From Deltaproteobacteria bacterium (GTDB lineage Bacteria; Bdellovibrionota_B; Oligoflexia; Oligoflexales; CAIYRB01), in contig VGTI01000002.1 in the NCBI GenBank assembly GCA_016874735.1, forward strand, positions 9,501 to 73,500: a DNA stretch of 64,000 bases. The letters run 5' to 3'. The notes under the pieces were generated by a model. It was not told where the DNA came from and ran no database searches. It saw only the letters and a program-made list of their open reading frames with translations. Shown here one piece after another: positions 1 through 64,000 of this stretch (the first letter of the stretch is position 1; every line of letters begins with the position of its first letter). The position numbers and the translations under genes were made by a program.

Positions 1-744
1 TCGCGCGCATCGGTCAATCCAGACAAGGCACCGTGGACTCCAGAACTAACGACCGAATTCCTTGAAGAGTTTGCTCATCGCAGCTCAACGCCCCAGCCCG
101 GCTCGGGAATTGGTGTCAGTATCGGCAACCTGAGTCTTGAAATTTCCAAGTTCACGAAGACCGAGTTTCACCTCATGAAGCGTCTCGATTCTCTGAAAAA
201 TGAAATCCTGGCACTCAAGTATGCTGATTCCAGATACAACAAAAATCCGGTCGACTTGCTCGATGGTAAGTTTCCCGCGCATAAGACTGCGTTCACGGCT
301 GATCATAGCATCGCCCCCGTGGTCCGGCTAAATGGCATACTGATCGGTATCGATAAAATCGGCCACTTCATGGAGCAGGGCTGGTGGTACTATCAGGCTG
401 AACAACAGGGCATGCTGGCCGGCCCTCAAGAGCGATGGGCTTTTGGTCAATATATGGAAGGTGATGACGCTCTACCCACGAGCGATCATAAACGCTACGA
501 TGAGATTTACGGACGCTTTTGCTGGGTCTGCACTGTTGGTGGCGGTTTTGGATTTTTTGGGGCGCGCTCGACCGGTGTCGTTTCGTACGGAGACATGCAC
601 GCCAATGAGAGTGGCTACCAATTCTTCGATCAGCTCGCAAAAGATCCTGGAAATTACGTATTCCAACTATCAAGGTATCCAGTAGACACCTGGAACGAAG
701 AGGTATCACCAAGTAAATTCGTCGGTGGTCTCCGGGCCGATTAA
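1..744 (+). CDS. hypothetical protein, 5'-truncated at the window edge
   Basis: Frame 1 is open from base 1 to the TAA at 742-744, with no stop upstream of the Met at 175. The ORF therefore enters from outside the window. No motif recognised. Confidence 0.5.
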   Translation, partial: SRASVNPDKAPWTPELTTEFLEEFAHRSSTPQPGSGIGVSIGNLSLEISKFTKTEFHLMKRLDSLKNEILALKYADSRYNKNPVDLLDGKFPAHKTAFTADHSIAPVVRLNGILIGIDKIGHFMEQGWWYYQAEQQGMLAGPQERWAFGQYMEGDDALPTSDHKRYDEIYGRFCWVCTVGGGFGFFGARSTGVVSYGDMHANESGYQFFDQLAKDPGNYVFQLSRYPVDTWNEEVSPSKFVGGLRAD

Positions 745-749
745 CTTGC

Positions 750-2162
750 CTAGAATTTTACCACCAAGCCGACGCCAGCGGTGGTCAGATTGCGCTTATT
801 GGGCAGACTCTGCACCACCTGCTTCACAGCAGGCGGAGCCTGATCGCTGGATCCTAAAGCCCTTAGTGAGTCGGTAATCCGAAAACAAAACTCCCCATAG
901 TCACCAAAGCACCGGCTGACATAGGCTTGAAGGTCGGCTTCCTTATGGATCCTGATACTACTGGTTAGACGCACTAAATGCGTTTCGTCACTAAGGTTGC
1001 TCAGGCTATTGAGAAAGAAACTGATATCGGTGAGGGATCCAGGATTGGGCAAATTCATGTAGATAGCCAGATAGCGCCTACCCGCATAAAGTCCGGGCGA
1101 CTGACCATTGACCATGGAATATAGCTCCAAATCTCTTTGATCATAACCAAACTGATTATAGAAGTACTCAGCACCGATTGTGATGACATCGTCCGCACTA
1201 TATTTGATCGTCCGGTCCATACCCCAAAGAGATTGCACAAACCATTTTTCGTTATCCCGGTAAGGTGTTGGAAGTTCTCCGGTCGCGGGACTAATCTTCC
1301 CTTTGTATAGAGTCTGGCTGTGCCGTTTGGTAACCACCGTTTCGGTATGGATGTCGACGGGACCTAGACCCACTGAAAGATCGATTGCTGCCCTCAGGGG
1401 AGCATGGGCTGCGGTCTGTAGGCTTAGGGCTAATTCCCCGATACCACCGAAAGCAAATTCGCCGCGTAAAGCGCCCGATAATTGATCTACACGTTTTGCA
1501 TTAGGATAGAGTAGAACGGCATATAGGTTATAGCCTTGACGCTCAAATGGAAGATGCACACGTAGCATGTCGACCCCGAGGCGACGGTCAAAAAGCGCTA
1601 AGGGATCAACCACGCGAATCGACGTAAAGTCGCTAGGATTCCAAAGACGCCCACTACCCCATCGCACGTGCTGCTTGCCGTAGGTCACAAAAATCTTCTG
1701 GGCAATATCCCATTTGAGCCACATTTCATCGATATCAGATCGCACACAGCCGCTGACACACACATCATTGAGCAGGCCACCGTCAGACGTCACACCTGGG
1801 GTGCCACCGTTGGATCCACCCTCAGATAAACGCAACCGCAAAAAGGAGCGTAGGTTGGTGTTTGGTCGCGTATCAAAATACAAGTCAGCCTGTTTGAGAC
1901 GCGTGAGTTCACTGTCGGCTGCTCTTGTGGCTTCACGGTTGACACTGTCCAGCCTGACTTCGAGACGCCCACCGATTTGTAAGGTATCAGCTAAGCGTTG
2001 TGCCATACCTTTTTGGCCATCGGAAGTCGCAACCACACGCGGCGCAACCATCTCGGCCGGTGTCGCCTCAGGTGCCCCAAAAATCTCCTGATCGCGATCA
2101 TCAACCGCCAAAGCAGATGTCGCCATTACAGCACTCGTAATCAGAGTCAGGCCAAACAGCAT
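750..2162 (-). CDS. putative outer-membrane beta-barrel protein
   Basis: 470-aa ORF with a Sec signal (MLFGLTLITSAVMATSALA). It has no long hydrophobic helices and is rich in Gly/Tyr/Arg. The C-terminus ...GVGLVVKF ends in Phe, as in an OMP beta-signal. Confidence 0.6.
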   Translation of the reverse strand: MLFGLTLITSAVMATSALAVDDRDQEIFGAPEATPAEMVAPRVVATSDGQKGMAQRLADTLQIGGRLEVRLDSVNREATRAADSELTRLKQADLYFDTRPNTNLRSFLRLRLSEGGSNGGTPGVTSDGGLLNDVCVSGCVRSDIDEMWLKWDIAQKIFVTYGKQHVRWGSGRLWNPSDFTSIRVVDPLALFDRRLGVDMLRVHLPFERQGYNLYAVLLYPNAKRVDQLSGALRGEFAFGGIGELALSLQTAAHAPLRAAIDLSVGLGPVDIHTETVVTKRHSQTLYKGKISPATGELPTPYRDNEKWFVQSLWGMDRTIKYSADDVITIGAEYFYNQFGYDQRDLELYSMVNGQSPGLYAGRRYLAIYMNLPNPGSLTDISFFLNSLSNLSDETHLVRLTSSIRIHKEADLQAYVSRCFGDYGEFCFRITDSLRALGSSDQAPPAVKQVVQSLPNKRNLTTAGVGLVVKF

Positions 2163-2269
2163 CGCCGCTCCTTGCTCACCAGTTAACTTTGTGGGATCAG
2201 ATGCTACATAGGTTTAAGCCCCCATGTTACCATAGCAACAAAAGACACCAACTAAGGATCTCGCTCCCC

Positions 2270-2449
2270 ATGAAATACGGTGCCAAAATTTCTATCCTCA
2301 TTGGTCTCGCGGTGATGGCACTGCCCGACTGCCGCCGCGACAAAAAGAGTGCCACCCCGGAACCAGTTGCATCAACGGCTCAACCGCCATCGGACTGGGA
2401 CGGGTCTTCTGATTGGTCTGCTTCATCTTTCGAGGTGATCCAAGAATGA
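2270..2449 (+). CDS. small putative secreted protein or lipoprotein (59 aa)
   Basis: Internal Met of ORF 2189..2449 gives MKYGAKISILIGLAVMALPDC..., a hydrophobic signal followed by Cys. AAGGA lies about 11 nt upstream. Its TGA overlaps the ATG of the next gene (ATGA at 2446-2449), which suggests translational coupling. Confidence 0.35.
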   Translation: MKYGAKISILIGLAVMALPDCRRDKKSATPEPVASTAQPPSDWDGSSDWSASSFEVIQE

Positions 2450-4149
2450 AAAACCACTACTTTTACCTCGCTCTTGCCGTTTTTTTTGCTTCGCATTGTG
2501 GGCAACAAGGTGGTCAGAGGTTTGTGCGCTCAGATTTGCGCCATATACTCCGGATTACAGACGGCGCTGCGTCAGCTGCCACCACCATTTGGTCGGGCCA
2601 CGGCATGTCTCTCACCGCTAATGAACAAAACCAAGAACCCAATGAATTCAAAAGATGGGCGCAGGACCGTAAATTAGTGATCGTAAATCTGCCCGAAAGT
2701 GGCGCCCTTTCAAACTCTTTGGCAGCATCAGAAAGCACTCTTGCCTATGCTCCTCCTTCCGCAGTTGATGCGGGATTTGCCTTGATTGAGATTTTAAATC
2801 AGGAGCAAGAGACTAAACTTGCCGAAGCCGCTCATGCTGGAGCCCACGGCTGCGGCATGCTACAGCGCCTGAGGCTACTTGATAATTATGCGCCACCTAG
2901 CTCCTTCATAGCCCCGGTGTTTATCGAATCTGTAAAACGACAAGCGGTTGCAGATTTCGTCGCCGTCAATGTAACCACCGTCAAAAGTTCCTTACAGGCA
3001 TCCATCCAGGCACTTGAGGGCCTAGGCACTCGATTCCATACAACGGCAAGTGGTTTAAACGCTCCGGTCGCGATCAAAGGTATGTTTGAAGCAGCGGCTG
3101 CCAGTCGCATCAGTGGTCTCAGCGTCCGCCTGATCCCGCATGCCGGAAGTAGCCAAAATTCCGTCATCGTAACCATCCCTGGCAGGGATGATCCGCAGGC
3201 ATCTGGACCGGTAGTCATCATTGGCGCTCATCTCGATAGTATCAATAGCGGTGGCGAACAAAGTCCAGCACCGGGTGCCGACGATGACGCTAGCGGCATC
3301 GCGACTCTCATCGAAATTGTACGGCGGATCGCCGCCAGTGGAGCTCAGTTTCAACGCACGATTGAGCTTCACGCCTATGGCGCAGAAGAAGTAGGACTCA
3401 TCGGTAGCTCGGAAATTGCTGAAAGCTACCAAAAGGCGCAGCGCCAGGTTGTAGCGATGATGCAGTACGACATGGACGCTTGGGCCAGCGATCCAGCATC
3501 CGATACGATTTACCTCGTAACTAACGCGACGAGAGCAGTGCTTAGGCGTTCACTCAAGACTCTAATTAATTCTTATATGGGTGGTAATGTGGTCGAGGGC
3601 ACCCTGAAGGCTGGACAGTCCGATCATGTGTCGTGGACTGCCTCCGGTTTCAATGCCGTATTTCCATTCGAAAACCCCATAAACTACAACCTGGCACTCC
3701 ATAGCACGCGGGATACCACAGAGACGCTTAACAACCTGAATCTTTCCGTTAGATTTGTCCAAAGTGGACTAGTGCTGCTGGCCCACCATGCGGGTCTCAC
3801 ATCAGCTGAGTCTGGCTACGAAACTGACCTTAAGGCAATGCGCAGTTCACTTGCCAAGGATCTATTCCTGGCCGTCAATAATGGCAGCAAATCCGATCAG
3901 TATAACTTGTTCGTGGCGGGTGGATCGGCGATCAAGACGATCGAGCTCTGCGAAACCCATCAAGCAGGTACGATGACCTGTTTTAAAGAGTCGCTAGGAA
4001 GTAACTCCGGCACTACCAAGGCTGCTCGTACAATCTTTAATATCGGCAAAGATATAATCATCCGCAACGGCATTCACCTTTCCGTTTTCGGCTACGATGC
4101 CAATGAGCGTTTAGTGGCGCAGCGCTCAGTGAGACTGGATAAAAAGTAG
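2446..4149 (+). CDS. M28-family zinc aminopeptidase (secreted)
   Basis: The start is taken at MKNHYFYLALAVFFASHC (signal-like). M28 metal-ligand motifs occur in order: IIGAHLDS, GADDDASG, YGAEEVGLIGS, QYDMDAW, SDHVSW. Confidence 0.8.
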   Translation: MKNHYFYLALAVFFASHCGQQGGQRFVRSDLRHILRITDGAASAATTIWSGHGMSLTANEQNQEPNEFKRWAQDRKLVIVNLPESGALSNSLAASESTLAYAPPSAVDAGFALIEILNQEQETKLAEAAHAGAHGCGMLQRLRLLDNYAPPSSFIAPVFIESVKRQAVADFVAVNVTTVKSSLQASIQALEGLGTRFHTTASGLNAPVAIKGMFEAAAASRISGLSVRLIPHAGSSQNSVIVTIPGRDDPQASGPVVIIGAHLDSINSGGEQSPAPGADDDASGIATLIEIVRRIAASGAQFQRTIELHAYGAEEVGLIGSSEIAESYQKAQRQVVAMMQYDMDAWASDPASDTIYLVTNATRAVLRRSLKTLINSYMGGNVVEGTLKAGQSDHVSWTASGFNAVFPFENPINYNLALHSTRDTTETLNNLNLSVRFVQSGLVLLAHHAGLTSAESGYETDLKAMRSSLAKDLFLAVNNGSKSDQYNLFVAGGSAIKTIELCETHQAGTMTCFKESLGSNSGTTKAARTIFNIGKDIIIRNGIHLSVFGYDANERLVAQRSVRLDKK

Positions 4150-4150
4150 G

Positions 4151-4927
4151 TTAACGACTCTGCGACTCGAGCCAGGCCTTGGTAAACATATTGGCGTCCA
4201 GTGGCTCCAACTTAACCTCGCGCAAGGCGACAGTAGTCGCATTACCTTTGTCTACTTCGTCAAATACACGAATCTCTTTGGGCATGTAGACTTCTGCCCC
4301 CTTGGACTTACTAAACATCTTTTGCCAGCTGGGGTAATAGCTGGTACGCAGTAACTTGCCTGACAAGGCAAACTCCTGCCTTTTCATAACGTTTTTTTCG
4401 TTCTGATCAATCCAGAGCTCGACTATAGGACTAGCAACATCGATGCCAGGCTTAGCATTGAGCTTGAGATGATATACTTTGAACTTGCCGAGATTTTCGT
4501 CAGCCACGAACGCAGCATCGTATTCGTCAGCTAAACGCGATTGGTCAAAGTCGTCGCGACGGCTATTGGTCCCAGCGATCGAAGCACGCTCCGTCTGACG
4601 CTCCCATTTTCCGAGTGCTGGCTCATACAAAAATAAGTTCTTCTCGAGTCGTAGATAGCCCTTACCAGCTTCAGCTTTAGGCTTGGTAAAGAGGATCATC
4701 AGCTTCTCATCAGCATCCCGCCTGTAGACGCGGGCCTCGAATGCCTTGGTAGCGCCGTCTTTGGTCTTCTGATCGATAAACACCACGGAGGCGTAGTCAC
4801 CGACGTTACGCTGCCGCGTGTCGACAAGTTTTACAAGCTCGCGCACCTCTTGGTCAGCAATAGCCAGAGCCACCGGGGTTGAGAGGTTGGAGAATGCTAA
4901 GCCTAGGAACCAATACCGTAGCTTCAT
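4151..4927 (-). CDS. LolA-like outer-membrane lipoprotein-sorting family protein
   Basis: The best start is the ATG at 4927, preceded by GAGGAG. The longer ORF start at 4954 would overlap the upstream gene. Signal peptide MKLRYWFLGLAFSNLSTPVALA. It is the last gene of the FtsX/ABC operon. The family call is from memory of the LolA_like fold family. Confidence 0.55.
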   Translation of the reverse strand: MKLRYWFLGLAFSNLSTPVALAIADQEVRELVKLVDTRQRNVGDYASVVFIDQKTKDGATKAFEARVYRRDADEKLMILFTKPKAEAGKGYLRLEKNLFLYEPALGKWERQTERASIAGTNSRRDDFDQSRLADEYDAAFVADENLGKFKVYHLKLNAKPGIDVASPIVELWIDQNEKNVMKRQEFALSGKLLRTSYYPSWQKMFSKSKGAEVYMPKEIRVFDEVDKGNATTVALREVKLEPLDANMFTKAWLESQSR

Positions 4928-4943
4928 GATGTTTCTCCTCTGA

Positions 4944-6281
4944 CTACTTGCCACTCATCAATGCCTCTACGGGACGTAGTCCGGCAGCTTTCAGCGCAGG
5001 ATATAACGAAGCAAAGCCCGTCACAGCAGCAAACAGAATGAGAGTCGATAAAAACTGAGTCGCATGGACTGAAAATTTAAGCGTATTGGTCATCAAAAAG
5101 AGACGAACGCCCTCGCTAGTGACAGGTATTTTCAGCACATTTACCAACAAAATACCACCGACACCTAAGCACGCACCTATCGTCGCTGCCATCACGCCGA
5201 GTAGGCAAGCCTCAGCCACAAACATCTCCACGATCAGGGTCTTTGGCGCGCCAATGGCACGCATCGTGCCAATCTCTTTGGTCCGCTCCCTCACCGCCAT
5301 CCACATCGCGTTGACGATGCCTCCGACTATGATCATCGCGAGAATGGCGACGACAAAAAACGAGACAAGATCGAGGGCCCGCGTCACCCAAAGCACAAAA
5401 GAAATTTCATCACTCCAGATTGTTAGATCAAGGCGCTGACCGAGCCAATCTTCGCCGGAGACTTTATCAAACTTAAAGAAAAACGGCCGAGGATCATGAT
5501 CCATCACGGTGAACCCGGATTTAGTAAGATCCTGGCGCAGCCGCTCCATCACGGCTGTGGCGCGATCTGGGTCTGGTAAGTAGACCATAACGACCCCGGT
5601 GCTGTTGTCCTGAATGCGATAAAGATCAAGCACGGTGCGCCGCGGGACAAATATATTCCAATTACTCATAAATCCGATATCGGCTGCGATGGCCACCACC
5701 GTTAAATCAACGGTATTAGCCTTTGCTCCTTCCACCACCATGGTGATGTTGTCGCCAATGGTGACACCTAGCTTTTTGGCCTGAGCAGCAAATATTAGGA
5801 CTGTATTGGGTTTCTGAAGGTCAGTAAAATTACCGAGAGGTTGATCCCTGCCACCCTCTTTATAAGATGATTCAGGTGCCAGTTGCAGCGCTTGAAAAAA
5901 GCGGGTCTCATCGGCGTACTCGATCCCGCTGACGCCTACATTAAATGACGATTGCGGCCCGACCAACCTACCCCATCCACGATGACGGTCGATAACCGTG
6001 GTTGCCTCAGGAACCGACTTACGCACGGCTTCTTTTACCCCAGCCCTGTCGCTGATAAGGGGGTCAGAACCCTTCTTACGCGCTTTGAAAAAGCCACCTA
6101 TATTAACGTGACCGGCAGAGAGTGTGGTCGCCGATTCAATCATCCGCTCAGCGACCGAACCCGATACCACGCGCAGTGTGAGAAAAAGAGCTGCCACTAA
6201 CGCAATCGCCAACCCCAGCAAAAGTGTTCTCCGACGAGCCTGCAGCAGGTTACGGAAGGCGATCCTAAAGATCGTCACCAT
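4944..6281 (-). CDS. ABC transporter permease, FtsX/MacB/LolC type
   Basis: N-terminal FRIAFRNLLQARRRTLL plus a TM segment, a roughly 250-aa periplasmic domain, and a C-terminal FtsX block (RTKEIGTMRAIGA followed by 3 TM). The start overlaps the upstream stop (TAATG). Confidence 0.8.
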   Translation of the reverse strand: MVTIFRIAFRNLLQARRRTLLLGLAIALVAALFLTLRVVSGSVAERMIESATTLSAGHVNIGGFFKARKKGSDPLISDRAGVKEAVRKSVPEATTVIDRHRGWGRLVGPQSSFNVGVSGIEYADETRFFQALQLAPESSYKEGGRDQPLGNFTDLQKPNTVLIFAAQAKKLGVTIGDNITMVVEGAKANTVDLTVVAIAADIGFMSNWNIFVPRRTVLDLYRIQDNSTGVVMVYLPDPDRATAVMERLRQDLTKSGFTVMDHDPRPFFFKFDKVSGEDWLGQRLDLTIWSDEISFVLWVTRALDLVSFFVVAILAMIIVGGIVNAMWMAVRERTKEIGTMRAIGAPKTLIVEMFVAEACLLGVMAATIGACLGVGGILLVNVLKIPVTSEGVRLFLMTNTLKFSVHATQFLSTLILFAAVTGFASLYPALKAAGLRPVEALMSGK

Positions 6282-8395
6282 TACTCTTTCTCCTGAGTTG
6301 CATCGGCTGGCTGCACTTTAGCTGCGTGTCTCGCAGCATATACAGAGGCCAGAGTTGCAAATAGTGTGATCAAAAGTGGGACCAGGGTTACGACTTGCCA
6401 GTGCACCACGGGATAGAGGCGAGGACCAGAGAAGATAAAGGTCACGACATCATTGGCAGCAGGAATGCCCTTCCGGCTTGCCGCTACCACTGCGACCACT
6501 GCCAACGCCGCCCCACCGAACGCTCCAAACATCCCCGTAATCCCTGTCTCAGCCAAGAAGAGAGCGACGATAAAGGAACGCTGAGCACCAATAGCTCGCA
6601 TCGTCCCGATCTCACGGGTTCTGTTTAAAGTACCCACGATAATCGAATTGTTGATGATGACAAACGCTACCAAAAAAATAACGACCAGGGCAAAGACCAA
6701 GGTACCGCCGACGATATTGACGAATTGTCCCACAATACCCGAGGCCTGTTGCCAGTCGACGATGTTTAATTTAAAACCCTTTTTCTCAAGGTCGGCTCCC
6801 AGTTCCGCTTCAGTACGCGCCTGCTGTGACGGATCCTTAAGCCTAATCGCAGCGTTTAGGGCAAGACCGCTCTGCACCTCTGCTGGGTCAAAGCTATCGG
6901 CCAAAGTAGGTTTGACCAATACTACTTGTGAAGCATCCAGCCCATTAAGGGCCTGACCCATTGTTGTCTCGACTGCTGCCCCGGAGGCAGTTCCGGCTTC
7001 ACCAAATAAAGCCGCCTCAGCATCCTCGGCCTGGACTTCTTTGAGACCGACTTGAGCGCGCATCGCCTCAAGTTCCTTCCGCGATGCCTCTGTCATTTGA
7101 CCGTAAAGCTCACGAAAGCTCACCAAGTCCATGATATTTAAAACACCGGCTAGATCGGAGTCCTCAAGACCGTCAAAATTATAGATGCCATATACCTTTA
7201 AAGGTAGCGTCTTGATGTAGCCACTACGCGTATAGTTCCGGACGGTAATCGTCTGTCCCGGGTATACTTCATACAGTTTGATCTTGGGTGCTATGTGCTC
7301 GTAAAACCATTGATAGCGCTCTAGGAAGTTATCATCGTCCACGGTCAGAAAGGCGCTAATTTGCCTACTCAGTCGCTGGAGTAGGTCAGGGCTTTGATCA
7401 CTAATGCCGCGCGCGCTCAGCTTAGCACTCAGATCCTCAGCATTAGCACGGTCCAAATAAGACAGTATTTGTTGGTACTGCTTACTCAGATCGACAGCAA
7501 ATCTCTGATTTTCCTCATCGCCGGCAATCCTGGCGCCGCGTTTAACGATGCGCTTGTGAAGCTTATCAAAAAGCTTAGCTACACCATTCTTAAGAAGCTC
7601 TTCACGCACCTTGCGACTTAGCATGATGCCACGTTGCCCTGGCTCTAGGACTGTGCCTTCGATCACGCGAAATTTGGGAAAGTTGGCCCGATAGATCGCT
7701 ATGTCTGTACCTATATACTGAAGGTAAGTCGGCAGTTTCTCGCCCGAGAGGGGAGCGATCTTGGTCTCCAGGAACTGCAGCTGCTCTTCGGTTAGCGGTG
7801 TCCCGGGCGCCAAAAAATCCGGGGCCAAAGCACGCGCTAAGTCTTTTTCTTGTTGCTCGAGCTCCGCTTGATCCGCTGACAAAAGTCGCCTGGCTGCAAG
7901 CTCTAGCTTGACCTGTTCCAGCTGGAATCTGATCTGCTCAATACGACCGGTGATGATTCCCTGATCTCCCCCTTTAAGGGCAACCCGAAGTGCATCAATA
8001 GCGTCGTCGAGTTCGTTACCTCGACTTAATACCGCCATATCTAGGCCCATGGGGACAAAGGCGGCAACGTTTGGATGACTGAGTACAGCATCTTTATACG
8101 GTGAAAAGTCGGGCAAGCTGCCTATGTCAGCCCTTCCCATAAATCCACCGCCACCAAAAAGGGCGAGTTTATCTTTGGCTTTGGCCGCGTATATCTGCAG
8201 ATCACCGGCGATACTCTGGGTAATGCTGGCCCGCATAGATGCCTGAACGTCGAGCAAAAGCGACAGTCCAATCACTGCCAAGAAAGCACCAGCGGCAATG
8301 AGCCCACCGATGATGAAGGTACGCAGACGGTCAAGCCAAAGATTTCGCAAGGCCACCGCACCAATGAGGCGAAACTGTGCCAGATCTGAAGTCAC
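6281..8395 (-). CDS. ABC transporter permease, FtsX type, with an enlarged extracytoplasmic domain
   Basis: N-terminal ALRNLWLDRLRTFI plus a TM segment, a roughly 550-aa insert with coiled-coil-like stretches, and a C-terminal RTREIGTMRAIGA FtsX block. There is a 4-nt overlap with the ATPase gene. Confidence 0.8.
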   Translation of the reverse strand: MTSDLAQFRLIGAVALRNLWLDRLRTFIIGGLIAAGAFLAVIGLSLLLDVQASMRASITQSIAGDLQIYAAKAKDKLALFGGGGFMGRADIGSLPDFSPYKDAVLSHPNVAAFVPMGLDMAVLSRGNELDDAIDALRVALKGGDQGIITGRIEQIRFQLEQVKLELAARRLLSADQAELEQQEKDLARALAPDFLAPGTPLTEEQLQFLETKIAPLSGEKLPTYLQYIGTDIAIYRANFPKFRVIEGTVLEPGQRGIMLSRKVREELLKNGVAKLFDKLHKRIVKRGARIAGDEENQRFAVDLSKQYQQILSYLDRANAEDLSAKLSARGISDQSPDLLQRLSRQISAFLTVDDDNFLERYQWFYEHIAPKIKLYEVYPGQTITVRNYTRSGYIKTLPLKVYGIYNFDGLEDSDLAGVLNIMDLVSFRELYGQMTEASRKELEAMRAQVGLKEVQAEDAEAALFGEAGTASGAAVETTMGQALNGLDASQVVLVKPTLADSFDPAEVQSGLALNAAIRLKDPSQQARTEAELGADLEKKGFKLNIVDWQQASGIVGQFVNIVGGTLVFALVVIFLVAFVIINNSIIVGTLNRTREIGTMRAIGAQRSFIVALFLAETGITGMFGAFGGAALAVVAVVAASRKGIPAANDVVTFIFSGPRLYPVVHWQVVTLVPLLITLFATLASVYAARHAAKVQPADATQEKE

Positions 8396-9081
8396 GATCT
8401 TTGCTCCGGCACGACATGACCATCTTTGAGCCGAATGATACGCCCTGCTTGACGCATCACTTGCGGGTCATGAGTCGAGAAAATAAAGGTTGTCTTGTGC
8501 GTCTTATTTATGTTTTTCATGAGCTCAATGATACGCTCACCTGTAGCAGAATCCAGGTTAGCCGTAGGTTCGTCAGCTAAGACGATGCGCGGGTTGGTGA
8601 CGAGCGCCCGAGCAATAGCAACGCGCTGCCTTTGACCACCAGAGAGCTCACTCGATCGTTGGTTCTGTTGTCTGACAAGATCAACTTCGGCTAACAGTGC
8701 CGCCACCTTCTCCTGACGCTCGGATCGTGACCAACGCCCCTGCAACAGGAGAGGAAACTCAATGTTTTGGAATACTGTCAGCACAGGGATGAGGTTAAAA
8801 CTCTGGAAAATGAAGCCGAGCTTTTCGAGGCGCAACCGCGTGAGATCGCGGTCCGCTAACTTAGCTATAGGCTGCCCCTCGATAAATACCTCACCTTTGG
8901 TAGGGACATCCATACAGCCAATAAGGTTGAGTAAAGTGGATTTACCACAGCCGGAGGGCCCAGCAATGGTCGTAAACTCACCTTCATCTATCGCGATGTC
9001 GATACCCGAAAGCGCACGCACCTCAGTCTTACCGAGGGGGTACACTTTTTCAACCCCCGCGATCTGAACTACAGCTGTCAT
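8392..9081 (-). CDS. ABC transporter ATP-binding protein (LolD/MacB-like)
   Basis: Walker A GPSGCGKST, signature LSGGQRQR, Walker B IVLADEPT and H-loop STHD are present. AAGGAAGG RBS upstream. Confidence 0.9.
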   Translation of the reverse strand: MTAVVQIAGVEKVYPLGKTEVRALSGIDIAIDEGEFTTIAGPSGCGKSTLLNLIGCMDVPTKGEVFIEGQPIAKLADRDLTRLRLEKLGFIFQSFNLIPVLTVFQNIEFPLLLQGRWSRSERQEKVAALLAEVDLVRQQNQRSSELSGGQRQRVAIARALVTNPRIVLADEPTANLDSATGERIIELMKNINKTHKTTFIFSTHDPQVMRQAGRIIRLKDGHVVPEQRS

Positions 9082-9095
9082 GAGTACCTTCCTTA

Positions 9096-10496
9096 CTAGC
9101 TTTTACTAGCTGTGGACTGAATGAGCTCACGAGCCCACTCGTCTTTAAACTGATTCCGTCCTGCGATCACACCGACCCGAAAATTAGTCAGCCATTTCTG
9201 TGCCAGGGACTTAATCTCCGCTGGCGTTACCCGTTCTAACTGTCGAGGCATATCATAATATTCATTGGCATCGCCAAAAAAGAACTCCGACGCCCCAAGG
9301 GTCGCTGCCATGGCCGCATGAGTCTCTTGCGTCAGATAATAGCTCGTAACAAACCCGCGTTTGTATTCGAGAAGCTCTTCCGCGGAATAGTCTTTTGCCT
9401 TTACTCTATCGACAACCTCGCGAATGGCCTTGAGTGTTTCCTCCGGCTTAGATGTCGAAGCATTGATCACGCCAATCCCGAGACTGTAATCGATGAGGAA
9501 TGCATGGACCGCGTAGGAGAGCGACCTCTTGGTTCGGATTTCTTCGCCTAGTTCCTCACTCAAAATTTCAAAAAGTAGACGCAAGGCTGTGGCACTGCCC
9601 TCGCGAATTCCTGGTGCGTTAAACTTTATCCTTATATAGGCAGTCGGCAATTCCCTATCCGATAGGGAATACGCCTGATTCTCAACAAACTGCGGCATCT
9701 TGGGATATACGTGCTTCACCCGTTTCGTTTTGATGGCGCCGAATACTTTATCTAAATCGGCAACGACTTTGACAGCCGGCATTGAGGTGACAACCACAAT
9801 AGCCATGTTGTCGGGACTCAGCAGCGAACGATGAAACTGTACTAAATCCTGACGCCCAAGTTTCTTGAGTTCTTGGAGTGCCTCATCATGATTCAAGCGG
9901 TAGGGGTGGCCAACGGGATAAAAGACGGAATTTACCACCTCGTTAACATAATCACCGGGATCACTGGGAAGGTCCTTTAACTGCGCTTCGATGCGCTGTC
10001 TGGTAAGCTCTACGTCTTCTTTGGTGAATGCTGGATCCTTAATGACGGCAGCGGCTAACTGCAAGGTCTGCGTCCAGTATTCGTTCAATGAGCCAACGGC
10101 ACAGGTAGAGGTTTCAATGCCTCCACCACACGCCATTTCAAGGCTGAACTTTTCGCTGATCTCGTACACTTTCTTCTTCGGATAGCCCCTAGCGGCTAGA
10201 GGCATGACACCCCACATCCACTCGTTTAATACTTTACGGCCCGGTGGCAGGTCTTTTAGTCCAGACGCAAAGTTTACCGACAAATGCACAATATCTGAGT
10301 CAGGGATACTGCGTACGATTACCGGCAAGCCGTTGCGCAAATGATGCTTGCTAGTCATGGACTTCTGCAAGTTGATGGACTCATCGGCAACAAGTTGATT
10401 TACAGCCAATGCCGATGCCGTAGGCAAAGACACGAGCATCCAGACTGTCGCTGTAAAAAAGGCCCCTAGCTGACAGAAATTAAGACGGCTATTCAT
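9096..10496 (-). CDS. M16 (pitrilysin) family protein, probably the non-catalytic subunit
   Basis: The start is taken at ATG 10496, 6 nt after AGGAGG. It has a signal peptide and M16-like length and organisation. The HxxEH position reads LNEWMWGV, so the zinc ligands are absent. Confidence 0.7.
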   Translation of the reverse strand: MNSRLNFCQLGAFFTATVWMLVSLPTASALAVNQLVADESINLQKSMTSKHHLRNGLPVIVRSIPDSDIVHLSVNFASGLKDLPPGRKVLNEWMWGVMPLAARGYPKKKVYEISEKFSLEMACGGGIETSTCAVGSLNEYWTQTLQLAAAVIKDPAFTKEDVELTRQRIEAQLKDLPSDPGDYVNEVVNSVFYPVGHPYRLNHDEALQELKKLGRQDLVQFHRSLLSPDNMAIVVVTSMPAVKVVADLDKVFGAIKTKRVKHVYPKMPQFVENQAYSLSDRELPTAYIRIKFNAPGIREGSATALRLLFEILSEELGEEIRTKRSLSYAVHAFLIDYSLGIGVINASTSKPEETLKAIREVVDRVKAKDYSAEELLEYKRGFVTSYYLTQETHAAMAATLGASEFFFGDANEYYDMPRQLERVTPAEIKSLAQKWLTNFRVGVIAGRNQFKDEWARELIQSTASKS

Positions 10497-10506
10497 GAAC
10501 TTCCTC

Positions 10507-11904
10507 CTAAGCCCCATCGGCTCCGGATTGTTTGTACATGTCGAGATATTTTGCGGCTAACGGTGCTGTGTTGTCTTGAAGACCGACGGCCTTTGCATCT
10601 TCTGGCGACAGTAGAACACCCTGTACATAGGACTTACCCTCAAGCCAGGTCTTCACCACTCTCTGAACATCGGCAATGGTCACTTTTTGGATGCCGTCAA
10701 GATATCCATCATAGTAACTCATACCCGTAACGGCCCACCAGAAAGCCAACTCTTTAATAAACTCTGTGGGCGCGTTCTGTTCTCGCTTGCGGGCTATAGT
10801 CATCTTGCGTTTAACGTCATTTAGTTGTGGGACCGTGAAATATCCAGGCTTAGACCACAGTTTGATTTCATCAATCAGCAACTTCTGAACTTCTTGTACG
10901 CGCGACGACGTACTCATCGCATAAAAATCAACTTCACCGGCCTGAGCCTGCGTGAAGTAACCTAAACCGGCTCCATAAGTTAGACCCGAATCGACAAACT
11001 TATGGTAAAAACGCCCGTTACGATGCTCTAGCAGATTGGCCAATACATCGAGCGCATAGGTCTCTTCAGCTTGCTGCGAGACCTTAGGACCCTTGAAGGT
11101 GAATTGCACACGCGCATTCTGCACGATAGGCCTTGTCATGACAAAGCTAGTGGTCGTCGGAAATGGCTGAAACTCTGGATGCTCAAGCGGCTTCCAGCCG
11201 TCCGGGGTTTTCCACTGGGAGAAATGTTTTTCAGCCAACTTGGCTAAGTCATCTGGGTTAAAGTCACCACCTACAAGTAGGGAGCAATTTGCAGGCACAA
11301 ACACTTGATCCTTGATAGCGAGTAACTGATCACGACTGGCATTAGCAATTATGGGTCGGAGTCCCAGAGGATCGCGACGATAACCCAGTTTGCCGTAAAT
11401 GATGTTACGCATGAGATTGCTGTAGTCGAATGACGGCTGCGCGGCATTACGCTCGTATTCGTTCAGCACCACCCGACGCTCCCGCTCCATCTCTTTCTGT
11501 TCGAGTAGCGGAGTGGCGATAGCGTCGGCCATGAATTGCAAACCGTCTTCAAGAAAGACCGACGGCAATGTGATGAAGTAACGCACCTTCTCGGCAGATG
11601 TATCGCCATTGTAGCTAATGCCGAGCTGACGAATCCGCTTATTAAACGCCTCTTGGTCGGGGAGTCGAGCGTTCCCCTTAAAAAACATATGTTCCCAAAG
11701 ATGGGTAAGACCGTTCGTTTGTTCAGACTCGGTCATCGCTCCCGCCTTAGCAGCAAGAACAATCGTAACCAGCGGTACTTTATGTGACTCAAAACCGATA
11801 ACCGGCAGACCGGTACTTAGGGTGTGAGTCGTGTAGCTTTTGACCTCCTTGGCCAAGGCTTGCGAACCACTGAGGGTCAACAATAGTGCAATCAACCGCC
11901 ACAT
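10507..11904 (-). CDS. M16 family zinc peptidase (catalytic subunit)
   Basis: Signal peptide MWRLIALLLTLSGSQALA. The inverted zincin motif HLWEH is present, with the distal Glu in VVLNEYE. GGAGGTG RBS upstream. Confidence 0.8.
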   Translation of the reverse strand: MWRLIALLLTLSGSQALAKEVKSYTTHTLSTGLPVIGFESHKVPLVTIVLAAKAGAMTESEQTNGLTHLWEHMFFKGNARLPDQEAFNKRIRQLGISYNGDTSAEKVRYFITLPSVFLEDGLQFMADAIATPLLEQKEMERERRVVLNEYERNAAQPSFDYSNLMRNIIYGKLGYRRDPLGLRPIIANASRDQLLAIKDQVFVPANCSLLVGGDFNPDDLAKLAEKHFSQWKTPDGWKPLEHPEFQPFPTTTSFVMTRPIVQNARVQFTFKGPKVSQQAEETYALDVLANLLEHRNGRFYHKFVDSGLTYGAGLGYFTQAQAGEVDFYAMSTSSRVQEVQKLLIDEIKLWSKPGYFTVPQLNDVKRKMTIARKREQNAPTEFIKELAFWWAVTGMSYYDGYLDGIQKVTIADVQRVVKTWLEGKSYVQGVLLSPEDAKAVGLQDNTAPLAAKYLDMYKQSGADGA

Positions 11905-11940
11905 CAGCCACCTCCATGCGTCTGATCAGTCCGGATTTAC

Positions 11941-13980
11941 TTAGTTCAAAGTCTCTGCAACGATCTCCGCTATGTCTTTCACCACCACTGCATCACCTTT
12001 GCCTTCGGCTTTGACTCCATCGGTAAGCATCGTCATACAGAACGGACACGCCGTTGCCACTGTACTCGCACCGGTGGCTATTGCTTCTTTGGCCCTATTG
12101 ATATTGATACGCGTACCATGGTGTTCTTCTAACCACATGCGGCCACCACCGGCCCCACAGCAGAAGCCTTGCTCTTTATGCCGCGGCATCTCTTTGAGTT
12201 CAACCTTTGGCAAGGCTTTCAGTGCATCACGTGGCTCTTCATAAACCTCGTTATGACGCCCAAGGTAACAGGAATCGTGATACGTCACCTGTGACAGCTC
12301 CGACGGCACCTGCTGAGCTTTGATTTTACCCTGCTTGCTTAGATCTGAGATCAATTCACTGTGATGGACGACATCGACGTTGACGCCAAAATCTGGATAC
12401 TCGTTCTTCAAGGTGTTGAAACAGTGCGGGCATCCCGTGACCACTTTTTTCACTTGGTAACGTTTGAAGGTCTCAACGTTGGCTTCAATTTGCATCCGCG
12501 CTAGGTATTCGTTACCAAGACGTCGTGCAGTGTCACCGTTGCACTGCTCCTCGGTCCCAAGAATCGAGAAGCTAACCCCGGCGGTCTGCATGATCTTCGC
12601 GATCGAGCGAGACACTTTTTTGTAGCGCTCGTCGTAAGATCCGGCACATCCCACCCAGAATAGATATTCGACATCGCTCTTTTCAGCCATGGTGGTGATA
12701 TTTTGCCCCTTGGCCCAGTCGCCGCGGGTCGACGGATCCATTGCCCAAGGGGATGAGCTAGTTTCCAGACTCTTAAACGTGTTAGCGAGCTCTGCCGGGA
12801 ATGCACCCTCAGTTAATGTGAGATAGCGCCGCATACCAACAATAGAGGGGATGTGCTCGATATATAGAGGACACGCCTCCATACACGCGCCGCAGGTGGT
12901 ACATGACCAGAGTTCATCTGGAGTCACGATGGCTCCCTGCTCACCGATCAGAGGCGTCCTTTGATCCTCAGGGGTACCCGCAGCCACCTCGGCAACAGCC
13001 TTCTTAAGGTGCTTCATGATCAGGCGCGGATCAAGTGGCTTGCCGGTATTGGTAGCCGGGCACTGAGCCGTACAACGCCCACACTCGACGCAAGTGATGC
13101 CGTCTAATAACTGCTTCCAAGTGAAGTCTTTGACCTTGCCGATGCCGAAGCTTTCAGCATTCTCGTCGAACTCCATCGATTTGATTCTACCGCGCGCACC
13201 TAAGCTGCGCAGAAACATAGTCGGCCAAACCCAAATAAAATGCTGATGTTTAGACGACGGCAAGAAAAACATGAAGGAGAAAAGCGTGAGGCAATGGAGC
13301 CACCATACGCTTTTTGAAAAAACGGCCCAACCTTCGCCACTGCTTATGCCGAAAAGCCCGCCTACAGCACCGGCGAAAGACCGTGAGACTGCCAAGGGTC
13401 CCGCTGGAAGTCCACCGTCCCCCTCTACGAAGGTCTTAGCTCCCATGTAAACTAGGGAGGTCACCACAAGAGCAAGTATGAAACCCAGTACTAAATAAGC
13501 GTCAACCCGTGACGGTTTTTCAAGTTGAGACAGCCGCCATGGCTTAAGGATCAAGCGACGCCCGTAAGCCCACACTATGGCAAACGCGACTACGGCGTTG
13601 CCGATATCCTGGGTCCAGAGGTAGGCATTATAGAACTCACCGTCACCTAAGAATAGGCGAAACGAGAAAGCATCGAAGATACCGTGGATCAGCGTCTCTC
13701 CCGTACCGATCGTGACTACAACAAAACCAAGGAAGATCATGAAATGCATGATCGCGGGCCAGAAATCTTTGAGCATCTTGGGCTGTAAAAAACCACCACG
13801 GAGCATGCCAAGGATCCGCTCAGCTACCCGATCCGTCCTGACGTCATCAACGCCCGCACCGACGTGTATGGTCTGCCAAATACGTCGCAGATTGACAGCC
13901 AGATAACCAAGAGCACCGAACAGAAGTACAGCAAAGATCAAATTGGGAAGCAGAGCCACAATCATCTCCTGATAATCCAT
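11941..13980 (-). CDS. membrane-bound Fe-S oxidoreductase: multi-TM domain fused to an HdrD/DsrK/GlpC-like module
   Basis: About 300 aa with 5-6 TM helices carrying His residues (IMHFMIF, WWLHC, SKHQHF). Then two ferredoxin motifs ([24 protein letters not shown]) and Cys-rich CCG-type domains ([16 protein letters not shown]). The start at 13980 (MDYQEM) is chosen to avoid overlapping the upstream gene and is uncertain. Confidence 0.7.
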
Positions 13981-14059
13981 GCAACGCAAAACCCCAAAAT
14001 ACCACAACTTATCGAGGCCGACCAGCGGTACTGGCGCTCGGGGACGCGGCTGCAGAGCG

Positions 14060-14380
14060 CTAGCGGCGACGTAAAGGCCGGAGGCTTTGTCTGGCTTTGA
14101 ACAGCATGGCATGGGTCTCGTATTCGACATGAGCCCGCACCGCATGGAACTTTATATCGGTGAGTTCCCTGACTAGCTGCTCGTAGCGCACATCAGTGAG
14201 TGCCAGGCGTTCGCCTTTGGCTGCTGACCGGCATCGTCTGACCCACTCTCCCTTGAGCTCCAGGTAGCGCGACGCAAACAGTGCATTGAGACGCTTAGCT
14301 ACCTGGCGCGAGGTTAACGCCGTTTGGGCGAAAGACTGAATTAGTTGCGTGAGCCGCTCGGCCGGCATTCTGAGATTCAT
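14060..14380 (-). CDS. hypothetical small basic helical protein (106 aa)
   Basis: ORF with an AGGGAG RBS. It is Arg/Lys-rich and probably helical. No motif recognised. Confidence 0.4.
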
Positions 14381-14398
14381 GGCACTCCCTGAGTGCCG

Positions 14399-16825
14399 CT
14401 ACCGTATCACATGGCGCAGATAATTCTCTAGAAGAGCGCGATTTTCATCGTCATATTGGGATGTTTGGACCTCTTCCAGGATGTCTTCTCGGTAGCGTCG
14501 ATCGACCTGGTATTCACGTTTGATCTCAAGATCCCCGCCGACAATTGACTGGCCGTAGTAGTTGTCCCCTGTAACGCGGCGTCGACGCCCGCGGTTGCGA
14601 CGCTTCTGCTGTGACTGCTGGGCAGCGCTATCAGCCTGCCTAAGTAACCGACCCGCCAGGTCAGCGCCGGCCTCAGCAGAGCGGTAATCGGCGGCACCAC
14701 CGGCTTCGATCACTTGCTCCATGGCCTCGGCGGCAGCTTGAATACGCGTAGCGGCATTGGGCGACAAATTTTTGAGTTGTCCCTCGAGTGCGCGTGTACC
14801 CTTCAAATTGGCATTCTGCTTGGATCGAGTGCCCGGCCATTGATCGCTCAGTTGATCCTGCTCGCGCTCGCTAGCTCGGTCTAATTCGGTGGAAATTTCG
14901 CCTTGGACCTTTTGCAGCTCCTTGAGAGTATCGCGCGCCGAAGCCAAACCCTGCTGCCTCGATTTATCATCCTCCTCACGCATCTTATCTTCCAACGCCT
15001 CAAGTTCCTGGAGCCAGCTGCGGTACTCAGTGACCGTGCGGGACAAAACCGTCAATTGCTCGCTCTGCGCCGCGGCAGTAGCCTTCTTGTCGAGGCTCTG
15101 TATTTGATTCATGGACTTATGAAAAGGCCTCTGACCGCTGATACGCGGCCAGGTTGGTGGCACAAAATCTGGCCCAAGCCGCGCCACACGCAAGCGCCAT
15201 CGTTCCTCACGCCCCCCGAGAAAATTTTGCATGCGTCCAATAACCGTCGCGAGGGCCAAAGGCCGCCGTGCCATAGGTGTCTCAAGTTGATGCGAAAGGG
15301 CACGGGCAGCCACAAAGAAGTCGCGGTCACGCTCTCGATCATCGAGAATTTCATGCTCAAATAAAAAATCATTTAGAGACTGGCTGAGTTCAAATAACTT
15401 GTCAGCCTCAGGGTCCGCTCCTAATTCCTCCGCCAAAGTTGCAAATCTGCGCATCTGCATCCGATCTAGACCGTCGAAAAAAGGCGACCTCTCGGATTCA
15501 TCGACGGCTTTTTTTGCAAGATTTACTGCCTCGGGCGGGATCGTCGCAAGCTGCTTACCCGCCATACCGTCGACCTGGGCCTTCAACTCACGCAAGGTCC
15601 CAAGTGCTTTACGATAACGCCCATAGGCACTTGCTACATGAAGTCTCAAGGGTTCACTGCGCCCTGTCAGTGGTGTCGGTAGGGCACGATCTACTGCTTC
15701 GGCGACAATTTCAATGTCCGCTATATCGTTATCTACATAGGTTTCCAAAATGATGCGGTAGTCTGTTGATAACTCGAATTTATCCTCGGTCATAACATTA
15801 GCAACCAGCTCTTTGGCCACTTTCTGTTCGTTTTTTATGAGAAGGTGTACGGTCTGCAGCGGATTTTCTCCGTGCACCTTGATACGCAAAGGGAGCGGTT
15901 GATCATCTGGCCACGGATCCTCGATTTGGCCGGCCACCTGTAGGTCAACCTTCGGAACGGGAAGCTGCCGCACCTTGAGACTTGCCAGTGGTGTGTTGCG
16001 GTTGAGATTAGGTAGAAAAAGCTGCACATCCTCGGAAACAGCAAACGACGTGATAAAAAGATTATTAACGTCTCCCCCACCAGCACTGCGAACTGACGAC
16101 ATTTGGAATGTCTGGAATATAGCCCCTGCATCCGCAGATGACGCCACGGTGCGACGCAACTCGATGACCGGAGCTTCAACGCCGCCAGCATGTACCTTTA
16201 ACTCAATCAAATTTGTTGCCAACAGCTCCAAAGCGACGGTCTTGCCTGAAGCTAGTTGCCAAATCCTCTCAGTTGGATCGTTTGCGGCACCCTGGAGGAT
16301 AGTCAAAGTCGCACTCTGCTGCAAACTGTCAACTGCTTGAGACACCTGTCGCAACGCAACTTTGAGACTCGGAGCCGCGCGGGGCACCAGTAGTACCGCG
16401 AGGGTTATAGGAACAACAAGTCCACTTGCGGCGATCAAAAGCCGCCGCCATTCCGCCCGGCGAAACGCCATAAAGTCGCGGCGTATCACCTCTTGCCATG
16501 GGACCGCCAGATCGGCGTCCGCGGCGGCCACGCGCAGAGGGATTTTCAAGTCGCTACCGTAACGCATATCAAGGTACAAACAAAATTCAGGTACCGTGGC
16601 CTCTTGCCAAACGAAAGCGGACCGGCGCAGGATCAGCACCAGGCAACCCGCAACCAGACCAAGAACCACCTGCTCCCCTTCAGCGCCTGGCTTAACTAAG
16701 GACCAACTTGCCATAACTACGCCAGCCAGCGATATCGCGGCAGCGAGGCTGATCAAGCGATTTAAAAGCGCAAACTGCCACTTAATTCGATTACGCTGAT
16801 CAATCGCCTCATTAAGTGTCTCCAC
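14399..16825 (-). CDS. large membrane-anchored protein with a charged coiled-coil C-terminal half (DUF4175-like?)
   Basis: GTG start with an AAAGGAA RBS. Three N-terminal TM segments are followed by a long Glu/Arg/Gln-rich helical region, then an RRNRGRRRR tract and a ...RALLENYLRHVIR tail. The DUF4175 resemblance is from memory only. Confidence 0.55.
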   Translation of the reverse strand: METLNEAIDQRNRIKWQFALLNRLISLAAAISLAGVVMASWSLVKPGAEGEQVVLGLVAGCLVLILRRSAFVWQEATVPEFCLYLDMRYGSDLKIPLRVAAADADLAVPWQEVIRRDFMAFRRAEWRRLLIAASGLVVPITLAVLLVPRAAPSLKVALRQVSQAVDSLQQSATLTILQGAANDPTERIWQLASGKTVALELLATNLIELKVHAGGVEAPVIELRRTVASSADAGAIFQTFQMSSVRSAGGGDVNNLFITSFAVSEDVQLFLPNLNRNTPLASLKVRQLPVPKVDLQVAGQIEDPWPDDQPLPLRIKVHGENPLQTVHLLIKNEQKVAKELVANVMTEDKFELSTDYRIILETYVDNDIADIEIVAEAVDRALPTPLTGRSEPLRLHVASAYGRYRKALGTLRELKAQVDGMAGKQLATIPPEAVNLAKKAVDESERSPFFDGLDRMQMRRFATLAEELGADPEADKLFELSQSLNDFLFEHEILDDRERDRDFFVAARALSHQLETPMARRPLALATVIGRMQNFLGGREERWRLRVARLGPDFVPPTWPRISGQRPFHKSMNQIQSLDKKATAAAQSEQLTVLSRTVTEYRSWLQELEALEDKMREEDDKSRQQGLASARDTLKELQKVQGEISTELDRASEREQDQLSDQWPGTRSKQNANLKGTRALEGQLKNLSPNAATRIQAAAEAMEQVIEAGGAADYRSAEAGADLAGRLLRQADSAAQQSQQKRRNRGRRRRVTGDNYYGQSIVGGDLEIKREYQVDRRYREDILEEVQTSQYDDENRALLENYLRHVIR

Positions 16826-16850
16826 CAGGATTCCTTTGCCGCCGCACGGT

Positions 16851-17828
16851 TTAAGTAAACTCTACCGACGGTTCTCGCCGACGCACTACGACGCGTCCGA
16901 GCCACCCCAAGATGAGCGCCACGACGTCTTCGCGCGTATCATCAGCCTCAGTCAGCACACCATGAGTGGTATTCTTTAAATCCAAAATCTGAACATTATG
17001 GTCGCCGTGAAGCGCCGCGGATTTTTTCAAATGCTGATAGGAGCAAATTTGATCTTGTTCGGGACACAGTATTAGCACGGATCCGTCGAATTCGATAAAC
17101 CGCGTCTCAGCTCTTTTCATTGCCAGAATAACTTCGCTAGCCAGAGCCGCAGTTATTCCTGAAAATCTTGTATTGAGCTCGCCGTCCTCTCGACTCATTG
17201 GGCGGCGATTGACACGCCCACTTGTAAAACGCGGCACAAAGGGTTGCCAGACCCTTGCGGTCGGCAATACATCGGCCAGTAACCGCAAAATAAGGGCCTG
17301 CAATCCCCCAACAGCCGATTGCAGCTCTAGACAGGGCGCACTAAGCACCGCTCCAGAGCAAAAGGCTGGGAACCGCTTAGTGAACTCCATCACCATGAGC
17401 GCACCCACGCCCTGCCCAATAATGACCGGACCCTGCCCTCCGGCTCGGTGGCGCGCCCAGGCGACGACTTGCAACAGATCCTGAACTAATACGGCGAAAC
17501 TAGGAGCGTGACCTAGCTGCCATCCTGAGCGCCCATGGCCACGCCAGTCATAGGTATAAACTGAGTAGCCTTGACTAAAAAAGCTTTGCGCCGCTTGATG
17601 ATAGCAATCACCATGCTCGCCTAGGTCATGGACTAAGACCAACGGAGGCTTATCAAGATTCTTTTGTGCGAGCGATCGCACGTAGACGGTAGTCCCGTAA
17701 TGGTCTACTGGGAGATGAATAATGTGCTCGGGATTATCTGTGGTCTCGTCGCCAACGGGAAACGGCGGTAGGGCGGAGGCGATCGCCCGCTCTGTATTGG
17801 AATTTTCAGGGGCCGAGGCCTGTTCCAC
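16851..17828 (-). CDS. alpha/beta-hydrolase fold protein (lysophospholipase/monoglyceride-lipase-like) with Gly at the nucleophile position
   Basis: The oxyanion region LVLVHDLGEHGDCYH matches the HG..eH..rY pattern. The nucleophile elbow reads IIGQGVGA instead of GHSMGG. Asp (CPEQDQI) and His (TTHGVL) candidates are retained. Confidence 0.7.
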   Translation of the reverse strand: MEQASAPENSNTERAIASALPPFPVGDETTDNPEHIIHLPVDHYGTTVYVRSLAQKNLDKPPLVLVHDLGEHGDCYHQAAQSFFSQGYSVYTYDWRGHGRSGWQLGHAPSFAVLVQDLLQVVAWARHRAGGQGPVIIGQGVGALMVMEFTKRFPAFCSGAVLSAPCLELQSAVGGLQALILRLLADVLPTARVWQPFVPRFTSGRVNRRPMSREDGELNTRFSGITAALASEVILAMKRAETRFIEFDGSVLILCPEQDQICSYQHLKKSAALHGDHNVQILDLKNTTHGVLTEADDTREDVVALILGWLGRVVVRRREPSVEFT

Positions 17829-17951
17829 AGCGCGAAACCTAGTCGTTTAGTTAGCCAGCAAGAGACCCAGTGATTCTTAGCTAAAGGTTACCAGATTGGT
17901 GACTGTTTTTCCAGGCATATCACTCACCGATATTAATCATAAACGCTCATA

Positions 17952-20900
17952 TTAGCGGCTTCGCCCACCACTAAATGAGAACTCATTATGGCAGCTCTCA
18001 CATCGCTCAAATCCAGGGAGCTTGTGATCGGGGAAAACTACCCGCAGAGCATCCTGTAAATGGCAGCTAGCGCAATCTGTCGACTTCCCTAAGTAAACAT
18101 TATTGGCATGACACTCGGTACAGGCAACTAAACGATGCGCGCCACGCAACGGGAACGATGTCATTGAGTGTCGATAGCGGTTAACATTCCAGAAATGTTG
18201 AGAATGACACTCGCCGCAGGCAGGCAGCATACCAAGGTGGGCATCGTCTTTCTGGTGACACACCTTACAGTCGCCACCGATGCCGGTGAGTTTTCGTCCA
18301 TCTTTGTGACACTCGCTGCATTCGAGTAGATAGTGAGTCCCCGACAACACAAAGTCTTTGTGAAAGTCGCCAGTTTTTTCCCACCCCGTCGCCACGTGGC
18401 ACTGGGAACACTGTTTACCAAACCGGCCCTTATGGGGATCCTCGTGACACAGCGCGCAATCTTTAGTCGTCAGATCGGTAAATATGAATTGACCCTTTTT
18501 GTGTTTTGATGGCTCAGGAAACTTTTTAGTAGTTGGCTTATGACATTCGGCACACTTCACGCTCGTATGCTTGCCTTTGAGAGGGTACCGCGACTTATTG
18601 TGATCAAACTTAATTTGACTATAGAAATGCACCTGGCTGTGGCACGCCCGACATGGTTCTTGGGAGAACTTTTGATGAAACTGGTCACGATGCGGGTTGG
18701 CGTGACACACCTCGCAGAAACCAGTAGATTGATGCCCCATTTGATACAATGATGCTGGCTTTGGTGGCTTGGTCGGAAGAAACTTATTCGTCTTTGTATG
18801 ACACTGAGCGCAATCCTCTTTAATGGCCACGTGCGCGCCGATGATTTGAAAGTCCGTTAAACTATGGTTAAACGGCAGACGCTTGGCAAAATCTTCCGTG
18901 GTGTGACACTCGCGGCAAGCCTTATTGGCAAACTTGGAACTGAACTGGTCTTTGTGCACATTAGCATGACAACTTTCGCAGAATCCGGTTTCCTCATGAT
19001 CAAACATGTACTTGCCAGCTGGTTTGGGCGGCTTAGTCGGAAGCATTTTCTTTGTCTTATAGTGACACTCAACACAGTCATTCTTTATCTTGGTGTGAGC
19101 GCCATTTATCTTGAATTTTGTAATACTGTGGTTAAACGGGCTTAGATCATCGAACTTTTTTGCATTGTGACAGCGGCCACAAGTGTCATTATCGGTAGAT
19201 TCATCGAATTGCCCTTTGTGGACGTTTTTGTGGCATTCGATACAGTATCCCTCCCGCTCGTGACCAAAAATATACTTACCCGCAGGGTGAGGCGGCTTCA
19301 CAGGCAACATTTTATTGGTAGGGATGTGACACTTGACACACTGCCGCGCAATTTTTTGATGAGAATCAACTAGCTTGTAGTCAGTTTTGTCGTGGTTATA
19401 GTCAAAAATATCTTTAAACTTGTTGCTGTTATGACATTCCGCGCAGGATTGCTGCTGATATTTTGGTTTGAACTGATCTTTATGCGGATATTTATGGCAC
19501 TCGACGCAGAACTGAACCTTCTCCGTTGGAAATCTATAAACTTGTTTGCCATCCCGCAAATGACAGTCGTTACAGCGAACGGGGACATGACTGCCAGTGA
19601 GGGGAAAGCGAGTCATCGTATTGTGATTGAAACCATCGCCCTGCTTCTGATTCAGACTCTTCCAATCGTTGGTATTGTGACAAGCCGTACACTTACTGGT
19701 CTTAAACACCGGATTCTCAGCCGGATCGTGCGGACTCTTATGACAGGTCTCGCAGGTTTTTGTGACCATTTCCGGAAACTGGTAATCCCTCGGTGTATTG
19801 GGAACAGCTCCACCAGCTAATGGTTTATGGCACTCAAAGCAGGCCACTCCAATATGCTTTCCCGTTAGAGGGTAAGTAGTGTCTACATTGTGATTGAATT
19901 TAACAGCTGACTTCCACGCCACATCGTTATGGCAGGTCTGGCATTGAGTCAGCTGTCCTAGCTTAGGTGAACTTTCACTCCTGAACCCATGGTAATCTTG
20001 GTGACAACTCGAACACTGCTGACTTAAACCAGTAAAATTGAAGTCCTTAAGCTTAGTTGCTCCACCACTTTGTTTGTGACAGGCTTGGCACGGCTCTTTA
20101 GCGTGGGCCCCTTTTAGGACAAATCCCGTGATATCGTGATTGAAATGGGTAATCTGCCAACGATCCTGGTTATGGCAACTCTCACATGCACCGCCGCGGA
20201 ATTTGCCAGCTAAATTATCTTTGTGAAAATCGGCATGGCAAGTCCGACAACCCAGACGGGAGAGTTCAGGAAAGTCATACTTGGCAGGTCCACCTTTGCC
20301 CTTGGGATTATGACATTCGGCACAACTCACTTTGCTATGGGCGCCAATCAAAGCATAGCCGGTTTCCTTTTTATGATCGAAATAGGTCGCCTGCTTCCAC
20401 GACTTGTCATTATGGCAAGTATTACAGTCCTTAACCGCCCATTTTGGCGGGAAGCTGTGTATGTCATCTTTTTTATGACAGCTAACACACGATGAATCGG
20501 TACCAAAAAATCGCGTGTCATTGCGGAAAACCGGTTTTTCCGTTCGTTTTTCTGTGTGGCACTTCACGCAGTCGACACCGGCATGTCCGCCGTTTAGGGG
20601 GAACCCAGTACGCCGGTGATCAAACCCCTTCTGCTTAAACGCTACCGCATTGTAGTTGCGCCCCTTATGATCTGAGTGACAGGAGACACAGGTTCCCTTG
20701 GCCAGAGCGTGAAAGCCCGTTTTACGGTCAATCGATTTTTTGATCTCCTTGTGACAGTCGAGACACTTACTATCGGGCACACCTTTTCCGGCATCATGAC
20801 ATTTAAGGCACCCACCGTGCTCCCACTCCTTGTGCCCCTCCATCAGTGGACCAGGCGCTAGCAGCGAATTTATGAGGCCCTCCCCAGACGTGTCAGCTGC

Positions 20901-20969
20901 TCGAAGCTGCGCCGCAGGACCAGCTGTCGCTGCTATCAGAAGTAGAAATTTCAGAAGCAATAGTCTCAA
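17952..20969 (-). CDS. 36-heme c-type cytochrome (c3/c7-like multiheme polymer), secreted
   Basis: I counted 36 CxxCH motifs in 1005 aa. Sec signal MRLLLLKFLLLIAATAGPAAQLRA. The apparent TTG start overlaps the upstream stop (TTGA). His-rich spacers are typical of bis-His hemes. Confidence 0.9.
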   Translation of the reverse strand: MRLLLLKFLLLIAATAGPAAQLRAADTSGEGLINSLLAPGPLMEGHKEWEHGGCLKCHDAGKGVPDSKCLDCHKEIKKSIDRKTGFHALAKGTCVSCHSDHKGRNYNAVAFKQKGFDHRRTGFPLNGGHAGVDCVKCHTEKRTEKPVFRNDTRFFGTDSSCVSCHKKDDIHSFPPKWAVKDCNTCHNDKSWKQATYFDHKKETGYALIGAHSKVSCAECHNPKGKGGPAKYDFPELSRLGCRTCHADFHKDNLAGKFRGGACESCHNQDRWQITHFNHDITGFVLKGAHAKEPCQACHKQSGGATKLKDFNFTGLSQQCSSCHQDYHGFRSESSPKLGQLTQCQTCHNDVAWKSAVKFNHNVDTTYPLTGKHIGVACFECHKPLAGGAVPNTPRDYQFPEMVTKTCETCHKSPHDPAENPVFKTSKCTACHNTNDWKSLNQKQGDGFNHNTMTRFPLTGSHVPVRCNDCHLRDGKQVYRFPTEKVQFCVECHKYPHKDQFKPKYQQQSCAECHNSNKFKDIFDYNHDKTDYKLVDSHQKIARQCVKCHIPTNKMLPVKPPHPAGKYIFGHEREGYCIECHKNVHKGQFDESTDNDTCGRCHNAKKFDDLSPFNHSITKFKINGAHTKIKNDCVECHYKTKKMLPTKPPKPAGKYMFDHEETGFCESCHANVHKDQFSSKFANKACRECHTTEDFAKRLPFNHSLTDFQIIGAHVAIKEDCAQCHTKTNKFLPTKPPKPASLYQMGHQSTGFCEVCHANPHRDQFHQKFSQEPCRACHSQVHFYSQIKFDHNKSRYPLKGKHTSVKCAECHKPTTKKFPEPSKHKKGQFIFTDLTTKDCALCHEDPHKGRFGKQCSQCHVATGWEKTGDFHKDFVLSGTHYLLECSECHKDGRKLTGIGGDCKVCHQKDDAHLGMLPACGECHSQHFWNVNRYRHSMTSFPLRGAHRLVACTECHANNVYLGKSTDCASCHLQDALRVVFPDHKLPGFERCESCHNEFSFSGGRSR
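18654..19445 (-). repeat. three tandem 88-aa (264-nt) triheme coding modules inside the 36-heme cytochrome gene
   Basis: Residues 509-596, 597-684 and 685-772 align colinearly: C..CH-N..KF.D..-FNH....F...GAH..I...C..CH.KT.K.LPTKPPKPAGKY.F.HE..G.C..CH.N.H..QF. A more diverged fourth copy follows at residues 773-853. Confidence 0.8.
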
Positions 20970-22387
20970 AGGATACGCTCTAGCTTGGGTGTTTCATCGC
21001 GGATAGGGGTTGCCTGCCTGGTGTTTATTCTATAACCAATCGACAAAAGTGCGCTATATACCGACGCCTGTTCATCCTGCGCCGCCTCTAAGACGACACT
21101 GCCGATCAGATCCCGTGTCAGTAGCATGCTCATATCTGTATCAACGACTAAGGGGTGCAATGAGCTACGTCTGTCGATACTCTGCGCTGTATACTGGATT
21201 GAAGCCGAGACTGAACTTTCCCGCCAATAATACGTAGCGCCGCTGCGAAGTATTGAATCCTGGCTGAGAAAATTGCGCTTGAAACCAGCCCCAGCAAATG
21301 CCGTCAAGTGACTATTCAATAGCCCTGTGGTCACGATGCGCCCACCTAGGCCGTACTGATTCTTTCCGTCGACATCACGACGTCCGTACGAAGTATCACC
21401 CACAATAGCAAACTGATTAGAAAGCTTGTAGCGCAGGTCACCCCCTAATTGACTGTATCCACTGATAGGTAACCGGTCTAGAAGATCTCGAAACTGCTGA
21501 TAGCTCCGCAGATCCAGGTGAAACAAATTGGCCGAGCCAGATAGACGGGATGTCCAAGGCTGATAAAGTGAGGCCCAGAGATTCCGCACCTGTACTGAGG
21601 GCTGAACTATGATGTGCGATATGTAGGTTAGACGTTGCCCACTTGCTCTTTGACGGAATGCATTTGCATACCAAAACATGTAGTTACTGGCGGCATCCGC
21701 TTCTGTGGGGGCAGTTTCGTTACCAACCAGAATGCTGCCACCACGCCGTACTGCAGGATTATCAAAGGATCCAACCCCTTCCAGCGATTTGCGGCCAACC
21801 AAACTAGTCGACGCATAGGTGTTACTTTCACCACTCTTGGAGCTTTCCTCGTATACCGCATAGCCACCTATCTGCCGCTCTTCGAGACCGATTTTAAGAG
21901 ACCTTCCACCTCGATGCTCTGGATAGAGACCACCAAACAGCGCCAAACGTGTTGACTGATTAAGTCGCAAACCGGCCTCAGCCCCGTCATTCCCCAGTAC
22001 CACAGCATCGGCAGCAACAAAGCGTCCAATAGACCAGAAAACACCGGTTCTCGTCGCAGGGGACCGAAGAACCAATTGTCTAAGCTGCACATCATTACTG
22101 GCGGCCATTCGTCCTAATGCGGGTTCGATACGACCAAAGGGATCATACTGGTTCCGCAGATCTACTGTAAATTCGAGCCCACTACCCGTGAGGTTAGTCA
22201 CATCGACATAAGCGCGTCCTATACCCAGAAACCGGTCGTTTGCCACGGGAGCAATGCCGGTATTCTTTAAATCCTCTTTTATCGAGTATAAGCCGAGATT
22301 GAAGCGCGCAGAGTAATCATAAGCAGTAGCTACCGGTGCTGCCAGCATCGACAAAATTATCAGAATATTTCGCAGCCATCGTTTCAT
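20966..22387 (-). CDS. putative outer-membrane beta-barrel (porin-like) protein
   Basis: Signal peptide MKRWLRNILIILSMLAAPVATA. It has no Cys and no hydrophobic helices. Short alternating-polarity segments rich in Gly/Tyr/Arg/Ser run throughout. It sits between two cytochrome genes and overlaps the downstream gene by 4 nt. Confidence 0.6.
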   Translation of the reverse strand: MKRWLRNILIILSMLAAPVATAYDYSARFNLGLYSIKEDLKNTGIAPVANDRFLGIGRAYVDVTNLTGSGLEFTVDLRNQYDPFGRIEPALGRMAASNDVQLRQLVLRSPATRTGVFWSIGRFVAADAVVLGNDGAEAGLRLNQSTRLALFGGLYPEHRGGRSLKIGLEERQIGGYAVYEESSKSGESNTYASTSLVGRKSLEGVGSFDNPAVRRGGSILVGNETAPTEADAASNYMFWYANAFRQRASGQRLTYISHIIVQPSVQVRNLWASLYQPWTSRLSGSANLFHLDLRSYQQFRDLLDRLPISGYSQLGGDLRYKLSNQFAIVGDTSYGRRDVDGKNQYGLGGRIVTTGLLNSHLTAFAGAGFKRNFLSQDSILRSGATYYWRESSVSASIQYTAQSIDRRSSLHPLVVDTDMSMLLTRDLIGSVVLEAAQDEQASVYSALLSIGYRINTRQATPIRDETPKLERIL

Positions 22388-22430
22388 TTGTTACTTTTGA
22401 AGCTCGAGCTCAAGAGATCAGTGGGAAGCA

Positions 22431-22823
22431 TTACTCAGCCGTCCCCAGTTTTGAGAAACTTTTGGTGTTATGACAACCAACGCAATCTACCTTTTGTGGA
22501 TGAGGTTCTGCTGGTCGTCTATAGGCGTGACATTTATTACATGACGATGGTTTAGGATCATGGTCGTAGCTATTGACCGGCACCCAACCCGACCGATCAT
22601 CTTTTGGTACATGACACTCCTGACACTCACCTCCACCGCCATGAACCTCGTCATCAATTGGAGCCGGTCGCTGGGAAATATGACAGGTAGAACATGTGTT
22701 ATCGGCGAGAAACGCACCGTGCTCGAATGATGGTCTCACCGCTTGTTGATCACCAATAGTCGGAGTTCTCGGAACACACCCAAAAGCAAAAAAATACGTA
22801 AGAAACGGCAAAAGCTGCTTCAT
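22431..22823 (-). CDS. small tetraheme c-type cytochrome, possible lipoprotein
   Basis: Four CxxCH motifs (CSTCH, CQECH, CNKCH, CVGCH) in 130 aa. The signal ends ...FFAFGC, which is lipobox-like. ATGA overlap with the upstream gene. Confidence 0.85.
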   Translation of the reverse strand: MKQLLPFLTYFFAFGCVPRTPTIGDQQAVRPSFEHGAFLADNTCSTCHISQRPAPIDDEVHGGGGECQECHVPKDDRSGWVPVNSYDHDPKPSSCNKCHAYRRPAEPHPQKVDCVGCHNTKSFSKLGTAE

Positions 22824-24172
22824 GTCTTTCTCAACCTCTCACCGAATTTTTTATCCATCTTCACGCCAAGAGATGCGAGAAATTCCTTAGGAACTTCACT
22901 TCCGGCGAAGATAAATACGAAAGAATTATTCATTTTTATCGGACTGCCGCCATGATTGACTATGATGTGACTTTGATGAATGGACTTTACTTGACTCTCG
23001 AAAATCACCCAGATCTGACCATGGAGTGCTAGCGCGTTTACGTTGTCAATGTTTTCCTGATTTGCCCTGTTGAACTGACGCGATCTGACAATCAGCGACA
23101 CACGATTGCGTAGCCTTGGCTGTGCTAGTTGAACCGCTGCCTCCAATGCGGCATTACCACCACCGATGACCGCAATATCTTGTTTCTGGTACTGCTCTGG
23201 TTCCAAAAGGTTGTAGGTGACCTTCGGTAAATTCTCGCCCGGAACGTTCAGTCTCCTCGGTGTACCTCGGACACCTGTGGCAAGAATGACCTTTTTTGCC
23301 GTCAATGACCCTAGAGATGTCTTGACCTGGAAGATCTCTCCATATTTCGAAAAACCCTCGAATTTACACCCCTCTTTGATCCTTAGTGAGTACCGTCTCC
23401 GGAGGTGCGTCCAGTATTGCAATAGCTCCTCTTTGGAGACTTTATTGTTGGGAAATTCCATAGTGCCCACCAAGGGTAGGTCTGCGGGTTGCGTCATCAC
23501 GATTTTTTGACGAGGAAAGTTATATATCGTTCCACCTACACTATTTTGTTCAATACATAGGTAATTGGCCCGAGCCTGAGTCGCAGCCAGTGATGCCGCT
23601 AATCCAGCGGTGCCAGCGCCCACGATCACGAGATCAAAATCAGCTCGCGCGTTTCCCGGCAGTTTTGCCAGTGCATGCATGGCGGCGGTGCGTCCTTGTC
23701 TAACGGCATTTCTAATTAGACCCATACCCCCCAGCTCGCCGGCGATATAGACGCCCTTAACATTGGTCTCGTAGTTGCTCGTAATGCGCGGCAGATCCAT
23801 ACCGCGACGCTTGGTGCCAAAAACTAAATCGATGGCCCCAAAGGGACAGGCGATTTCGCACTCACCGTGCCCCACACACATGTTGGGCTGCACCAAGACT
23901 GCTTTGTGATTAATGACCTTAAGTATTTCGCCTTCAGGGCAGGCCTTCACACACGCTGTACATCCCGTGCACCGGGTCGCATCGATTTCCGGATGTAATG
24001 TGGTTGGTTCAATGAGATCATTTTCCACGCTTGATTTGTAGGCTTCGGCTCCGTCTGCGTACAGTTTGCGCCGTCGTCTGATACTGACGAATGCGACACC
24101 AGCGAGCAACAGCAGACCAAGCGGCGTAAGCAACTTAGCGCCGATAACTGAAATTGTATTCCATGTGCTCAT
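22820..24172 (-). CDS. membrane-anchored NAD(P)/FAD-dependent oxidoreductase with a 2x[4Fe-4S] ferredoxin domain
   Basis: The N-terminal TM segment is followed by RRRRK, which places the catalytic part in the cytoplasm. Ferredoxin motifs CTGCTACVKACP and CVGHGECEIACP. Dinucleotide folds VIVGAGTAGLAAS and IAVIGGGNAALEAA. TrxR/YpdA-like overall. Confidence 0.8.
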   Translation of the reverse strand: MSTWNTISVIGAKLLTPLGLLLLAGVAFVSIRRRRKLYADGAEAYKSSVENDLIEPTTLHPEIDATRCTGCTACVKACPEGEILKVINHKAVLVQPNMCVGHGECEIACPFGAIDLVFGTKRRGMDLPRITSNYETNVKGVYIAGELGGMGLIRNAVRQGRTAAMHALAKLPGNARADFDLVIVGAGTAGLAASLAATQARANYLCIEQNSVGGTIYNFPRQKIVMTQPADLPLVGTMEFPNNKVSKEELLQYWTHLRRRYSLRIKEGCKFEGFSKYGEIFQVKTSLGSLTAKKVILATGVRGTPRRLNVPGENLPKVTYNLLEPEQYQKQDIAVIGGGNAALEAAVQLAQPRLRNRVSLIVRSRQFNRANQENIDNVNALALHGQIWVIFESQVKSIHQSHIIVNHGGSPIKMNNSFVFIFAGSEVPKEFLASLGVKMDKKFGERLRKT

Positions 24173-24243
24173 GTAATGAAGGTCCTAGATCGACCACGGC
24201 AGGCAGGGCGCAGCACTTCTTATTATACTGTATGATCTGGAAC

Positions 24244-25029
24244 CTAGGTCTTATTCGGTGATTTTGATCTAAATTTTTGTCTTGCGAATTGCCTAAGCTC
24301 ATCGATGATCACGACTAAAAACGCGACATTAGATGCATAACGCCAGAATAGACGCCGCGGATCTTTCAGAATCCGGTATATCCATTCAAGCCCCCAATTC
24401 TGCATCCATTTTGGCGCTCTTTTTAGTCTTCCAGCAGCGAACTCAATAGCTGCACCGACCCCAAGAGCAACATCGACGTGAAGGTCCTTAGCATATTTTG
24501 CGATCCAAACTTCTTGCTTAGGACTACCTAAACCGACGAACAAAATATCCGGCTTCAGCGCATTAATTTCGGCGATTGCGCGTCCGTTTTCATCTAGATC
24601 ACTTTCAAATCCGTATGGTGGGGCATAGTAGCCGACCTTTAAAGCGGCGGCCCGTGAACGCAACTGATCGGCTGCTGCCTCCGCAGCCCCAGGTGGCCCC
24701 CCAAAAAGGAAAATGGAAAGATTGGCGCGAGCTGCAGCGACTGCAAGTGCGGGCAACAGATCGGCACCCGTGACGCGTTCGGGAAGCGGTTTACCTTGTA
24801 GGCGTGACAACCAAACTATAGGCATACCGTCGGCCAGTGAGAGCACGGCACCACGATATATTGCCGCCAGACTACTCGACCTGCGACACCTCAAGACGTG
24901 ATCGACATTTGGCGTCACGACAAGACGACAATCGCCCGCACCAATGACTGCAAGTTCAATAATTCTCTGTACAGCCTGATCCAGGTTCAGGGGATCAAAG
25001 GAGAGCGAGGCTAGGTTGACCCGCTGCAT
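24244..25029 (-). CDS. WecB/TagA/CpsF-family (GT26) glycosyltransferase
   Basis: The start is taken at MQRVNLASLSFDPL (ATG 25029). Family-like blocks: VVTPNVDHV, ADGMPIVW, LFGGPPGAAEAA, ILFVGLGSPKQE, IYRILKDPRRLFWRY. The upstream extension to 25224 would overlap the divergent gene. Confidence 0.75.
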   Translation of the reverse strand: MQRVNLASLSFDPLNLDQAVQRIIELAVIGAGDCRLVVTPNVDHVLRCRRSSSLAAIYRGAVLSLADGMPIVWLSRLQGKPLPERVTGADLLPALAVAAARANLSIFLFGGPPGAAEAAADQLRSRAAALKVGYYAPPYGFESDLDENGRAIAEINALKPDILFVGLGSPKQEVWIAKYAKDLHVDVALGVGAAIEFAAGRLKRAPKWMQNWGLEWIYRILKDPRRLFWRYASNVAFLVVIIDELRQFARQKFRSKSPNKT

Positions 25030-25062
25030 AAAATTGCCCCCAAAATAAAGTTTTGTTTTGCA

Positions 25063-25071
25063 TGATACAAT
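25063..25071 (+). promoter_or_regulatory. candidate extended -10 promoter element (TGATACAAT) for the GT4 gene
   Basis: TGnTACAAT lies in the divergent intergenic region. It is consistent with GTG 25109 (AGGA 8 nt upstream) being the real start. No good -35 element. Confidence 0.3.
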
Positions 25072-25108
25072 ATGGACACCATACTCGTTCCGCCTCAGGA
25101 TCCACCAC

Positions 25109-26296
25109 GTGGCCAATATCCTCATCATATCAGCTTTGCAAATTTTTCCCGTTGTTTCTGGTGGCCAGCAGCGGACAGCATCGATTGCACTCGAGCTTGC
25201 AAAAGCCGGCCACCATGTGCGCATTTATTCGCTAATTGGGCGCAAACGCGACATGCTAAGGTTTACGGGCGAAACCGAGGCAACCATCAGCGCCAACTTG
25301 TATGAATTTGTTTGCAGGCCTTTCACCTTGTGGGCGAAGGCTATGGTTGCCTATAAGCTTGGTCTCCCACCCCTATGGGCAAAGGAGCTTATCGAGCAAC
25401 CTGATACGACGCTCAATCTGTGGATTGCCCAATCAGAGATAATCATCCATGATTTCCCCTATACATTTGCCGCCCTACGCGCACACCGTAGACTGCAAAT
25501 CTTAAACAGCCACAATATCGAGCATCAGCTTTTTCGCACCAAAGATGGGAGGGATAGCAAACTCTCCGAAAGCGTCCGAAAACTTGAGTATACCGCTATC
25601 GCTGGTGTCGCCTTGGTGGCTTGTGCATCACTAGACGAAGTCACAGTATTTTCCGCAGCTTTTCCTAATAAAGAATTTATACATATTCCAAACAGCATCA
25701 AACCCAAAAATCAGAATCCCCCTCCCAAAAAGCAGACCAGTACTATGCGTCAGGATCTTGGAATTAATGATGATGCAACCGTTCTGATCTTCCCGGCAAG
25801 TCGTTATGGTCCCAACATCGAGGGAATGGATTTCCTAAGGAATTTCAGCATTAAGCACGAGTCTTTTCTACGAAAAGAGCGCATCATGATTCTAGTTGTA
25901 GGCAGTGTCGCAACGGGCCAGCACAGACTTGGGCAATTCTTAACCACAGGTCCGGTTTGTGACATAGAACCATATTTTCATGTTGCGGATTGGGGTATCA
26001 ATCCTATCTTCTATGGCTCCGGAACTAGCATTAAAGTTGCAGAATTTATCGATTTTGACTTACCCATACTGACTACCGAGGTTGGATCACGCGGATTTAC
26101 CTTCGTCGACCAAAGCACTGCCATTTTTTTTACAAAAGATAATCTTCTCGAAAAACTCACAATGTTACCAAAAGATCTGCATCTACTGAGGAAGATGCGT
26201 CAGGAGGCCCGCATGGCTAACGCGCACTTTCTCGATCCGACTGCAGCAGTGGCGCCGTTACTGAGAGCTATCAGTGGCTGGAACCCACTCTCATGA
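25109..26296 (+). CDS. GT4-family (GT-B) glycosyltransferase
   Basis: N-terminal ILIISALQIFPVVSGGQQRTASIALELAKAGHHVRIYS matches the GT4 N-terminal pattern. A C-terminal E-x7-E-like block is present (KVAEFIDFDLPILTTEVGSRG). The ORF opens at ATG 25058. GTG 25109 is preferred, but the start is uncertain. Confidence 0.7.
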   Translation: MANILIISALQIFPVVSGGQQRTASIALELAKAGHHVRIYSLIGRKRDMLRFTGETEATISANLYEFVCRPFTLWAKAMVAYKLGLPPLWAKELIEQPDTTLNLWIAQSEIIIHDFPYTFAALRAHRRLQILNSHNIEHQLFRTKDGRDSKLSESVRKLEYTAIAGVALVACASLDEVTVFSAAFPNKEFIHIPNSIKPKNQNPPPKKQTSTMRQDLGINDDATVLIFPASRYGPNIEGMDFLRNFSIKHESFLRKERIMILVVGSVATGQHRLGQFLTTGPVCDIEPYFHVADWGINPIFYGSGTSIKVAEFIDFDLPILTTEVGSRGFTFVDQSTAIFFTKDNLLEKLTMLPKDLHLLRKMRQEARMANAHFLDPTAAVAPLLRAISGWNPLS

Positions 26297-26409
26297 CACA
26301 TGATTTAAGGTCGTGCTAGTATTGAAGTATCTCTCACTAGTCCCGCGGATTACCCTCACATCTCATGCTACTAACAATCATAAAAAGACTAATTTCTCGC
26401 CTGGGTGTA

Positions 26410-26793
26410 ATGCCTGCCATCGGCAACGATCTGGTTTTCGTGCCGGATGTTGCCTCGTCTCACCATCAGTTTGGTGAACGGTATTTAAAATTTATTTTTA
26501 CTGACAACGAGATTCTCGACTGCATGCACAAGGATGGTAGTTATTCCTACACCAGCCTAGCCGCCCGCATTGCAGCCAAAGAATCTGTGATGAAGTTACT
26601 TAAACCGGCGCGGGATCAACTTCTACCTTGGCAATCGATAGAGGTCCGGCGCGACCCCACTGGTGCGGCCGATCTAATTTTGCATCGAGAAGCCAAGGCC
26701 ATGGCAGAGAAACAAAGTATTATCTCGCTTTCGCTCTCGCTTGCTCATGAACACCAATATGCCTCCGCGTTAGTATTAGCGACTCAAATCTGA
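26410..26793 (+). CDS. AcpS-type 4'-phosphopantetheinyl transferase
   Basis: MPAIGNDLVFVPDV (GxD), FTDNEILDC, ARIAAKESVMKLL and LSLSLAHEHQYASALVLA match holo-ACP-synthase blocks. The ORF opens at 26365 and the start is uncertain. Confidence 0.7.
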   Translation: MPAIGNDLVFVPDVASSHHQFGERYLKFIFTDNEILDCMHKDGSYSYTSLAARIAAKESVMKLLKPARDQLLPWQSIEVRRDPTGAADLILHREAKAMAEKQSIISLSLSLAHEHQYASALVLATQI

Positions 26794-26840
26794 TCATCGA
26801 TCTTAAGATTTATTTTTATCCAAGCGAGGAGTTTACTGCC

Positions 26841-27077
26841 ATGCAAGATAAGATTCGAAAGATTCTAAAGGATCATGGACGTCTCGCAGTTGATGCCAAT
26901 TCACTGGCTGAAACCACTGATCTTTACCAGTCGGGAATGACGTCACATGCCAGTGTTAACGTCATGCTAGCTCTCGAAGGAGAGTTTGATGTCGAATTTC
27001 CAGACCATATGTTAAAACGCAGTGTTTTTGAGAGTATTGCCTCTATTACGAGCGCGATTAATCAGATTAAGAACTGA
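26841..27077 (+). CDS. dedicated acyl/aminoacyl carrier protein (78 aa)
   Basis: Size, acidic helical character and the DLYQSGMTSHASVNVMLALEGEFDVEF block fit a carrier protein, with a Ser at the start of helix 2. GAGGAG RBS upstream. Confidence 0.8.
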   Translation: MQDKIRKILKDHGRLAVDANSLAETTDLYQSGMTSHASVNVMLALEGEFDVEFPDHMLKRSVFESIASITSAINQIKN

Positions 27078-27111
27078 CTCGCCAAAAACCTGCCAACCTG
27101 GAGACCTAACT

Positions 27112-28281
27112 TTGGTCTTACCCTCACATTCACCCTTGGTGGAACTTGCGCGTACTGTCGGTGCGGGTACGGCGGCGAATTTTGCTGATCAAGTTGACGC
27201 CGATGCTCGCTTTCCCCACGAAGCGGTCACGCAACTAAGAGCGCATCGCCTGCTCAGTTGCTATGTTCCCCAGAGTTTGGGTGGCCATGGGGCATCACTG
27301 AATGAGCTCGCATTTATGTGCGAGGAGCTAGGAAAACACTGCAGTGCCACGGCCATGGTTTTTGCCATGCATCAGATTCAAGTAGCTTGCTTGGTGCATC
27401 ATTGTCACGATGACAGACATCTCAAGGCATATCTCGCTCAACTCACACAAAATCAACACCTAATCGGGTCTGTAACGTCAGAGGTCGGAGTCGGTGGCGA
27501 TATGCGGTCGAGTGTTTGTGCCGTCGATGTAAATGGCGATGAATTCACCTTAAACAAGAACTCCACGACGTCATCCTACGGAGCTCAGGCCGACGACCTA
27601 CTAGTGACTGCAAGGACCTCTCCGACAGCTCCAAGTAGCGATCAATCGCTGGTGTTACTTGCCAAGGGGCAATTCACCATGGAACAAACTGGCAACTGGA
27701 ACCCCATGGGTATGCGCGGAACCGGGAGCGCGCCCTTTAAACTGACGGGCAAAGGGCTCACTTCTCAAATCATGAGCACCCCGTTCGCGACTATTTCTGC
27801 TCGTACCATGGTACCGGTCTCTCACCTATTGTGGGCCGCGACTTGGGTTGGTAACGCCGTTGCCTCAATGACGCGGGTCAAAAGCTTCATCAAACAGCAA
27901 GCTAGATCGAATCCGGGCAGCCTACCGCCTACGGCACTCCGCATGGCTGAATTGGCTCCGAGTATACAGCTCCTGCGAACCTCGTATCGTTATCTTCTTA
28001 CCGAATACGAGAGTATCAACGCAGATCCGACAAGATACGACGAGCTCTCAACCATCGGATATGCCGTTCGGATGAATAACCTTAAACTTTCTGGCTCACA
28101 ACTTATCGTCGATATTGCCAATAAGGCACTTCAAATTTGTGGTGTCGCTGGCTACAAAAACGACTCCAAATTCGCCATGGGACGCATCCTGAGAGACGCA
28201 CATGCTGCCGCTCTGATGGTCGGAAATGATCGCATACTTAACTCAAATGCCAACATGCTTATGATTCTCAAGGGTGATTGA
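27112..28281 (+). CDS. acyl-CoA-dehydrogenase-fold flavoprotein, probably acting on a carrier-protein thioester
   Basis: ACAD-like blocks: AMVFAMHQ, GSVTSEVGVGGDMRS, QICGVAGYKNDSKFAMGRILRDAHAAALMVGNDRI. TTG 27112 follows GGAGA by 8 nt. The longer ORF from 27022 would overlap the carrier-protein gene. Confidence 0.75.
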   Translation: MVLPSHSPLVELARTVGAGTAANFADQVDADARFPHEAVTQLRAHRLLSCYVPQSLGGHGASLNELAFMCEELGKHCSATAMVFAMHQIQVACLVHHCHDDRHLKAYLAQLTQNQHLIGSVTSEVGVGGDMRSSVCAVDVNGDEFTLNKNSTTSSYGAQADDLLVTARTSPTAPSSDQSLVLLAKGQFTMEQTGNWNPMGMRGTGSAPFKLTGKGLTSQIMSTPFATISARTMVPVSHLLWAATWVGNAVASMTRVKSFIKQQARSNPGSLPPTALRMAELAPSIQLLRTSYRYLLTEYESINADPTRYDELSTIGYAVRMNNLKLSGSQLIVDIANKALQICGVAGYKNDSKFAMGRILRDAHAAALMVGNDRILNSNANMLMILKGD

Positions 28282-28297
28282 TCAGGAGATACTTGCT

Positions 28298-29209
28298 ATG
28301 TCACAGGCATTCACAGCTAAGGGTCTATTTGATGCGCTCGTGCAAGCTGGTCATATTATTCCAGTTGGCGTCAAGGGAGTGTTTGGACGCGGACCTGTGT
28401 TCGAAGATGTACTCGACCGGTTCGAACGCCTGGTCAGCAGGATCGCTGCTCCAGATCGCGCACGCAAGATGCATTTTCCACCGTGCATCGATCGGCAGGT
28501 CTTAGAGAAAAGTTTGTTTCTAGAATCATTCCCTCACCTAGGCGGAACGGTATTCAGCTTCACTGGCGACGATGCCGGGCATCGAGAGTTAAACTCCAGG
28601 ATAGCACAAGGAAAACCATGGTCTGATCTCCAGACTATGACGGACGTTTGCCTTACACCGGCAGCCTGTTATCCCGTCTATCCCACCTACACTGGAACGC
28701 TACCGAAAGACGGGGCGCTGGTGGATTTGGTGGGATGGGCTTTTAGACATGAGCCATCAGACGAGCCCACTCGGATGATGGCATTTCGTGTGCGTGAATT
28801 TATCCGTCTTGGCCCTAGTGATGTCGTTGTGCCTTGGCGCGATCTCTGGCTGCAACGCGGGCTAGAATTACTGCTTTCACTGGGGTTACCTGCCAAGGCA
28901 GAGGTCGCTGCTGATCCTTTTTTTGGTCGCGGAGGACGCATGCTCGCGGCCAATCAGAAGGAACAAAAGCTTAAATTTGAAGTCGTAGTCCCCGTCATTT
29001 CTCAGGAAAAGCCCACTGCCGTATGTTCGTTTAATTACCATCAGGACAAATTTGGCAGCACCTTCGGTATCAAGACTGTCGACGGTCAAATCGCTGAGAC
29101 TGCATGCCTTGGGTTTGGACTAGAGCGCGTAGTGATGGCCCTATTTAGGACTCATGGCATGAGTCCTGGCGCCTGGCCGAAATCTGTGCGCGAGGTTCTC
29201 TGGACATGA
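28298..29209 (+). CDS. amino acid:[carrier-protein] ligase, a truncated class-II (SerRS-like) aminoacyl-tRNA-synthetase homologue
   Basis: Class-II motif 2 WAFRHEPSDEPTRMMAFRVREF and motif 3 GFGLERVVMALF are present. There are Cys/Glu/Cys candidates for a Zn site (AACYP, RHE, TACLGFG). At about 303 aa it has no N-terminal tRNA-binding arm. ATG 28298 lies 7 nt after AGGAGA. Confidence 0.75.
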   Translation: MSQAFTAKGLFDALVQAGHIIPVGVKGVFGRGPVFEDVLDRFERLVSRIAAPDRARKMHFPPCIDRQVLEKSLFLESFPHLGGTVFSFTGDDAGHRELNSRIAQGKPWSDLQTMTDVCLTPAACYPVYPTYTGTLPKDGALVDLVGWAFRHEPSDEPTRMMAFRVREFIRLGPSDVVVPWRDLWLQRGLELLLSLGLPAKAEVAADPFFGRGGRMLAANQKEQKLKFEVVVPVISQEKPTAVCSFNYHQDKFGSTFGIKTVDGQIAETACLGFGLERVVMALFRTHGMSPGAWPKSVREVLWT

Positions 29210-30189
29210 AAATTTCCTGCATTGGTCCTATCGACGCGACTACCTATCAGCAACATTCTTTGCATCGGAGCGAGAAATCCTGGCCCGAAACAAACTGCTA
29301 CATCGATGTATGGATCGAGATTATTCACGCCCTGAATTTAGATCCGACGGCGATGCTTCCCATGGTATTTGCGATCGACTTCGAGGGCGATCAATGGACT
29401 TTCTATAAACCACCTCACGAAGATCTTCATCAGCTGTATGGTATCGACATACAGGAACTCAATGTCTGGAATTCATTGTTGGATCATTGTATTGGGCAAA
29501 TACAGCGTCGCCGTCTCGTCCTCATTGAAACCGATGCCTACTTCTTACCTGACACCGCCGGCACCGATTACCGTACCAAACACACAAAGACCACGATAGG
29601 CATCCAGTCTATCGACTTAGTTGGCAAGGTCATGGGTTACTTTCACAATGCTTCCTACTACGAACTCCGCGATGAAGATTTCGTCAAGACATTTCGCCTA
29701 GATCAACCGAATGATTCAAACCATATGCCATTTCTCGCCGAGTTTGCCCGAATTGACAGGCTCTCTGGACTGACCTCAAAGGAACTAGCCGCCTGCTCTC
29801 GCCAGCTTCTATGTAAACATTACGCCCGTCGTCCGCTGGCAAATCCGCTAGTAGCATTTGCAACTCGTTACGAGAGTGATGTGCAATGGTTGAAAGCAGC
29901 CGGTTTGGCAACTTTTCATAGCTATGCTTTCGCCACTCTGAGACAAATAGGTTCCGCGTTCGAACTCGGAGGATACTATCTCCGGTGGCTAGGCGCACAA
30001 GGTCAGCTCAATTGCGGTAACATGCCAGAGCAATGTGAGGCCCTATCACAAGCAGCTAAATCACTCATGCTGAAATCAGCACGCGCTGTCAATACAGGCA
30101 AATCTTCTGATTTTAGTGGTCTGCTTGGTGACATGGCGGCCTCTTGGGACGCGATCATGTGCACTTTAGGTCACGAGCTCAATGCATGA
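29206..30189 (+). CDS. DUF1839/BtrH-N-like protein, candidate carrier-protein-dependent transferase
   Basis: 327-aa soluble ORF coupled on both sides by ATGA overlaps. The N-terminal SWPETNCYIDVW contains a candidate nucleophilic Cys. The family call is from memory and is weak. Confidence 0.45.
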   Translation: MKISCIGPIDATTYQQHSLHRSEKSWPETNCYIDVWIEIIHALNLDPTAMLPMVFAIDFEGDQWTFYKPPHEDLHQLYGIDIQELNVWNSLLDHCIGQIQRRRLVLIETDAYFLPDTAGTDYRTKHTKTTIGIQSIDLVGKVMGYFHNASYYELRDEDFVKTFRLDQPNDSNHMPFLAEFARIDRLSGLTSKELAACSRQLLCKHYARRPLANPLVAFATRYESDVQWLKAAGLATFHSYAFATLRQIGSAFELGGYYLRWLGAQGQLNCGNMPEQCEALSQAAKSLMLKSARAVNTGKSSDFSGLLGDMAASWDAIMCTLGHELNA

Positions 30190-32711
30190 CGGTAACTACA
30201 CCTAATGATTTTGACTTTGTGCAACATCTAAACGATGGGTGGGAATACACATGGGTAACGCCTAGTGTCGTCACGAATCCCAACCAATTACTAGAATTGT
30301 CACCCGTGTGGCACAAAGCTATTGTGCCCGGCACTGTCGCGGGATCCGAGAGAGCTAGCGGGATTTTCAATTATGGTGCGACACGGTATGATGAGCATGA
30401 ATATTGGTACCGTTGCCGCGTAAGACTCCCTGAGGGCGATCGCGTCCAATTTAACTTCGCCGGCCTCGCTACCATCGCTGAAGTCTTTTGGAACGACACT
30501 GTCATCTTAGCCTCCGACAACATGTTTCTGCCGCAGACCGTCGATGCAACACCGTTGGTCAAAGATGGCACTCTCTATATCCGATTCCGTGCTGTCGATG
30601 AAGCTTTGGAGCGGAAGCTACCACGTCCCAAATGGCGCACACGCCTTGTCGAAAACCAGCAATTGAGGTGGATTCGCAGGACCCTCCTAGGCCGAATCCC
30701 AGGATGGTCACCACCCACACCGCCTACCGGACCATGGCGTGGCATTTCGATTACAGCAAATATGTCCGTAGCCCACGAAATCATCGAGGCAAAGCAATTT
30801 TTCAATCCAAGTCAGGGCCATATAGTTTTGACAATCAGACTGCAGTTATTGCTACTTCGTCAAGGACGTTTGGATCAAGCGTACCTCGCCATTGATGATA
30901 GATCCTATGCTATGACCGTTTCGGATCTCAAAGATCATAGCTATGAATTATCTTGCTCCATTGTCATCCAGTCACAGGATTTCTGGTGGCCGCACACGCA
31001 CGGTGAGCCCAAATTATTTCAGCTCCGTGTGACTTATAACTATAACGGCAATCCACGCGCGCTGGACATTGGCACGACCGGATTTCGCCATTTGGAAGTC
31101 GATCAACGCGAGGGTAACTTTCGCGTTATATTAAACGGCGAACCAATCTACTGCCGCGGTGCTTGTTGGACTCCGATTGATCCGATCAACTACGCAAGTG
31201 ATAAAAAAACCATGCAAATCATGCTCGGAGCCGCCAAAGATGCGGGCATGAATATGCTCCGATTGGTTGGATCAATGGTGTACGAGACTCCTGACTTTTA
31301 TCAGGAGTGCGATCGCTTAGGCATACTCATCTGGCAAGATTTCATGTTTTCAAATTTAGATTATCCATTCCAGGACGATACCTTTCGCAGTAGCGCTGCG
31401 AGTGAGGTCACAACTTTTCTAAATATGACCACTCTTAGCCCTTGCATTACTATCCTCTGCGGCAACAGTGATATCGAGCAGCAAACAGCGATGCTAGGCC
31501 TGCCACGCGCTATGTGGCGCCCCTCCTTCTTTGCCCGTGAGCTACCCGCTCTGGTAAAAACCATTAGACCCGATGCAATCTATGTCCCGTCGAGTCCGTC
31601 CGGTGGCGATTTGCCTTTTGAGACCGACCAATCCATCTCTCATTACTACGGAGTCGGAGCTTATCTACGTCCTCTCATGGATGCACGACTAGCCTCGGTT
31701 AAGTTTGCAGCTGAATGCCTCGGCTTTGCCAACGTCCCGGATGCTACGACCATCGATTCGTGGCTTAAGCACGGTGAGACTCCCCCAACTCATCCTAGGT
31801 GGAAGGAAAGAGTACCTCGTGATAGTGGCGCCAGCTGGGACTTTGATGATGTCCGAGACCATTATTTAAAGCTGCTGTTCGGTGTTGACCCGCTACATCT
31901 ACGCTACGCAAATCTAGATCGGTACCTATTCCTGAGTCGTATCACTTCGGGCGAGGTCATGCTCCGAACGATTCAGGAATGGCGCCGCGTGGGATCTAGT
32001 TGCTCGGGATCTATTGTTTGGTGGCTAAAGGACCTTTGGCCCGGTCCTGGCTGGGGAGTCATTGACGCCAACTGCAGACCCAAAGCCGCCTATCACTTCC
32101 TGCGGCGAGCCATGGCGCCAATCACCATATTTTTCATTGACGAAGGCCTAAACGGACTAGATCTTCACGTCATTAACGAATCACCAGAGCAAGTCACCGG
32201 CGAACTCGCAATCGAATTTCTCAATGCAGACAGTGTCAGTGTAGGCCGTTATACCTCTAATCTAACCTGCGAGGGACGCTCTAGCCTCAAGCTTCGCGGT
32301 GCTGCGATAACTGACCACTTCAATGATGCGAGCTATGCATACCGTTTCGGCCCCCCGGCCCATAACGTCGTAAGGGCCACCTGGAAGGAATCTACCTCCC
32401 AACATTTGATAGCGGAATGCTTTCATTTTCCGGCAGGCTACGATTTACCAAAAGCGTCTCATTTAGACCTTACGTACACCCTACAAAAAGTCGATGACCG
32501 TCATTGGCACATGCACCTAATGGCGCAAAGTTTTATCCAGTATCTGCATCTAGAATTACCTCATTGTAAAGTGTCCGATAACGACTTTCATCTCTACCCG
32601 AACTCACCCCGAGTCATTCAACTGGAATTGGATCAAGATCAATCTGCGGTGGAAGGTCAAATCTCGTCATTGAACGCAACACATTCATTGACTATCCGCC
32701 CTAATAGCTAA
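30186..32711 (+). CDS. GH2-family glycoside hydrolase (beta-mannosidase/exo-glucosaminidase-like), no signal peptide
   Basis: WWPHTHGEPKLF, NMLRLVGSMVYETPDFYQECDRLGILIWQDFMF and FAAECLGFANVP follow the GH2 beta-mannosidase blocks. The start is at the ATGA overlap 30186-30189. Confidence 0.75.
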   Translation: MTVTTPNDFDFVQHLNDGWEYTWVTPSVVTNPNQLLELSPVWHKAIVPGTVAGSERASGIFNYGATRYDEHEYWYRCRVRLPEGDRVQFNFAGLATIAEVFWNDTVILASDNMFLPQTVDATPLVKDGTLYIRFRAVDEALERKLPRPKWRTRLVENQQLRWIRRTLLGRIPGWSPPTPPTGPWRGISITANMSVAHEIIEAKQFFNPSQGHIVLTIRLQLLLLRQGRLDQAYLAIDDRSYAMTVSDLKDHSYELSCSIVIQSQDFWWPHTHGEPKLFQLRVTYNYNGNPRALDIGTTGFRHLEVDQREGNFRVILNGEPIYCRGACWTPIDPINYASDKKTMQIMLGAAKDAGMNMLRLVGSMVYETPDFYQECDRLGILIWQDFMFSNLDYPFQDDTFRSSAASEVTTFLNMTTLSPCITILCGNSDIEQQTAMLGLPRAMWRPSFFARELPALVKTIRPDAIYVPSSPSGGDLPFETDQSISHYYGVGAYLRPLMDARLASVKFAAECLGFANVPDATTIDSWLKHGETPPTHPRWKERVPRDSGASWDFDDVRDHYLKLLFGVDPLHLRYANLDRYLFLSRITSGEVMLRTIQEWRRVGSSCSGSIVWWLKDLWPGPGWGVIDANCRPKAAYHFLRRAMAPITIFFIDEGLNGLDLHVINESPEQVTGELAIEFLNADSVSVGRYTSNLTCEGRSSLKLRGAAITDHFNDASYAYRFGPPAHNVVRATWKESTSQHLIAECFHFPAGYDLPKASHLDLTYTLQKVDDRHWHMHLMAQSFIQYLHLELPHCKVSDNDFHLYPNSPRVIQLELDQDQSAVEGQISSLNATHSLTIRPNS

Positions 32712-32718
32712 GAGACCC

Positions 32719-34545
32719 ATGCACTCATCAACGATCATCAATGAACGTGATCCGTCGAAAAACCAATACGCGGCCGACTTTGAGCGCGCCTTCGGTCGTC
32801 CAACCTGGTTTGGGCCCAGTGATAGTCCACTTTTTGGCTGGCATCACATGGCAAGTGAGCCTCAAAGATCTGTGGCGGCAGTTATCTGCGCTCCCTTTGG
32901 CCACGAGTATATGGTCGTGCACAGATCGTTGAGAAAACTGGGCGCACTGATGGCATCTCATGGATTTCACACACTGCGGTTTGACTATCACGGCACCGGG
33001 GATTCAACTGGCCTTGCTAGCGACCCAGGACGACTGGAAGCCTGGATCCAGAGTACCTGCCATGCAGTTACCGAGGTTCGTCGGGCATCACGTTGCGACC
33101 AGGTGATGCTCATAGGGCTGCGCTTAGGAGCAACGATTGCGGCACTGGCGTCTAAACGCTGTCGGGTTGACGGCCTAATCATGCTAAGCCCAGTGATCAA
33201 CGGTCGTAAATATACACGAGAGCTAGTTGCCTTTGCCGGCATGAAGAATGTAGCGACTGATAACAGCGGTCACACCGTAATTTCGGAGGTAGTCGGTTAC
33301 CCCCTAACGGATGAAACTAAACATGAACTGTCAAAGATTGACTTGTCTTATCCCGGATCGTGTCGCGTTAATCAATGTCTACTTGTATCGCGAGCGGATC
33401 TTCCAAGCTCTGAGAATAAACTAGCCGCTTCACTCACTGCAGACGGAGTTACCACTAAAACTATCGAGGATTCCGGATTCGCATCACTGCTCACAGATGA
33501 CGCCTACGATGCCCAGGTGCCAGAAGAACTCTGGACAAAGGTGGCATCGTGGGCGTGCGGAACCTACCCAGATTTTCAGACAGCCCTTCCTATAACCCCG
33601 ACCGCCATGACGAGCAAAGTGACATTTGTTTCTCAAGGTCAGGAGATCTCTGAGCGCGTCTTTGTGCTCCATGGAGTGACGGCGATCTTAACCACCGCTA
33701 TCACCGAACCTGATCACAATTTGCCTACCATTTTGATTTCGAACACTGGTGCCAACCATCGCGTGGGCAATCATCGTCTCTGCGTTACTATGGCAAGGAC
33801 TTGGTGTGCTCTAGGATTTCGCGTGATTCGTTACGATCGTCCCGGCACAGGAGACAGTCTTAATCCACCTGGTAGCAGCGAAAACGATATCTATGCCACA
33901 AGTGGTGTCGGAGCACTAGTCAGCCTCATGAACTTCTGTGAACAAGATCATGGCGCCCCTAGTTTCATACTCGCAGGCTTATGCTCCGGGGCATACTTTT
34001 CTTATCAAACAGCTCTTTTAGACCGGCGCGCTCAAGGGCTACTGATGATCAATCCTCTAACTTATCATTGGCGAGAGGGAGACTCTGTCGCTAGACCCGA
34101 GCGTCGATCGACTTATAAATCAACGAGATTTTATCTTGCCGCAGCCACTAGACCCTCTACGTGGCGGCGACTTTTGCGACGAGAGATTGATTTTGGCGGC
34201 ATTGCTTCAACCTTAGGTAGTCGAGTTCTCCAACGCGCGACGCATCAGTGGCGTGCTAGCCTCGCCTGGGCTTTAAGACATGAACCGTCGGTATCGCCTA
34301 TCGGCCAGAGCTTTCTTGATCTCGAAGGAAGAGGTGTAACCATCTTCATGATCTTTGACGCAGCTGAAGGTGGCATCGATTTGATGGAAGAACACATGCA
34401 CAAGAATGCTGGTCTGATGCGCCAGAGGCCCCTATTCCGCCTTGAAATCATTCCAGGGGCTGATCACACTTTTACACCACTATGGTCTCAATCTCACCTG
34501 GTAACCATGATCGCAGATCACCTGCACCATCGCTTTGGCAGATAA
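32719..34545 (+). CDS. fusion of two atypical alpha/beta-hydrolase domains
   Basis: The two halves each have an HGTGDS/RPGTGDS loop and a nucleophile elbow. The elbows read IGLRLGA (Arg, codon 33121-33123) and AGLCSGA (Cys, codon 33982-33984) instead of GxSxG. Confidence 0.65.
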   Translation: MHSSTIINERDPSKNQYAADFERAFGRPTWFGPSDSPLFGWHHMASEPQRSVAAVICAPFGHEYMVVHRSLRKLGALMASHGFHTLRFDYHGTGDSTGLASDPGRLEAWIQSTCHAVTEVRRASRCDQVMLIGLRLGATIAALASKRCRVDGLIMLSPVINGRKYTRELVAFAGMKNVATDNSGHTVISEVVGYPLTDETKHELSKIDLSYPGSCRVNQCLLVSRADLPSSENKLAASLTADGVTTKTIEDSGFASLLTDDAYDAQVPEELWTKVASWACGTYPDFQTALPITPTAMTSKVTFVSQGQEISERVFVLHGVTAILTTAITEPDHNLPTILISNTGANHRVGNHRLCVTMARTWCALGFRVIRYDRPGTGDSLNPPGSSENDIYATSGVGALVSLMNFCEQDHGAPSFILAGLCSGAYFSYQTALLDRRAQGLLMINPLTYHWREGDSVARPERRSTYKSTRFYLAAATRPSTWRRLLRREIDFGGIASTLGSRVLQRATHQWRASLAWALRHEPSVSPIGQSFLDLEGRGVTIFMIFDAAEGGIDLMEEHMHKNAGLMRQRPLFRLEIIPGADHTFTPLWSQSHLVTMIADHLHHRFGR

Positions 34546-34549
34546 ATCT

Positions 34550-34957
34550 ATGAACATCACCTACAAATCAAATAGCTCGATAGACTTGTCAGAAGTCATA
34601 GCTCTCTACAAGGCCTCGACCCTGGGACTGCGACGACCTGTTGATGATCGACAGTGCATGCAACAGATGATGCGTCACGCAAATTTAATCGTCTCAGCCT
34701 GGGACGGGACTAAACTTGTCGGCCTTGCCCGAAGTCTCAGTGATTTTGCTTTTTGCACCTATCTCTCAGATCTAGCTGTTGACGTGGCTTACCAACATAA
34801 AGGCATCGGCAAAGAACTCATCCGTCAGACACAAAGCCTAGGTGGCAAGGCTACAATCTACCTATTCTCAGCACCGGCAGCAGTCGCGTATTACCCGAAG
34901 ATTGGATTTAATCGAGGTGACGGATTTATTCTGCGTGCTGACGAGACGATACCATGA
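34550..34957 (+). CDS. GNAT-family N-acetyltransferase
   Basis: The acetyl-CoA motif A is present (LAVDVAYQHKGIGKELI). About 135 aa. ATG 34550 is preferred over TTG 34535. Confidence 0.75.
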   Translation: MNITYKSNSSIDLSEVIALYKASTLGLRRPVDDRQCMQQMMRHANLIVSAWDGTKLVGLARSLSDFAFCTYLSDLAVDVAYQHKGIGKELIRQTQSLGGKATIYLFSAPAAVAYYPKIGFNRGDGFILRADETIP

Positions 34958-36573
34958 ACAAGTATCGTACTTGGTGGCGCGTACTCGGGAAGCGTAGCTT
35001 GCAGCTTGCCTCTTTGTGGAGCCTTGCTAGCGGTACGGGTCTCTGTCGCACTTTTGACATCCAACTTGGGTTGCCTGAAAAATTCGATCATGCCATCAGT
35101 CCCCTTATTTACGGACTCGGAACCTACATGGGTGAAGCCCATACTGCTAGCAGTATCTGGTCACTACGGCCCACCTACCTGCGCTTCGGCGGCAATATGG
35201 CCGAAGTGTTCAATTGGCAACTGGATACTTGGAACACCGGATCCGACTGGTACTTCACAAATTTTAAGGCAGAGAAACCTGGTCTGCTCGCGCGCTTTAT
35301 GAGCGAAAATCAGTTGCATGGGGTAGCCTCAGCTGTGGTGATACCTACGATGGGGTGGGTAGCCAAGGATGCACACTCGGGAAGCTTCCCCGAGACTGTC
35401 TATGGCAAGCAGGTCGATAGTCGTAACGGCTTTGGAAACGGTATCAGGGCGAATAACGGCGAGAAGATTATCGCCGATCCAAACCGTGCTCTCACGCCCG
35501 TAACATCGTCATGGACGACAAATCTCGTAAGCTTCCTCAAGACTCGATTTGGGAATCTCCCGCACCGTTACATTATCGGTAACGAACCCATGCTGTGGCA
35601 CGAAACTCATCGTGACGCTCATCCGACACCCGCTACTTACGATGAGGTGCTGACAAAGTTTTTGGCAACTGCGACCGCAGTAAGAAAATCTGATCCAGCC
35701 GCAGTCATCATCGGTCCCGCGCTTTGGGGCTTTCTCGCAATACAACAATCCGCATTCGACGAACGCGGATCATGGAGCCAGTTCCGTAAATTCACAGATC
35801 GTGACAGGCACGGTGGGAAGCCTTTTCTTGAATGGTTTTTAGCAGCTGTGAAACGTGAAGAGCAAAGTAGTGGGATGAAGCTACTGGATGTAGTCGACGT
35901 CCATTTCTACCCAGCCAACGAAGAGATAAGGCAACAACCCTCAACCAATGAGGCGATTCGTAAAAAGAGGATACGCTCGGTACGGTCGCTTTGGGATCGA
36001 AGCTACCAGGATGAATCTTGGATTAATGACAAAATCTACTTCATACCCCGACTAAAGGAGCTCATCGACCATATTAGCCCTGGCTTGAAACTTGCGATCG
36101 GTGAATATAATTTTGGCGCCGAAGACGATATAAGCGGTGCAATTGCCTTGGCCGAGACTCTAGGAGTCTTCGCTCGCGAAGGCCTTTGGGCTGCCAACTA
36201 CTGGACTATTCCCAAAGAAAATTCCCCCGCCTACTTCGCATTCAAAATATTTCGCAACTACGACGGACTTGGTGCATCCTTTGCCCCTATTTACGTCGCA
36301 AAATCCAGCTTGATAAATGATGAAGTTGCAGTATTCACAGCATTTGATCCAGACCGCCGGCTCTATACTTTGGCGGTGCTGAACAAGTCGTTGACGGACG
36401 ATTGCCAAATCCGCCTCGTCACCACCTCTAAAAAGTCATCGCCAACAATTCGCCACTTCTCCTATACAGAACAGTACCCGCAAGGGATCCGCGAGAATAG
36501 CGTTGCGACAGCTAAGTCCGGACTTATCACAGTCCCCAAACTTAGCGTTAACATGATCGAAATGCGGCTCTAA
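34954..36573 (+). CDS. secreted GH44-like glycoside hydrolase
   Basis: Signal-like N-terminus. LRFGGNMAEVFNWQLDTWNTGSDWYF, IIGNEPMLWHETHRDAHP and AIGEYNFGAEDDISG resemble the GH44 blocks that carry the acid/base and nucleophile Glu. ATGA overlap with the GNAT gene. Confidence 0.65.
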   Translation: MNKYRTWWRVLGKRSLQLASLWSLASGTGLCRTFDIQLGLPEKFDHAISPLIYGLGTYMGEAHTASSIWSLRPTYLRFGGNMAEVFNWQLDTWNTGSDWYFTNFKAEKPGLLARFMSENQLHGVASAVVIPTMGWVAKDAHSGSFPETVYGKQVDSRNGFGNGIRANNGEKIIADPNRALTPVTSSWTTNLVSFLKTRFGNLPHRYIIGNEPMLWHETHRDAHPTPATYDEVLTKFLATATAVRKSDPAAVIIGPALWGFLAIQQSAFDERGSWSQFRKFTDRDRHGGKPFLEWFLAAVKREEQSSGMKLLDVVDVHFYPANEEIRQQPSTNEAIRKKRIRSVRSLWDRSYQDESWINDKIYFIPRLKELIDHISPGLKLAIGEYNFGAEDDISGAIALAETLGVFAREGLWAANYWTIPKENSPAYFAFKIFRNYDGLGASFAPIYVAKSSLINDEVAVFTAFDPDRRLYTLAVLNKSLTDDCQIRLVTTSKKSSPTIRHFSYTEQYPQGIRENSVATAKSGLITVPKLSVNMIEMRL

Positions 36574-38054
36574 TCGGAGTGGGCTTTGATGTCGGCAAGC
36601 TTACTCACAATAATGCCATAGACAGGTGTAATCCCAACCACGACGATGCGCCAGCCAACAGCGATCTGTTGAATTACATCGAAGTATATTCCTGCCAACA
36701 GACACGGTGCGGCACTGGCGAGGATCATCTTTGCGACACGCGAAAAATCAATTGCGACTGGAAAGATATGCTGTATCGCAACAACGACAAAAAGCTCCGC
36801 AACTACAGTAGCTAGGGCAGATCCGGCGGCGGCACCACCCTCACCCCAAAGTTTCATACAAAATGGAGCGAGCTGTAAATTGAGACCAATGTTAAGTAGC
36901 AAACTAAAGCCAGTGACTACGACAAATTTGCGCCCGTCACTAATGATATTCAGACACGAACCAAGTAGCACGTTGAGATAGGTCAAACTCAGTACGGGAG
37001 CAAGATAACAGATAGCTCTGTAGCTTGCACGATACTCACTGCCAAAAATCGTATCCGCAATCATGTCGGGGAGTATCATAAGGCCCAAGGTAAGGGGCAT
37101 CGAAAGGACCACGAGTAAACGCACAGCATGCTTTACAAGTCGGGTAAACTGCTCTTTACTCTGGTGCCAGGCTTTAGATAAGGCTGGTTGCAGACCGGCC
37201 TGCATCACGGGTACTAGCAAAAGTGCCATTCCTTTCAACCGATCGGCTGCCCCAAAGTAGGCGACTTCGGAATTACCGGCTATAAAGTTCAGCATCGTCG
37301 TATTGACGTTACCGTAAATCTCGACCATCGCACCTACGGCAAAAAACGGCAGCGACTGTGTGACTATTTGACGCAGCAGGACGATGTCAAATCTCCCACT
37401 AAGATATCCCAGGCGCTTGGACCGCCAAACTAAGAAGCTTACGCCAAGTAGCTCTGAAGTTGCGTAGGCGGTTGCAAGTACGACCACCGAAGTCCTGAGC
37501 CATAGACAGCCAAAAATCATGAAGATGAGTGCAATTCTGACCGCCATCTCCTGCCTAGCCATTTGTGCTGAGTCACCGATTGCCACATAGCTTCGCCGCA
37601 GTATAGCGCGTTGGAGACTCGCACAGCCGTTAAACACGCCCATAGCAGCACAGCAATAAAGCGCATCGAGTTCGGCTCCGGTGAACCACAGGGCCACGAG
37701 CATGATCAGCCAAATGCATACGCCCCACAGCGCCGTAGCAGGTAAAAGCGTCGGTAGAATTCGGCTAATTTTTCCATGATTTAAAGGTATCTCGCGCACT
37801 ATGTAAGCCGTAACGCCAAGGGGCAGCACAGTAAAAAACATGGCGCTAAATGACTCTGCAAAGTACAGCACTCCCAGAGCATCGCGACCAATAGCGCGGG
37901 GAAGTATCAGCCGAATCACTAAACCCATCGCCATGGAAAAAAGGGCCGCCAACCCTAAATGCGACATCGTTTTAATCGCCTGCGTTCCCAGGTCAACTTC
38001 ATGCCCTGAGTTTGGCGTTTGTACACCTACAGCGGTGGGAGGCGGTTCAGACAT
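36570..38054 (-). CDS. Wzx-like polysaccharide flippase (MOP superfamily)
   Basis: 494 aa with about 12-14 hydrophobic helices and typical size and organisation. It follows the GT2 gene after a 14-nt gap. Confidence 0.75.
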   Translation of the reverse strand: MSEPPPTAVGVQTPNSGHEVDLGTQAIKTMSHLGLAALFSMAMGLVIRLILPRAIGRDALGVLYFAESFSAMFFTVLPLGVTAYIVREIPLNHGKISRILPTLLPATALWGVCIWLIMLVALWFTGAELDALYCCAAMGVFNGCASLQRAILRRSYVAIGDSAQMARQEMAVRIALIFMIFGCLWLRTSVVVLATAYATSELLGVSFLVWRSKRLGYLSGRFDIVLLRQIVTQSLPFFAVGAMVEIYGNVNTTMLNFIAGNSEVAYFGAADRLKGMALLLVPVMQAGLQPALSKAWHQSKEQFTRLVKHAVRLLVVLSMPLTLGLMILPDMIADTIFGSEYRASYRAICYLAPVLSLTYLNVLLGSCLNIISDGRKFVVVTGFSLLLNIGLNLQLAPFCMKLWGEGGAAAGSALATVVAELFVVVAIQHIFPVAIDFSRVAKMILASAAPCLLAGIYFDVIQQIAVGWRIVVVGITPVYGIIVSKLADIKAHSD

Positions 38055-38068
38055 ATTCTTACCTTATA

Positions 38069-39277
38069 TTACCTTCGCTCCGTTCGTACCCACCGACGCG
38101 GAGCACGTCCAAGTGCAATGACGGTACGCCACAAGGCGTAATAGGGGAGCTGAACCAATGCCGTGAGTGTCGCCCAGGGCAGGCCGAACCTGAGAAACGG
38201 GCTGAGAACGTAGACTCCCAAAAACAAACCATAGCTGGCTAGCAGGATTGCGTTAGCTATACGACTAAGACTCGCAACACCAAAACCGCTAGCAACAAAT
38301 GCCATCACACTCACCAGATACCACGCTACGATCGTCGTGAATGATGGCATTGTGAGATCAATGGCCCAGAGAATTTTTCTGGTTTTAGGAGCATTTGCCT
38401 GCAGTATCGGTTTTCTTAGTTGAGCCCAAAGGCCGTGACGACCCTTTTCCCAGCGCCTCCGCTGACTCACCGATACCCGCCCGGATATAGGCATTTCGGC
38501 GCGGAATATAGCAGTTGGAATAAACTGAACGCTTTCGCCTGCTAAACGTAACCGCCAACTAAACTCGAGATCTTCAGCCAGGCCACCCGCCTGCCACGGG
38601 ACTCTTTCCAGTGCCTCGCGGCTAAAGCACATGCCATTGCCGCGGAGATGAGCGCTCCCTGTAATGAATTGGGTTCCGATCTGGAATGTGCCATTGAACA
38701 AAGCGAAGCCGAAGGCCATTAGTTTGGTCCGCCAGCTCTCCATTTCGTTAGCAACGACATCAAGTCCCTGTATCCAGCGCCCTCCGCCTAGGAGCGGGGC
38801 TTGTAGTGCGCGCAAGGCCTGAGGGTCGACTAACGTATCGGCATCGACAACCACAACCGCCTGCACCGCGGTAAACTTTTGGTCCCCAAGGATACGCGGT
38901 AAAACATCTGCGAGAGCATGGCCCTTACTGCGACGTTTTTCATCGCGTCGCTCTAAGACAAAAACCCCAGCAGATCTGGCAATCATCGCCGTGTCATCGT
39001 CGCAATTATCGGCAACGACAATGATCTGTAGTCTATCGGCGGGATACTCGACCCGCTGCAAAGACGCGATGGTGCGACCAATGGAAAGCCCCTCATTGTG
39101 AGCCGGGATGACAACAGCAAATGTCACAGCAGCCTGCTTGGACTCGATTTCTGGTTGAGGTCTGCGGCGCCCCAGAGTGATAAACCCAGAAATACCCAGG
39201 AAAAGAATATAAGGACTCATCGCCACAAGAACGGCAATGCTCACCAAGTTTAGCCAGCTTACTGAGTAAAATTCCAA
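38069..39277 (-). CDS. membrane-integrated GT2 glycosyltransferase, synthase-type (NodC/PgaC/cellulose-synthase-like)
   Basis: N-terminal TM segments, then VVIPAHNEG, VVADNCDDDT, VVVDADT (DxD) and QRRRWEKG (QxxRW), and C-terminal TM helices. TTG start in the ORF track; the start is uncertain. Confidence 0.8.
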   Translation of the reverse strand: MEFYSVSWLNLVSIAVLVAMSPYILFLGISGFITLGRRRPQPEIESKQAAVTFAVVIPAHNEGLSIGRTIASLQRVEYPADRLQIIVVADNCDDDTAMIARSAGVFVLERRDEKRRSKGHALADVLPRILGDQKFTAVQAVVVVDADTLVDPQALRALQAPLLGGGRWIQGLDVVANEMESWRTKLMAFGFALFNGTFQIGTQFITGSAHLRGNGMCFSREALERVPWQAGGLAEDLEFSWRLRLAGESVQFIPTAIFRAEMPISGRVSVSQRRRWEKGRHGLWAQLRKPILQANAPKTRKILWAIDLTMPSFTTIVAWYLVSVMAFVASGFGVASLSRIANAILLASYGLFLGVYVLSPFLRFGLPWATLTALVQLPYYALWRTVIALGRAPRRWVRTERR

Positions 39278-39398
39278 GTTTGTTCAGGCCCTTCGCGCGA
39301 TGATCCCAAAAAGAACATCGGTGCATGCCTGATAAAATTGAGGGCGGTCTAATTTATCGCAGTGATTTCAGTCGATTATTCAGGAATTGAGAGGAGGA

Positions 39399-39475
39399 TG
39401 GTACGGGTACGCCGACTTGAACGGCGGACCTCTACGATGTCAACGTAGCGCTCTAACCAACTGAGCTATACCCGC
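39399..39475 (-). tRNA. tRNA-Val (anticodon GAC)
   Basis: Folds by hand into a cloverleaf. Acceptor GCGGGTA/TACCCGT (G1-U72), D arm GCTC-AGTTGGTTA-GAGC, anticodon arm CTACG-TTGACAT-CGTAG, T arm CGCCG-TTCAAGT-CGGCG. CCA is encoded. Confidence 0.9.
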
Positions 39476-39540
39476 ATAAAATCCATCTCGGACATCGAAT
39501 AATGCCGAGACGAGTTTTTTACCGATGAGTGAGGCGTCTG

Positions 39541-41640
39541 TCAAGAAGAGTAACCGCCCGTGATACGTTCAAGCGTCTGTTTAGAAACTGGATCGTAGTG
39601 CGAGAAACGCATGGTATAGGTCGCACGTCCTTGAGAAATTGAGCGTAGCTGCGTCGAATATCCAAACATCTCCGCTAGCGGCGCTGACGCCTCGACGACC
39701 TGTAAATGACCACGAACGGTAACGTTGTTCACGCGTGCATGACGACTATTGAGGTCAGTGATGATGTTTGACAGATAATTATCAGGTACCAACACTTCGA
39801 TAGCCATAACCGGCTCTAAAAGGCGCGGCTGAGCCTTACGCAGTGCCGCGCGCAGAGCGGATGCCGCGGCAATTTTGAAGGCAATTTCGTCGGAGACGTT
39901 TTCCTGATAGATGCCGCCTTTCAACACCGCTTTGACCCCAATGACTGGGAATCCTGCGATAGGGCCCGCCTGCATGCTCTCCTCAAGCCCCATACGGACG
40001 CCCTTAACGAACGCTGCTGGGACCTCGTGAGCCGGAGCTTTATTTTCGAACAAGAGCCCCCCCTGGGCTGCTTCGCCCTCAAGCGCGCTAACCTCAATCC
40101 GCACACCGGCATATTGATGAAGTCCAGCAGTCTCGCGCTCAAAAACTTCCTCGGCATTAGCGTGACCAGCGATAGACTCCCGGTACGATACCTGCGGCGC
40201 ACCCACATTGGCATCGACGCGAAACTCCCGCTTGAGGCGATCAACTATGATCTCCAGATGAAGTTCGCCCATGCCGCTTATCAAGGTCTGCGCCGTTTCG
40301 GCATCCTGAGACACGCGGAATGTTGGATCCTCAACCGCCAAGCGCTCAAGTGACTTGGAAAGTTTATCACTGTCGGCAGCGCTTTTTGGCTCAATGGCGA
40401 CCGCAATCACGGGTGCAGGGAACTGTACCGATTCGTAACGTATCGGTGCTTTCTGTTCACAAATGGTATCCCCTGTAGCAACCATTTTTAGGCCAGCTAG
40501 CGCTACGATCTCGCCTGCACTGGCCTGCTGCACCTCTTCCCTTTGGTTGGCGTGCATTGTCAGAATCTTGGCGACACGCTCGCGCTTGTGCGTTCTAGCG
40601 TTGTAGACGGTAGTTCCAACCTCAATGGTGCCTGAGTATATGCGAGCATAGGCTAACTGACCGACAAATGGATCACTGACGATCTTAAAAACCAATCCAG
40701 ACATTGGCTCGTCCGGAGTGCGTTTACGACTGATCGCCAATTCCTTGTCATCGGCTGACAGGCCCTCCACGTCAGGCAAATCAAGCGGCGACGGCAGTAG
40801 AGCTACGACCGCATCAAGCAGTGGCTGAATACCCTTATTCTTGAAAGCAGATCCCCCAAATACTGGCACAAATTTGAAGCCAATGGTTGCGCGTCGCGCT
40901 GCAGCCCAAAGCTCCGCTTCGCTAATCTCGGCTCCCTCAAGATACTTTTCGGTTAGGGCTTCATCCGTACCTGCAATGGTCTCAATGAGCTGCTCCCGAG
41001 CCAATTCAACATCGTCCACCATATCCGGGGGAACGGGGATCACGTCGTACTTCTGCCCCTTACTGTCATCCTCCTCGCCCCACACCATGGCCTTACGACT
41101 GATAAGGTCAACCAATCCGGCAAAGTTTTCCTCACGTCCGATCGGCAATTGGAAAATCAGCGGATTTGCCGCGAGACGCTCTCTAATCGAATCAACACTC
41201 GCTTGGAAGTCGGCGCCAACACGATCTAACTTATTGATAAATGCGATCCGCGCGACTTGGTACTTATTGGCCTGACGCCAAACGGTCTCTGACTGCGGTT
41301 CAACACCGTGGACGCCGTCGAATACCGCGACGGCACCGTCAAGCACACGCAGAGAACGTTCCACTTCCACAGTGAAATCCACGTGACCCGGAGTATCAAT
41401 GATGTTGATACGATGATTCTTCCAGTAGCACGTGATAGCGGCGGAAGTAATGGTGATCCCGCGCTCCTGCTCCTGAATCATCCAGTCCATCGTGGCACTG
41501 CCCTCGTGAACCTCCCCGATCTTGTGGATCTTGCCCGTATAATACAAGATCCGCTCGGTGGTCGTCGTTTTGCCGGCATCAATGTGGGCCATGATGCCAA
41601 TGTTACGAAATGCAGCCAAATCTGTTTTCTTCGGAGCCAT
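39541..41640 (-). CDS. fusA: elongation factor G
   Basis: [44 protein letters not shown] and NKLD motifs. Position after rpsG. The start is ATG 41640 or 41649. The ORF extension to 41727 has no support. Confidence 0.95.
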
Positions 41641-41739
41641 CACCACCATCCCATTAAGACAGGATCTTACCAATTCCGCAAAATACACAAAAGCAAAGGG
41701 GCGGCTATAAAGGCCGCCCCTACACAAACTAAACTAGAA

Positions 41740-42228
41740 TCACCAACGGTAGTGCGCGAACGCTTTGTTGGCATCGGCCATCTTGTGTACGTCTTCACGA
41801 CGCTTGATGGTAGCACCACGCTTGTTGGCGGCATCGAGCAACTCACTAGCCAGACGCTCACCCATGCTGCGACCAGGACGGCCACGGGAGAACTCGATCA
41901 GCCAACGAATTGCCAGCGCTTGACGACGCTCTGGCCGTACCTCGACTGGCACCTGGTAGTTGGAACCACCAACCCGACGAGACTTAACTTCGACGAGAGG
42001 CCGCGCATTCTCAACGGCTGCGCGGAAGACATCGACTCCATTCTTGTAAGGAGCAATAGCCTGATTGCCCTTGCCATCAAGAATGTCGATCGCGCCGTAG
42101 AATGCCTTCTCTGCGGCGGACTTTTTGCCGTGCTTCATCATGCAATTGACGAACTTGGCGACTAAAACATCTTTATACTTCGGATCCGGGAGGATCTCGC
42201 GTTTCGGAATTTCGCGGCGACGTGCCAT
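41740..42228 (-). CDS. rpsG: 30S ribosomal protein S7
   Basis: [20 protein letters not shown]... and a C-terminal ...KAFAHYRW. Confidence 0.95.
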
Positions 42229-42244
42229 TTATACTATCTCCCTG

Positions 42245-42619
42245 TTATGCCTTCGGACGTTTAGCGCCGTATTTGCTGCGGCTCTGCTTACGGTTGGCGA
42301 CACCACTGGTGTCAAGAGTACCCCTGATGATGTGGTAACGCACACCTGGCAAGTCCTTAACCCGACCACCGCGTACCATAACAACGCTGTGCTCTTGTAA
42401 GTTGTGACCTTCACCACCGATGTATGAAGTTACTTCGATGCCATTAGTAAGACGAACCCGAGCCACTTTCCGTAGAGCGGAGTTTGGCTTCTTGGGGGTC
42501 GTGGTGTAGACGCGCACGCAAACACCGCGACGCATAGGGCTACCGGTGAGAGCAGGCGACTTACTCTTAATCTTGAGCTTGCTGCGCCCTTTTTTGATGA
42601 TCTGGCCAATTGTAGGCAT
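42245..42619 (-). CDS. rpsL: 30S ribosomal protein S12
   Basis: [12 protein letters not shown]...[19 protein letters not shown]. 124 aa from ATG 42619. Confidence 0.95.
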
Positions 42620-42768
42620 GTAATCCAACCTTTTTCTAATCAAATCAGCATGTTACCGCTAGTTCCGAGATTCACTGGATGTTCGCGGCAAGTATAGCTA
42701 CCAGAAGGGGCCGCACCTGGCAACCCCAAAACCTTACAGACACACACTCTTCGCATCACAATTGCACA

Positions 42769-45700
42769 TTACTGAGCAGCTGACTGCTCTAGCGGTGCAG
42801 TGCCGGCCGGAAGACGACGGCTGGTACCCACCTCTGCCTTCAGATCCCGGTACACTTTTGCCCCGGTACCCGCAGGAATGAGACGTCCCATGATGACGTT
42901 TTCCTTTAGCCCGCGCAGGAAGTCGACTTTGCTGTTGATCGAAGCTTCGGTCAACACTTTGGTAGTTTCCTGGAACGAAGCGGCGGAAATGAAGCTCTCC
43001 GTGGACAGCGACGCCTTCGTAATACCTAGCAACAGTGACTCGGCTGTGGCTTCCGCCTTACCTTGCTCACGCATGGTGGCGTTGACATCAATGAGTTCAT
43101 GACGATCAACCTGCTCGCCAGGTAAGAACTTGGTATCACCCGGATCCGCGATCTTCACGCGGCGGACCATCTGACGGACGATCACTTCGATGTGCTTATC
43201 GTTAATCTCTACGCCTTGCAGACGGTACACTTCCTGGATGTTATCAACTAAGAACTTAGCCAAAGCAACCCTACCAAGGACTTCCAAAATCTCGTGTGGG
43301 TTGACCTGACCGTCAACTAGAAGCTCGCCCTTCCGGACGTAGTCACCGTCGGTGACGACAACGTGTTTGCCCTTGGGAATCAGATACTCTTTGAAATCAC
43401 CAGCATCATCCGTCAAGACCAACTTGCGTTTACCCTTGGTGTCGTTACCAAAGCTAATGTGTCCATCACGGTCGGCCATGATCGCAAGGTCCTTAGGTTT
43501 CCGAGCTTCGAAGAGCTCAGCAACTCGCGGTAGACCACCGGTAATATCCTTGGTCTTCGTTGTCTCGCGTGGGATCTTCGCCAGAATGTCACCCGGGTGA
43601 ACAACGGAGTGGTCTGCTTGCACCACAATAGCACCGGCAGGCAGGTTGTAGACAGCATCCTTCTTGGTGGAAACCTTCACGGTCGTGCCGCTGTCATCGA
43701 CGATCTCAAGACGTGGCTTGAGGTCTCCACTGCGGAATTCCGTGACCACCCGCTGCGTTTGGAAAGTAACTTCGTCAACGCGCTCTTCGAGAGAGGTACC
43801 CTCACGAAGATCGGTAAAGCGAACGCTACCGGCCACTTCCGCAATGATTGGTACGGTAAACGGATCCCAAACTGCTAGCTTGTCACCAGCAGCTACGCGG
43901 TCCCCGTCTTTAACGGACAGGGTGGAGCCGTAAATAATAGGATATTTCTCTTTGACGGCGCCATCATCACCGACGACCTGGATCTCACCTTGTCGCGTGA
44001 GCACCACCAGATGGCCTTCACGATTTGTGACGCAACGCAGATCGACGAACTTCACAGTACCTGAGAAGCGACTCGCTTGCGCACTGGTCTCAACTGTATG
44101 GCTTACAGCACCACCGAAGTGGAAGGTACGCATGGTTAGCTGCGTACCTGGTTCACCAATGGACTGTGCAGCGATTACACCAACCGCCTCACCCACGTTC
44201 ACTAAATGACCAGTAGCTAGGTCACGACCGTAGCACTTGGCACACGCCCCAACGCGGCTTTCGCAGGTCAAGGTCGAACGGACCCGCACGGACTCCACGC
44301 CCGCTTTGTCGATCGCTTCCGCCAATGCTTCGTTGATCAACTCGCTCTTGCGGACGAGAACTTGACCGTCGCTTGGACGACGGATTTCCTCGAGGGTCAC
44401 CCGGCCTAAAGACCGCTTACCAAGAGACTCCTTAATGTCGTTACCCTCACGTAGCGGCACCAACATCAAGCCTTCTTCCGTCTTACAGTCATACTCGGAG
44501 ATGATTGCATCCTGAGCAACGTCCACGAGACGGCGCGTCAGATATCCTGACGAAGCGGTTTTCAATGCGGTATCGGCTAGACCCTTACGAGCACCGTGAG
44601 TCGAGGTAAAGTACTCGAGAACCGATAGACCCTCACGGAAGTTCGAAGTAATCGGCGTCTCGATGATCTCACCTGATGGCTTAGCCATCAAACCGCGCAT
44701 ACCTGCGAGCTGCCGAATCTGCTGCGCCGAGCCCCGTGCACCGGAGTCAGCCATCATGTAAATCGAGTTGTTACTTGGTACGCGCTGCTCGGCACCCTTG
44801 TGGTCAGTGCGCGACATGGTAGAGATATTCTTAAACATCTCTCCGGCGATACCTTCGGTCACTTTCGCCCAGATATCGATAACTTTGTTGTAGCGCTCGC
44901 CCTCGGTCAAGAGACCTTCGGAGTACTGCTCCTTGATCTTTTTGACTTCTTCGTAGGCCTCATCGAGCAATTTCTGCTTGATTTGAGGAACAACCATGTC
45001 GCCGATCGCAATCGACAGACCTGCCTTAGTCGAGTAGCGGTAACCGGTAGCACGCAGTGCGTCAGCAACCAGCACGGTCCGCTTAGGACCACAACGGCGG
45101 AAAGTTTCGTTGACGAGCCGTGCAAGCTCTTTCTTACCAAGTGGCTTGTTGATCATGTCGAACGGAATCTCGTCCGGCAAAATCTCTGCCAACAGCGCCC
45201 TGCCGACTGTAGTGGTCACACGGCTTCCACGCAAACGGACCGAGATAGGTGCTTGCAGGCCGACGGCGTCATGATCATAAGCAGCACGAACTTCCTCAAC
45301 GCTACCAAAGATCTTACCTGCGCCTGGTGCACCAATGTCCTCACGCGTCAGGTAGTAAATACCTAATACGATATCCTGCGTCGGAACAATGACGGGGTTA
45401 CCGGATGCTGGCGACAAAATGTTATTGGTCGACATCATCAGCACTCGTGCTTCCAGCTGCGCCTCAACGGACAGCGGAATGTGCACAGCCATCTGGTCAC
45501 CGTCAAAGTCAGCATTGAATGCAAAGCAGACCAACGGGTGTAGCTGAATCGCCTTACCTTCGATGAGTACCGGCTCGAAAGCCTGAATACCAAGCCTGTG
45601 AAGGGTTGGTGCACGGTTCAGTAGTACCGGGTGCTCCTTGGTCACTTCCTCAAGAGAATCCCAGACCTCTGGTCGTTCTTTCTCTACCAGCTTCTTTGCG

Positions 45701-46917
45701 CTCTTAATCGTCGATACGATGCCGTGTTCTTCGAGTTTGTTATACAGAAATGGCTTGAAGAGCTCGATCGCCATCTTCTTCGGCAGACCACACTGATGCA
45801 GCCTCAGATCGGGACCAACCACGATTACGGAACGACCTGAGTAGTCTACACGTTTACCGAGTAAGTTTTGGCGGAAACGGCCTTGCTTACCTTTGAGCAT
45901 ATCGGAAAGGGAACGCAGCGGGCGCTTGTTAGGACCGGTGAACACCTTACCACGGCGACCGTTATCAAAGAGAGCGTCAACTGCTTCCTGCAGCATTCGC
46001 TTCTCGTTCCGAATGATGATCTCGGGAGCGTTCAACTCAATCAAGCGCAGCAATCGGTTGTTCCGATTGATCACGCGACGGTACAGGTCGTTTAAATCGG
46101 AGGTCGCGAAACGTCCCCCGTCCAGTGGTACTAAAGGACGAAGATCAGGCGGCAATACTGGGATTACCGAAAGCATCATCCACTGAGGCTTCGCCAAAAA
46201 GTTGCCAGTAGCATCTTGTTGGTTGAAGGCCTCGACTACCTTCAGGCGTTTCTGCAGCTTTTTGCGTGTGGCCTCTGCTTTGCAGTCACGCAGGTCGCGT
46301 CGTAGATCCTCAGCCAGATCTTCGATCCGCACTTGGGACAGTAGCTCGAGAATCGCCTCTGCACCAACACCGACTCGGAAAGCCCCGTTCCCGTGATCGA
46401 TGAGAGCAACTTCATAGTCCTCCTCCGACAACACCTGACCCGGCTTGAGCTTGGTTACATCACTGTTACCCGGATCCAGAACCACGTAGGATTCGCTGTA
46501 AAGGATACGCTCGACGTCCTTCAGTGTAATGTCAAGCATCGCTCCGATACGTGAAGGCAAAGACTTCAAAAACCAGATGTGAGCTACAGGCGTAGCCAAG
46601 TTTATGTGACCGAGACGCTCGCGCCGTACCTTCGAGTGGATAACTTCCACGCCGCACTTGTCGCAGACGATACCGCGGTGCTTCATGCGTTTGTACTTGC
46701 CGCAAATACACTCGAAATCCCGAACGGGTCCAAAAATCTTGGCACAGAACAGGCCGTCACGCTCTGGTTTGAACGTACGGTAGTTGATTGTCTCCGGCTT
46801 TTTCACTTCACCGTACGACCAGCTCCGAATCTTCTCTGGTGAGGCAAGCGAGATCTTAATAGCATTAAAGCTAAGTGGATCGGTCGGCTTATCGAAAAAA
46901 TTAAGTAAGTCTTTCAA
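42769..46917 (-). CDS. rpoC: DNA-directed RNA polymerase subunit beta'
   Basis: 1382 aa with the NADFDGDQM catalytic motif and a Zn-finger CICGKYK...CDKCGVEV. Confidence 0.97.
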
Positions 46918-46965
46918 ATCACGACTCCTCTAAACTGAGGGACCTGTAGCAAAAAAAACACCGAG

Positions 46966-49900
46966 TTACTGCTGCTGTAGCCCATCGATACCAGTCTCCT
47001 GCCCGTCATCACGGATCAGGTTAACGTCTAGGCCTAGGCTCTGAAGCTCTTTCACCAATACGTTAAAGCTTTCTGGCAAGCCCGGAGTCATCGCGTTCTG
47101 ACCCTTGACAATCGATTCGTACATACGTGTACGACCAAGCAAGTCGTCGGACTTGACTGTCAGGAACTCTTGAAGGGTATGGGCTGCACCGTAGGCTTCC
47201 ATCGCCCACACTTCCATCTCTCCAAGACGCTGACCACCGAACTGAGCCTTACCACCCAACGGCTGCTGGGTGACAAGTGAGTAAGGTCCAATCGAACGAG
47301 CGTGAATCTTCTCATCAACCAAGTGATGAAGCTTGAGCACATACATGACACCTACGGTCACTCTGTTATCAAACTTGCTACCGGTACGACCGTCGTATAA
47401 ATCGACCTGCCCGTCTTCGCTGAGACCAGCGAGTCGCAAATGACTCTTGATCTCGGCTTCGTTAGCGCCGTCGAACACGGGATTGGCGAAGTGCACACCT
47501 TCACGGTACTTCCGAATAAATGTCTTGAGCTGATCGTCAGTTGCGGACTTAACGAAAGCTTTCACTTCCGCATCATCCCAGATCTTGAGAATATATTCCT
47601 CAACCGCCTTACGGTCGAAGGTGGCCTCGAGCATCTCATTGAGCCGCTCACCAATCCCTTTAGCAGCCCACCCTAAGTGGGTCTCAAGAATCTGACCGAT
47701 GTTCATCCGCGAAGGTACACCCAGCGGGTTTAACACCACGTCCACCGGCCGGCCGTTCTCCAAGAAAGGCATGTCTTCTTCCGGTAGAATCCGGGATACT
47801 ACACCCTTGTTGCCGTGACGGCCTGCCATCTTGTCGCCAACCTGCAGCTTACGCTTGATGGCGATGTAAACTTTGACCATTTTGATCACACCAGGAGGAA
47901 GTTCATCCCCCTTCTTGATCTTCTTGATCTGCTCTTCCGTCATGAAGCGGATAAGGTTGATCTTATCACGTAGGTTGTCTAGAGCCTTACGCAACAGACC
48001 GTTCTTTTCCGCACTCTTGAGGCTTAGTTGCTCCCAAAGTACGTAGTCGAGACCTTCTAAGAAGTTCAAGTCGACTACGGTGCCCTTCTTAACCACAACA
48101 TCAGCACCATCTTTAGCCTTCACGTCAGCAGCGAGCGCGTCGCCGCCGGAGATCCGCGCCATCTTACGGATAGCGGAGTCCTTAATGATGTTGATACGGT
48201 CAGTCTCGTCTTTCCGTAGCTTTTGAATCTCAGCTTCTTCAATCTGTGTGGAACGGACATCTTTGTCCGCCCCGGCTCGAGCGAAAACCTTCGCACCGAT
48301 GACCGTACCAACCACACCTGGAGGTACTCTCAGAGAAGTGTCACGTACGTCACCGGCTTTCTCGCCGAAAATGGCACGCAGTAGCTTCTCTTCTGGAGTC
48401 AGCTGGGTCTCACCTTTCGGAGTGATCTTCCCAACGAGAATGTCATTTGGCTGAACCTCTGCGCCGATGCGGATAATCCCCGCCTCGTCCAAATTGCGCA
48501 GCGCATCTTCACCTACGTTCGGGATATCACTTGTGATCTCTTCCTGACCTAACTTGGTGTCACGAGAGATACATTCAAATTCTTGAATGTGAATCGAGGT
48601 AAACTGGTCCTCTTTGACCACCTTTTCAGAGATCAAGATGGAGTCCTCGAAGTTGTAACCACTCCAGGGCATGAACGCCACGACGACGTTCTGACCCAAG
48701 GCCAACTCCCCAGTTTCGATACCGAAACCATCGGCGATGATATCGCCACGGCGGACAACTTCACCCTTTTGCACGATTGGACGTTGATTGATGCAGGTAT
48801 CTAAGTTGGATCGCTTGTACTTCTGCAAATTGTAGATATCAACGTCCGCGCCGACCTCAGTGAGCGCCTCAGGATCGTCTTCGTTCGTCTTGATGACGAT
48901 ACGGTCCGCATCCACGGACACTACAGTACCGTCGCGCTTAGCGACGACAGCAGCACCGGAGTCACGGGCAACCGTCAGCTCGAGACCGGTACCAATTAAC
49001 GGCGCCCGGGTCTTCAGCAGAGGCACAGCTTGCCGTTGCATGTTCGAACCCATCAGGGCCCTGTTAGCATCGTCATTCTGAAGGAACGGAATGAGCGACG
49101 CAGCGACCGACACCAACTGATTGGTCGACACGTCCATCAGGTCAGCTTCTTCTGCCCGTGCGATTTCACTTTCACCTTGACGACGGACACCGACTAACTC
49201 GTCGGGTTTATGTGCATCCGGCAACGCAGCCTGTGCAATCACGTGATCGCGATGCTCTTCCGACGCAGAGTAATAACGCACGGTGGGAGCACCATCTTCC
49301 GCCCGGAGGTTTTTGTATGGTGTCTCGATAAAGCCGTAGTCGTTGACACGCGCATAGCTAGCCAGCGACGAAATAAGACCGATGTTAGGACCTTCAGGCG
49401 TTTCTACTGGGCAGATGCGGCCATAGTGAGTCGGGTGAACGTCCCGCACTTCAAAGCCCGCGCGCTCACGCGACAGACCGCCTGGTCCAAGCGCTGACAA
49501 GCGCCGCTTGTGAGTTACCTCAGAAAGCGGGTTTGTCTGATCCATGAACTGGCTCAGCTGAGAAGACCCGAAGAATTCCTTCACCACAGCTGAAGCAGGC
49601 TTGTTATTGATAAAATCGTGCGGCAATAACGTGTCCACATCCTGCAATTGGAGACGCTCACGAATGGCGCGCTCAATACGCAACAGACCGATACGGTATT
49701 GATTCTCGAGAAGCTCGCCCACAGCGCGCACACGACGATTGCCTAAGTGGTCAATGTCGTCAATTTCGCCGTTACCGTTCTTCAACCGCAGCAGGTAGCC
49801 AACGGTCTTAAGAATGTCGTCTTTAGTCAGAGTTCTCTGCTCTAGGGGCAGATCTAGGCCAAGACGCTCGTTCAGTTTCAAACGACCTACCGTACTCAAA

Positions 49901-51111
49901 TCGTAGCGATCGGAGTTGAAGAATAGATTGTCGAAAAGAGCGCGCGCCGGCTCGATAGTTGGTGGATCACCTGGCCGTAGGCGCTTATAAATCTCCAGAA
50001 TCGCAGCATCTTGCGTCTGAACACCACGGTCGCTCACCAAGGTATTCCTGAACGAGGCATCAGCGTTCACCTGGTCCATGAACAAGATATCGATCTCGTC
50101 CACACCGCGTGAAATGATCTCCTTGATCAGCTCTTTGTCAAGGTCAGCGTTCAACGGAATGATTACATTGCCGTCGCGATCCTTAACATCTGCGGCAAGA
50201 ACTTTGCCCACCATATCATCAACCGTCAGGACCTGATATTCAAGACCTGCCTGCTGCATCTGACGGATCATCCCTTGGGTAATCCGACGATTCTTTTTGA
50301 CATAAATCTTATCCGAGTCCGGATCTTTGATGTCCGCCGAAGCACGTTGACCGCGCAACAACTCGAAGTTCAATTTCTTCTCAAATTTGCCCTCACGTAC
50401 CCGAATCCGCTCCTTCTCGTAGAAGTAATCGAGAAGCTGCGCTTCCGTGAAGCCAAGCGCCTTGAGCAGCGTCGTGGCATGCAATTTACGCCGCCGATCG
50501 ATCCGAACGTGCAGAATGTCCTTCGAGTCAAACTCGAAATCCATCCAGCTACCACGGTACGGAATAATCCGGGCGGTGTAGAGTAGTTTCCCGGTCGCAC
50601 TGTTGCGGCCTTTGTCATGGTCGAAGAATACACCGGCTGAACGATGCAGCTGGGACACAACAACCCGCTCGGTCCCGTTGATGATGAACGTACCCGAATC
50701 AGTCATCAGGGGGATCTCACCGAAGTAGACCTCTTGCTCCTTGACATCGCGGATCGTCTTCACCCCTGAGTCCTTGTCGACGTCCCAGACAACCAGACGG
50801 ATGACTACCTTCAAGGGAGCCGCAAAGCTCATCCCTCGCTGGCGACACTCGTCCACAGTGTACTTGGGCTCCTCGAACGCGTAGCTCACGAACTCAACGG
50901 ACGCAGTCTCCTGGAAGTCCTGAATCGGGAATACCGACCGGAACACGCCTTCGAGCCCGACGTTCTTGCGCTTGTCGGGATCTACTGCCATCTGCAGGAA
51001 TTGTTCGTAGCTGTTACGTTGGACTTCAATCAGGTAAGGGATTTCGACAGCAGGAGGAATTTTGGCAAAATTCTTCCTTGGCCGCGTAAAGGATGCTGCC
51101 AGGGAGGTCAT
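46966..51111 (-). CDS. rpoB: DNA-directed RNA polymerase subunit beta
   Basis: 1381 aa with conserved blocks ([16 protein letters not shown]). Position upstream of rpoC. Confidence 0.97.
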
Positions 51112-51213
51112 AGGGCTCTCCTAAAGATCCAAGGGAAAGCGGGCTCTAGTCACGCCGCCTAGCTGTGACATAGGCACGCTTCAGGTCGCACTGCAAGATT
51201 CGCAAACTGGCTA

Positions 51214-51242
51214 ATCATTTCCATAGGCTTGACAAATGTCAA
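51214..51242 (-). promoter_or_regulatory. candidate sigma70-type promoter in the rplL-rpoB spacer (TTGACA-17-AATGAT)
   Basis: On the minus strand there is a perfect -35 TTGACA (51237-51242), which is part of the palindrome TTGACAAATGTCAA. A 17-nt spacer separates it from a weak -10 AATGAT (51214-51219). Confidence 0.3.
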
Positions 51243-51403
51243 CAGATAATATCCATGACACAAAATTAAGCCCCGCCTAGGCGGCGACACGCATCAATCC
51301 CGTCAGGGTCCATAGACACTCGGCATTGACGCAGTCGGCCACCAAAGGCGGTTCTAACTGCCAAACTTCAAATGAAGCCTTCTCAGATAATGCTAATCCG
51401 AAC

Positions 51404-51781
51404 TTATTTAAGCTCGACTTTAGCACCAGCTTCTTCAAGCACTTTCTTGATCTTAGCGGCTTCTTCTTTCGAAACGCCTTCTTTAACAGTCTTTGGCGCG
51501 CCTTCAACCAGGTCTTTAGCTTCTTTCAAGCCTAGACCAGTGATCGTACGGATCTCTTTGATCACGTTGATCTTTTTGTCGCCAGAGTTAGCTAGAACGA
51601 CGGTGAACTCAGTTTGCTCTTCAACTGGAGCTGCTGCTGCTCCAGGGGCGACTGCAACAGCTACTGGAGCCGCTGCACTCACGCCGAACTTGTCTTCAAG
51701 TTCCTTAACCAGCTCAGCTGCTTCAAGCAGCGTCAGGTTTTCCAAGAATGTGATCACCTGTTCTTTTGTCACGCTCGACAT
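51404..51781 (-). CDS. rplL: 50S ribosomal protein L7/L12
   Basis: [34 protein letters not shown]...KVELK. ATG 51781 follows GAGGAGGGAG. Confidence 0.95.
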
Positions 51782-51842
51782 ACCGTACTCCCTCCTCAAC
51801 CTTCGGCGCCCGTCGCGATCCGAAGCGGTATACATTTACCTA

Positions 51843-52373
51843 TTAGTTAGCTTTCTTATCCTTGATCGCGTTGATGACTTGCACCAACTGACGTGGAACA
51901 CCGTTTAGAACACCAAGCAGACCACGATGTGGTGCCACTAGCGTGCCAACTAGGCGCGCTAGCAGAACGTCCATCGTCGGCAACTCAGAGATCGCCTTCA
52001 GGTCAGCGGCAGACACGCCTTTGCCGTCTAGTACTCCGCTGGTAACTTTGAAGTTCTCTTTATCTTTTGCAAACTCCAGTACAGACTTGGCAGCCTGGGC
52101 CGGATCACCGTAAATAATTACTAGCCCAACAGGACCCTTTAGAGACCCAGAGATAGCCCCTACGTTTTCAGCTTCTTCGCGAATCGCTACCTTGGTTACA
52201 CGGTTCTTCACAACCCGGAATTCAGAGTTGGACTCGCGCAACTTCACCCGTAATTCAGTGAGCTCTGCCACTGTCAATCCACGGTACTCTGCAACAATTG
52301 CGGCGTTAGCCTTCTTGAGACGCTCAGCTATTTCGCCCTTAAGCTGATGCTTGCGAGCTTTTGTCATTGCCAT
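51843..52373 (-). CDS. rplJ: 50S ribosomal protein L10
   Basis: 176 aa. Its position between rplA and rplL and its L10-like sequence support the call. Confidence 0.93.
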   Translation of the reverse strand: MAMTKARKHQLKGEIAERLKKANAAIVAEYRGLTVAELTELRVKLRESNSEFRVVKNRVTKVAIREEAENVGAISGSLKGPVGLVIIYGDPAQAAKSVLEFAKDKENFKVTSGVLDGKGVSAADLKAISELPTMDVLLARLVGTLVAPHRGLLGVLNGVPRQLVQVINAIKDKKAN

Positions 52374-52411
52374 GGCGTTATACCCTCACCTACCTTAGGA
52401 CATGAGACTAA

Positions 52412-53107
52412 TTAGAGACGGAACGGAGCCGGGTCAACTTTGACACCAGGACTCATCGTTGACGACAAACCGATACGCTGTACGTATGTACCCTTCGCTG
52501 TTGCTGGCTTAGCTTTCACAAGCGCGTCCAACACAGCCTTGGCATTTTCCACCAGTTTATCTTCATCGAAGCTGACTTTGCCGACTGGACAATGAACAAT
52601 ACCGGCTTTGTCGACACGGTATTCCGTACGGCCAGCTTTTAGCTCGTTGACTGCCTTCAAAACATCGAAGGTAACGGTACCAAGTTTTGGGTTAGGCATC
52701 AGGCCACGGGGACCTAGCACTTTACCTAGTTTACCAACCACACCCATCATGTCCGGGGTAGCGATAACTTGATCGAAATCCATCCAGCCACCTTGAATCT
52801 TGGCTGCTAGATCATCGCCACCAACCTCTACGACACCCTCGACCTTTGCTTGAGTTGCTTTCTCACCCTTAGCAAACACGATAATGCGCACACTCTTGCC
52901 TAGCCCATGAGGGAGCGGCACTGCGCCACGTACGTTTTGATCAGCCTGCCGCGGATCTACACCCAAGTTGACGACGAGATCAAGGGTAGCATCGAATTTG
53001 CAGAAGGTGGTTTTCTTGACGAGACCGACGGCCTCAGACAGGGAATATTGCTTTACAGGATCCACAGCGCTCTGCGCCGCGCGGTATTTTTTACCACGTT
53101 TAGCCAT
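52412..53107 (-). CDS. rplA: 50S ribosomal protein L1
   Basis: [11 protein letters not shown]... 231 aa in a conserved position. Confidence 0.95.
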
Positions 53108-53213
53108 TGTCTATTCTCCGTAGTTCAAGCGAGTAACCTCAAGGGCTACTCTCCTACTATGTCGGCCTCAAATGAGGCGTTTAACCAAAACCTAGATACA
53201 CCAAATCACCGGA

Positions 53214-53639
53214 TTAGCCTTGAACCTCTAACCCCATGCTGCGGGCAGAGCCAGAGATAATCTTCACAGCTGCAGCTTCATCGTAGCAATTAAGATCTTT
53301 CATCTTGATTGCCGCAATTTCTTTAACTTGAGCGAGGGTTACCGAGCCACATGTTGCCTTACTCGGGGTCTGCGAACCCTTTTCGATCTTAGCTGCTTTT
53401 TTGAGCAGGTCAGATGCGGGCGGACTCTTGGTGATGAAGGAAAAAGACTTATCTGCGTAGACCGTAATAATGGTCGGCAGAATAGAGCCAATTTGCTTCT
53501 GAGTCCGCGCATTAAACTCTTTAGTGAACGCCATAATGTTGACGCCACGCTGGCCTAACGCTGGCCCTACCGGGGGCGCTGGATTGGCTTTGCCGGCTGG
53601 GATTTGCAGCTTGATATAGCCGACGATCTTCTTTGCCAC
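53214..53639 (-). CDS. rplK: 50S ribosomal protein L11
   Basis: GTG 53639 follows AAGGAG by 6 nt and gives (M)[29 protein letters not shown], 141 aa. Confidence 0.93.
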
Positions 53640-53695
53640 CTTCAACTCCTTACCAATAACTGGTAGCCGAGAAACCTGGAAAACGGAAGACACGC

Positions 53696-53724
53696 TTTAT
53701 ACGGAAACCACAATCTGAAGTCAA
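53696..53724 (-). promoter_or_regulatory. sigma70-type promoter upstream of rplK (TTGACT-17-TATAAA)
   Basis: On the minus strand, -35 TTGACT (53719-53724), a 17-nt spacer and -10 TATAAA (53696-53701). It lies in the nusG-rplK spacer, about 55 nt upstream of the rplK start. Confidence 0.55.
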
Positions 53725-53750
53725 GCGGTCATTAACTATTATTGAGCGCT

Positions 53751-54359
53751 TTAGCTCAATTTTTGTACCTGACCGTAGTCCAGCTCTACTGGGGTTTCTC
53801 TTCCGAAAATACTTACTAAAATTCGTAACTTCATCTTATCCGCCTGCACGGCTTCGACGATGCCGTCGAAGTTGGTAAAGGCGCCATCAATAACCTTAAC
53901 GGACTCACCCTTCTCAAAGGTTTGCGTCGAAGCCTGTTGCTTCGTCTGCTCTTTGATGGTTTCAGGTGAGGTGAGACGCAGAACTTCCTGATCCGTAATG
54001 GGTCTAGGATTCCGAACATTTCCCACAAATCCCGTGATCTTCGGAGTATCGCGCACTAAATGGTTAGTTTCCTCGGTCATCTCCATCTCAACGATGATGT
54101 ACCCCGGAAACGCGTTGCGCTCGACTTTCTTTTTCTTGCCGCTCTTCAGGACAGTTTCCTGAGCAGTCTTAGGCACTACGATCTCGCCAAATTTTTCTTC
54201 CATCTTGTTGAGTTTGATGCGCTCAAGCAAGGTGGACTTGGCTTTTTCTTCAAACATCGAGTAGGTATGTACCACATACCACTTGAATTTTGGATTCTTA
54301 GCTGCGACTGGCACTGCAACTGTGCCGTCTTGCCCCGTCATGTTAGATTCATCGCTCAT
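53751..54359 (-). CDS. nusG: transcription termination/antitermination factor NusG
   Basis: KWYVVHTYSMFEEKAK (NGN domain) and a C-terminal KOW (GESVKVIDGAFTNFDGIVE). The start is ATG 54359 or 54371, both downstream of the secE stop. Confidence 0.93.
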   Translation of the reverse strand: MSDESNMTGQDGTVAVPVAAKNPKFKWYVVHTYSMFEEKAKSTLLERIKLNKMEEKFGEIVVPKTAQETVLKSGKKKKVERNAFPGYIIVEMEMTEETNHLVRDTPKITGFVGNVRNPRPITDQEVLRLTSPETIKEQTKQQASTQTFEKGESVKVIDGAFTNFDGIVEAVQADKMKLRILVSIFGRETPVELDYGQVQKLS

Positions 54360-54403
54360 TACACTCACCATATCAAACCAAGCTAGGGGCAATCCCCGCC
54401 GTG

Positions 54404-54781
54404 TTATGCAATTAAATGCTTCAATGTCCACGACCAAAAGAAATCGAAAACACCGACTATGACCGCAAAAATACCGACTACTATACAGACCACTAGAGTC
54501 ATGCGTTTTGTATCTGGCCAGCTTGGCCATGCAACTTTACGTAATTCCCCGATCGCTGCAAGGAAATACTCATTGCGTGCAGGGTCGGCCCTCAAAGCCC
54601 ATGCCGCACCCACACCTGCAGCACCACTCACAAGGTAGGCTGCGTAGTGAAACCACTCAAACCGCTCAAGCCATCCTGTCTGAATACCAATCGTCTCCGC
54701 CGCCTTGAACGTGACGTAGGCAGTGAGAAGCAAAAACACGATATAGGCCGCATTCAACCAAAAAGCATCGTCTTTCGCCAC
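54404..54781 (-). CDS. secE: preprotein translocase subunit SecE (three-TM form)
   Basis: C-terminal ELRKVAWPSWPDTKRMTLVVCIVVGIFAVIV matches the SecE signature. GTG 54781 follows GAGGA by 8 nt. The longer ORF would run into tRNA-Trp. Confidence 0.85.
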   Translation of the reverse strand: MAKDDAFWLNAAYIVFLLLTAYVTFKAAETIGIQTGWLERFEWFHYAAYLVSGAAGVGAAWALRADPARNEYFLAAIGELRKVAWPSWPDTKRMTLVVCIVVGIFAVIVGVFDFFWSWTLKHLIA

Positions 54782-54808
54782 GGGATTAGTCCTCAGTCTG
54801 GATGAAGG

Positions 54809-54884
54809 TGGCAGGCGAGGAGGGATTCGAACCCACAACATGCGGATTTGGAATCCGCCGCTCTACCATTGGAGCTACTCGCCT
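54809..54884 (-). tRNA. tRNA-Trp (anticodon CCA)
   Basis: Cloverleaf by hand. Acceptor AGGCGAG/CTCGCCT, anticodon arm GCGGA-TTCCAAA-TCCGC, T arm GTGGG-TTCGAAT-CCCTC (one U-U mismatch). CCA is encoded. Confidence 0.88.
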
Positions 54885-54904
54885 GTAACTTTATGTCAGC
54901 AAAC

Positions 54905-54933
54905 CAAAAAAACCGGGGCTCACGCCCCGGTTT
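54905..54933 (-). terminator. Rho-independent terminator downstream of tuf
   Basis: The minus-strand RNA reads ACCGGGGC-GUGA-GCCCCGGU followed by U7. It begins about 10 nt after the tuf stop. Confidence 0.8.
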
Positions 54934-54941
54934 AAAACTAC

Positions 54942-56138
54942 TTACTCAGTAATAATCTCAGCTACAACGCCGGCACCAACGGTACGGCCACCTTCGCGGA
55001 TAGCGAAGCGAAGCTCTTTGTCCATGGCGATCGGGGTCAGTAATTCAACATCCATGTTCACGTTGTCACCAGGCATCACCATCTCGACGTTAGCCGGCAG
55101 GGTGATGGTACCAGTCACGTCAGTTGTACGGAAGTAGAACTGGGGACGGTAGTTCTTGAAGAATGGGGTGTGGCGGCCGCCTTCTTCTTTGGTGAGAATG
55201 TAAACAGAAGCTTTGAACTTCTTGTGAGGTTTGATCGTGCCTGGCTTAGCCAAGACTTGGCCGCGCTCAACGTCTTCACGCTTGGTACCGCGGAGCAGTA
55301 CGCCCACGTTGTCACCAGCCTGACCTTGGTCGAGGATCTTACGGAACATCTCAACGCCCGTACATACGGTCTTTTGAGTGTCACGAATGCCCACGATTTC
55401 AAGTTCTTCGTTGACTTTAACCATACCGCGCTCGATACGGCCAGTAACTACTGTACCGCGACCGGAAATCGAGAAAACGTCCTCGATTGGCATGAGGAAC
55501 GGTTGGTCAACTGGACGCTCAGGGATTGGGATCCACTGGTCGCAGTTATCGATAAGTTCGACAACTTTTTTCGCCCAGTCGTCTTCGGCAGTGCTGGCTT
55601 CAAGAGCTTTCAAAGCCGAGCCCTTCACGATCGGGGTGTCGTCACCTGGGAACTTGTACTGGTTGAGAAGCTCGCGAACTTCCATCTCAACGAGGTCGAG
55701 AAGCTCAGGATCGTCAACCATGTCACATTTGTTCATGAAGACGACAATCTTTGGCACGCCGACCTGACGAGCGAGCAGAATGTGCTCACGTGTCTGGGGC
55801 ATCGGGCCGTCAGCAGCGCTAACGACGAGGATAGCGCCGTCCATCTGAGCAGCACCGGTGATCATGTTCTTAACGTAGTCGGCGTGACCGGGGCAGTCTA
55901 CGTGCGCGTAGTGGCGCGTCGCAGATTCGTACTCAACGTGGGCGGTCGAGATCGTGATACCACGAGCCTTCTCTTCCGGCGCCTTGTCGATTTGATCGTA
56001 CGCCATGAACGAGCCGCCGTACTTCAGTGCCATAACTTTGGTGATCGCCGCGGTCAGCGTGGTCTTACCGTGGTCGACGTGACCGATAGTACCGACGTTA
56101 ACGTGTGGTTTTTTACGTTCAAACTTTTCCTTAGCCAT
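54942..56138 (-). CDS. tuf: elongation factor Tu
   Basis: [36 protein letters not shown] and NKCD motifs. 398 aa. Confidence 0.97.
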
Positions 56139-56227
56139 CTGTTCCTCCCGCTATGGCGTACGCGCCTCGAAACTTTCTTTTTAAATTTCCACTGATCTAC
56201 TCTGCGGCAGATCACTTGGTCGTTTGA

Positions 56228-56302
56228 TGGAGCCCGGGATGGGAATTGAACCCACGACCCCGTCCTTACCAAGGACGTGCTCTACCACTGAGCCACCCGG
56301 GC
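56228..56302 (-). tRNA. tRNA-Thr (anticodon GGT)
   Basis: Acceptor GCCCGGG/CCCGGGC, anticodon arm CGTCC-TTGGTAA-GGACG, T arm GTGGG-TTCAATT-CCCAT. CCA is encoded. Confidence 0.9.
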
Positions 56303-56348
56303 TTGCTCTCACCTAACTTATAGACACCATCTGCTAACACACTTGTAA

Positions 56349-56425
56349 TGGAGCGGGAAACGGGATTCGAACCCGCGACCCTTAGCTTGGAAGGCTAATG
56401 CTCTAGCCAGCTGAGCTACTCCCGC
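56349..56425 (-). tRNA. tRNA-Gly (anticodon TCC)
   Basis: Acceptor GCGGGAG/TTCCCGC, anticodon arm TTAGC-CTTCCAA-GCTAA, T arm GCGGG-TTCGAAT-CCCGT. CCA is encoded. Confidence 0.9.
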
Positions 56426-56543
56426 CCTGTACCGCCGCATCCTAGCTGATTTGCCAGAATATGAAATGAGAATTTGCAGCGAGGCCTAAGAAAGACATCA
56501 TGCTTATTCTCTCAACCCCTCATCGCGACGATCAGATGGGAGG

Positions 56544-56629
56544 TGGTGGAGGGTGAAGGATTCGAACCTTCGAAGACGTAAGTCAACGGGTTTACAGCCC
56601 GCCCCCATTGGCCGCTCGGGCAACCCTCC
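56544..56629 (-). tRNA. tRNA-Tyr (anticodon GTA), long variable arm
   Basis: Acceptor GGAGGGT/ACCCTCC, anticodon loop CTGTAAA, long variable arm, T arm GAAGG-TTCGAAT-CCTTC. CCA is encoded. Confidence 0.88.
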
Positions 56630-56665
56630 ACATCGAAACACTGGACACGTTACTGAAGTGACGTC

Positions 56666-56741
56666 TGGAGCTGGCGAAGGGACTTGAACCCGCAACCTGC
56701 TGATTACAAATCAGCTGCTCTACCAATTGAGCTACGCCAGC
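56666..56741 (-). tRNA. tRNA-Thr (anticodon TGT)
   Basis: Acceptor GCTGGCG/CGCCAGC, anticodon arm GCTGA-TTTGTAA-TCAGC, T loop TTCAAGT (the T stem has one mismatch). CCA is encoded. Confidence 0.85.
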
Positions 56742-56885
56742 GAGCCGTGATCTCCACCGCCATAACCAAACTACCACTACCTGACTTTCCCAGTTGGCAA
56801 TTTGACCCCAATGGAATTAGCCAATGGATTCAAGAGGTTCCCCGGTTAGTCGAGACAATTGGATACTATAGGTTCGACACTGGTG

Positions 56886-57716
56886 TCAAGGCGTTGCCGC
56901 TCCGACCCTTGTAAATTCACACAAAAAAATACCGGCCGCAACAGAGACATTCAAGGATTCGAGCCCTGAGCCCAGGCTCGGAATAGCGGCCAATCGGTCA
57001 CAAGAGTCCGTAACTTGTTTGGAAAGTCCGGTATCTTCGGCCCCAAGTACCAGCACAACTTTTTCATAAGTGGAGGCTAGCGTGCGGAACTCCTCGCCCC
57101 CCATAGCGGCTCCGATGATCCAATAGCCCTCGTCTTTGAGCGCGCTCAATGCCCGGTTTAGATTCACAGTAATGACCAGGTCGGTTAACGCAAACCCCCC
57201 TTGGGCGGTGTTAACTGATGCTTGCGTAAGCAGAACCTGACGGCGCTCTGGAACTAGAACCTCTTTGACCCCGAAAAAGGCCGCGCTTCTAATGATCGCG
57301 CCCAAATTACGAGGATCGGTCACATGATCGAGCGCGATAATCACATCTTTTTTCCGCGGTTTTAAACGCTCGACTAAACCGTTAAAAGTTTTAGCCTGAA
57401 ATTGAACAAGTGCGGATAAGGGAGCAGCCTGTGGCATATCCCTCTCGATGATGCGCTGCCTCAGCGGTACGGGTAGCGCGTACTTTTGTTTCAATTGTTC
57501 GGCCTGCAGTTTAGCACGCTCGACATATAGAATCTCTTTAATACTACCTGGTGCAAAACGGGCGTATTCACCAATCGCTGATTCTCCATCGACGTGAAAT
57601 TCCCGCGGCGCAAAGGGATCGGCCTTAGCATCATCTCGCGCTGCAGAGCCGCTTCCCTGGTGGCGACGGCTACGCCGTGAACCGGTGTCACGTTTACCCA
57701 CTTTTGCAGTCTTCAT
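56886..57716 (-). CDS. rlmB: 23S rRNA 2'-O-ribose (Gm2251-type) methyltransferase, SpoU/TrmH family
   Basis: SpoU motifs ALDHVTDPRNLGAIIRSAAFFG, LVLGAEDTGLS and IPSLGSGLESLNVSVAAGI. Basic N-terminal extension. ATGA overlap with the upstream gene. Confidence 0.8.
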   Translation of the reverse strand: MKTAKVGKRDTGSRRSRRHQGSGSAARDDAKADPFAPREFHVDGESAIGEYARFAPGSIKEILYVERAKLQAEQLKQKYALPVPLRQRIIERDMPQAAPLSALVQFQAKTFNGLVERLKPRKKDVIIALDHVTDPRNLGAIIRSAAFFGVKEVLVPERRQVLLTQASVNTAQGGFALTDLVITVNLNRALSALKDEGYWIIGAAMGGEEFRTLASTYEKVVLVLGAEDTGLSKQVTDSCDRLAAIPSLGSGLESLNVSVAAGIFLCEFTRVGAATP

Positions 57717-58951
57717 GTATTTCCCGTCCGCAGTTCATGTCTAATGGCTTGCGCAGCTTTAAAGTCCAAATGGTCACCGGTTATTTGCAGCATGAATTGA
57801 ATGACGCTTTCGATTCTGTTCACCACGACCTGCAACCGATCTAGACTATCCTGCGACTGGCTTATAATCGAAATCACGCAATCGCGCTCGAGATTACCCA
57901 GATCGTCCACGAAGAATGTCTGTATACTCGTATCATTCAACCGTTCAATGAAATTACGTAAATCCGCAATAGGGAAATCCTTTTGCGCAGTGGTAAACAC
58001 TTTGCGCAAGGACTGCAAGACGAAGGCGTAGCTGTCGAGCGTATTCTTCAGCGCTGCCATTGTCGGTGACATTTTGGGTAAAGGATCGTTGTCGGGAATG
58101 ATTTTGCAGATGCCAGAATTCACTAGATGCATCAACGCCCCAACTGTGTAAGCGTCAATGAGCTTAGACTGATCTAGAAGGGTCTGCACGCTGCGTTCTT
58201 GCGCGATCAGAGAGATAATATCACCGTAAAATGTTCCAGCTGGATATGTCAGTTGCAATGTTTCCACGCTTGATTGCAGTGCAACTTCTGTCTCTGCCCG
58301 CAGCCTCGAAAGGAACGCACGGTATGCCGCGCCATAGCTGAAAGCCTCTTGTACCAACTGCGCGAAGCTTTCGGCAAACACAACTTCCGTGCTGGGTGGC
58401 GCGGCAACGGGATGGATTTCACAAAATAGCTGATCAGACATAAATATCGATCTGAGGATTTGACGCACTTGGAGCTTCAGTGCATCCCAGAGATCCACTT
58501 TAGTAAGTATACTGCTTGAGACGAGAACCTGACCAAACTTTCTAACTTTGGTCACCTCAGCGGCTGATGATGTCAGATCATCTAGGGAGATCTTAGACTC
58601 ACGAAACAGCACCTCACCAAGTCGGTCATCGATCAGGTTCGAACCAGCAAACACCAATTTACCATCGTTCAGAAAGAGCCTTTTTACGCCAAATCCAGTG
58701 TCCACAGCAACGACACCACTGAAACCTGACTGCGCGAGACCGATTAAAAAATCGCGCATGACAAAGACACTGAGACTTGCAGTGCCGCGGTTTTGCTTAT
58801 TCGCGTTTTGTAACATGTCATCCGAACGCAATAGTATGCGATTTTCATCAAGCAGTTCCGCGCGCCAGGGCGATTGTTCTGTAGCTTCGGGAAATCCCGC
58901 AATCAACAGTGCGTCGTTCTGTCTCTCGACTGTCAGGTTTACTCCGTCCAT
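57713..58951 (-). CDS. DUF4388-like domain protein
   Basis: The start at ATG 58951 follows AAAGGGGAA. The block LSVFVMRDFLIGLAQSGFSGVVAVDTGFGVKRLFLNDGKLVFAGSN...LGEVL resembles the DUF4388 (PatA-N-like) pattern. The rest is unrecognised. Confidence 0.5.
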   Translation of the reverse strand: MDGVNLTVERQNDALLIAGFPEATEQSPWRAELLDENRILLRSDDMLQNANKQNRGTASLSVFVMRDFLIGLAQSGFSGVVAVDTGFGVKRLFLNDGKLVFAGSNLIDDRLGEVLFRESKISLDDLTSSAAEVTKVRKFGQVLVSSSILTKVDLWDALKLQVRQILRSIFMSDQLFCEIHPVAAPPSTEVVFAESFAQLVQEAFSYGAAYRAFLSRLRAETEVALQSSVETLQLTYPAGTFYGDIISLIAQERSVQTLLDQSKLIDAYTVGALMHLVNSGICKIIPDNDPLPKMSPTMAALKNTLDSYAFVLQSLRKVFTTAQKDFPIADLRNFIERLNDTSIQTFFVDDLGNLERDCVISIISQSQDSLDRLQVVVNRIESVIQFMLQITGDHLDFKAAQAIRHELRTGNT

Positions 58952-58982
58952 ACGTTCCCCTTTTTTGCGATCTGAACTTTTC

Positions 58983-61238
58983 CTATACCAATGTCCCACC
59001 AGTCGGCAGTTCAATGACGATACGCGTACCACAAGGCTCATTGTCGAGTAATCTTAGATAACCACCATGATCCGTTATAATCTGTGCAACAATCGCTAAA
59101 CCTAGGCCCGTACCACCATCTTTGGTCGAAAAATAAGGCTCCATTACCCGATCACGAAACTGATGCGGAATACCGGCACCATTATCCATAACTTCGATCC
59201 GTACTGTGCTTAAATCATCCAACATTGATGATTTGAAACTGATCTTCGGTTGGGGACGATCATCAGGAATAGCGGCGATCGCATTCTCGACAAGGTTCAC
59301 AAAAACGCGGTTCATCTGATCTGTATCAATCGGAAAATTAGGGATTTGCCCAAGTCCCTGAGTATCAAAATTGATCGTGGGGTAACTCATTTTGTATAGA
59401 CCAGCAACATCAGCTATGACTGTGTTAATGTACGCCATTTGCAGTTGTACTTGAGGCAGCCTGGAAAACTTCGAGAATTCATTGACCAAATCACGCAGCG
59501 AATCCACCTGTTTCAGAATCGTTTGCAAACACGATTCAAAAACCTCCAAATCTTCACCAGCAAATTTTTCATGGAAGCGCCGTAGTAACCGCTGAGCGCT
59601 CAACTTAATTGGTGTCACAGGGTTTTTGATCTCATGAGCAATGCGTCTGGCGACCTCCCGCCATGCAGCAATCCGCTGCAATTTGACTTTCTCTGTTGCA
59701 TCATCAAAAATGACGACAATCCCCAAATCTACACCAGCCTCATCAGCAATACGGGCACCATCCAAAAGGAGTGTCTGTGGACGGCCAGCGATCACTACTT
59801 CAAGTTGAGCGCTATAGAGATCGTGTGACGACAGACCGTCTGCAACAGGCAACCAAAGTGCCGCGTACAGCTCGGCATCAAAAGCCGATCTTACCGGCAC
59901 ACCAATTAATTTTGAGGCATTTAGGCCGAGAATCTGTTCAGCTGCATCGTTAACGGCAGTGATACAGCCATTGTTGTCAAAGGCAATAACGCCGGTGGTG
60001 ATACTTTTTAGAATCACCTCCATGTACTTGCGTCGTCTATCAAGCTCATCGTTACTTCTAACAAGCTGTTTACGTGCCACCTCGGCTAGCGACCTATGAC
60101 GCTGTAAGTCATGGGTCATCAGGTTAAACGAACGGACGAGCTGTCCGGTCTCATCTTCGGTCCGAGCAGCCAACGCCACACCATAATTACCAAGAGCTAC
60201 CTCCCGCGTACCTTCGGCCAAGGCGCGAATCGGATCTGTGATACCACGAGCGACATAAAATCCGAGCCAGACAGCAGAGAACAGCACTAATAAGGTCATG
60301 ACTATTAACAAAATCAGATAACTTAACTTGATTAACTGCGCCCCAGGCCTGAGATTGGCAAAACTATTCTGAACAGCCTCAATGCTCCGAAGCATCTGTG
60401 TTTCGAATCGAGTTTCGGCAACTACTAATCCGATGAGGCGCCGGGTCTGATTTTGCAGCAGTGGAGCTACCCCTTTGACTACATCCTGCTGCGATTCACC
60501 GATCACAGCACTGGCGGACTGCATGCCAGGGTTACGGCTAAACCTCTCAAGAATTTCAGTGACAAACGGATCCGCTTCACTACTTTGCTTCTGGCTTGTA
60601 GGACGACTCGACCATAATAATTTGCCCCCGCGGTCGTAAACGGACACCTGATCTAGACCGTACTGAGTATCGAATGCATCCAGTAAATGAGCTGGTATGG
60701 TAAGTTTATATGCCCCAATGACCGGCGGCTCAATTAGTGCGGATCTCAGCCGCTGCCCTGCGACTTTAGCCAAACTCTCAAGGCGCCGTTGATCCTGCCT
60801 GTATACGCGCTCGCTAACTTGCCGGGTCTCTTCCATTGTGGCGCGCACTTTGTCCGAAAACCACTCATCGAAACTATTCACGATAAAGCGCGCCGATACG
60901 TAAAAGAATAGAATGGTTGGTGCTAACGCAAAAAATACCAAGGTTGCAACCAACTTGGTCCGCAGATTGCTTCCGAAGACTCCGCGGCGGCGCTCGACTA
61001 CCAACTTGGCAACGTTACGAAAGAGGAGAAAACCTAAAGTCAGGATGAGGATGACGTTAAAGTTGATCAGGCCGAAGTAGACGACCGTGGTCACAAAGTC
61101 CTGATTTTTGGCGAAGGTTTCGCTCAGCCCGAATAGCCTAGTCTCTAGCCGTGACAAAAGCACCAGGACTACCGAAATAAGTGCGATAGCGGCAAATTCT
61201 CCCATCCGTCTTCGCTCTGCTGCCGCTCGCGGTGCCAT
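58983..61238 (-). CDS. NtrY-like sensor histidine kinase (TM-HAMP-PAS-HisKA-HATPase)
   Basis: Four N-terminal TM segments. H-box AHEIKNPVTPIKLSAQRL, N-box FVNLVENAI, G-boxes DNGAGIP and GGTGLGLAIV. The size and layout are typical of NtrY. Confidence 0.8.
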   Translation of the reverse strand: MAPRAAAERRRMGEFAAIALISVVLVLLSRLETRLFGLSETFAKNQDFVTTVVYFGLINFNVILILTLGFLLFRNVAKLVVERRRGVFGSNLRTKLVATLVFFALAPTILFFYVSARFIVNSFDEWFSDKVRATMEETRQVSERVYRQDQRRLESLAKVAGQRLRSALIEPPVIGAYKLTIPAHLLDAFDTQYGLDQVSVYDRGGKLLWSSRPTSQKQSSEADPFVTEILERFSRNPGMQSASAVIGESQQDVVKGVAPLLQNQTRRLIGLVVAETRFETQMLRSIEAVQNSFANLRPGAQLIKLSYLILLIVMTLLVLFSAVWLGFYVARGITDPIRALAEGTREVALGNYGVALAARTEDETGQLVRSFNLMTHDLQRHRSLAEVARKQLVRSNDELDRRRKYMEVILKSITTGVIAFDNNGCITAVNDAAEQILGLNASKLIGVPVRSAFDAELYAALWLPVADGLSSHDLYSAQLEVVIAGRPQTLLLDGARIADEAGVDLGIVVIFDDATEKVKLQRIAAWREVARRIAHEIKNPVTPIKLSAQRLLRRFHEKFAGEDLEVFESCLQTILKQVDSLRDLVNEFSKFSRLPQVQLQMAYINTVIADVAGLYKMSYPTINFDTQGLGQIPNFPIDTDQMNRVFVNLVENAIAAIPDDRPQPKISFKSSMLDDLSTVRIEVMDNGAGIPHQFRDRVMEPYFSTKDGGTGLGLAIVAQIITDHGGYLRLLDNEPCGTRIVIELPTGGTLV

Positions 61239-61245
61239 GACGCGG

Positions 61246-61905
61246 TTACTCCGTCACAGTCACTGGGATCACCGCGAATACACGCCGATCACGTTCAAAC
61301 CTAATCTCATATTTTCCGTCAACTGATTGATTGGCAAACCGCACTTTCACCGACGCATCGTCACCGAGATTAGTGACCACTCTATCCACTTTAAATTGGT
61401 CGCTAGCCTTCACCGTGACTTCGTCGCCTGGTCGCACAATTTTGAGCTGCTGATTTATACGGATCTCTGCGTATCGCAAACTGGGGTCGATAACACGGAT
61501 AAAGGCTGCACCGTGTAAGATGTCTTGTGACGTTGCCAAAATGGACCAGACTTCACCGCGTCGCCCCTCTGAATACCATGAACTGAGACGATCGGTCCTG
61601 AACCGAACTCCACGGTCCTCGCCCACGATTTTACTGGGACTTTTAAATCCAATGATATCCACTTGCTTAACTGCGACCTCTGGTGAGATCAGCTTGGCCT
61701 CTGCCACCTCTAATTCATCTCCGCGCATGACTGAGACTTCCTGGCCATCCTTCAATCGCACAGACTGTCCGTTTATCTTAAGGACAAAATAGTCCAAGCG
61801 CCCACTATCCACGGCGGGCTTAGCTTTTGTAAGAAGCTCTGGACGCACCCAGGCCAATTGGGTGCAGCTCGCTATGGCCGCTAGAAACAGGAATCGCGAT
61901 TTCAC
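61246..61905 (-). CDS. lipoprotein of unknown function
   Basis: The signal has a canonical lipobox (MKSRFLFLAAIASC). The mature part looks beta-rich. The gene is immediately upstream of the kinase (7-nt gap). Confidence 0.6.
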   Translation of the reverse strand: MKSRFLFLAAIASCTQLAWVRPELLTKAKPAVDSGRLDYFVLKINGQSVRLKDGQEVSVMRGDELEVAEAKLISPEVAVKQVDIIGFKSPSKIVGEDRGVRFRTDRLSSWYSEGRRGEVWSILATSQDILHGAAFIRVIDPSLRYAEIRINQQLKIVRPGDEVTVKASDQFKVDRVVTNLGDDASVKVRFANQSVDGKYEIRFERDRRVFAVIPVTVTE

Positions 61906-62048
61906 GGTGGAGCCTCGCTCATTGATCTAGTCCGAGCCTTCAGTCTACCATGGCAGCCAAGGATGATGGCAGTTCTCATTGAATTACCCACACAGGGCTG
62001 TCAGGATACGAAATGATAGGCTGAGATCTGGCAAAAGGAGGAGCGACC

Positions 62049-62957
62049 GTGATCCTGGATCAAAACAGCGTCACCCTATTTGCAGAGCACCTCAAGTCGC
62101 GAGGCAAGCAGCCAGCGACCATCGAATCCTACTGTCGCGATGCTAGCGGGTTTGTCAATTATTTGCGGAACCATCGCTTGACTGTGGATCAAATTGAGCC
62201 AGGCACCCTGTTGGCCTATCAAGATCATTTGCGTGCGGACCTCACTGAGCGGGAGAATTCCGTGCGCCGCACCGTCATCGGAATTCGGCAGTATTTCCGG
62301 TTTCTAACCGACAAATCGCTGGTAAAAGCCAGCCCCTTTGACTCCGTTGCCATCCCGCAGCGTGATGATCGTCTGCGCCGCGGACTGGAGATCGAAGTCA
62401 TAGCACGGTTACTGGAGGCCGCGAGCCAAAGTCAGCCCAGCTGGAAGGGGACCCGCGACGCGGCTATTATTGCGCTGCTTGCCTACGAGGGGATCAAGGC
62501 CAACGAGATCATCGCCCTAAGGTGGTCCGATCTCATGACAGACCTCGCGACCGCTTATCTTCACATCGGAGGTTCTCGTGCCCGTTCGATACGCCTGGGT
62601 CCTGAGTCCCACCGCTTACTTGCCGCCTACCAGCGGCAATACCACACGCTCAATCACCCCGTGCTTTCTCAGGCAAAAGAAAAGCTGATGTTCATCTCTT
62701 TTAAGGGACGAGACGCCAGCTGCCCCTTGCCCAATATGACGCGCCACGGCCTCAAGTTCATCGTCTACGAACTGGGCGACAAAGTCGGCACCAAGAGCCT
62801 TAACACCGAGCAACTGCGGCATTTTGCCGTCACTCACCTTATCGCCCAGGGAATGGCCCCGGATGATATTATGGCCCACCTTGGCTTGCGCCGCTTGGGT
62901 AATATCGCTAAACACTTGGCGAGTGTTGATCACGCGCGTCTAGCTAATTTGGTTTGA
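62049..62957 (+). CDS. XerC/XerD-like tyrosine-recombinase homologue with degenerate catalytic residues
   Basis: GTG start after AAAGGAGGAG. The N-terminal SAM-like domain and C-terminal catalytic-fold blocks align with XerD. The catalytic positions read K (GIKANE), E-x-x-R (EQLRH), L (HLGL) and A (NIAKH) instead of R, H-x-x-R, H and Y. Confidence 0.7.
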   Translation: MILDQNSVTLFAEHLKSRGKQPATIESYCRDASGFVNYLRNHRLTVDQIEPGTLLAYQDHLRADLTERENSVRRTVIGIRQYFRFLTDKSLVKASPFDSVAIPQRDDRLRRGLEIEVIARLLEAASQSQPSWKGTRDAAIIALLAYEGIKANEIIALRWSDLMTDLATAYLHIGGSRARSIRLGPESHRLLAAYQRQYHTLNHPVLSQAKEKLMFISFKGRDASCPLPNMTRHGLKFIVYELGDKVGTKSLNTEQLRHFAVTHLIAQGMAPDDIMAHLGLRRLGNIAKHLASVDHARLANLV

Positions 62958-62967
62958 TGGAAATCTA

Positions 62968-63429
62968 GTGATTGAATCTAAAGTTGAAGACCTAAAATGG
63001 ATGCAAGAAGCGCTGGTCCTTGCCAGGGCGGCAGCTCAACGTGGTGAAGTCCCGGTTGGCGCCGTGATAGTCCATGAGAATCGACTCATCGCGAGCGGTA
63101 GCAATACGCGCGAGGAGCGTCAGGAGGCTATTAGTCATGCAGAGACAGAGGCTATTTCAGCTGCCTGTCGCGCTCTTAGTAGCTGGCGACTTAGCGGCTG
63201 CACTCTCTACGTTACCCTTGAGCCTTGCATCATGTGTGCTGGCGCCATTTATCAAGCGCGACTCGATCGTGTCGTGTTTGGAGCCATTGACCCTAAGGCT
63301 GGTGCCCTGGGTAGCCTCTACCGCATTCACGAGGACACGCGACTAAACCATCGACTCCCCGTGGAGGGCGGCGTTCTAGCCGGGGATTGTGGCGCTATAT
63401 TGAAGGAGTTTTTTCGCGCCAGGAGATAA
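62968..63429 (+). CDS. tadA: tRNA adenosine(34) deaminase
   Basis: CDA-fold zinc motifs HAETEAI and PCIMCAGAI. 153 aa. GTG start per the ORF track. Confidence 0.88.
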   Translation: MIESKVEDLKWMQEALVLARAAAQRGEVPVGAVIVHENRLIASGSNTREERQEAISHAETEAISAACRALSSWRLSGCTLYVTLEPCIMCAGAIYQARLDRVVFGAIDPKAGALGSLYRIHEDTRLNHRLPVEGGVLAGDCGAILKEFFRARR

Positions 63430-63450
63430 CTCTCTGCCAGCTCCGGCAAG

Positions 63451-63900
63451 TCACGGGGCTATGAGTCGGTTGATCTTGATGGTTACACCTTCGTCACCCA
63501 ACCTAACAGGATAAACCTCGCCGACTAAGTCTCCAGGCTGATCGGGGCCCGCAGTGCCATCGACATCCAATCTGGCCTTGAGTTTGAAGGTATCAGGCCA
63601 GGGCTCATCGCCCATCATGCGCTGCATGTTATCTTTGGTCAGCACAAACTCATAAAACTCACCTTGGGCGTCGGTCCCCAGAGTCTTACGAAATGCCCCT
63701 AACGGCATCGGTCGATCAGGCCCTGTCGCAATGATGAAAAGTGTCTGCACTCCGCGAGCACTAGCCACTAACTCTTCACCTATAACGACCGAACCGCGGG
63801 CAAAAGCGTGAGAGGTCTCACCCATTTGACCCGCGGTCACGATAGCTGCAAGTAAGATCACGACACCACCGCCTAATCCCCACCACCCTAACTTCTTCAT
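63451..63900 (-). CDS. membrane-anchored hypothetical protein (resembles the C-terminal domain of CcmI/CycH?)
   Basis: N-terminal TM/signal segment. The block LFIIATGPDRPMPLGAFRK...KARLDVDGTAGPDQPGDLVGE resembles, from memory, the post-TPR C-terminal domain of cytochrome c maturation factor CcmI. This is weak. Confidence 0.35.
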   Translation of the reverse strand: MKKLGWWGLGGGVVILLAAIVTAGQMGETSHAFARGSVVIGEELVASARGVQTLFIIATGPDRPMPLGAFRKTLGTDAQGEFYEFVLTKDNMQRMMGDEPWPDTFKLKARLDVDGTAGPDQPGDLVGEVYPVRLGDEGVTIKINRLIAP

Positions 63901-64000
63901 CTTCGTTCCGTGTCCATGGCCGTGATCTTACCGCTGACTCATTTGACCCAAACTAACTCAGGTGCCAAAACCACGACGGTTGACCTCTGAGTCGAGCAGA

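Follow-up and report, generated by a model that had tools for sequence, protein, structure and literature searches.

Several described systems combine the types of protein considered here. In Geobacter, the Pcc (OmaB/OmbB/OmcB) and Ext (ExtABCD, ExtEFG and ExtHIJKL) loci combine genes for a barrel (about 450 aa), for a multiheme cytochrome of the periplasm and for small lipoprotein cytochromes. Shewanella MtrCAB (also MtoAB/PioAB) likewise joins an outer-membrane (OM) barrel to a Sec-exported multiheme wire and a lipoprotein cytochrome, and the flavin-based extracellular electron transfer (EET) locus of Listeria (Ndh2, EetAB, PplA) includes a dedicated membrane-associated NAD(P)H dehydrogenase encoded with the EET apparatus. 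GSU1996, GSU0592 (12 hemes) and GSU2210 (27 hemes) of Geobacter are c7-type polymer 'nanowire' cytochromes (PMC10138318). In Fre-MsrQ, a cytosolic NAD(P)H reductase feeds a membrane protein with a ferric-reductase domain (PMC12525009), and DUF4405 was found experimentally to bind heme b via four central His residues (PMC11334425).

Gene content of the locus

The window, i.e. the whole 64-kb stretch of DNA that was analysed, contains four adjacent genes that, as judged from their sequences, constitute a conserved variant of the outer-membrane electron-transfer machines. On balance, these genes probably encode most of a porin-cytochrome-type trans-envelope electron conduit, which would place their function in extracellular electron transfer or storage. 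The genes and the domains of the flavoprotein are as follows.

22820..24172, minus strand: Fe-S flavoprotein gene (450 aa ORF)
24077..24157, minus strand: single TM helix of the flavoprotein, residues about 6-32, then RRRRK (hydropathy scan)
23822..23995, minus strand: Fe-S domain of the flavoprotein, C68xxC71xxC74xxxC78P and C99xxH102xxC105xxxC109P (translation)
22847..23638, minus strand: FAD/NAD(P)H-binding domain of the flavoprotein, residues 179-442 (Pfam)
22431..22823, minus strand: small tetraheme cytochrome gene (130 aa ORF)
20966..22387, minus strand: predicted beta-barrel gene (473 aa ORF)
17952..20969, minus strand: 36-heme cytochrome gene (1005 aa ORF, TTG start)

All four minus-strand ORFs of the preliminary description were recovered, and direct reading of the sequence bore out the couplings it had proposed, namely an ATGA overlap at 22820-22823, a 43-nt gap at 22388-22430 and a TTGA overlap at 20966-20969. 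Its heme counts were also reproduced, with 0, 4, 0 and 36 CxxCH motifs in the flavoprotein, small cytochrome, barrel and large cytochrome, respectively. As only one other CxxCH occurs among all ORFs of at least 60 aa in the window, the heme density of the block is not due to chance. A promoter and terminator scan of the locus gave nothing above shuffled background; hence, operon status rests on the overlaps and the conserved gene order. The proposal that the module is undescribed agrees with a literature search, which found no description of the four-gene set.

Barrel and cytochromes

The 473-aa protein gave no match in Pfam and NCBIfam searches, and is confidently predicted to form an outer-membrane beta-barrel with 22 strands; the family to which it belongs is unannotated. 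The AlphaFold (AF2) model obtained with an 80-sequence alignment has 22 long strands (pLDDT 89.8, pTM 0.83), and Foldseek retrieved OM barrels only (probability 1.00), in keeping with the barrel suggested earlier. The likeness is generic (TM 0.4-0.5), and MtrB was not found among the best 50 Foldseek matches. The protein has a Sec signal peptide ending at A20-T-A22, with Y23 as the next residue, a GYRF-like beta-signal and a conserved C-terminal tail beyond the last barrel strand, and its family comprises 166 representatives at 50% identity. In a crude test, the alternating hydrophobicity of the predicted strands was not significant (1.58 vs 1.38 +/- 0.22 for shuffles).

The large cytochrome was confirmed as a 36-heme protein with a Sec-type signal; it has no conserved lipobox. 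Its 36 CxxCH motifs form 12 triplets that include 72 of the 72 cysteines, with a density of about 28 residues per heme, similar to that of MtrA. The Cytochrome_C7 match in Pfam (5e-39) consists of 8 stretches spanning the whole protein. Seven 36-heme homologues share 37 invariant non-motif His residues, with three conserved distal His per triheme unit but four in unit 2, and no conserved Met. The protein is thus predicted to comprise a Sec signal and 12 triheme c7-like units in which all hemes are potentially bis-His. Given the three conserved distal His per unit, it has the makeup of a wire or capacitor with bis-His hemes throughout, and not that of an enzyme. The heme count is a multiple of three in 115 of 120 homologues, and length varies in triheme steps; relatives with 54 to 70 hemes occur, so that 36 is not exceptional. 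A partial DmsE/MtrA-family match (78 bits) was sub-threshold, and the TIGR04257 score was below its cut-off. In the NCBIfam search of the locus, matches to ExtN/ExtO, of a selenite/tellurite reduction operon, were weak and far under cut-off (15 bits vs 200).

The small cytochrome, described earlier as a lipoprotein-like tetraheme protein, has CxxCH motifs at residues 44, 67, 95 and 114 and a lipobox, FAFG-C16, the Cys of which is kept in all seven lineages examined, thus upholding that description. In the small cytochromes of the window and of L001, L002, L003, L007, L008, L010 and L068, the signal peptide ends in a Cys and polar residues come next. The best PDB match was a GSU1996-type entry, 3oue, and the protein is a candidate tetraheme c3/c7-like lipoprotein. 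Its size in relatives ranges from 2 to about 24 hemes, and it is absent in one relative; L011 has the barrel and large cytochrome without the lipoprotein cytochrome.

The encoding together of a barrel, a multiheme wire and a lipoprotein cytochrome substantiates the suggested parallel to the Mtr and Pcc/Ext gene logic. Unlike in MtrCAB, the barrel is predicted to have 22 strands, not 26, and does not match PF11854; the periplasmic partner, whose 36 hemes are arranged in c7-type triheme units, is not a decaheme protein; and the lipoprotein partner carries 4 hemes instead of 10. The locus resembles Pcc/Ext in that a smaller porin-like barrel, a periplasmic multiheme cytochrome and a lipoprotein cytochrome are in one cluster. 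However, no sequence-level link to Pcc/Ext was detected, NCBIfam matches to Ext-related families being far under cut-off, and the periplasmic partner is three times larger. In GSU1996 the domains each have one His-Met heme, whereas here every unit has three conserved distal His and no conserved Met. What the large cytochrome shares with the Geobacter c7-type polymers is a single Sec-exported polypeptide built of consecutive triheme c7-like domains (PMC10138318).

A search of other genomes had been proposed, and the gene set is syntenic in many. The arrangement of a barrel gene followed by a large cytochrome gene is repeated in about 20 independent loci (the window, L001, L002, L003, L005, L006, L007, L008, L010, L011 and the P0016 locus; further L015, L018, L019, L023, L025-L028 and L068). 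This bears on whether the large cytochrome could be a periplasmic store only, i.e. a 36-heme capacitor charged by the flavoprotein and discharged to periplasmic or inner-membrane acceptors, with the barrel as a solute channel or anchoring partner and no crossing of the outer membrane. Such a role is unlikely. It would suit a protein that has a Sec signal but lacks a conserved lipobox, and GSU1996, GSU0592 and GSU2210 are periplasmic proposed capacitors (PMC10138318). However, in contrast to those polymers, the large cytochrome is always paired with a barrel gene: the two genes overlap in about 20 loci across wide divergence, and members of the barrel family lie beside a large cytochrome wherever the context was read. 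Such tight co-evolution with a cytochrome is not what one would expect of a simple porin, and the predicted outer-membrane lipoprotein cytochrome is also conserved.

Flavoprotein and inner-membrane step

The flavoprotein is always present in the cluster, and is its best-conserved, slowest-evolving component across lineages (50-60% identity vs 21-40% for the barrel). A hydropathy helix followed by RRRRK, together with Fer4 and Pyr_redox domains, supports the earlier view of a cytoplasm-facing enzyme on a single TM helix. This helix, which precedes a positive cluster in the homologues as well, is predicted to be an N-out/C-in anchor; a Tat signal was rejected, the positive cluster being located after the hydrophobic stretch, not before. 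Pfam matches were to Pyr_redox_3 (2e-43), Pyr_redox_2 (3e-26) and Fer4 families, the score against TIGR04018 YpdA was 177.9 bits (cut-off 339.9), and the closest PDB sequences were YpdA, TrxR and TrxR-type FNR (ferredoxin-NADP reductases). The sequence is therefore read as an N-terminal TM helix, a ferredoxin-like two-cluster domain and a TrxR/YpdA-type FAD and NAD(P)H domain.

Of the cofactors named before, NAD(P)H, FAD and two Fe-S clusters stand, but the second motif, C99-x2-H102-x2-C105-x3-C109-P, is not of the four-Cys type implied for two [4Fe-4S] clusters. As it is CxxHxxC, the protein would carry one canonical [4Fe-4S] cluster and either a His-ligated [4Fe-4S] or a [3Fe-4S] cluster. 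The motif His is kept in all homologues read (CVGHGxC in L001, L002, L007, L008, L012 and L068). A redox-active disulfide (CxxC) is absent from the translation, and the L008 homologue has 7 Fe-S cysteines and no others; lacking such a disulfide, the flavoprotein resembles a TrxR-type NAD(P)H:ferredoxin reductase with a fused ferredoxin.

That an inner-membrane crossing was not evident holds for the window, whereas in nearly all relatives, the nearest outgroup included, a fifth gene adjoins the flavoprotein gene. Its product is a polytopic membrane protein in which four invariant His form two pairs on two TM helices, at a spacing of 14 residues. Profile matches of five members were to DUF4405 (5/5, best E 7e-4), Ni_hydr_CYTB (3/5) and Ferric_reduct (2/5), the likeness to DUF4405/Ferric_reduct being below Pfam thresholds, and the product is a candidate for a di-heme b protein that carries electrons through the inner membrane. 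The four-His protein alone led to 55 metagenome loci; in the available flank, about 25 of them have the flavoprotein and about 45 have a cytochrome of 3 or more hemes (54 at most). The gene was found neither in the window and its four closest relatives nor in L001-L006 or the 9.6 kb past the right end; hence, the input path is incomplete for the organism of the window.

The flow from a cytoplasmic NAD(P)H flavoenzyme via a His-ligated heme-b membrane protein to the periplasm resembles Fre-MsrQ and DUF4405 systems (PMC12525009, PMC11334425). The flavoenzyme differs from Fre in being membrane-anchored and carrying two Fe-S clusters, the acceptor would be a giant cytochrome c, not MsrP or a flavinylated protein, and the membrane partner is not encoded in the window. 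An NAD(P)H enzyme at the membrane encoded with an electron-transfer apparatus is shared with the Listeria locus, which, unlike this one, is Gram-positive, has no cytochromes or barrel and uses a special quinone and flavinylated PplA. Input by an NAD(P)H Fe-S flavoprotein, with a haem-b protein in relatives, also differs from quinol oxidation by CymA in MtrCAB, and in Pcc/Ext a cytoplasmic flavoprotein is not an integral, conserved cluster member as here.

Less probable than a periplasmic store is a quinone-coupled variant of the conduit, in which the flavoprotein would be a membrane-surface NAD(P)H:quinone reductase (NDH-2-like, cf. Listeria Ndh2), an unlinked quinol oxidase would feed the periplasmic cytochromes and the outer-membrane part would be unchanged. 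It would account for an Fe-S domain located at the membrane surface, right behind the TM anchor, and for an intact flavoprotein (conserved at 70-85%) in the window's four close relatives, where the four-His gene is missing. However, the nearest outgroups, L068 and L018, which have 36-heme homologues, keep that gene beside the flavoprotein gene, and its relocation elsewhere is therefore at least as likely. Furthermore, a quinone-site signature was not found, and the window includes no quinol-dehydrogenase cytochrome of the NapC/NirT, CbcL or ImcH type and no further multi-CxxCH ORF.

Proposed conduit and direction of flow

In the favoured porin-cytochrome conduit, electrons would pass from cytoplasmic NAD(P)H to FAD and to Fe-S clusters held at the membrane. 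In relatives, the inner membrane would be crossed via the adjacent four-His DUF4405/ferric-reductase-like protein, a presumed di-heme b protein, and the input, which by analogy looks NOX-like, would be a split module that does not require the quinone pool. As the fifth gene is not at the locus in the window's clade, this step would there be encoded elsewhere in the genome or proceed through quinones. The large cytochrome would serve as the periplasmic wire with one end in the barrel lumen (counterpart of MtrA/OmaB/ExtA), and the lipoprotein cytochrome as a barrel cap and exchange point with the outside (counterpart of MtrC/OmcB/ExtC). The 40 low-spin hemes would also provide a large periplasmic electron-storage capacity. 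The sequence does not fix the direction of electron flow, which is most likely outward, from reducing equivalents to extracellular Fe(III), Mn(IV) or humic material.

The named carriers, which belong to the phylum Bdellovibrionota, include Pseudobacteriovorax and Oligoflexus, both in culture, and Bdellovibrio-like MAGs; cultured Bdellovibrionota are largely aerobic or predatory. A largely aerobic lifestyle, the resemblance of the input module to NOX and Fre-MsrQ and the sub-threshold ExtN/ExtO matches would suit NAD(P)H-driven reduction of toxic metals, metalloids or oxidants, or NOX-like production of extracellular superoxide, in place of respiration. Such detoxification is nonetheless improbable, more so than quinone coupling: all hemes of the large cytochrome have a conserved distal His, so that no catalytic (open-coordination) heme is evident, the cluster has no molybdo- or other catalytic subunit, and the ExtN/ExtO scores are far too low. 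Least probable is an inward conduit, for which extracellular Fe(II), reduced humics, a cathode or prey would be the electron source, while the flavoprotein would have a regulatory or maintenance-reductase role. In principle, porin-cytochrome conduits can run either way, and L011 has the two-component layout of MtoAB/PioAB. However, the partner that is always present is a flavoprotein linked to NAD(P)H, electron transfer from donors at the Fe(II) level to NAD(P)+ would be uphill with no energy-coupling subunit present, and all-bis-His c7-type hemes, typically of low potential, suit export better.

Gene content and conservation of the four-gene block

The module lies on the minus strand, and its four genes were located by ORF table and translation exactly where the preliminary description had placed them:

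22820-24172, minus strand: Fe-S flavoprotein gene, 450 aa
22431-22823, minus strand: small cytochrome gene, 130 aa
20966-22387, minus strand: barrel gene, 473 aa
17952-20969, minus strand: large cytochrome gene, 1005 aa, TTG start

The first and third junctions overlap by ATGA and TTGA, and a 43-nt gap forms the second; all three were found in the sequence as reported there, as were the heme motif counts (0, 4, 0 and 36 CxxCH along the four genes). Elsewhere in the 64-kb window, ORFs include at most one CxxCH each, and a scan of the module for promoters and terminators returned counts equal to those for shuffled sequence. Pfam families assigned were Pyr_redox_3/Pyr_redox_2 and Fer4 for the flavoprotein, Cytochrom_CIII for the small cytochrome, and Cytochrome_C7, Cytochrom_c3_2, Cytochrom_CIII and the MtrC/MtrF domain II/IV family for the large cytochrome. 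NCBIfam added only sub-threshold matches for the four proteins.

The porin-cytochrome reading of these genes had been proposed on the understanding that a lack of synteny elsewhere would count against it. Homologous gene sets were found syntenic in many loci. The four genes are collinear in the close-relative loci L001, L002/L004, L005 and L006 at 54-88% identity, and also in L003, in which the barrel is 31% identical. The set is repeated around homologues in the more distant loci L007, L008/L009, L010, L011 and L068 and in the P0016 locus, and in approximately 20 loci the genes for the barrel and the large cytochrome either adjoin or overlap. Given the conserved gene order in L001-L011 and L068, the block is therefore not peculiar to the window. 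The large cytochrome has many homologues, and those with names belong to Oligoflexus, Oligoflexales, Pseudobacteriovorax antillogorgiicola, Bdellovibrio-like MAGs and Bdellovibrionota; going by these names, the window would likewise come from Bdellovibrionota. A distant version in L012 includes the flavoprotein, cytochromes with 23 and 69 hemes, and a different 551-aa lipoprotein barrel candidate, which ends in GYRF.

As in Pcc-type clusters, a gene for a predicted outer-membrane barrel lies in a conserved unit beside those for a Sec-exported multiheme cytochrome and a putative outer-membrane lipoprotein cytochrome. By this gene logic the module is of the porin-cytochrome type, with a predicted role in electron transfer across the outer membrane.

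The barrel protein and the two cytochromes

The 473-aa protein has no family match in Pfam (E <= 0.01) or NCBIfam, and is not matched by the PF11854 (MtrB_PioB) profile. Its close relatives are few (7 proteins in a word-indexed search, 3 species genomes), and the closest records are lake MAGs labelled 'Proteobacteria/Pseudomonadota bacterium'. A word-index search with an alignment of 80 barrel sequences recovered 8 proteins only; the family was defined by an exhaustive profile search of representatives at 50% identity. It forms a discrete group of 166 such representatives, nearly all of 430-490 aa, and this search detected no bridge to any named family.

An AlphaFold2 model built from 7 sequences was discarded (pLDDT 58). 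With 80 members of the family, the prediction reached a pLDDT of 89.8 and a pTM of 0.83, and the model includes 22 long beta strands, an N-terminal signal helix and one disordered loop at 207-231. Searched against the PDB with Foldseek, it matched outer-membrane barrels only, at a probability of 1.00 (OccK/OprD porins, FimD/PapC ushers, chitoporins and FadL), with low TM-scores of 0.4-0.5, as expected where strand numbers differ; MtrB was absent among the top 50 matches. These generic matches confirm the fold class of the modelled protein as an outer-membrane barrel and name no relative. The barrel candidate of the preliminary description, for which a strand count was wanted, is hence a predicted 22-strand barrel, against the 26 strands of the MtrB/PioB type. 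A crude alternating-hydrophobicity test of the predicted strands was not significant.

The backbone diameter, computed from strand number alone as R = b/(2 sin(pi/n) cos alpha) with S = n+2, would be approximately 4 nm. TonB-dependent transporters likewise have 22 strands and enclose a plug of ~150 residues. Because of the 22-strand model, this calculated diameter and the transporter precedent, the two objections foreseen earlier, that the protein is not a barrel or is too small to accommodate a cytochrome, would probably not apply to the predicted structure, through which a cytochrome might, hypothetically, be threaded.

The barrel protein has 0 cysteines, and its signal peptide ends in an AxA-type site (A20-T-A22|Y23) that is invariant in the close homologues. 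In the family consensus, the last strand closes with GYRF, and a conserved tail (PxRDGAPPxGxL) comes after it. In the window, the tail after the beta-signal-like last strand occupies residues 456-473 of the product of 20966-22387 and reads TPIRDETPKLERIL. Such a conserved extension is unusual among outer-membrane proteins, and may serve for docking in the periplasm.

The large cytochrome consists of twelve consecutive triheme units (a 12 x 3 periodicity of CxxCH), with PF14522 (Cytochrome_C7) matching 8 stretches at E = 5e-39, and all of its cysteines (72 of 72) lie inside CxxCH motifs. Seven homologues with 36 hemes, at 50-100% identity, share 37 invariant His outside the motifs, three per unit and four in unit 2, and no Met is conserved. 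Bis-His ligation is therefore possible for each of the 36 hemes, and the sequence is that of a predicted electron transfer or storage protein, not a catalyst. As the heme count is divisible by three in 115 of the 120 best homologues (30 in 45, 33 in 51 and 36 in 16 of them), the length of the protein evolves by triheme steps. Giant cytochromes with 54, 64, 67, 69 or 70 CxxCH were also seen in related clusters (L012:9001-14052; L054:5909-10066; P0072, P0101 and P0114).

With GSU1996, whose triheme domains have one His-Met heme each (PMC10138318), the large cytochrome shares repeated triheme c7-like domains, but it differs in the three distal His of each unit and the lack of Met. Its scores fall short of the cut-offs of the MtrA/DmsE family TIGR03508 (78.3 against 192.2 bits, a partial match over residues 133-267), the MtrC/OmcA family TIGR03507 (39.4 against 209.3 bits) and TIGR04257 nanowire_3heme (16.4 against 40 bits), and a phmmer search of the 36-heme protein against the PDB gave nothing at E <= 0.001. 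The signal peptide is of the Sec type, with no conserved lipobox. In L001:5823-8858 and L002:3316-6333, an extra Cys within the signal peptide (VTSC and LASC, respectively) resembles a lipobox and is without counterpart in the window. Lipidation was ruled out, as the hydrophobic stretch in these two proteins runs on past the Cys, which the window protein does not have.

The small cytochrome includes 4 CxxCH and eight His. In the window and in L001, L002, L003, L007, L008, L010 and L068, its signal peptide ends in a Cys followed by polar residues, a predicted lipoprotein signature, and Asp is never found at position +2 of the lipobox Cys. The size of this member varies, from 2 hemes in L007 to 4 in the window and 21 in L008, where the 21-heme protein can be aligned over its N-terminus with the window protein (37% identity); the L011 operon is without it. 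The small lipoprotein cytochrome gave no match to TIGR03507 (MtrC/OmcA).

The flavoprotein and the inner-membrane step

The flavoprotein begins with one hydrophobic helix followed by RRRRK, and the same order of helix and positive cluster was seen in the homologues. Given this positive cluster after the helix, and no twin-arginine motif ahead of it, the cofactor domains are predicted to be cytoplasmic. Two Fe-S motifs are present, C68xxC71xxC74xxxC78P and C99xxH102xxC105xxxC109P, the second with His in place of the second Cys in all homologues read. The flavin domain is nearest in the PDB to YpdA, TrxR and TrxR-type ferredoxin-NADP reductases, and the protein scores below the cut-offs for YpdA/Bdr (TIGR04018, 177.9 against 339.9 bits) and TrxR (TIGR01292, 75 against 343 bits). 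The N-terminal FAD motif, in which YpdA has its active-site Cys, reads VGAGTAGLAAS here and is without Cys. No CxxC occurs in the translation outside the Fe-S motifs, and the seven Cys of the L008 homologue all lie in these motifs. We read the protein as a putative membrane-anchored NAD(P)H:ferredoxin-type reductase in fusion with its own ferredoxin. No other member of the set evolves as slowly: its identity is still 50-60% where that of the barrel is 21-40%. A function as thiol-disulfide reductase for cytochrome c maturation was rejected on the lack of a redox-active Cys pair and the restriction of ResB/CcsA neighbours to L008. In that Bdellovibrio-like MAG (L008:13845-17254), ResB and CcsA of system II cytochrome c biogenesis lie between the flavoprotein gene and the gene described next.

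A polytopic membrane protein of 269-317 aa with four conserved His adjoins the flavoprotein in L007, L008, L010, L011, L012, L018, L068 and the P0016 locus. Its gene was placed as follows:

L007, 4043-4903: four-His gene
L008, 17231-18052, minus strand: four-His gene
L010, 4843-5703: four-His gene
L011, 6876-7685: four-His gene
L012, 16461-17414: four-His gene
L068, 5028-5891: four-His gene

In five proteins, H96, H110, H262 and H276 (L010 numbering) are invariant. They form two pairs with a 14-residue spacing inside each, within hydrophobic segments on two TM helices, the DUF4405-type arrangement, and the motifs are LD(F/W)HI...FH(S/C)NFK and FHxPF...IIHI. All matches to known families are below the gathering score: DUF4405 weakly in 5 of 5 proteins (best E 7e-4), Ferric_reduct in 2 of 5 (best 0.0022) and Ni_hydr_CYTB in 3 of 5 (0.035). 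These three are families of His-ligated transmembrane heme-b proteins. Binding of heme b via four central His has been shown experimentally for DUF4405 (PMC11334425).

A metagenome scan seeded with the four-His protein alone yielded 55 loci. In the available flanks, ~25 of these include the flavoprotein, 13 the barrel family, and ~45 a cytochrome with at least 3, and up to 54, CxxCH. The family is unannotated, of ~270-320 aa, and is almost always found beside giant multiheme cytochromes and the Fe-S flavoprotein. A second recurring layout, seen in the metagenome contigs L037-L040, L049 and L053, consists of the four-His protein, a 22-24-heme cytochrome, a 10-heme cytochrome, a gap of a few kb and the flavoprotein, and its flanks are without the studied barrel family.

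From the similarity to heme-b families, together with the recurrent flavoprotein and cytochrome neighbours, we infer a split NOX-like input, for which Fre-MsrQ is a precedent (PMC12525009). As in Fre-MsrQ, electrons would pass from NAD(P)H via FAD, Fe-S and two hemes b to a periplasmic cytochrome c.

Searches by tblastn and six-frame HMM detected no four-His gene in the window or L001-L006, and none was present in the 9.6 kb beyond the right end of the window covered by L069. The nearest outgroups with 36-heme homologues, L068 (58% identity) and L018 (56% identity), carry it. The place directly upstream is taken in the window clade by a WecG-type glycosyltransferase gene, and the four-His gene may there have moved elsewhere in the genome or been lost. 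Another membrane protein of the window was considered as the inner-membrane link:

11941-14145, minus strand: HdrD/EtfD-like membrane Fe-S oxidoreductase, ~five TM helices, then a 4Fe-4S dicluster domain and two CCG domains

Its real start is probably M61, giving 672 aa as called in L001 and L002. This 672/734-aa protein was rejected as the link, as it is syntenic only in close relatives with wholly collinear neighbourhoods, and is absent from L007, L008, L010, L011 and L068.

Predicted role and neighbouring genes

The known outer-membrane electron conduits (Mtr, Pcc/Ext, Mto/Pio and Cyc2) are fed by the quinone pool, and they were reportedly defined in metal-respiring or iron-oxidising bacteria. 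The module differs from them in its unannotated barrel family, its modular wire of 30-36 hemes and a dedicated NAD(P)H Fe-S flavoprotein, to which the relatives add a candidate di-heme b partner. By sequence, its proteins fall outside MtrB/PioB, MtrA/DmsE, MtrC/OmcA, TIGR04257 (at the curated cut-off), YpdA and TrxR. The input by flavoprotein and heme b is the most unusual part.

The module is conserved in Bdellovibrionota, a phylum known chiefly for predators and aerobes. A bold and on balance improbable reading is that a self-contained, quinone-independent electron-export chain across the whole Gram-negative envelope is conserved across Bdellovibrionota, including predatory lineages. Electrons would then flow from cytoplasmic NAD(P)H through FAD and two Fe-S clusters to the di-heme b membrane protein, and onward through a single 30-36-heme polypeptide bridging the periplasm and the 22-strand barrel of the new family to the surface lipoprotein cytochrome. 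Such a chain might serve redox dumping, extracellular reduction, or prey- or oxygen-directed chemistry (NOX-like), and not classical quinol-driven metal respiration. If the module works as proposed, it would give extracellular electron transfer a new point of entry at the inner membrane, would extend electroactivity to Bdellovibrionota in lakes and soils, and would offer a compact five-gene cassette for engineered NAD(P)H-coupled electron export. The existence of cultured carriers, Pseudobacteriovorax antillogorgiicola and Oligoflexus, makes the module directly testable.

No description of the module was found in the literature. Generic EET-HMM matches have been reported for lake MAGs of Bacteriovoracia and Bdellovibrionia (bioRxiv 10.1101/2022.03.26.485925). 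The porin-MHC clusters described for Acidobacteriota and Verrucomicrobiota are different ones, with divergent sequences (bioRxiv 10.64898/2026.05.27.727921).

The module is flanked in the window by the following features:

14060-14380, minus strand: small protein of 106-109 aa, following the 808-aa protein
14399-16825, minus strand: 808-aa protein, N-terminal TM segments and a long charged region, no Pfam match
16851-17828, minus strand: alpha/beta hydrolase (Hydrolase_4 / Abhydrolase_1)
24244-39277, both strands: polysaccharide-related block

The charged region of the 808-aa protein is probably a coiled coil, and conservation of this protein and the 106-109-aa protein downstream of the module is limited to the window clade. 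In that clade the hydrolase gene comes immediately after the large cytochrome gene, as one does in a distant Oligoflexus locus (L010:11960-13351); its position may be a coincidence or that of an accessory gene. The polysaccharide-related block borders the module at the position which the four-His gene takes in relatives. It encodes WecG/TagA-type and GT1/GT2 glycosyltransferases and a Polysacc_synt flippase, together with a 4'-phosphopantetheinyl transferase, an acyl-CoA-dehydrogenase-like protein, DUF1839, and GH2-like and GH44 hydrolases.

Follow-up and report, generated by a model that had tools for sequence, protein, structure and literature searches.

The ligase region of the 64,000-nucleotide window (the whole stretch of DNA that was analysed) was part of a larger, widespread seven-gene cassette with the order (PPTase)-ACP-ACAD-ligase-DUF1839-GH2-double hydrolase, in which the 4'-phosphopantetheinyl transferase (PPTase) gene was optional. 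The first-pass annotation had described a five-gene module that ended with DUF1839. Its five co-directional reading frames on the plus strand were confirmed (26365-26793, 26841-27077, 27112-28281, 28298-29209, and 29206-30189), but the module was drawn too narrowly. Namely, in a neighbourhood survey of 80 loci from genomes of other species, a GH2-like gene (62/80) and a fused double alpha/beta-hydrolase gene (50/80) travelled with the ACP, ACAD, ligase, and DUF1839 genes, and the PPTase gene (46/80) was dispensable. The cassette was conserved over 80 species; its two sub-blocks could be shuffled or inverted, yet they remained adjacent. The GH2/DUF1839/ligase/ACAD/ACP neighbourhood had already been published in 2023 (PMC10318531 supplement). 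No physiological role was described in the literature searched.

The genes were also said to have coupled junctions, and both ATGA overlaps (29206-29209 and 30186-30189) were confirmed. The proposed overlap at 28274-28281 did not stand because it needed a GTG start at 28274. All close homologues started at the position of the ATG at 28298 (alignment A1), which was likewise picked by the gene caller and had an AGGAG upstream at 28284-28288. Since the ligase started at this ATG, the ACAD/ligase junction was a 16-nt spacer, still tightly coupled. From 29206 to 34957, all junctions were overlapping or 4-8 nt long.

The loading module

The product of 28298..29209 (plus strand) was predicted from its characterised homologue to be a genuine tRNA-independent amino acid:[carrier protein] ligase, a truncated class II protein similar to the methanogen-type SerRS. 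The profile and structure-database searches proposed for it placed it in this ligase family: it scored 399.9 bits with NF005479, above the NCBIfam equivalog cut-off of 357, and the Bll0957 structures 3mey and 4h2w matched its residues 23-301 with E values of 1e-70 to 1e-72. Both motif 2 (FRHE...RVREF) and motif 3 (GFGLER) were found where the first-pass annotation had read them. The Cys/Glu/Cys zinc positions were also kept, since C124, E152, and C270 were invariant in alignment A1 and aligned to the corresponding residues of Bll0957 and the type-2 SerRS 3w3s. The match to SerRS was confined to the catalytic core (about residues 311-507 of 518-527), and therefore the tRNA-binding arm was absent, as had been noted. 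The closest relatives of the ligase (65-95% identity) came from uncultured Pseudomonadota, Undibacterium, and Polyangiaceae.

The ligase had a carrier protein and a PPTase of its own. The 78-aa carrier protein (26841..27077, plus strand) matched NF005480/PRK07081 with 107 bits (cut-off 72) and PF00550 with an E value of 4e-6, and its phosphopantetheine-attachment serine was expected in the motif GMTSH. The AcpS-type PPTase (26365..26793, plus strand) matched PF01648 (E 1.7e-11) and TIGR00556 (66 bits, cut-off 45). The linkage of the ligase to a carrier-protein gene was conserved: homologues with 55-91% identity were present in 66 of the 80 loci, and part of the remainder were truncated contigs. 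In locus L082 the PPTase was replaced by an Sfp-type enzyme. In locus L093 an AMP-binding ligase stood in place of the aa:CP ligase while the DUF1839 cassette was otherwise intact; this non-orthologous displacement supported the loading of the ACP as the conserved step. The substrates of aa:CP ligases are reportedly amino acids of Gly/Ala/Ser size, according to the Mocibob papers. The fate of the aminoacyl-carrier protein had been described as not established, in agreement with a 2022 review that still called the biological role of these ligases unknown (PMC9437257), and no later assignment of a physiological role was found in the literature searched.

The proposed modifying and transferring enzymes

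The ACAD-fold flavoenzyme was encoded at 27112..28281 (plus strand), with a TTG start at 27112 according to the gene caller and the longest open reading frame beginning at 27022. Its N and C Acyl-CoA_dh domains were above the Pfam gathering scores and its M domain was below. The best PDB matches were butyryl- and short-chain acyl-CoA dehydrogenases (E 1e-14 to 1e-15). The enzyme lacked the canonical catalytic glutamates: the MCAD-type position was V/I in 61 of 61 family members, and the IVD-type position was an invariant Ser-His. Since both positions were lost, an oxidase or oxygenase was likelier than an alpha,beta-dehydrogenase, and we presume that the enzyme oxidises or oxygenates the tethered aminoacyl group. 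In 75/80 loci the ACAD gene directly preceded that of the ligase, and six loci had a flavin reductase as the first cassette gene.

DUF1839 (29206..30189, plus strand; PF08893, E 1.4e-104) had a papain fold with a C-terminal helical domain, and its gene followed the ligase within 60 nt in 73/80 loci. The AF2 model was confident (pLDDT 91.4), and a Foldseek search against the PDB retrieved CtaG (E 4e-8), AziU3/U2, and CcbD, with E values from 4e-8 to 6e-4 and full-length TM scores of 0.54-0.64. The invariant residues were N30, C31, Y32, H147, H238, T130, D116, and D121. CtaG and CcbD are papain-like enzymes with carrier-protein-dependent ping-pong chemistry that convert an acyl group to an amide, and the acceptor of CcbD is an amino sugar (PMC12865890, PMC12945683). 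DUF1839 was thus modelled as a candidate carrier-protein-dependent transacylase or amide synthase acting via Cys31. Its triad has been described as a non-canonical C-(T/S)-H, and the family as a remote homologue of DUF6005 (PMC10318531 supplement); we infer that DUF6005, which accompanies the petrobactin asb genes, is AsbE. An hhalign comparison of DUF1839 with a BtrH_N protein gave a probability of 2.9%, which was not significant.

The GH2-like protein (30186..32711, plus strand) resembled beta-mannosidase 5n6u (E 6e-47) and exo-beta-glucosaminidase (E 6e-10). Its nucleophile Glu was invariant in F-x-x-E-C, and the acid/base motif was CGNSE in 55 of 57 members and CGNSD in the window copy. 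The next gene (32719..34545, plus strand) encoded a fusion of two alpha/beta-hydrolase domains, both below the cut-offs of the respective models: the N half matched hydr2_PEP (TIGR03101) with 82 vs 203 bits and the C half matched hydr1_PEP (TIGR03100) with 110 vs 168. The N-terminal domain had Arg at the nucleophile elbow (GLRLG), and the C-terminal domain had Cys422 (GLCSG) together with D582-H583; an AF2 model (pLDDT 86) placed R135 and C422 at strand-helix elbows. The reading of GH2 and the hydrolase pair as appended 'polysaccharide' genes was not supported, since both were conserved cassette members. Signal peptides were found in none of the cassette proteins, including GH2, so that a glycan could serve as acceptor only in the form of a cytoplasmic precursor.

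Genomic context, proposed pathway and alternatives

As first annotated, the plus-strand run continued through the GH2-like, fused hydrolase, GNAT, and GH44 genes, and genes for a flippase (Wzx-type) and a GT2 protein were close by, on the minus strand. The genes of the plus-strand run overlapped or nearly abutted as far as GH44. The GNAT N-acetyltransferase (34550..34957, plus strand; PF13673, E 1.7e-12) was an occasional companion of the cassette, with homologues adjoining it in 7 of the 80 loci and in L093 (41-78% identity, 59-78% in six of the seven). The EpsB-like GH44 glycoside hydrolase (34954..36573, plus strand; PF12891, E 1e-54; NF041873, 372 bits, below cut-off) had a signal-peptide-like N-terminus, closed the run, and was beside the cassette only in L001. 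The run opened with the gene for a 395-aa protein with a weak GT1/GT4-type signal (25109..26296, plus strand; PF13692, E 6e-5, below the gathering score), whose place before the cassette was conserved in L001 and L002 alone. Divergent from the operon was a WecG/TagA/CpsF-family glycosyltransferase gene (24244..25029 by the gene caller, minus strand; PF03808, E 1e-59; TIGR00696, 137 bits, cut-off 69), whose product scored below cut-off with the EpsA-like model NF041872 and whose homologues again adjoined the cassette in other lineages. On the other side were the flippase (36570..38054, minus strand; PF01943, E 8e-16; PF13440) and a synthase-like membrane GT2 glycosyltransferase with a hydrophobic N-terminus (38069..39277, minus strand; PF13641, E 7e-26; PF13632; PF00535). 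A tRNA-Val(GAC) gene (39399..39475, minus strand; ARAGORN and Rfam) marked the edge of the polysaccharide island, with fusA adjacent.

The exopolysaccharide-operon position of the cassette suggests that a modified small amino acid is attached to a sugar. Since the coupled, co-directional run with GNAT and GH44 lay amid WecG, GT4-like, Wzx, and GT2 genes, we proposed that the cassette makes an N-acyl, amino acid-derived decoration of an exopolysaccharide repeat unit, and we give this pathway as a whole an even chance. Judging from its family, AcpS would turn the carrier protein into its holo form. The ligase would then use ATP to activate a small amino acid, which it would thioesterify onto the phosphopantetheine arm, as was demonstrated for the homologue Bll0957. 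The ACAD-fold enzyme, the likelier oxidase or oxygenase, would alter the tethered residue, and Cys31 of DUF1839 might take the acyl group and pass it to an amine in the manner of CtaG, CcbD, and BtrH. The acceptor would most likely be a cytoplasmic amino sugar or glycoside because a beta-mannosidase-like GH2 whose catalytic carboxylates were intact accompanied the cassette and WecG-type and other glycan genes recurred beside it. More speculatively, the hydrolase domain with the elbow Cys may release the acyl group, proof-read it, or transfer it again. Some observations count against the pathway, namely the Asp at the acid/base position of the window GH2, the non-significant linkage of DUF1839 to BtrH_N, and the C-(T/S)-H triad. 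The cassette provides a useful and testable mechanistic lead.

The linkage of homologues to glycan genes was recurrent rather than conserved. In at least 12 of the 48 well-flanked loci, a lower bound and a raw count, the cassette was inside polysaccharide loci of several different architectures, as judged by a core glycan-assembly gene. Many genomes had no glycan-assembly gene within 10 kb of the cassette, which counts against the pathway; the acceptor could be something other than a dedicated exopolysaccharide. Less probably, the cassette is a self-contained route to a small soluble metabolite, such as a glycoside or amine that is acylated or aminoacylated, and its exopolysaccharide location in the window is a secondary recruitment or a coincidence. 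This reading would fit the stand-alone operons with unrelated neighbours and no glycan genes nearby in Undibacterium, Xylophilus, Azospirillum, Rhizobium, and Mycetohabitans (on replicons of the last three with 45-55% ligase identity), the occurrence on plasmids and chromids with 55-75% ligase identity across phyla, and the natural-product pathways to which all characterised structural relatives of DUF1839 belong. However, no exporter or regulator of the kind usual in metabolite clusters lay beside these operons, the glycan-assembly loci differed in architecture, genes for Acyl_transf_3, polysaccharide deacetylase, and AsnB-type proteins recurred at cassette loci, and the window junctions were coupled as far as GH44.

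Alternatively, the aminoacyl-carrier protein might feed a membrane acyltransferase that esterifies an extracytoplasmic glycopolymer. The logic would be identical to DltA/DltC, the carrier protein matched the DltC model weakly (E 0.0013), and an Acyl_transf_3 membrane protein was encoded in 17 loci, often straight after the hydrolase gene. Since this gene was absent from most loci, the window island had no Acyl_transf_3, MBOAT, or DltD-like gene, and the invariant partners, namely ACAD, DUF1839, and GH2, would have no role, we consider such a scheme improbable. A catabolic or salvage route, in which the GH2, papain-like, and alpha/beta-hydrolase enzymes degrade an aminoacylated or acylated glycoside, seems very unlikely. 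Three of the seven cassette proteins had hydrolase folds and the Azospirillum operon was near glycosidase and amidohydrolase genes, but an ATP-dependent ligase with a dedicated carrier protein and PPTase indicates biosynthetic thiotemplating, the N-terminal hydrolase domain had no nucleophile, the C-terminal domain used Cys, and the cassette had no conserved transporter. Finally, zwittermicin extender units are built from seryl-derived carrier-protein thioesters on which ACAD-like enzymes act, and a Streptomyces plasmid carried a distant ligase homologue (32% identity) among 3-hydroxyacyl-CoA dehydrogenase, PCP, ACAD, acyltransferase, ketosynthase, and NRPS genes, but an aminomalonyl- or hydroxymalonyl-type extender unit for a polyketide/NRPS, with the SerRS-like ligase replacing the adenylation enzyme of a zwittermicin-like route, has hardly any likelihood because ketosynthase, acyltransferase, condensation domain, and 3-hydroxyacyl-CoA dehydrogenase were absent both from the window and from the 80 related loci, where the conserved partners were DUF1839, GH2, and hydrolases instead.

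Comparison with known systems

The decoration proposed for the cassette has parallels in several systems. Dlt D-alanylation (DltA-DltC-DltB-DltD) likewise combines a stand-alone ligase and a small AcpS-primed carrier protein with decoration of a cell-envelope glycopolymer. Unlike in Dlt, the window ligase belonged to the class II aaRS superfamily rather than ANL, there was no MBOAT or DltD, oxidation and transfer by a cytoplasmic papain-like enzyme were proposed in addition, and the bacteria were Gram-negative. The exosortase A (EpsH1)-associated set (TIGR03098-TIGR03101) comprises an AMP-forming ligase, a carrier protein, a PLP decarboxylase, and hydrolases 1 and 2. In exopolysaccharide loci, the same hydr1_PEP/hydr2_PEP pair occurs there together with an enzyme that loads a carrier protein, and the AMP-forming ligase of L093 extends the parallel, but the window lacked exosortase, PEP-CTERM, and decarboxylase genes. 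The cassette GH2 had the same domain order as GH2 beta-mannosidases and exo-beta-D-glucosaminidase (such as 5n6u, BtMan2A, and CsxA), and its nucleophile Glu and, at family level, its acid/base motif were conserved; in contrast to them, it was cytoplasmic, always encoded beside a carrier protein or DUF1839, and in the window carried Asp for the acid/base Glu.

The window ligase was of the same family as Bll0957, Bll6282, and Atu2573 (Mocibob et al. 2010, 2013; PDB 3mey, 4h2w), with about 41% identity to the Bll0957 fragment. Common to them were motifs 2 and 3, the Cys/Glu/Cys residues, the missing tRNA-binding domain, a dedicated small carrier protein, and an adjacent ACAD gene, which for bll0957 is the acyl-CoA dehydrogenase gene bll0958 (PMC10888616). 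The window ligase differed from these in having a PPTase of its own beside it and in lying within an exopolysaccharide operon. For DUF1839, the comparable proteins are the papain-like carrier-protein-dependent amide synthases CcbD/LmbD (lincosamide), CtaG (closthioamide), BtrH (butirosin), and AsbE (petrobactin). DUF1839 differed from the CtaG/CcbD group in its reported triad, shared 11-14% sequence identity with it, and formed a separate Pfam family. As in that group, the first long helix had a Cys at its N-terminus, a beta-strand carried a conserved His, and the gene adjoined those of a carrier protein and of the enzyme that loads it; BtrH, like CcbD, acylates amino sugars.

The ligase and its surroundings in the window

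The biochemistry and structure of the ligases that join an amino acid to a carrier protein (aa:CP ligases) were described in 2010-2013. With high confidence, we assigned the 303-aa product of 28298-29209 (+) to this family. Namely, the profile search against SerRS and aa:CP-ligase families proposed by the first-pass annotation gave 399.9 bits for NF005479/PRK07080, above the curated equivalog cut-off of 357, over residues 8-302. Moreover, the crystal structures of Bll0957 matched residues 23-301 with E-values of 1e-70 to 1e-72. The methanogen-type SerRS models and the structure 3w3s overlapped the protein only at SerRS residues ~311-507, which represent the catalytic core, in agreement with the suggested lack of a tRNA-binding arm in a protein of 303 aa. 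Both predicted motifs were found (motif 2, FRHE...RVREF; motif 3, GFGLER). The Cys/Glu/Cys residues noticed at the SerRS zinc positions were C124, E152, and C270; they matched Bll0957 and type-2 SerRS, were invariant in our alignment of the ligase with its homologues, and are presumably zinc-binding. Thus, the Bll0957 match, the core-only SerRS alignment, and the Cys/Glu/Cys match upheld the sequence-level claims about the ligase. A full-length tRNA-charging SerRS was ruled out since the protein was too short and belonged to the wrong family.

The five co-directional genes reported at 26365-30189 were all located on the forward strand and were identified by profile searches. Besides the ligase, they encoded an AcpS-type PPTase (26365-26793, +; PF01648, E 1.7e-11), a 78-aa carrier protein (ACP; 26841-27077, +; NF005480/PRK07081, 107 bits, with the cut-off at 72), a protein with the acyl-CoA dehydrogenase (ACAD) fold (27112-28281, +; N and C domains above the Pfam gathering score, M domain below it), and a DUF1839 protein (29206-30189, +; PF08893, E 1.4e-104). 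Both ATGA overlaps (29206-29209 and 30186-30189) were real. The third proposed overlap, at 28274-28281, required a GTG start and was abandoned in favor of a 16-nt spacer, since all close homologues aligned to the ATG at 28298, an AGGAG was present 9 nt 5' of it, and the gene caller of the public assemblies also started the ligase there.

The forward-strand run was opened by a weak GT4-like gene (25109-26296, +) and continued unbroken from the five genes through a beta-mannosidase-like GH2 gene without a signal peptide (30186-32711, +), a fusion of two alpha/beta-hydrolase domains (32719-34545, +), a GNAT gene (34550-34957, +), and a GH44 hydrolase gene with a signal-peptide-like N-terminus (34954-36573, +). 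Genes convergent to this run encoded a flippase of the Wzx type (36570-38054, -) and a membrane GT2 (38069-39277, -), and a WecG/TagA-family glycosyltransferase gene (24244-25029, -) was upstream and divergent. The window came from an uncultured MAG lineage of Pseudomonadota. Its polysaccharide island spanned ~15 kb between multihaem cytochrome genes on one side and tRNA-Val, fusA, rpsG, rpsL, rpoC, and rpoB on the other. A promoter and terminator scan of 24000-39600 produced counts at chance level and was therefore of no use for delimiting the transcription unit.

The tRNA-Val(GAC) gene (39399-39475, -) was located between fusA and the island, which may have been inserted at this tRNA. The G+C content was 0.49-0.51 at 22-38 kb, slightly below the flanks (0.52-0.55). 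The rpsL-rpsG-fusA operon (39541-51111 region) was not followed by tuf, which was found past a tRNA cluster at 54942-56138. Immediately upstream of the island there was a redox gene cluster (17952-24172, -). It encoded a multihaem cytochrome of 1005 aa that contained numerous c7/c3 and MtrC-like domains, a class III cytochrome c of 130 aa, and a ferredoxin fused to a pyridine-nucleotide-disulfide oxidoreductase (450 aa); the gene for this fusion was also syntenic in one related locus (L002). A 473-aa ORF of this cluster (20966-22387, -) and an 808-aa ORF (14399-16825, -) had no Pfam or NCBIfam match, and a 470-aa ORF (750-2162, -), scanned against Pfam, had no match there. At 62049-63429 (+), close to the window's right end, a gene for a XerC/D-type tyrosine recombinase preceded one for a TadA-like deaminase.

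The cassette across genomes

An alignment of ligase homologues together with a scan of one genome per species yielded 80 loci, whose ligases were 55-95% identical to that of the window. Every island protein was searched against these loci with tblastn; since several loci were short contigs, the resulting counts were floors. The ligase (80/80) was accompanied by DUF1839 and the ACAD-fold protein in 76 loci each, the carrier protein in 66, the GH2-like protein in 62, the fused hydrolase in 50, and the PPTase in 46. The other island genes were rare: GNAT had homologues in seven loci, WecG and GT2 in five each, Wzx in three, and GH44 in one. Accordingly, we defined the cassette as (PPTase)-ACP-ACAD-ligase-DUF1839-GH2-double hydrolase, with the same high confidence as the family assignment of the ligase.

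This definition changed the earlier picture in two respects. The GH2 and the hydrolase pair, previously counted with the polysaccharide genes, proved to be core cassette members (62/80 and 50/80 loci). The PPTase did travel with the ligase in the window, but with homologues in only 46 loci it was a dispensable component rather than a fixed one. The notion of a dedicated carrier protein was well founded, given the NF005480 match, a gene ~1.2 kb upstream of the ligase, and its presence in 66 of the 80 loci.

The blocks [ACAD-ligase-DUF1839] and [(PPTase)-ACP-GH2-hydrolase] occurred in either order and also divergently, and they remained next to each other. This adjacency despite rearrangement was strong evidence that the two blocks function together. 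The lineages carrying the cassette included Burkholderiales, Lysobacterales, Steroidobacteraceae, Methylococcales, Myxococcota, and Gemmatimonadota. Additionally, an ACP-ACAD-ligase-DUF1839-GH2 operon was annotated on replicons of Azospirillum, Rhizobium leguminosarum, and Mycetohabitans, where the ligases were 47-55% identical to the window copy; two of these three operons continued with the hydrolase. The characterised ligase gene of Bradyrhizobium, bll0957, adjoins the acyl-CoA dehydrogenase gene bll0958 (PMC10888616). One locus (L093, 6335-13804) had the PPTase, ACP, ACAD, DUF1839, and GH2 genes without an aa:CP ligase, and an AMP-binding ligase gene was present just upstream. Here the loading enzyme seemed to have undergone non-orthologous displacement.

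DUF1839, the ACAD-fold protein and the hydrolases

A phmmer search of the DUF1839 protein against PDB sequences found nothing, and Pfam returned PF08893 alone even at an E-value of 10. An AlphaFold (AF2) model built from 45 homologues had a pLDDT of 91.4 and a pTM of 0.89. Foldseek matched this model over its full length (~325-375 aligned columns, TM 0.54-0.64) to CtaG (E 4e-8), AziU3/U2, and CcbD, and the CcbD matches included complexes with the amino-sugar substrate and with a PCP domain. The structures of CtaG and CcbD were published only in 2023-2025. According to the model and these matches, the DUF1839 fold was bipartite, with a papain-like N-domain and a helical C-domain. C31, D116, D121, T130, H147, and H238 were invariant; in the model, N30-C31-Y32 opened the first long helix, and C31 began helix 31-42.

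CtaG and CcbD are papain-like enzymes with a ping-pong mechanism, in which a carrier protein delivers an acyl or aminoacyl group to a catalytic Cys and an amine then receives it, and CcbD as well as BtrH acylate amino sugars (PMC12865890, PMC12945683). A 2023 survey reported that DUF1839 is papain-like, with a non-canonical C-(T/S)-H triad, and remotely related to DUF6005, whose members occur next to the petrobactin asb genes (PMC10318531); we infer that DUF6005 is AsbE. A comparison of our DUF1839 profile with a BtrH_N protein by hhalign was not significant (probability 2.9%, E 0.015), so the functional assignment was based on fold and context. On the modelled fold, DUF1839 was a candidate carrier-protein-dependent amide synthase.

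The ACAD-fold protein had V/I at the position of the MCAD-type catalytic Glu (YEG) in all 61 cassette members and an invariant Ser-His at the IVD-type position, so that neither known site carried the catalytic Glu. A canonical fatty-acyl dehydrogenase role was rejected for this reason. In six loci (L016, L027, L028, L033, L038, and L046), all gammaproteobacterial, a flavin reductase gene (PF01613) was the first gene of the cassette, directly before (PPTase)-ACP-GH2. The missing Glu and this pairing suggested that the protein acts on the tethered residue as an oxidase or a two-component oxygenase instead of a classical dehydrogenase, with hints in favor of a two-component monooxygenase.

The best solved relatives of the GH2 protein were beta-mannosidases (E 6e-47) and an exo-beta-glucosaminidase. 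Its nucleophile Glu was invariant in the family. The acid/base motif read CGNSE in 55 of 57 members and CGNSD in the window copy, with Asp in place of the putative acid/base Glu. The halves of the double hydrolase scored below the cut-offs of their nearest families (C half, TIGR03100, 110.5 bits against 168.45; N half, TIGR03101, 82.2 against 202.75), and they were relatives of exosortase A-associated hydrolases 1 and 2 and not members. In the polysaccharide loci of exosortase A, these two hydrolases occur together with an enzyme that loads a carrier protein; a search for the exosortase-associated ACP/decarboxylase/hydrolase set found nothing. The N-domain had a family-conserved Arg at the nucleophile elbow (GLRLG, residues 133-137). 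The C-domain had an invariant Cys at its elbow (GLCSG, residues 420-424) as well as D582-H583, and a Cys nucleophile suits thioester chemistry. Foldseek with a model of the double hydrolase retrieved only generic esterases and lipases and gave no functional clue.

Genomic contexts, proposed pathway and significance

Flanking ORFs of all loci were clustered, with a GC3 filter against spurious antisense ORFs in high-GC loci. The recurrent neighbor families were Acyl_transf_3 (17 loci, often immediately 3' of the hydrolase gene), Abhydrolase_2 (11), GT2 (8), methyltransferase (7), flavin reductase and AMP-binding ligase (6 each), AsnB, polysaccharide deacetylase, and WecG (5 each), and Wza and Wzx (4 each). 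Among the 48 loci that were 17 kb or longer, the seed-based survey detected a core glycan-assembly gene in at least 12 and any polysaccharide-type gene in at least 27, both being raw counts without a random-locus baseline. A number of cassettes were located within glycan loci that differed widely in their architecture; a locus from Polyangiaceae, for instance, encoded an initiating transferase along with Wzy, GT2, Acyl_transf_3, and WecG. In one Polyangiaceae locus (L082, 17159-18604), an HTTM-domain protein was encoded 3' of the cassette. Many cassettes stood alone, namely those of Undibacterium, Xylophilus, Azospirillum, R. leguminosarum, and Mycetohabitans. In nine Undibacterium loci, a conserved ~430-aa protein without a Pfam match was encoded convergently to the cassette (L081, 16359-17642). 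More distant ligase homologues were found in different thiotemplated settings: with ACP, ACAD, Ddl, alanine racemase, alanine permease, and an ATP-grasp enzyme on a Priestia plasmid (L087), and with a BtrH_N protein on a Bacillus mycoides plasmid (L089). Thus, the expected conserved linkage of homologues to carrier-protein genes was borne out (66/80), while that to glycan genes was found only in part.

In the proposed scheme, the PPTase would prime the carrier protein, and the ligase would load it with a small amino acid, as experiments have demonstrated on homologues only. The ACAD-fold enzyme may then oxidise or oxygenate the residue on the phosphopantetheine arm, and Cys31 of DUF1839 would accept the product and form an amide with an amine acceptor. 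Unloading or proof-reading is a possible task of the Cys-type hydrolase. Our best guess for the acceptor was a cytoplasmic precursor containing an amino sugar, given that a GH2 protein is a partner in the cassette and that WecG and other glycan genes recur around it. For the window, the scheme predicts an N-acyl decoration on a polysaccharide that WecG, the GT4-like protein, and GT2 would build, Wzx would flip, and GH44 would trim. Taken as a whole, the scheme had roughly even chances of being right.

More specifically, the cassette may be a widespread Gram-negative thiotemplated pathway in which DUF1839 forms the amide, so that an oxidised small amino acid becomes the N-acyl group on an amino sugar of beta-manno or gluco configuration in an envelope or exopolysaccharide precursor. 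We propose this tentatively and consider it on balance unlikely. A stand-alone pathway for a small metabolite was possible, if doubtful. A Dlt-like route, in which a membrane acyltransferase transfers the residue, was improbable: the window had no membrane acyltransferase gene, and profile searches detected no MBOAT (DltB) or DltD family member among the island proteins. A catabolic role for the cassette was very improbable. A Streptomyces plasmid (L088) carried a distant ligase in a zwittermicin-like aminomalonyl-type extender-unit set beside PKS/NRPS genes, but a PKS extender-unit route was rejected for the window as barely credible, since PKS parts were absent and neither KS, AT, nor hydroxyacyl-CoA dehydrogenase was encoded.

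The ligase family had been described before, in its structure as well as its biochemistry, and the window was one more instance of a widespread cassette, with an informative polysaccharide context. The GH2/DUF1839/ligase/ACAD/ACP neighborhood was listed in a 2023 supplement with a vague functional guess (PMC10318531). A 2022 review listed the biological role of aa:CP ligases as unknown (PMC9437257). Our literature searches for a physiological role retrieved only studies of DltA, review articles, and passing mentions in omics work, and no later assignment, consistent with the initial view that the fate of the aminoacyl-carrier protein was not established. Four elements were new: the definition of the whole cassette, with the double hydrolase as a member; the structural link between DUF1839 and amide synthases that depend on carrier proteins; the ACAD without a catalytic Glu and its pairing with flavin reductase; and the Arg and Cys at the nucleophile elbows of the two hydrolase domains. 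DUF1839 thereby became a candidate user of the aminoacyl-carrier protein, tied here to the aa:CP ligase family, and the functional unit was widened to a sugar-recognising GH2 and a Cys-type alpha/beta-hydrolase. The exopolysaccharide context in the window and in other lineages offered concrete testable targets, and the same operon was present in tractable hosts (Rhizobium, Azospirillum, Agrobacterium, and Undibacterium).

If confirmed, the pathway would bring a new type of acylation chemistry for glycans or metabolites, together with a second natural role for the aaRS catalytic core in thiotemplated biosynthesis, and aa:CP ligases would gain the physiological role missing since 2010. The cassette would then be a cytoplasmic counterpart of teichoic-acid D-alanylation.
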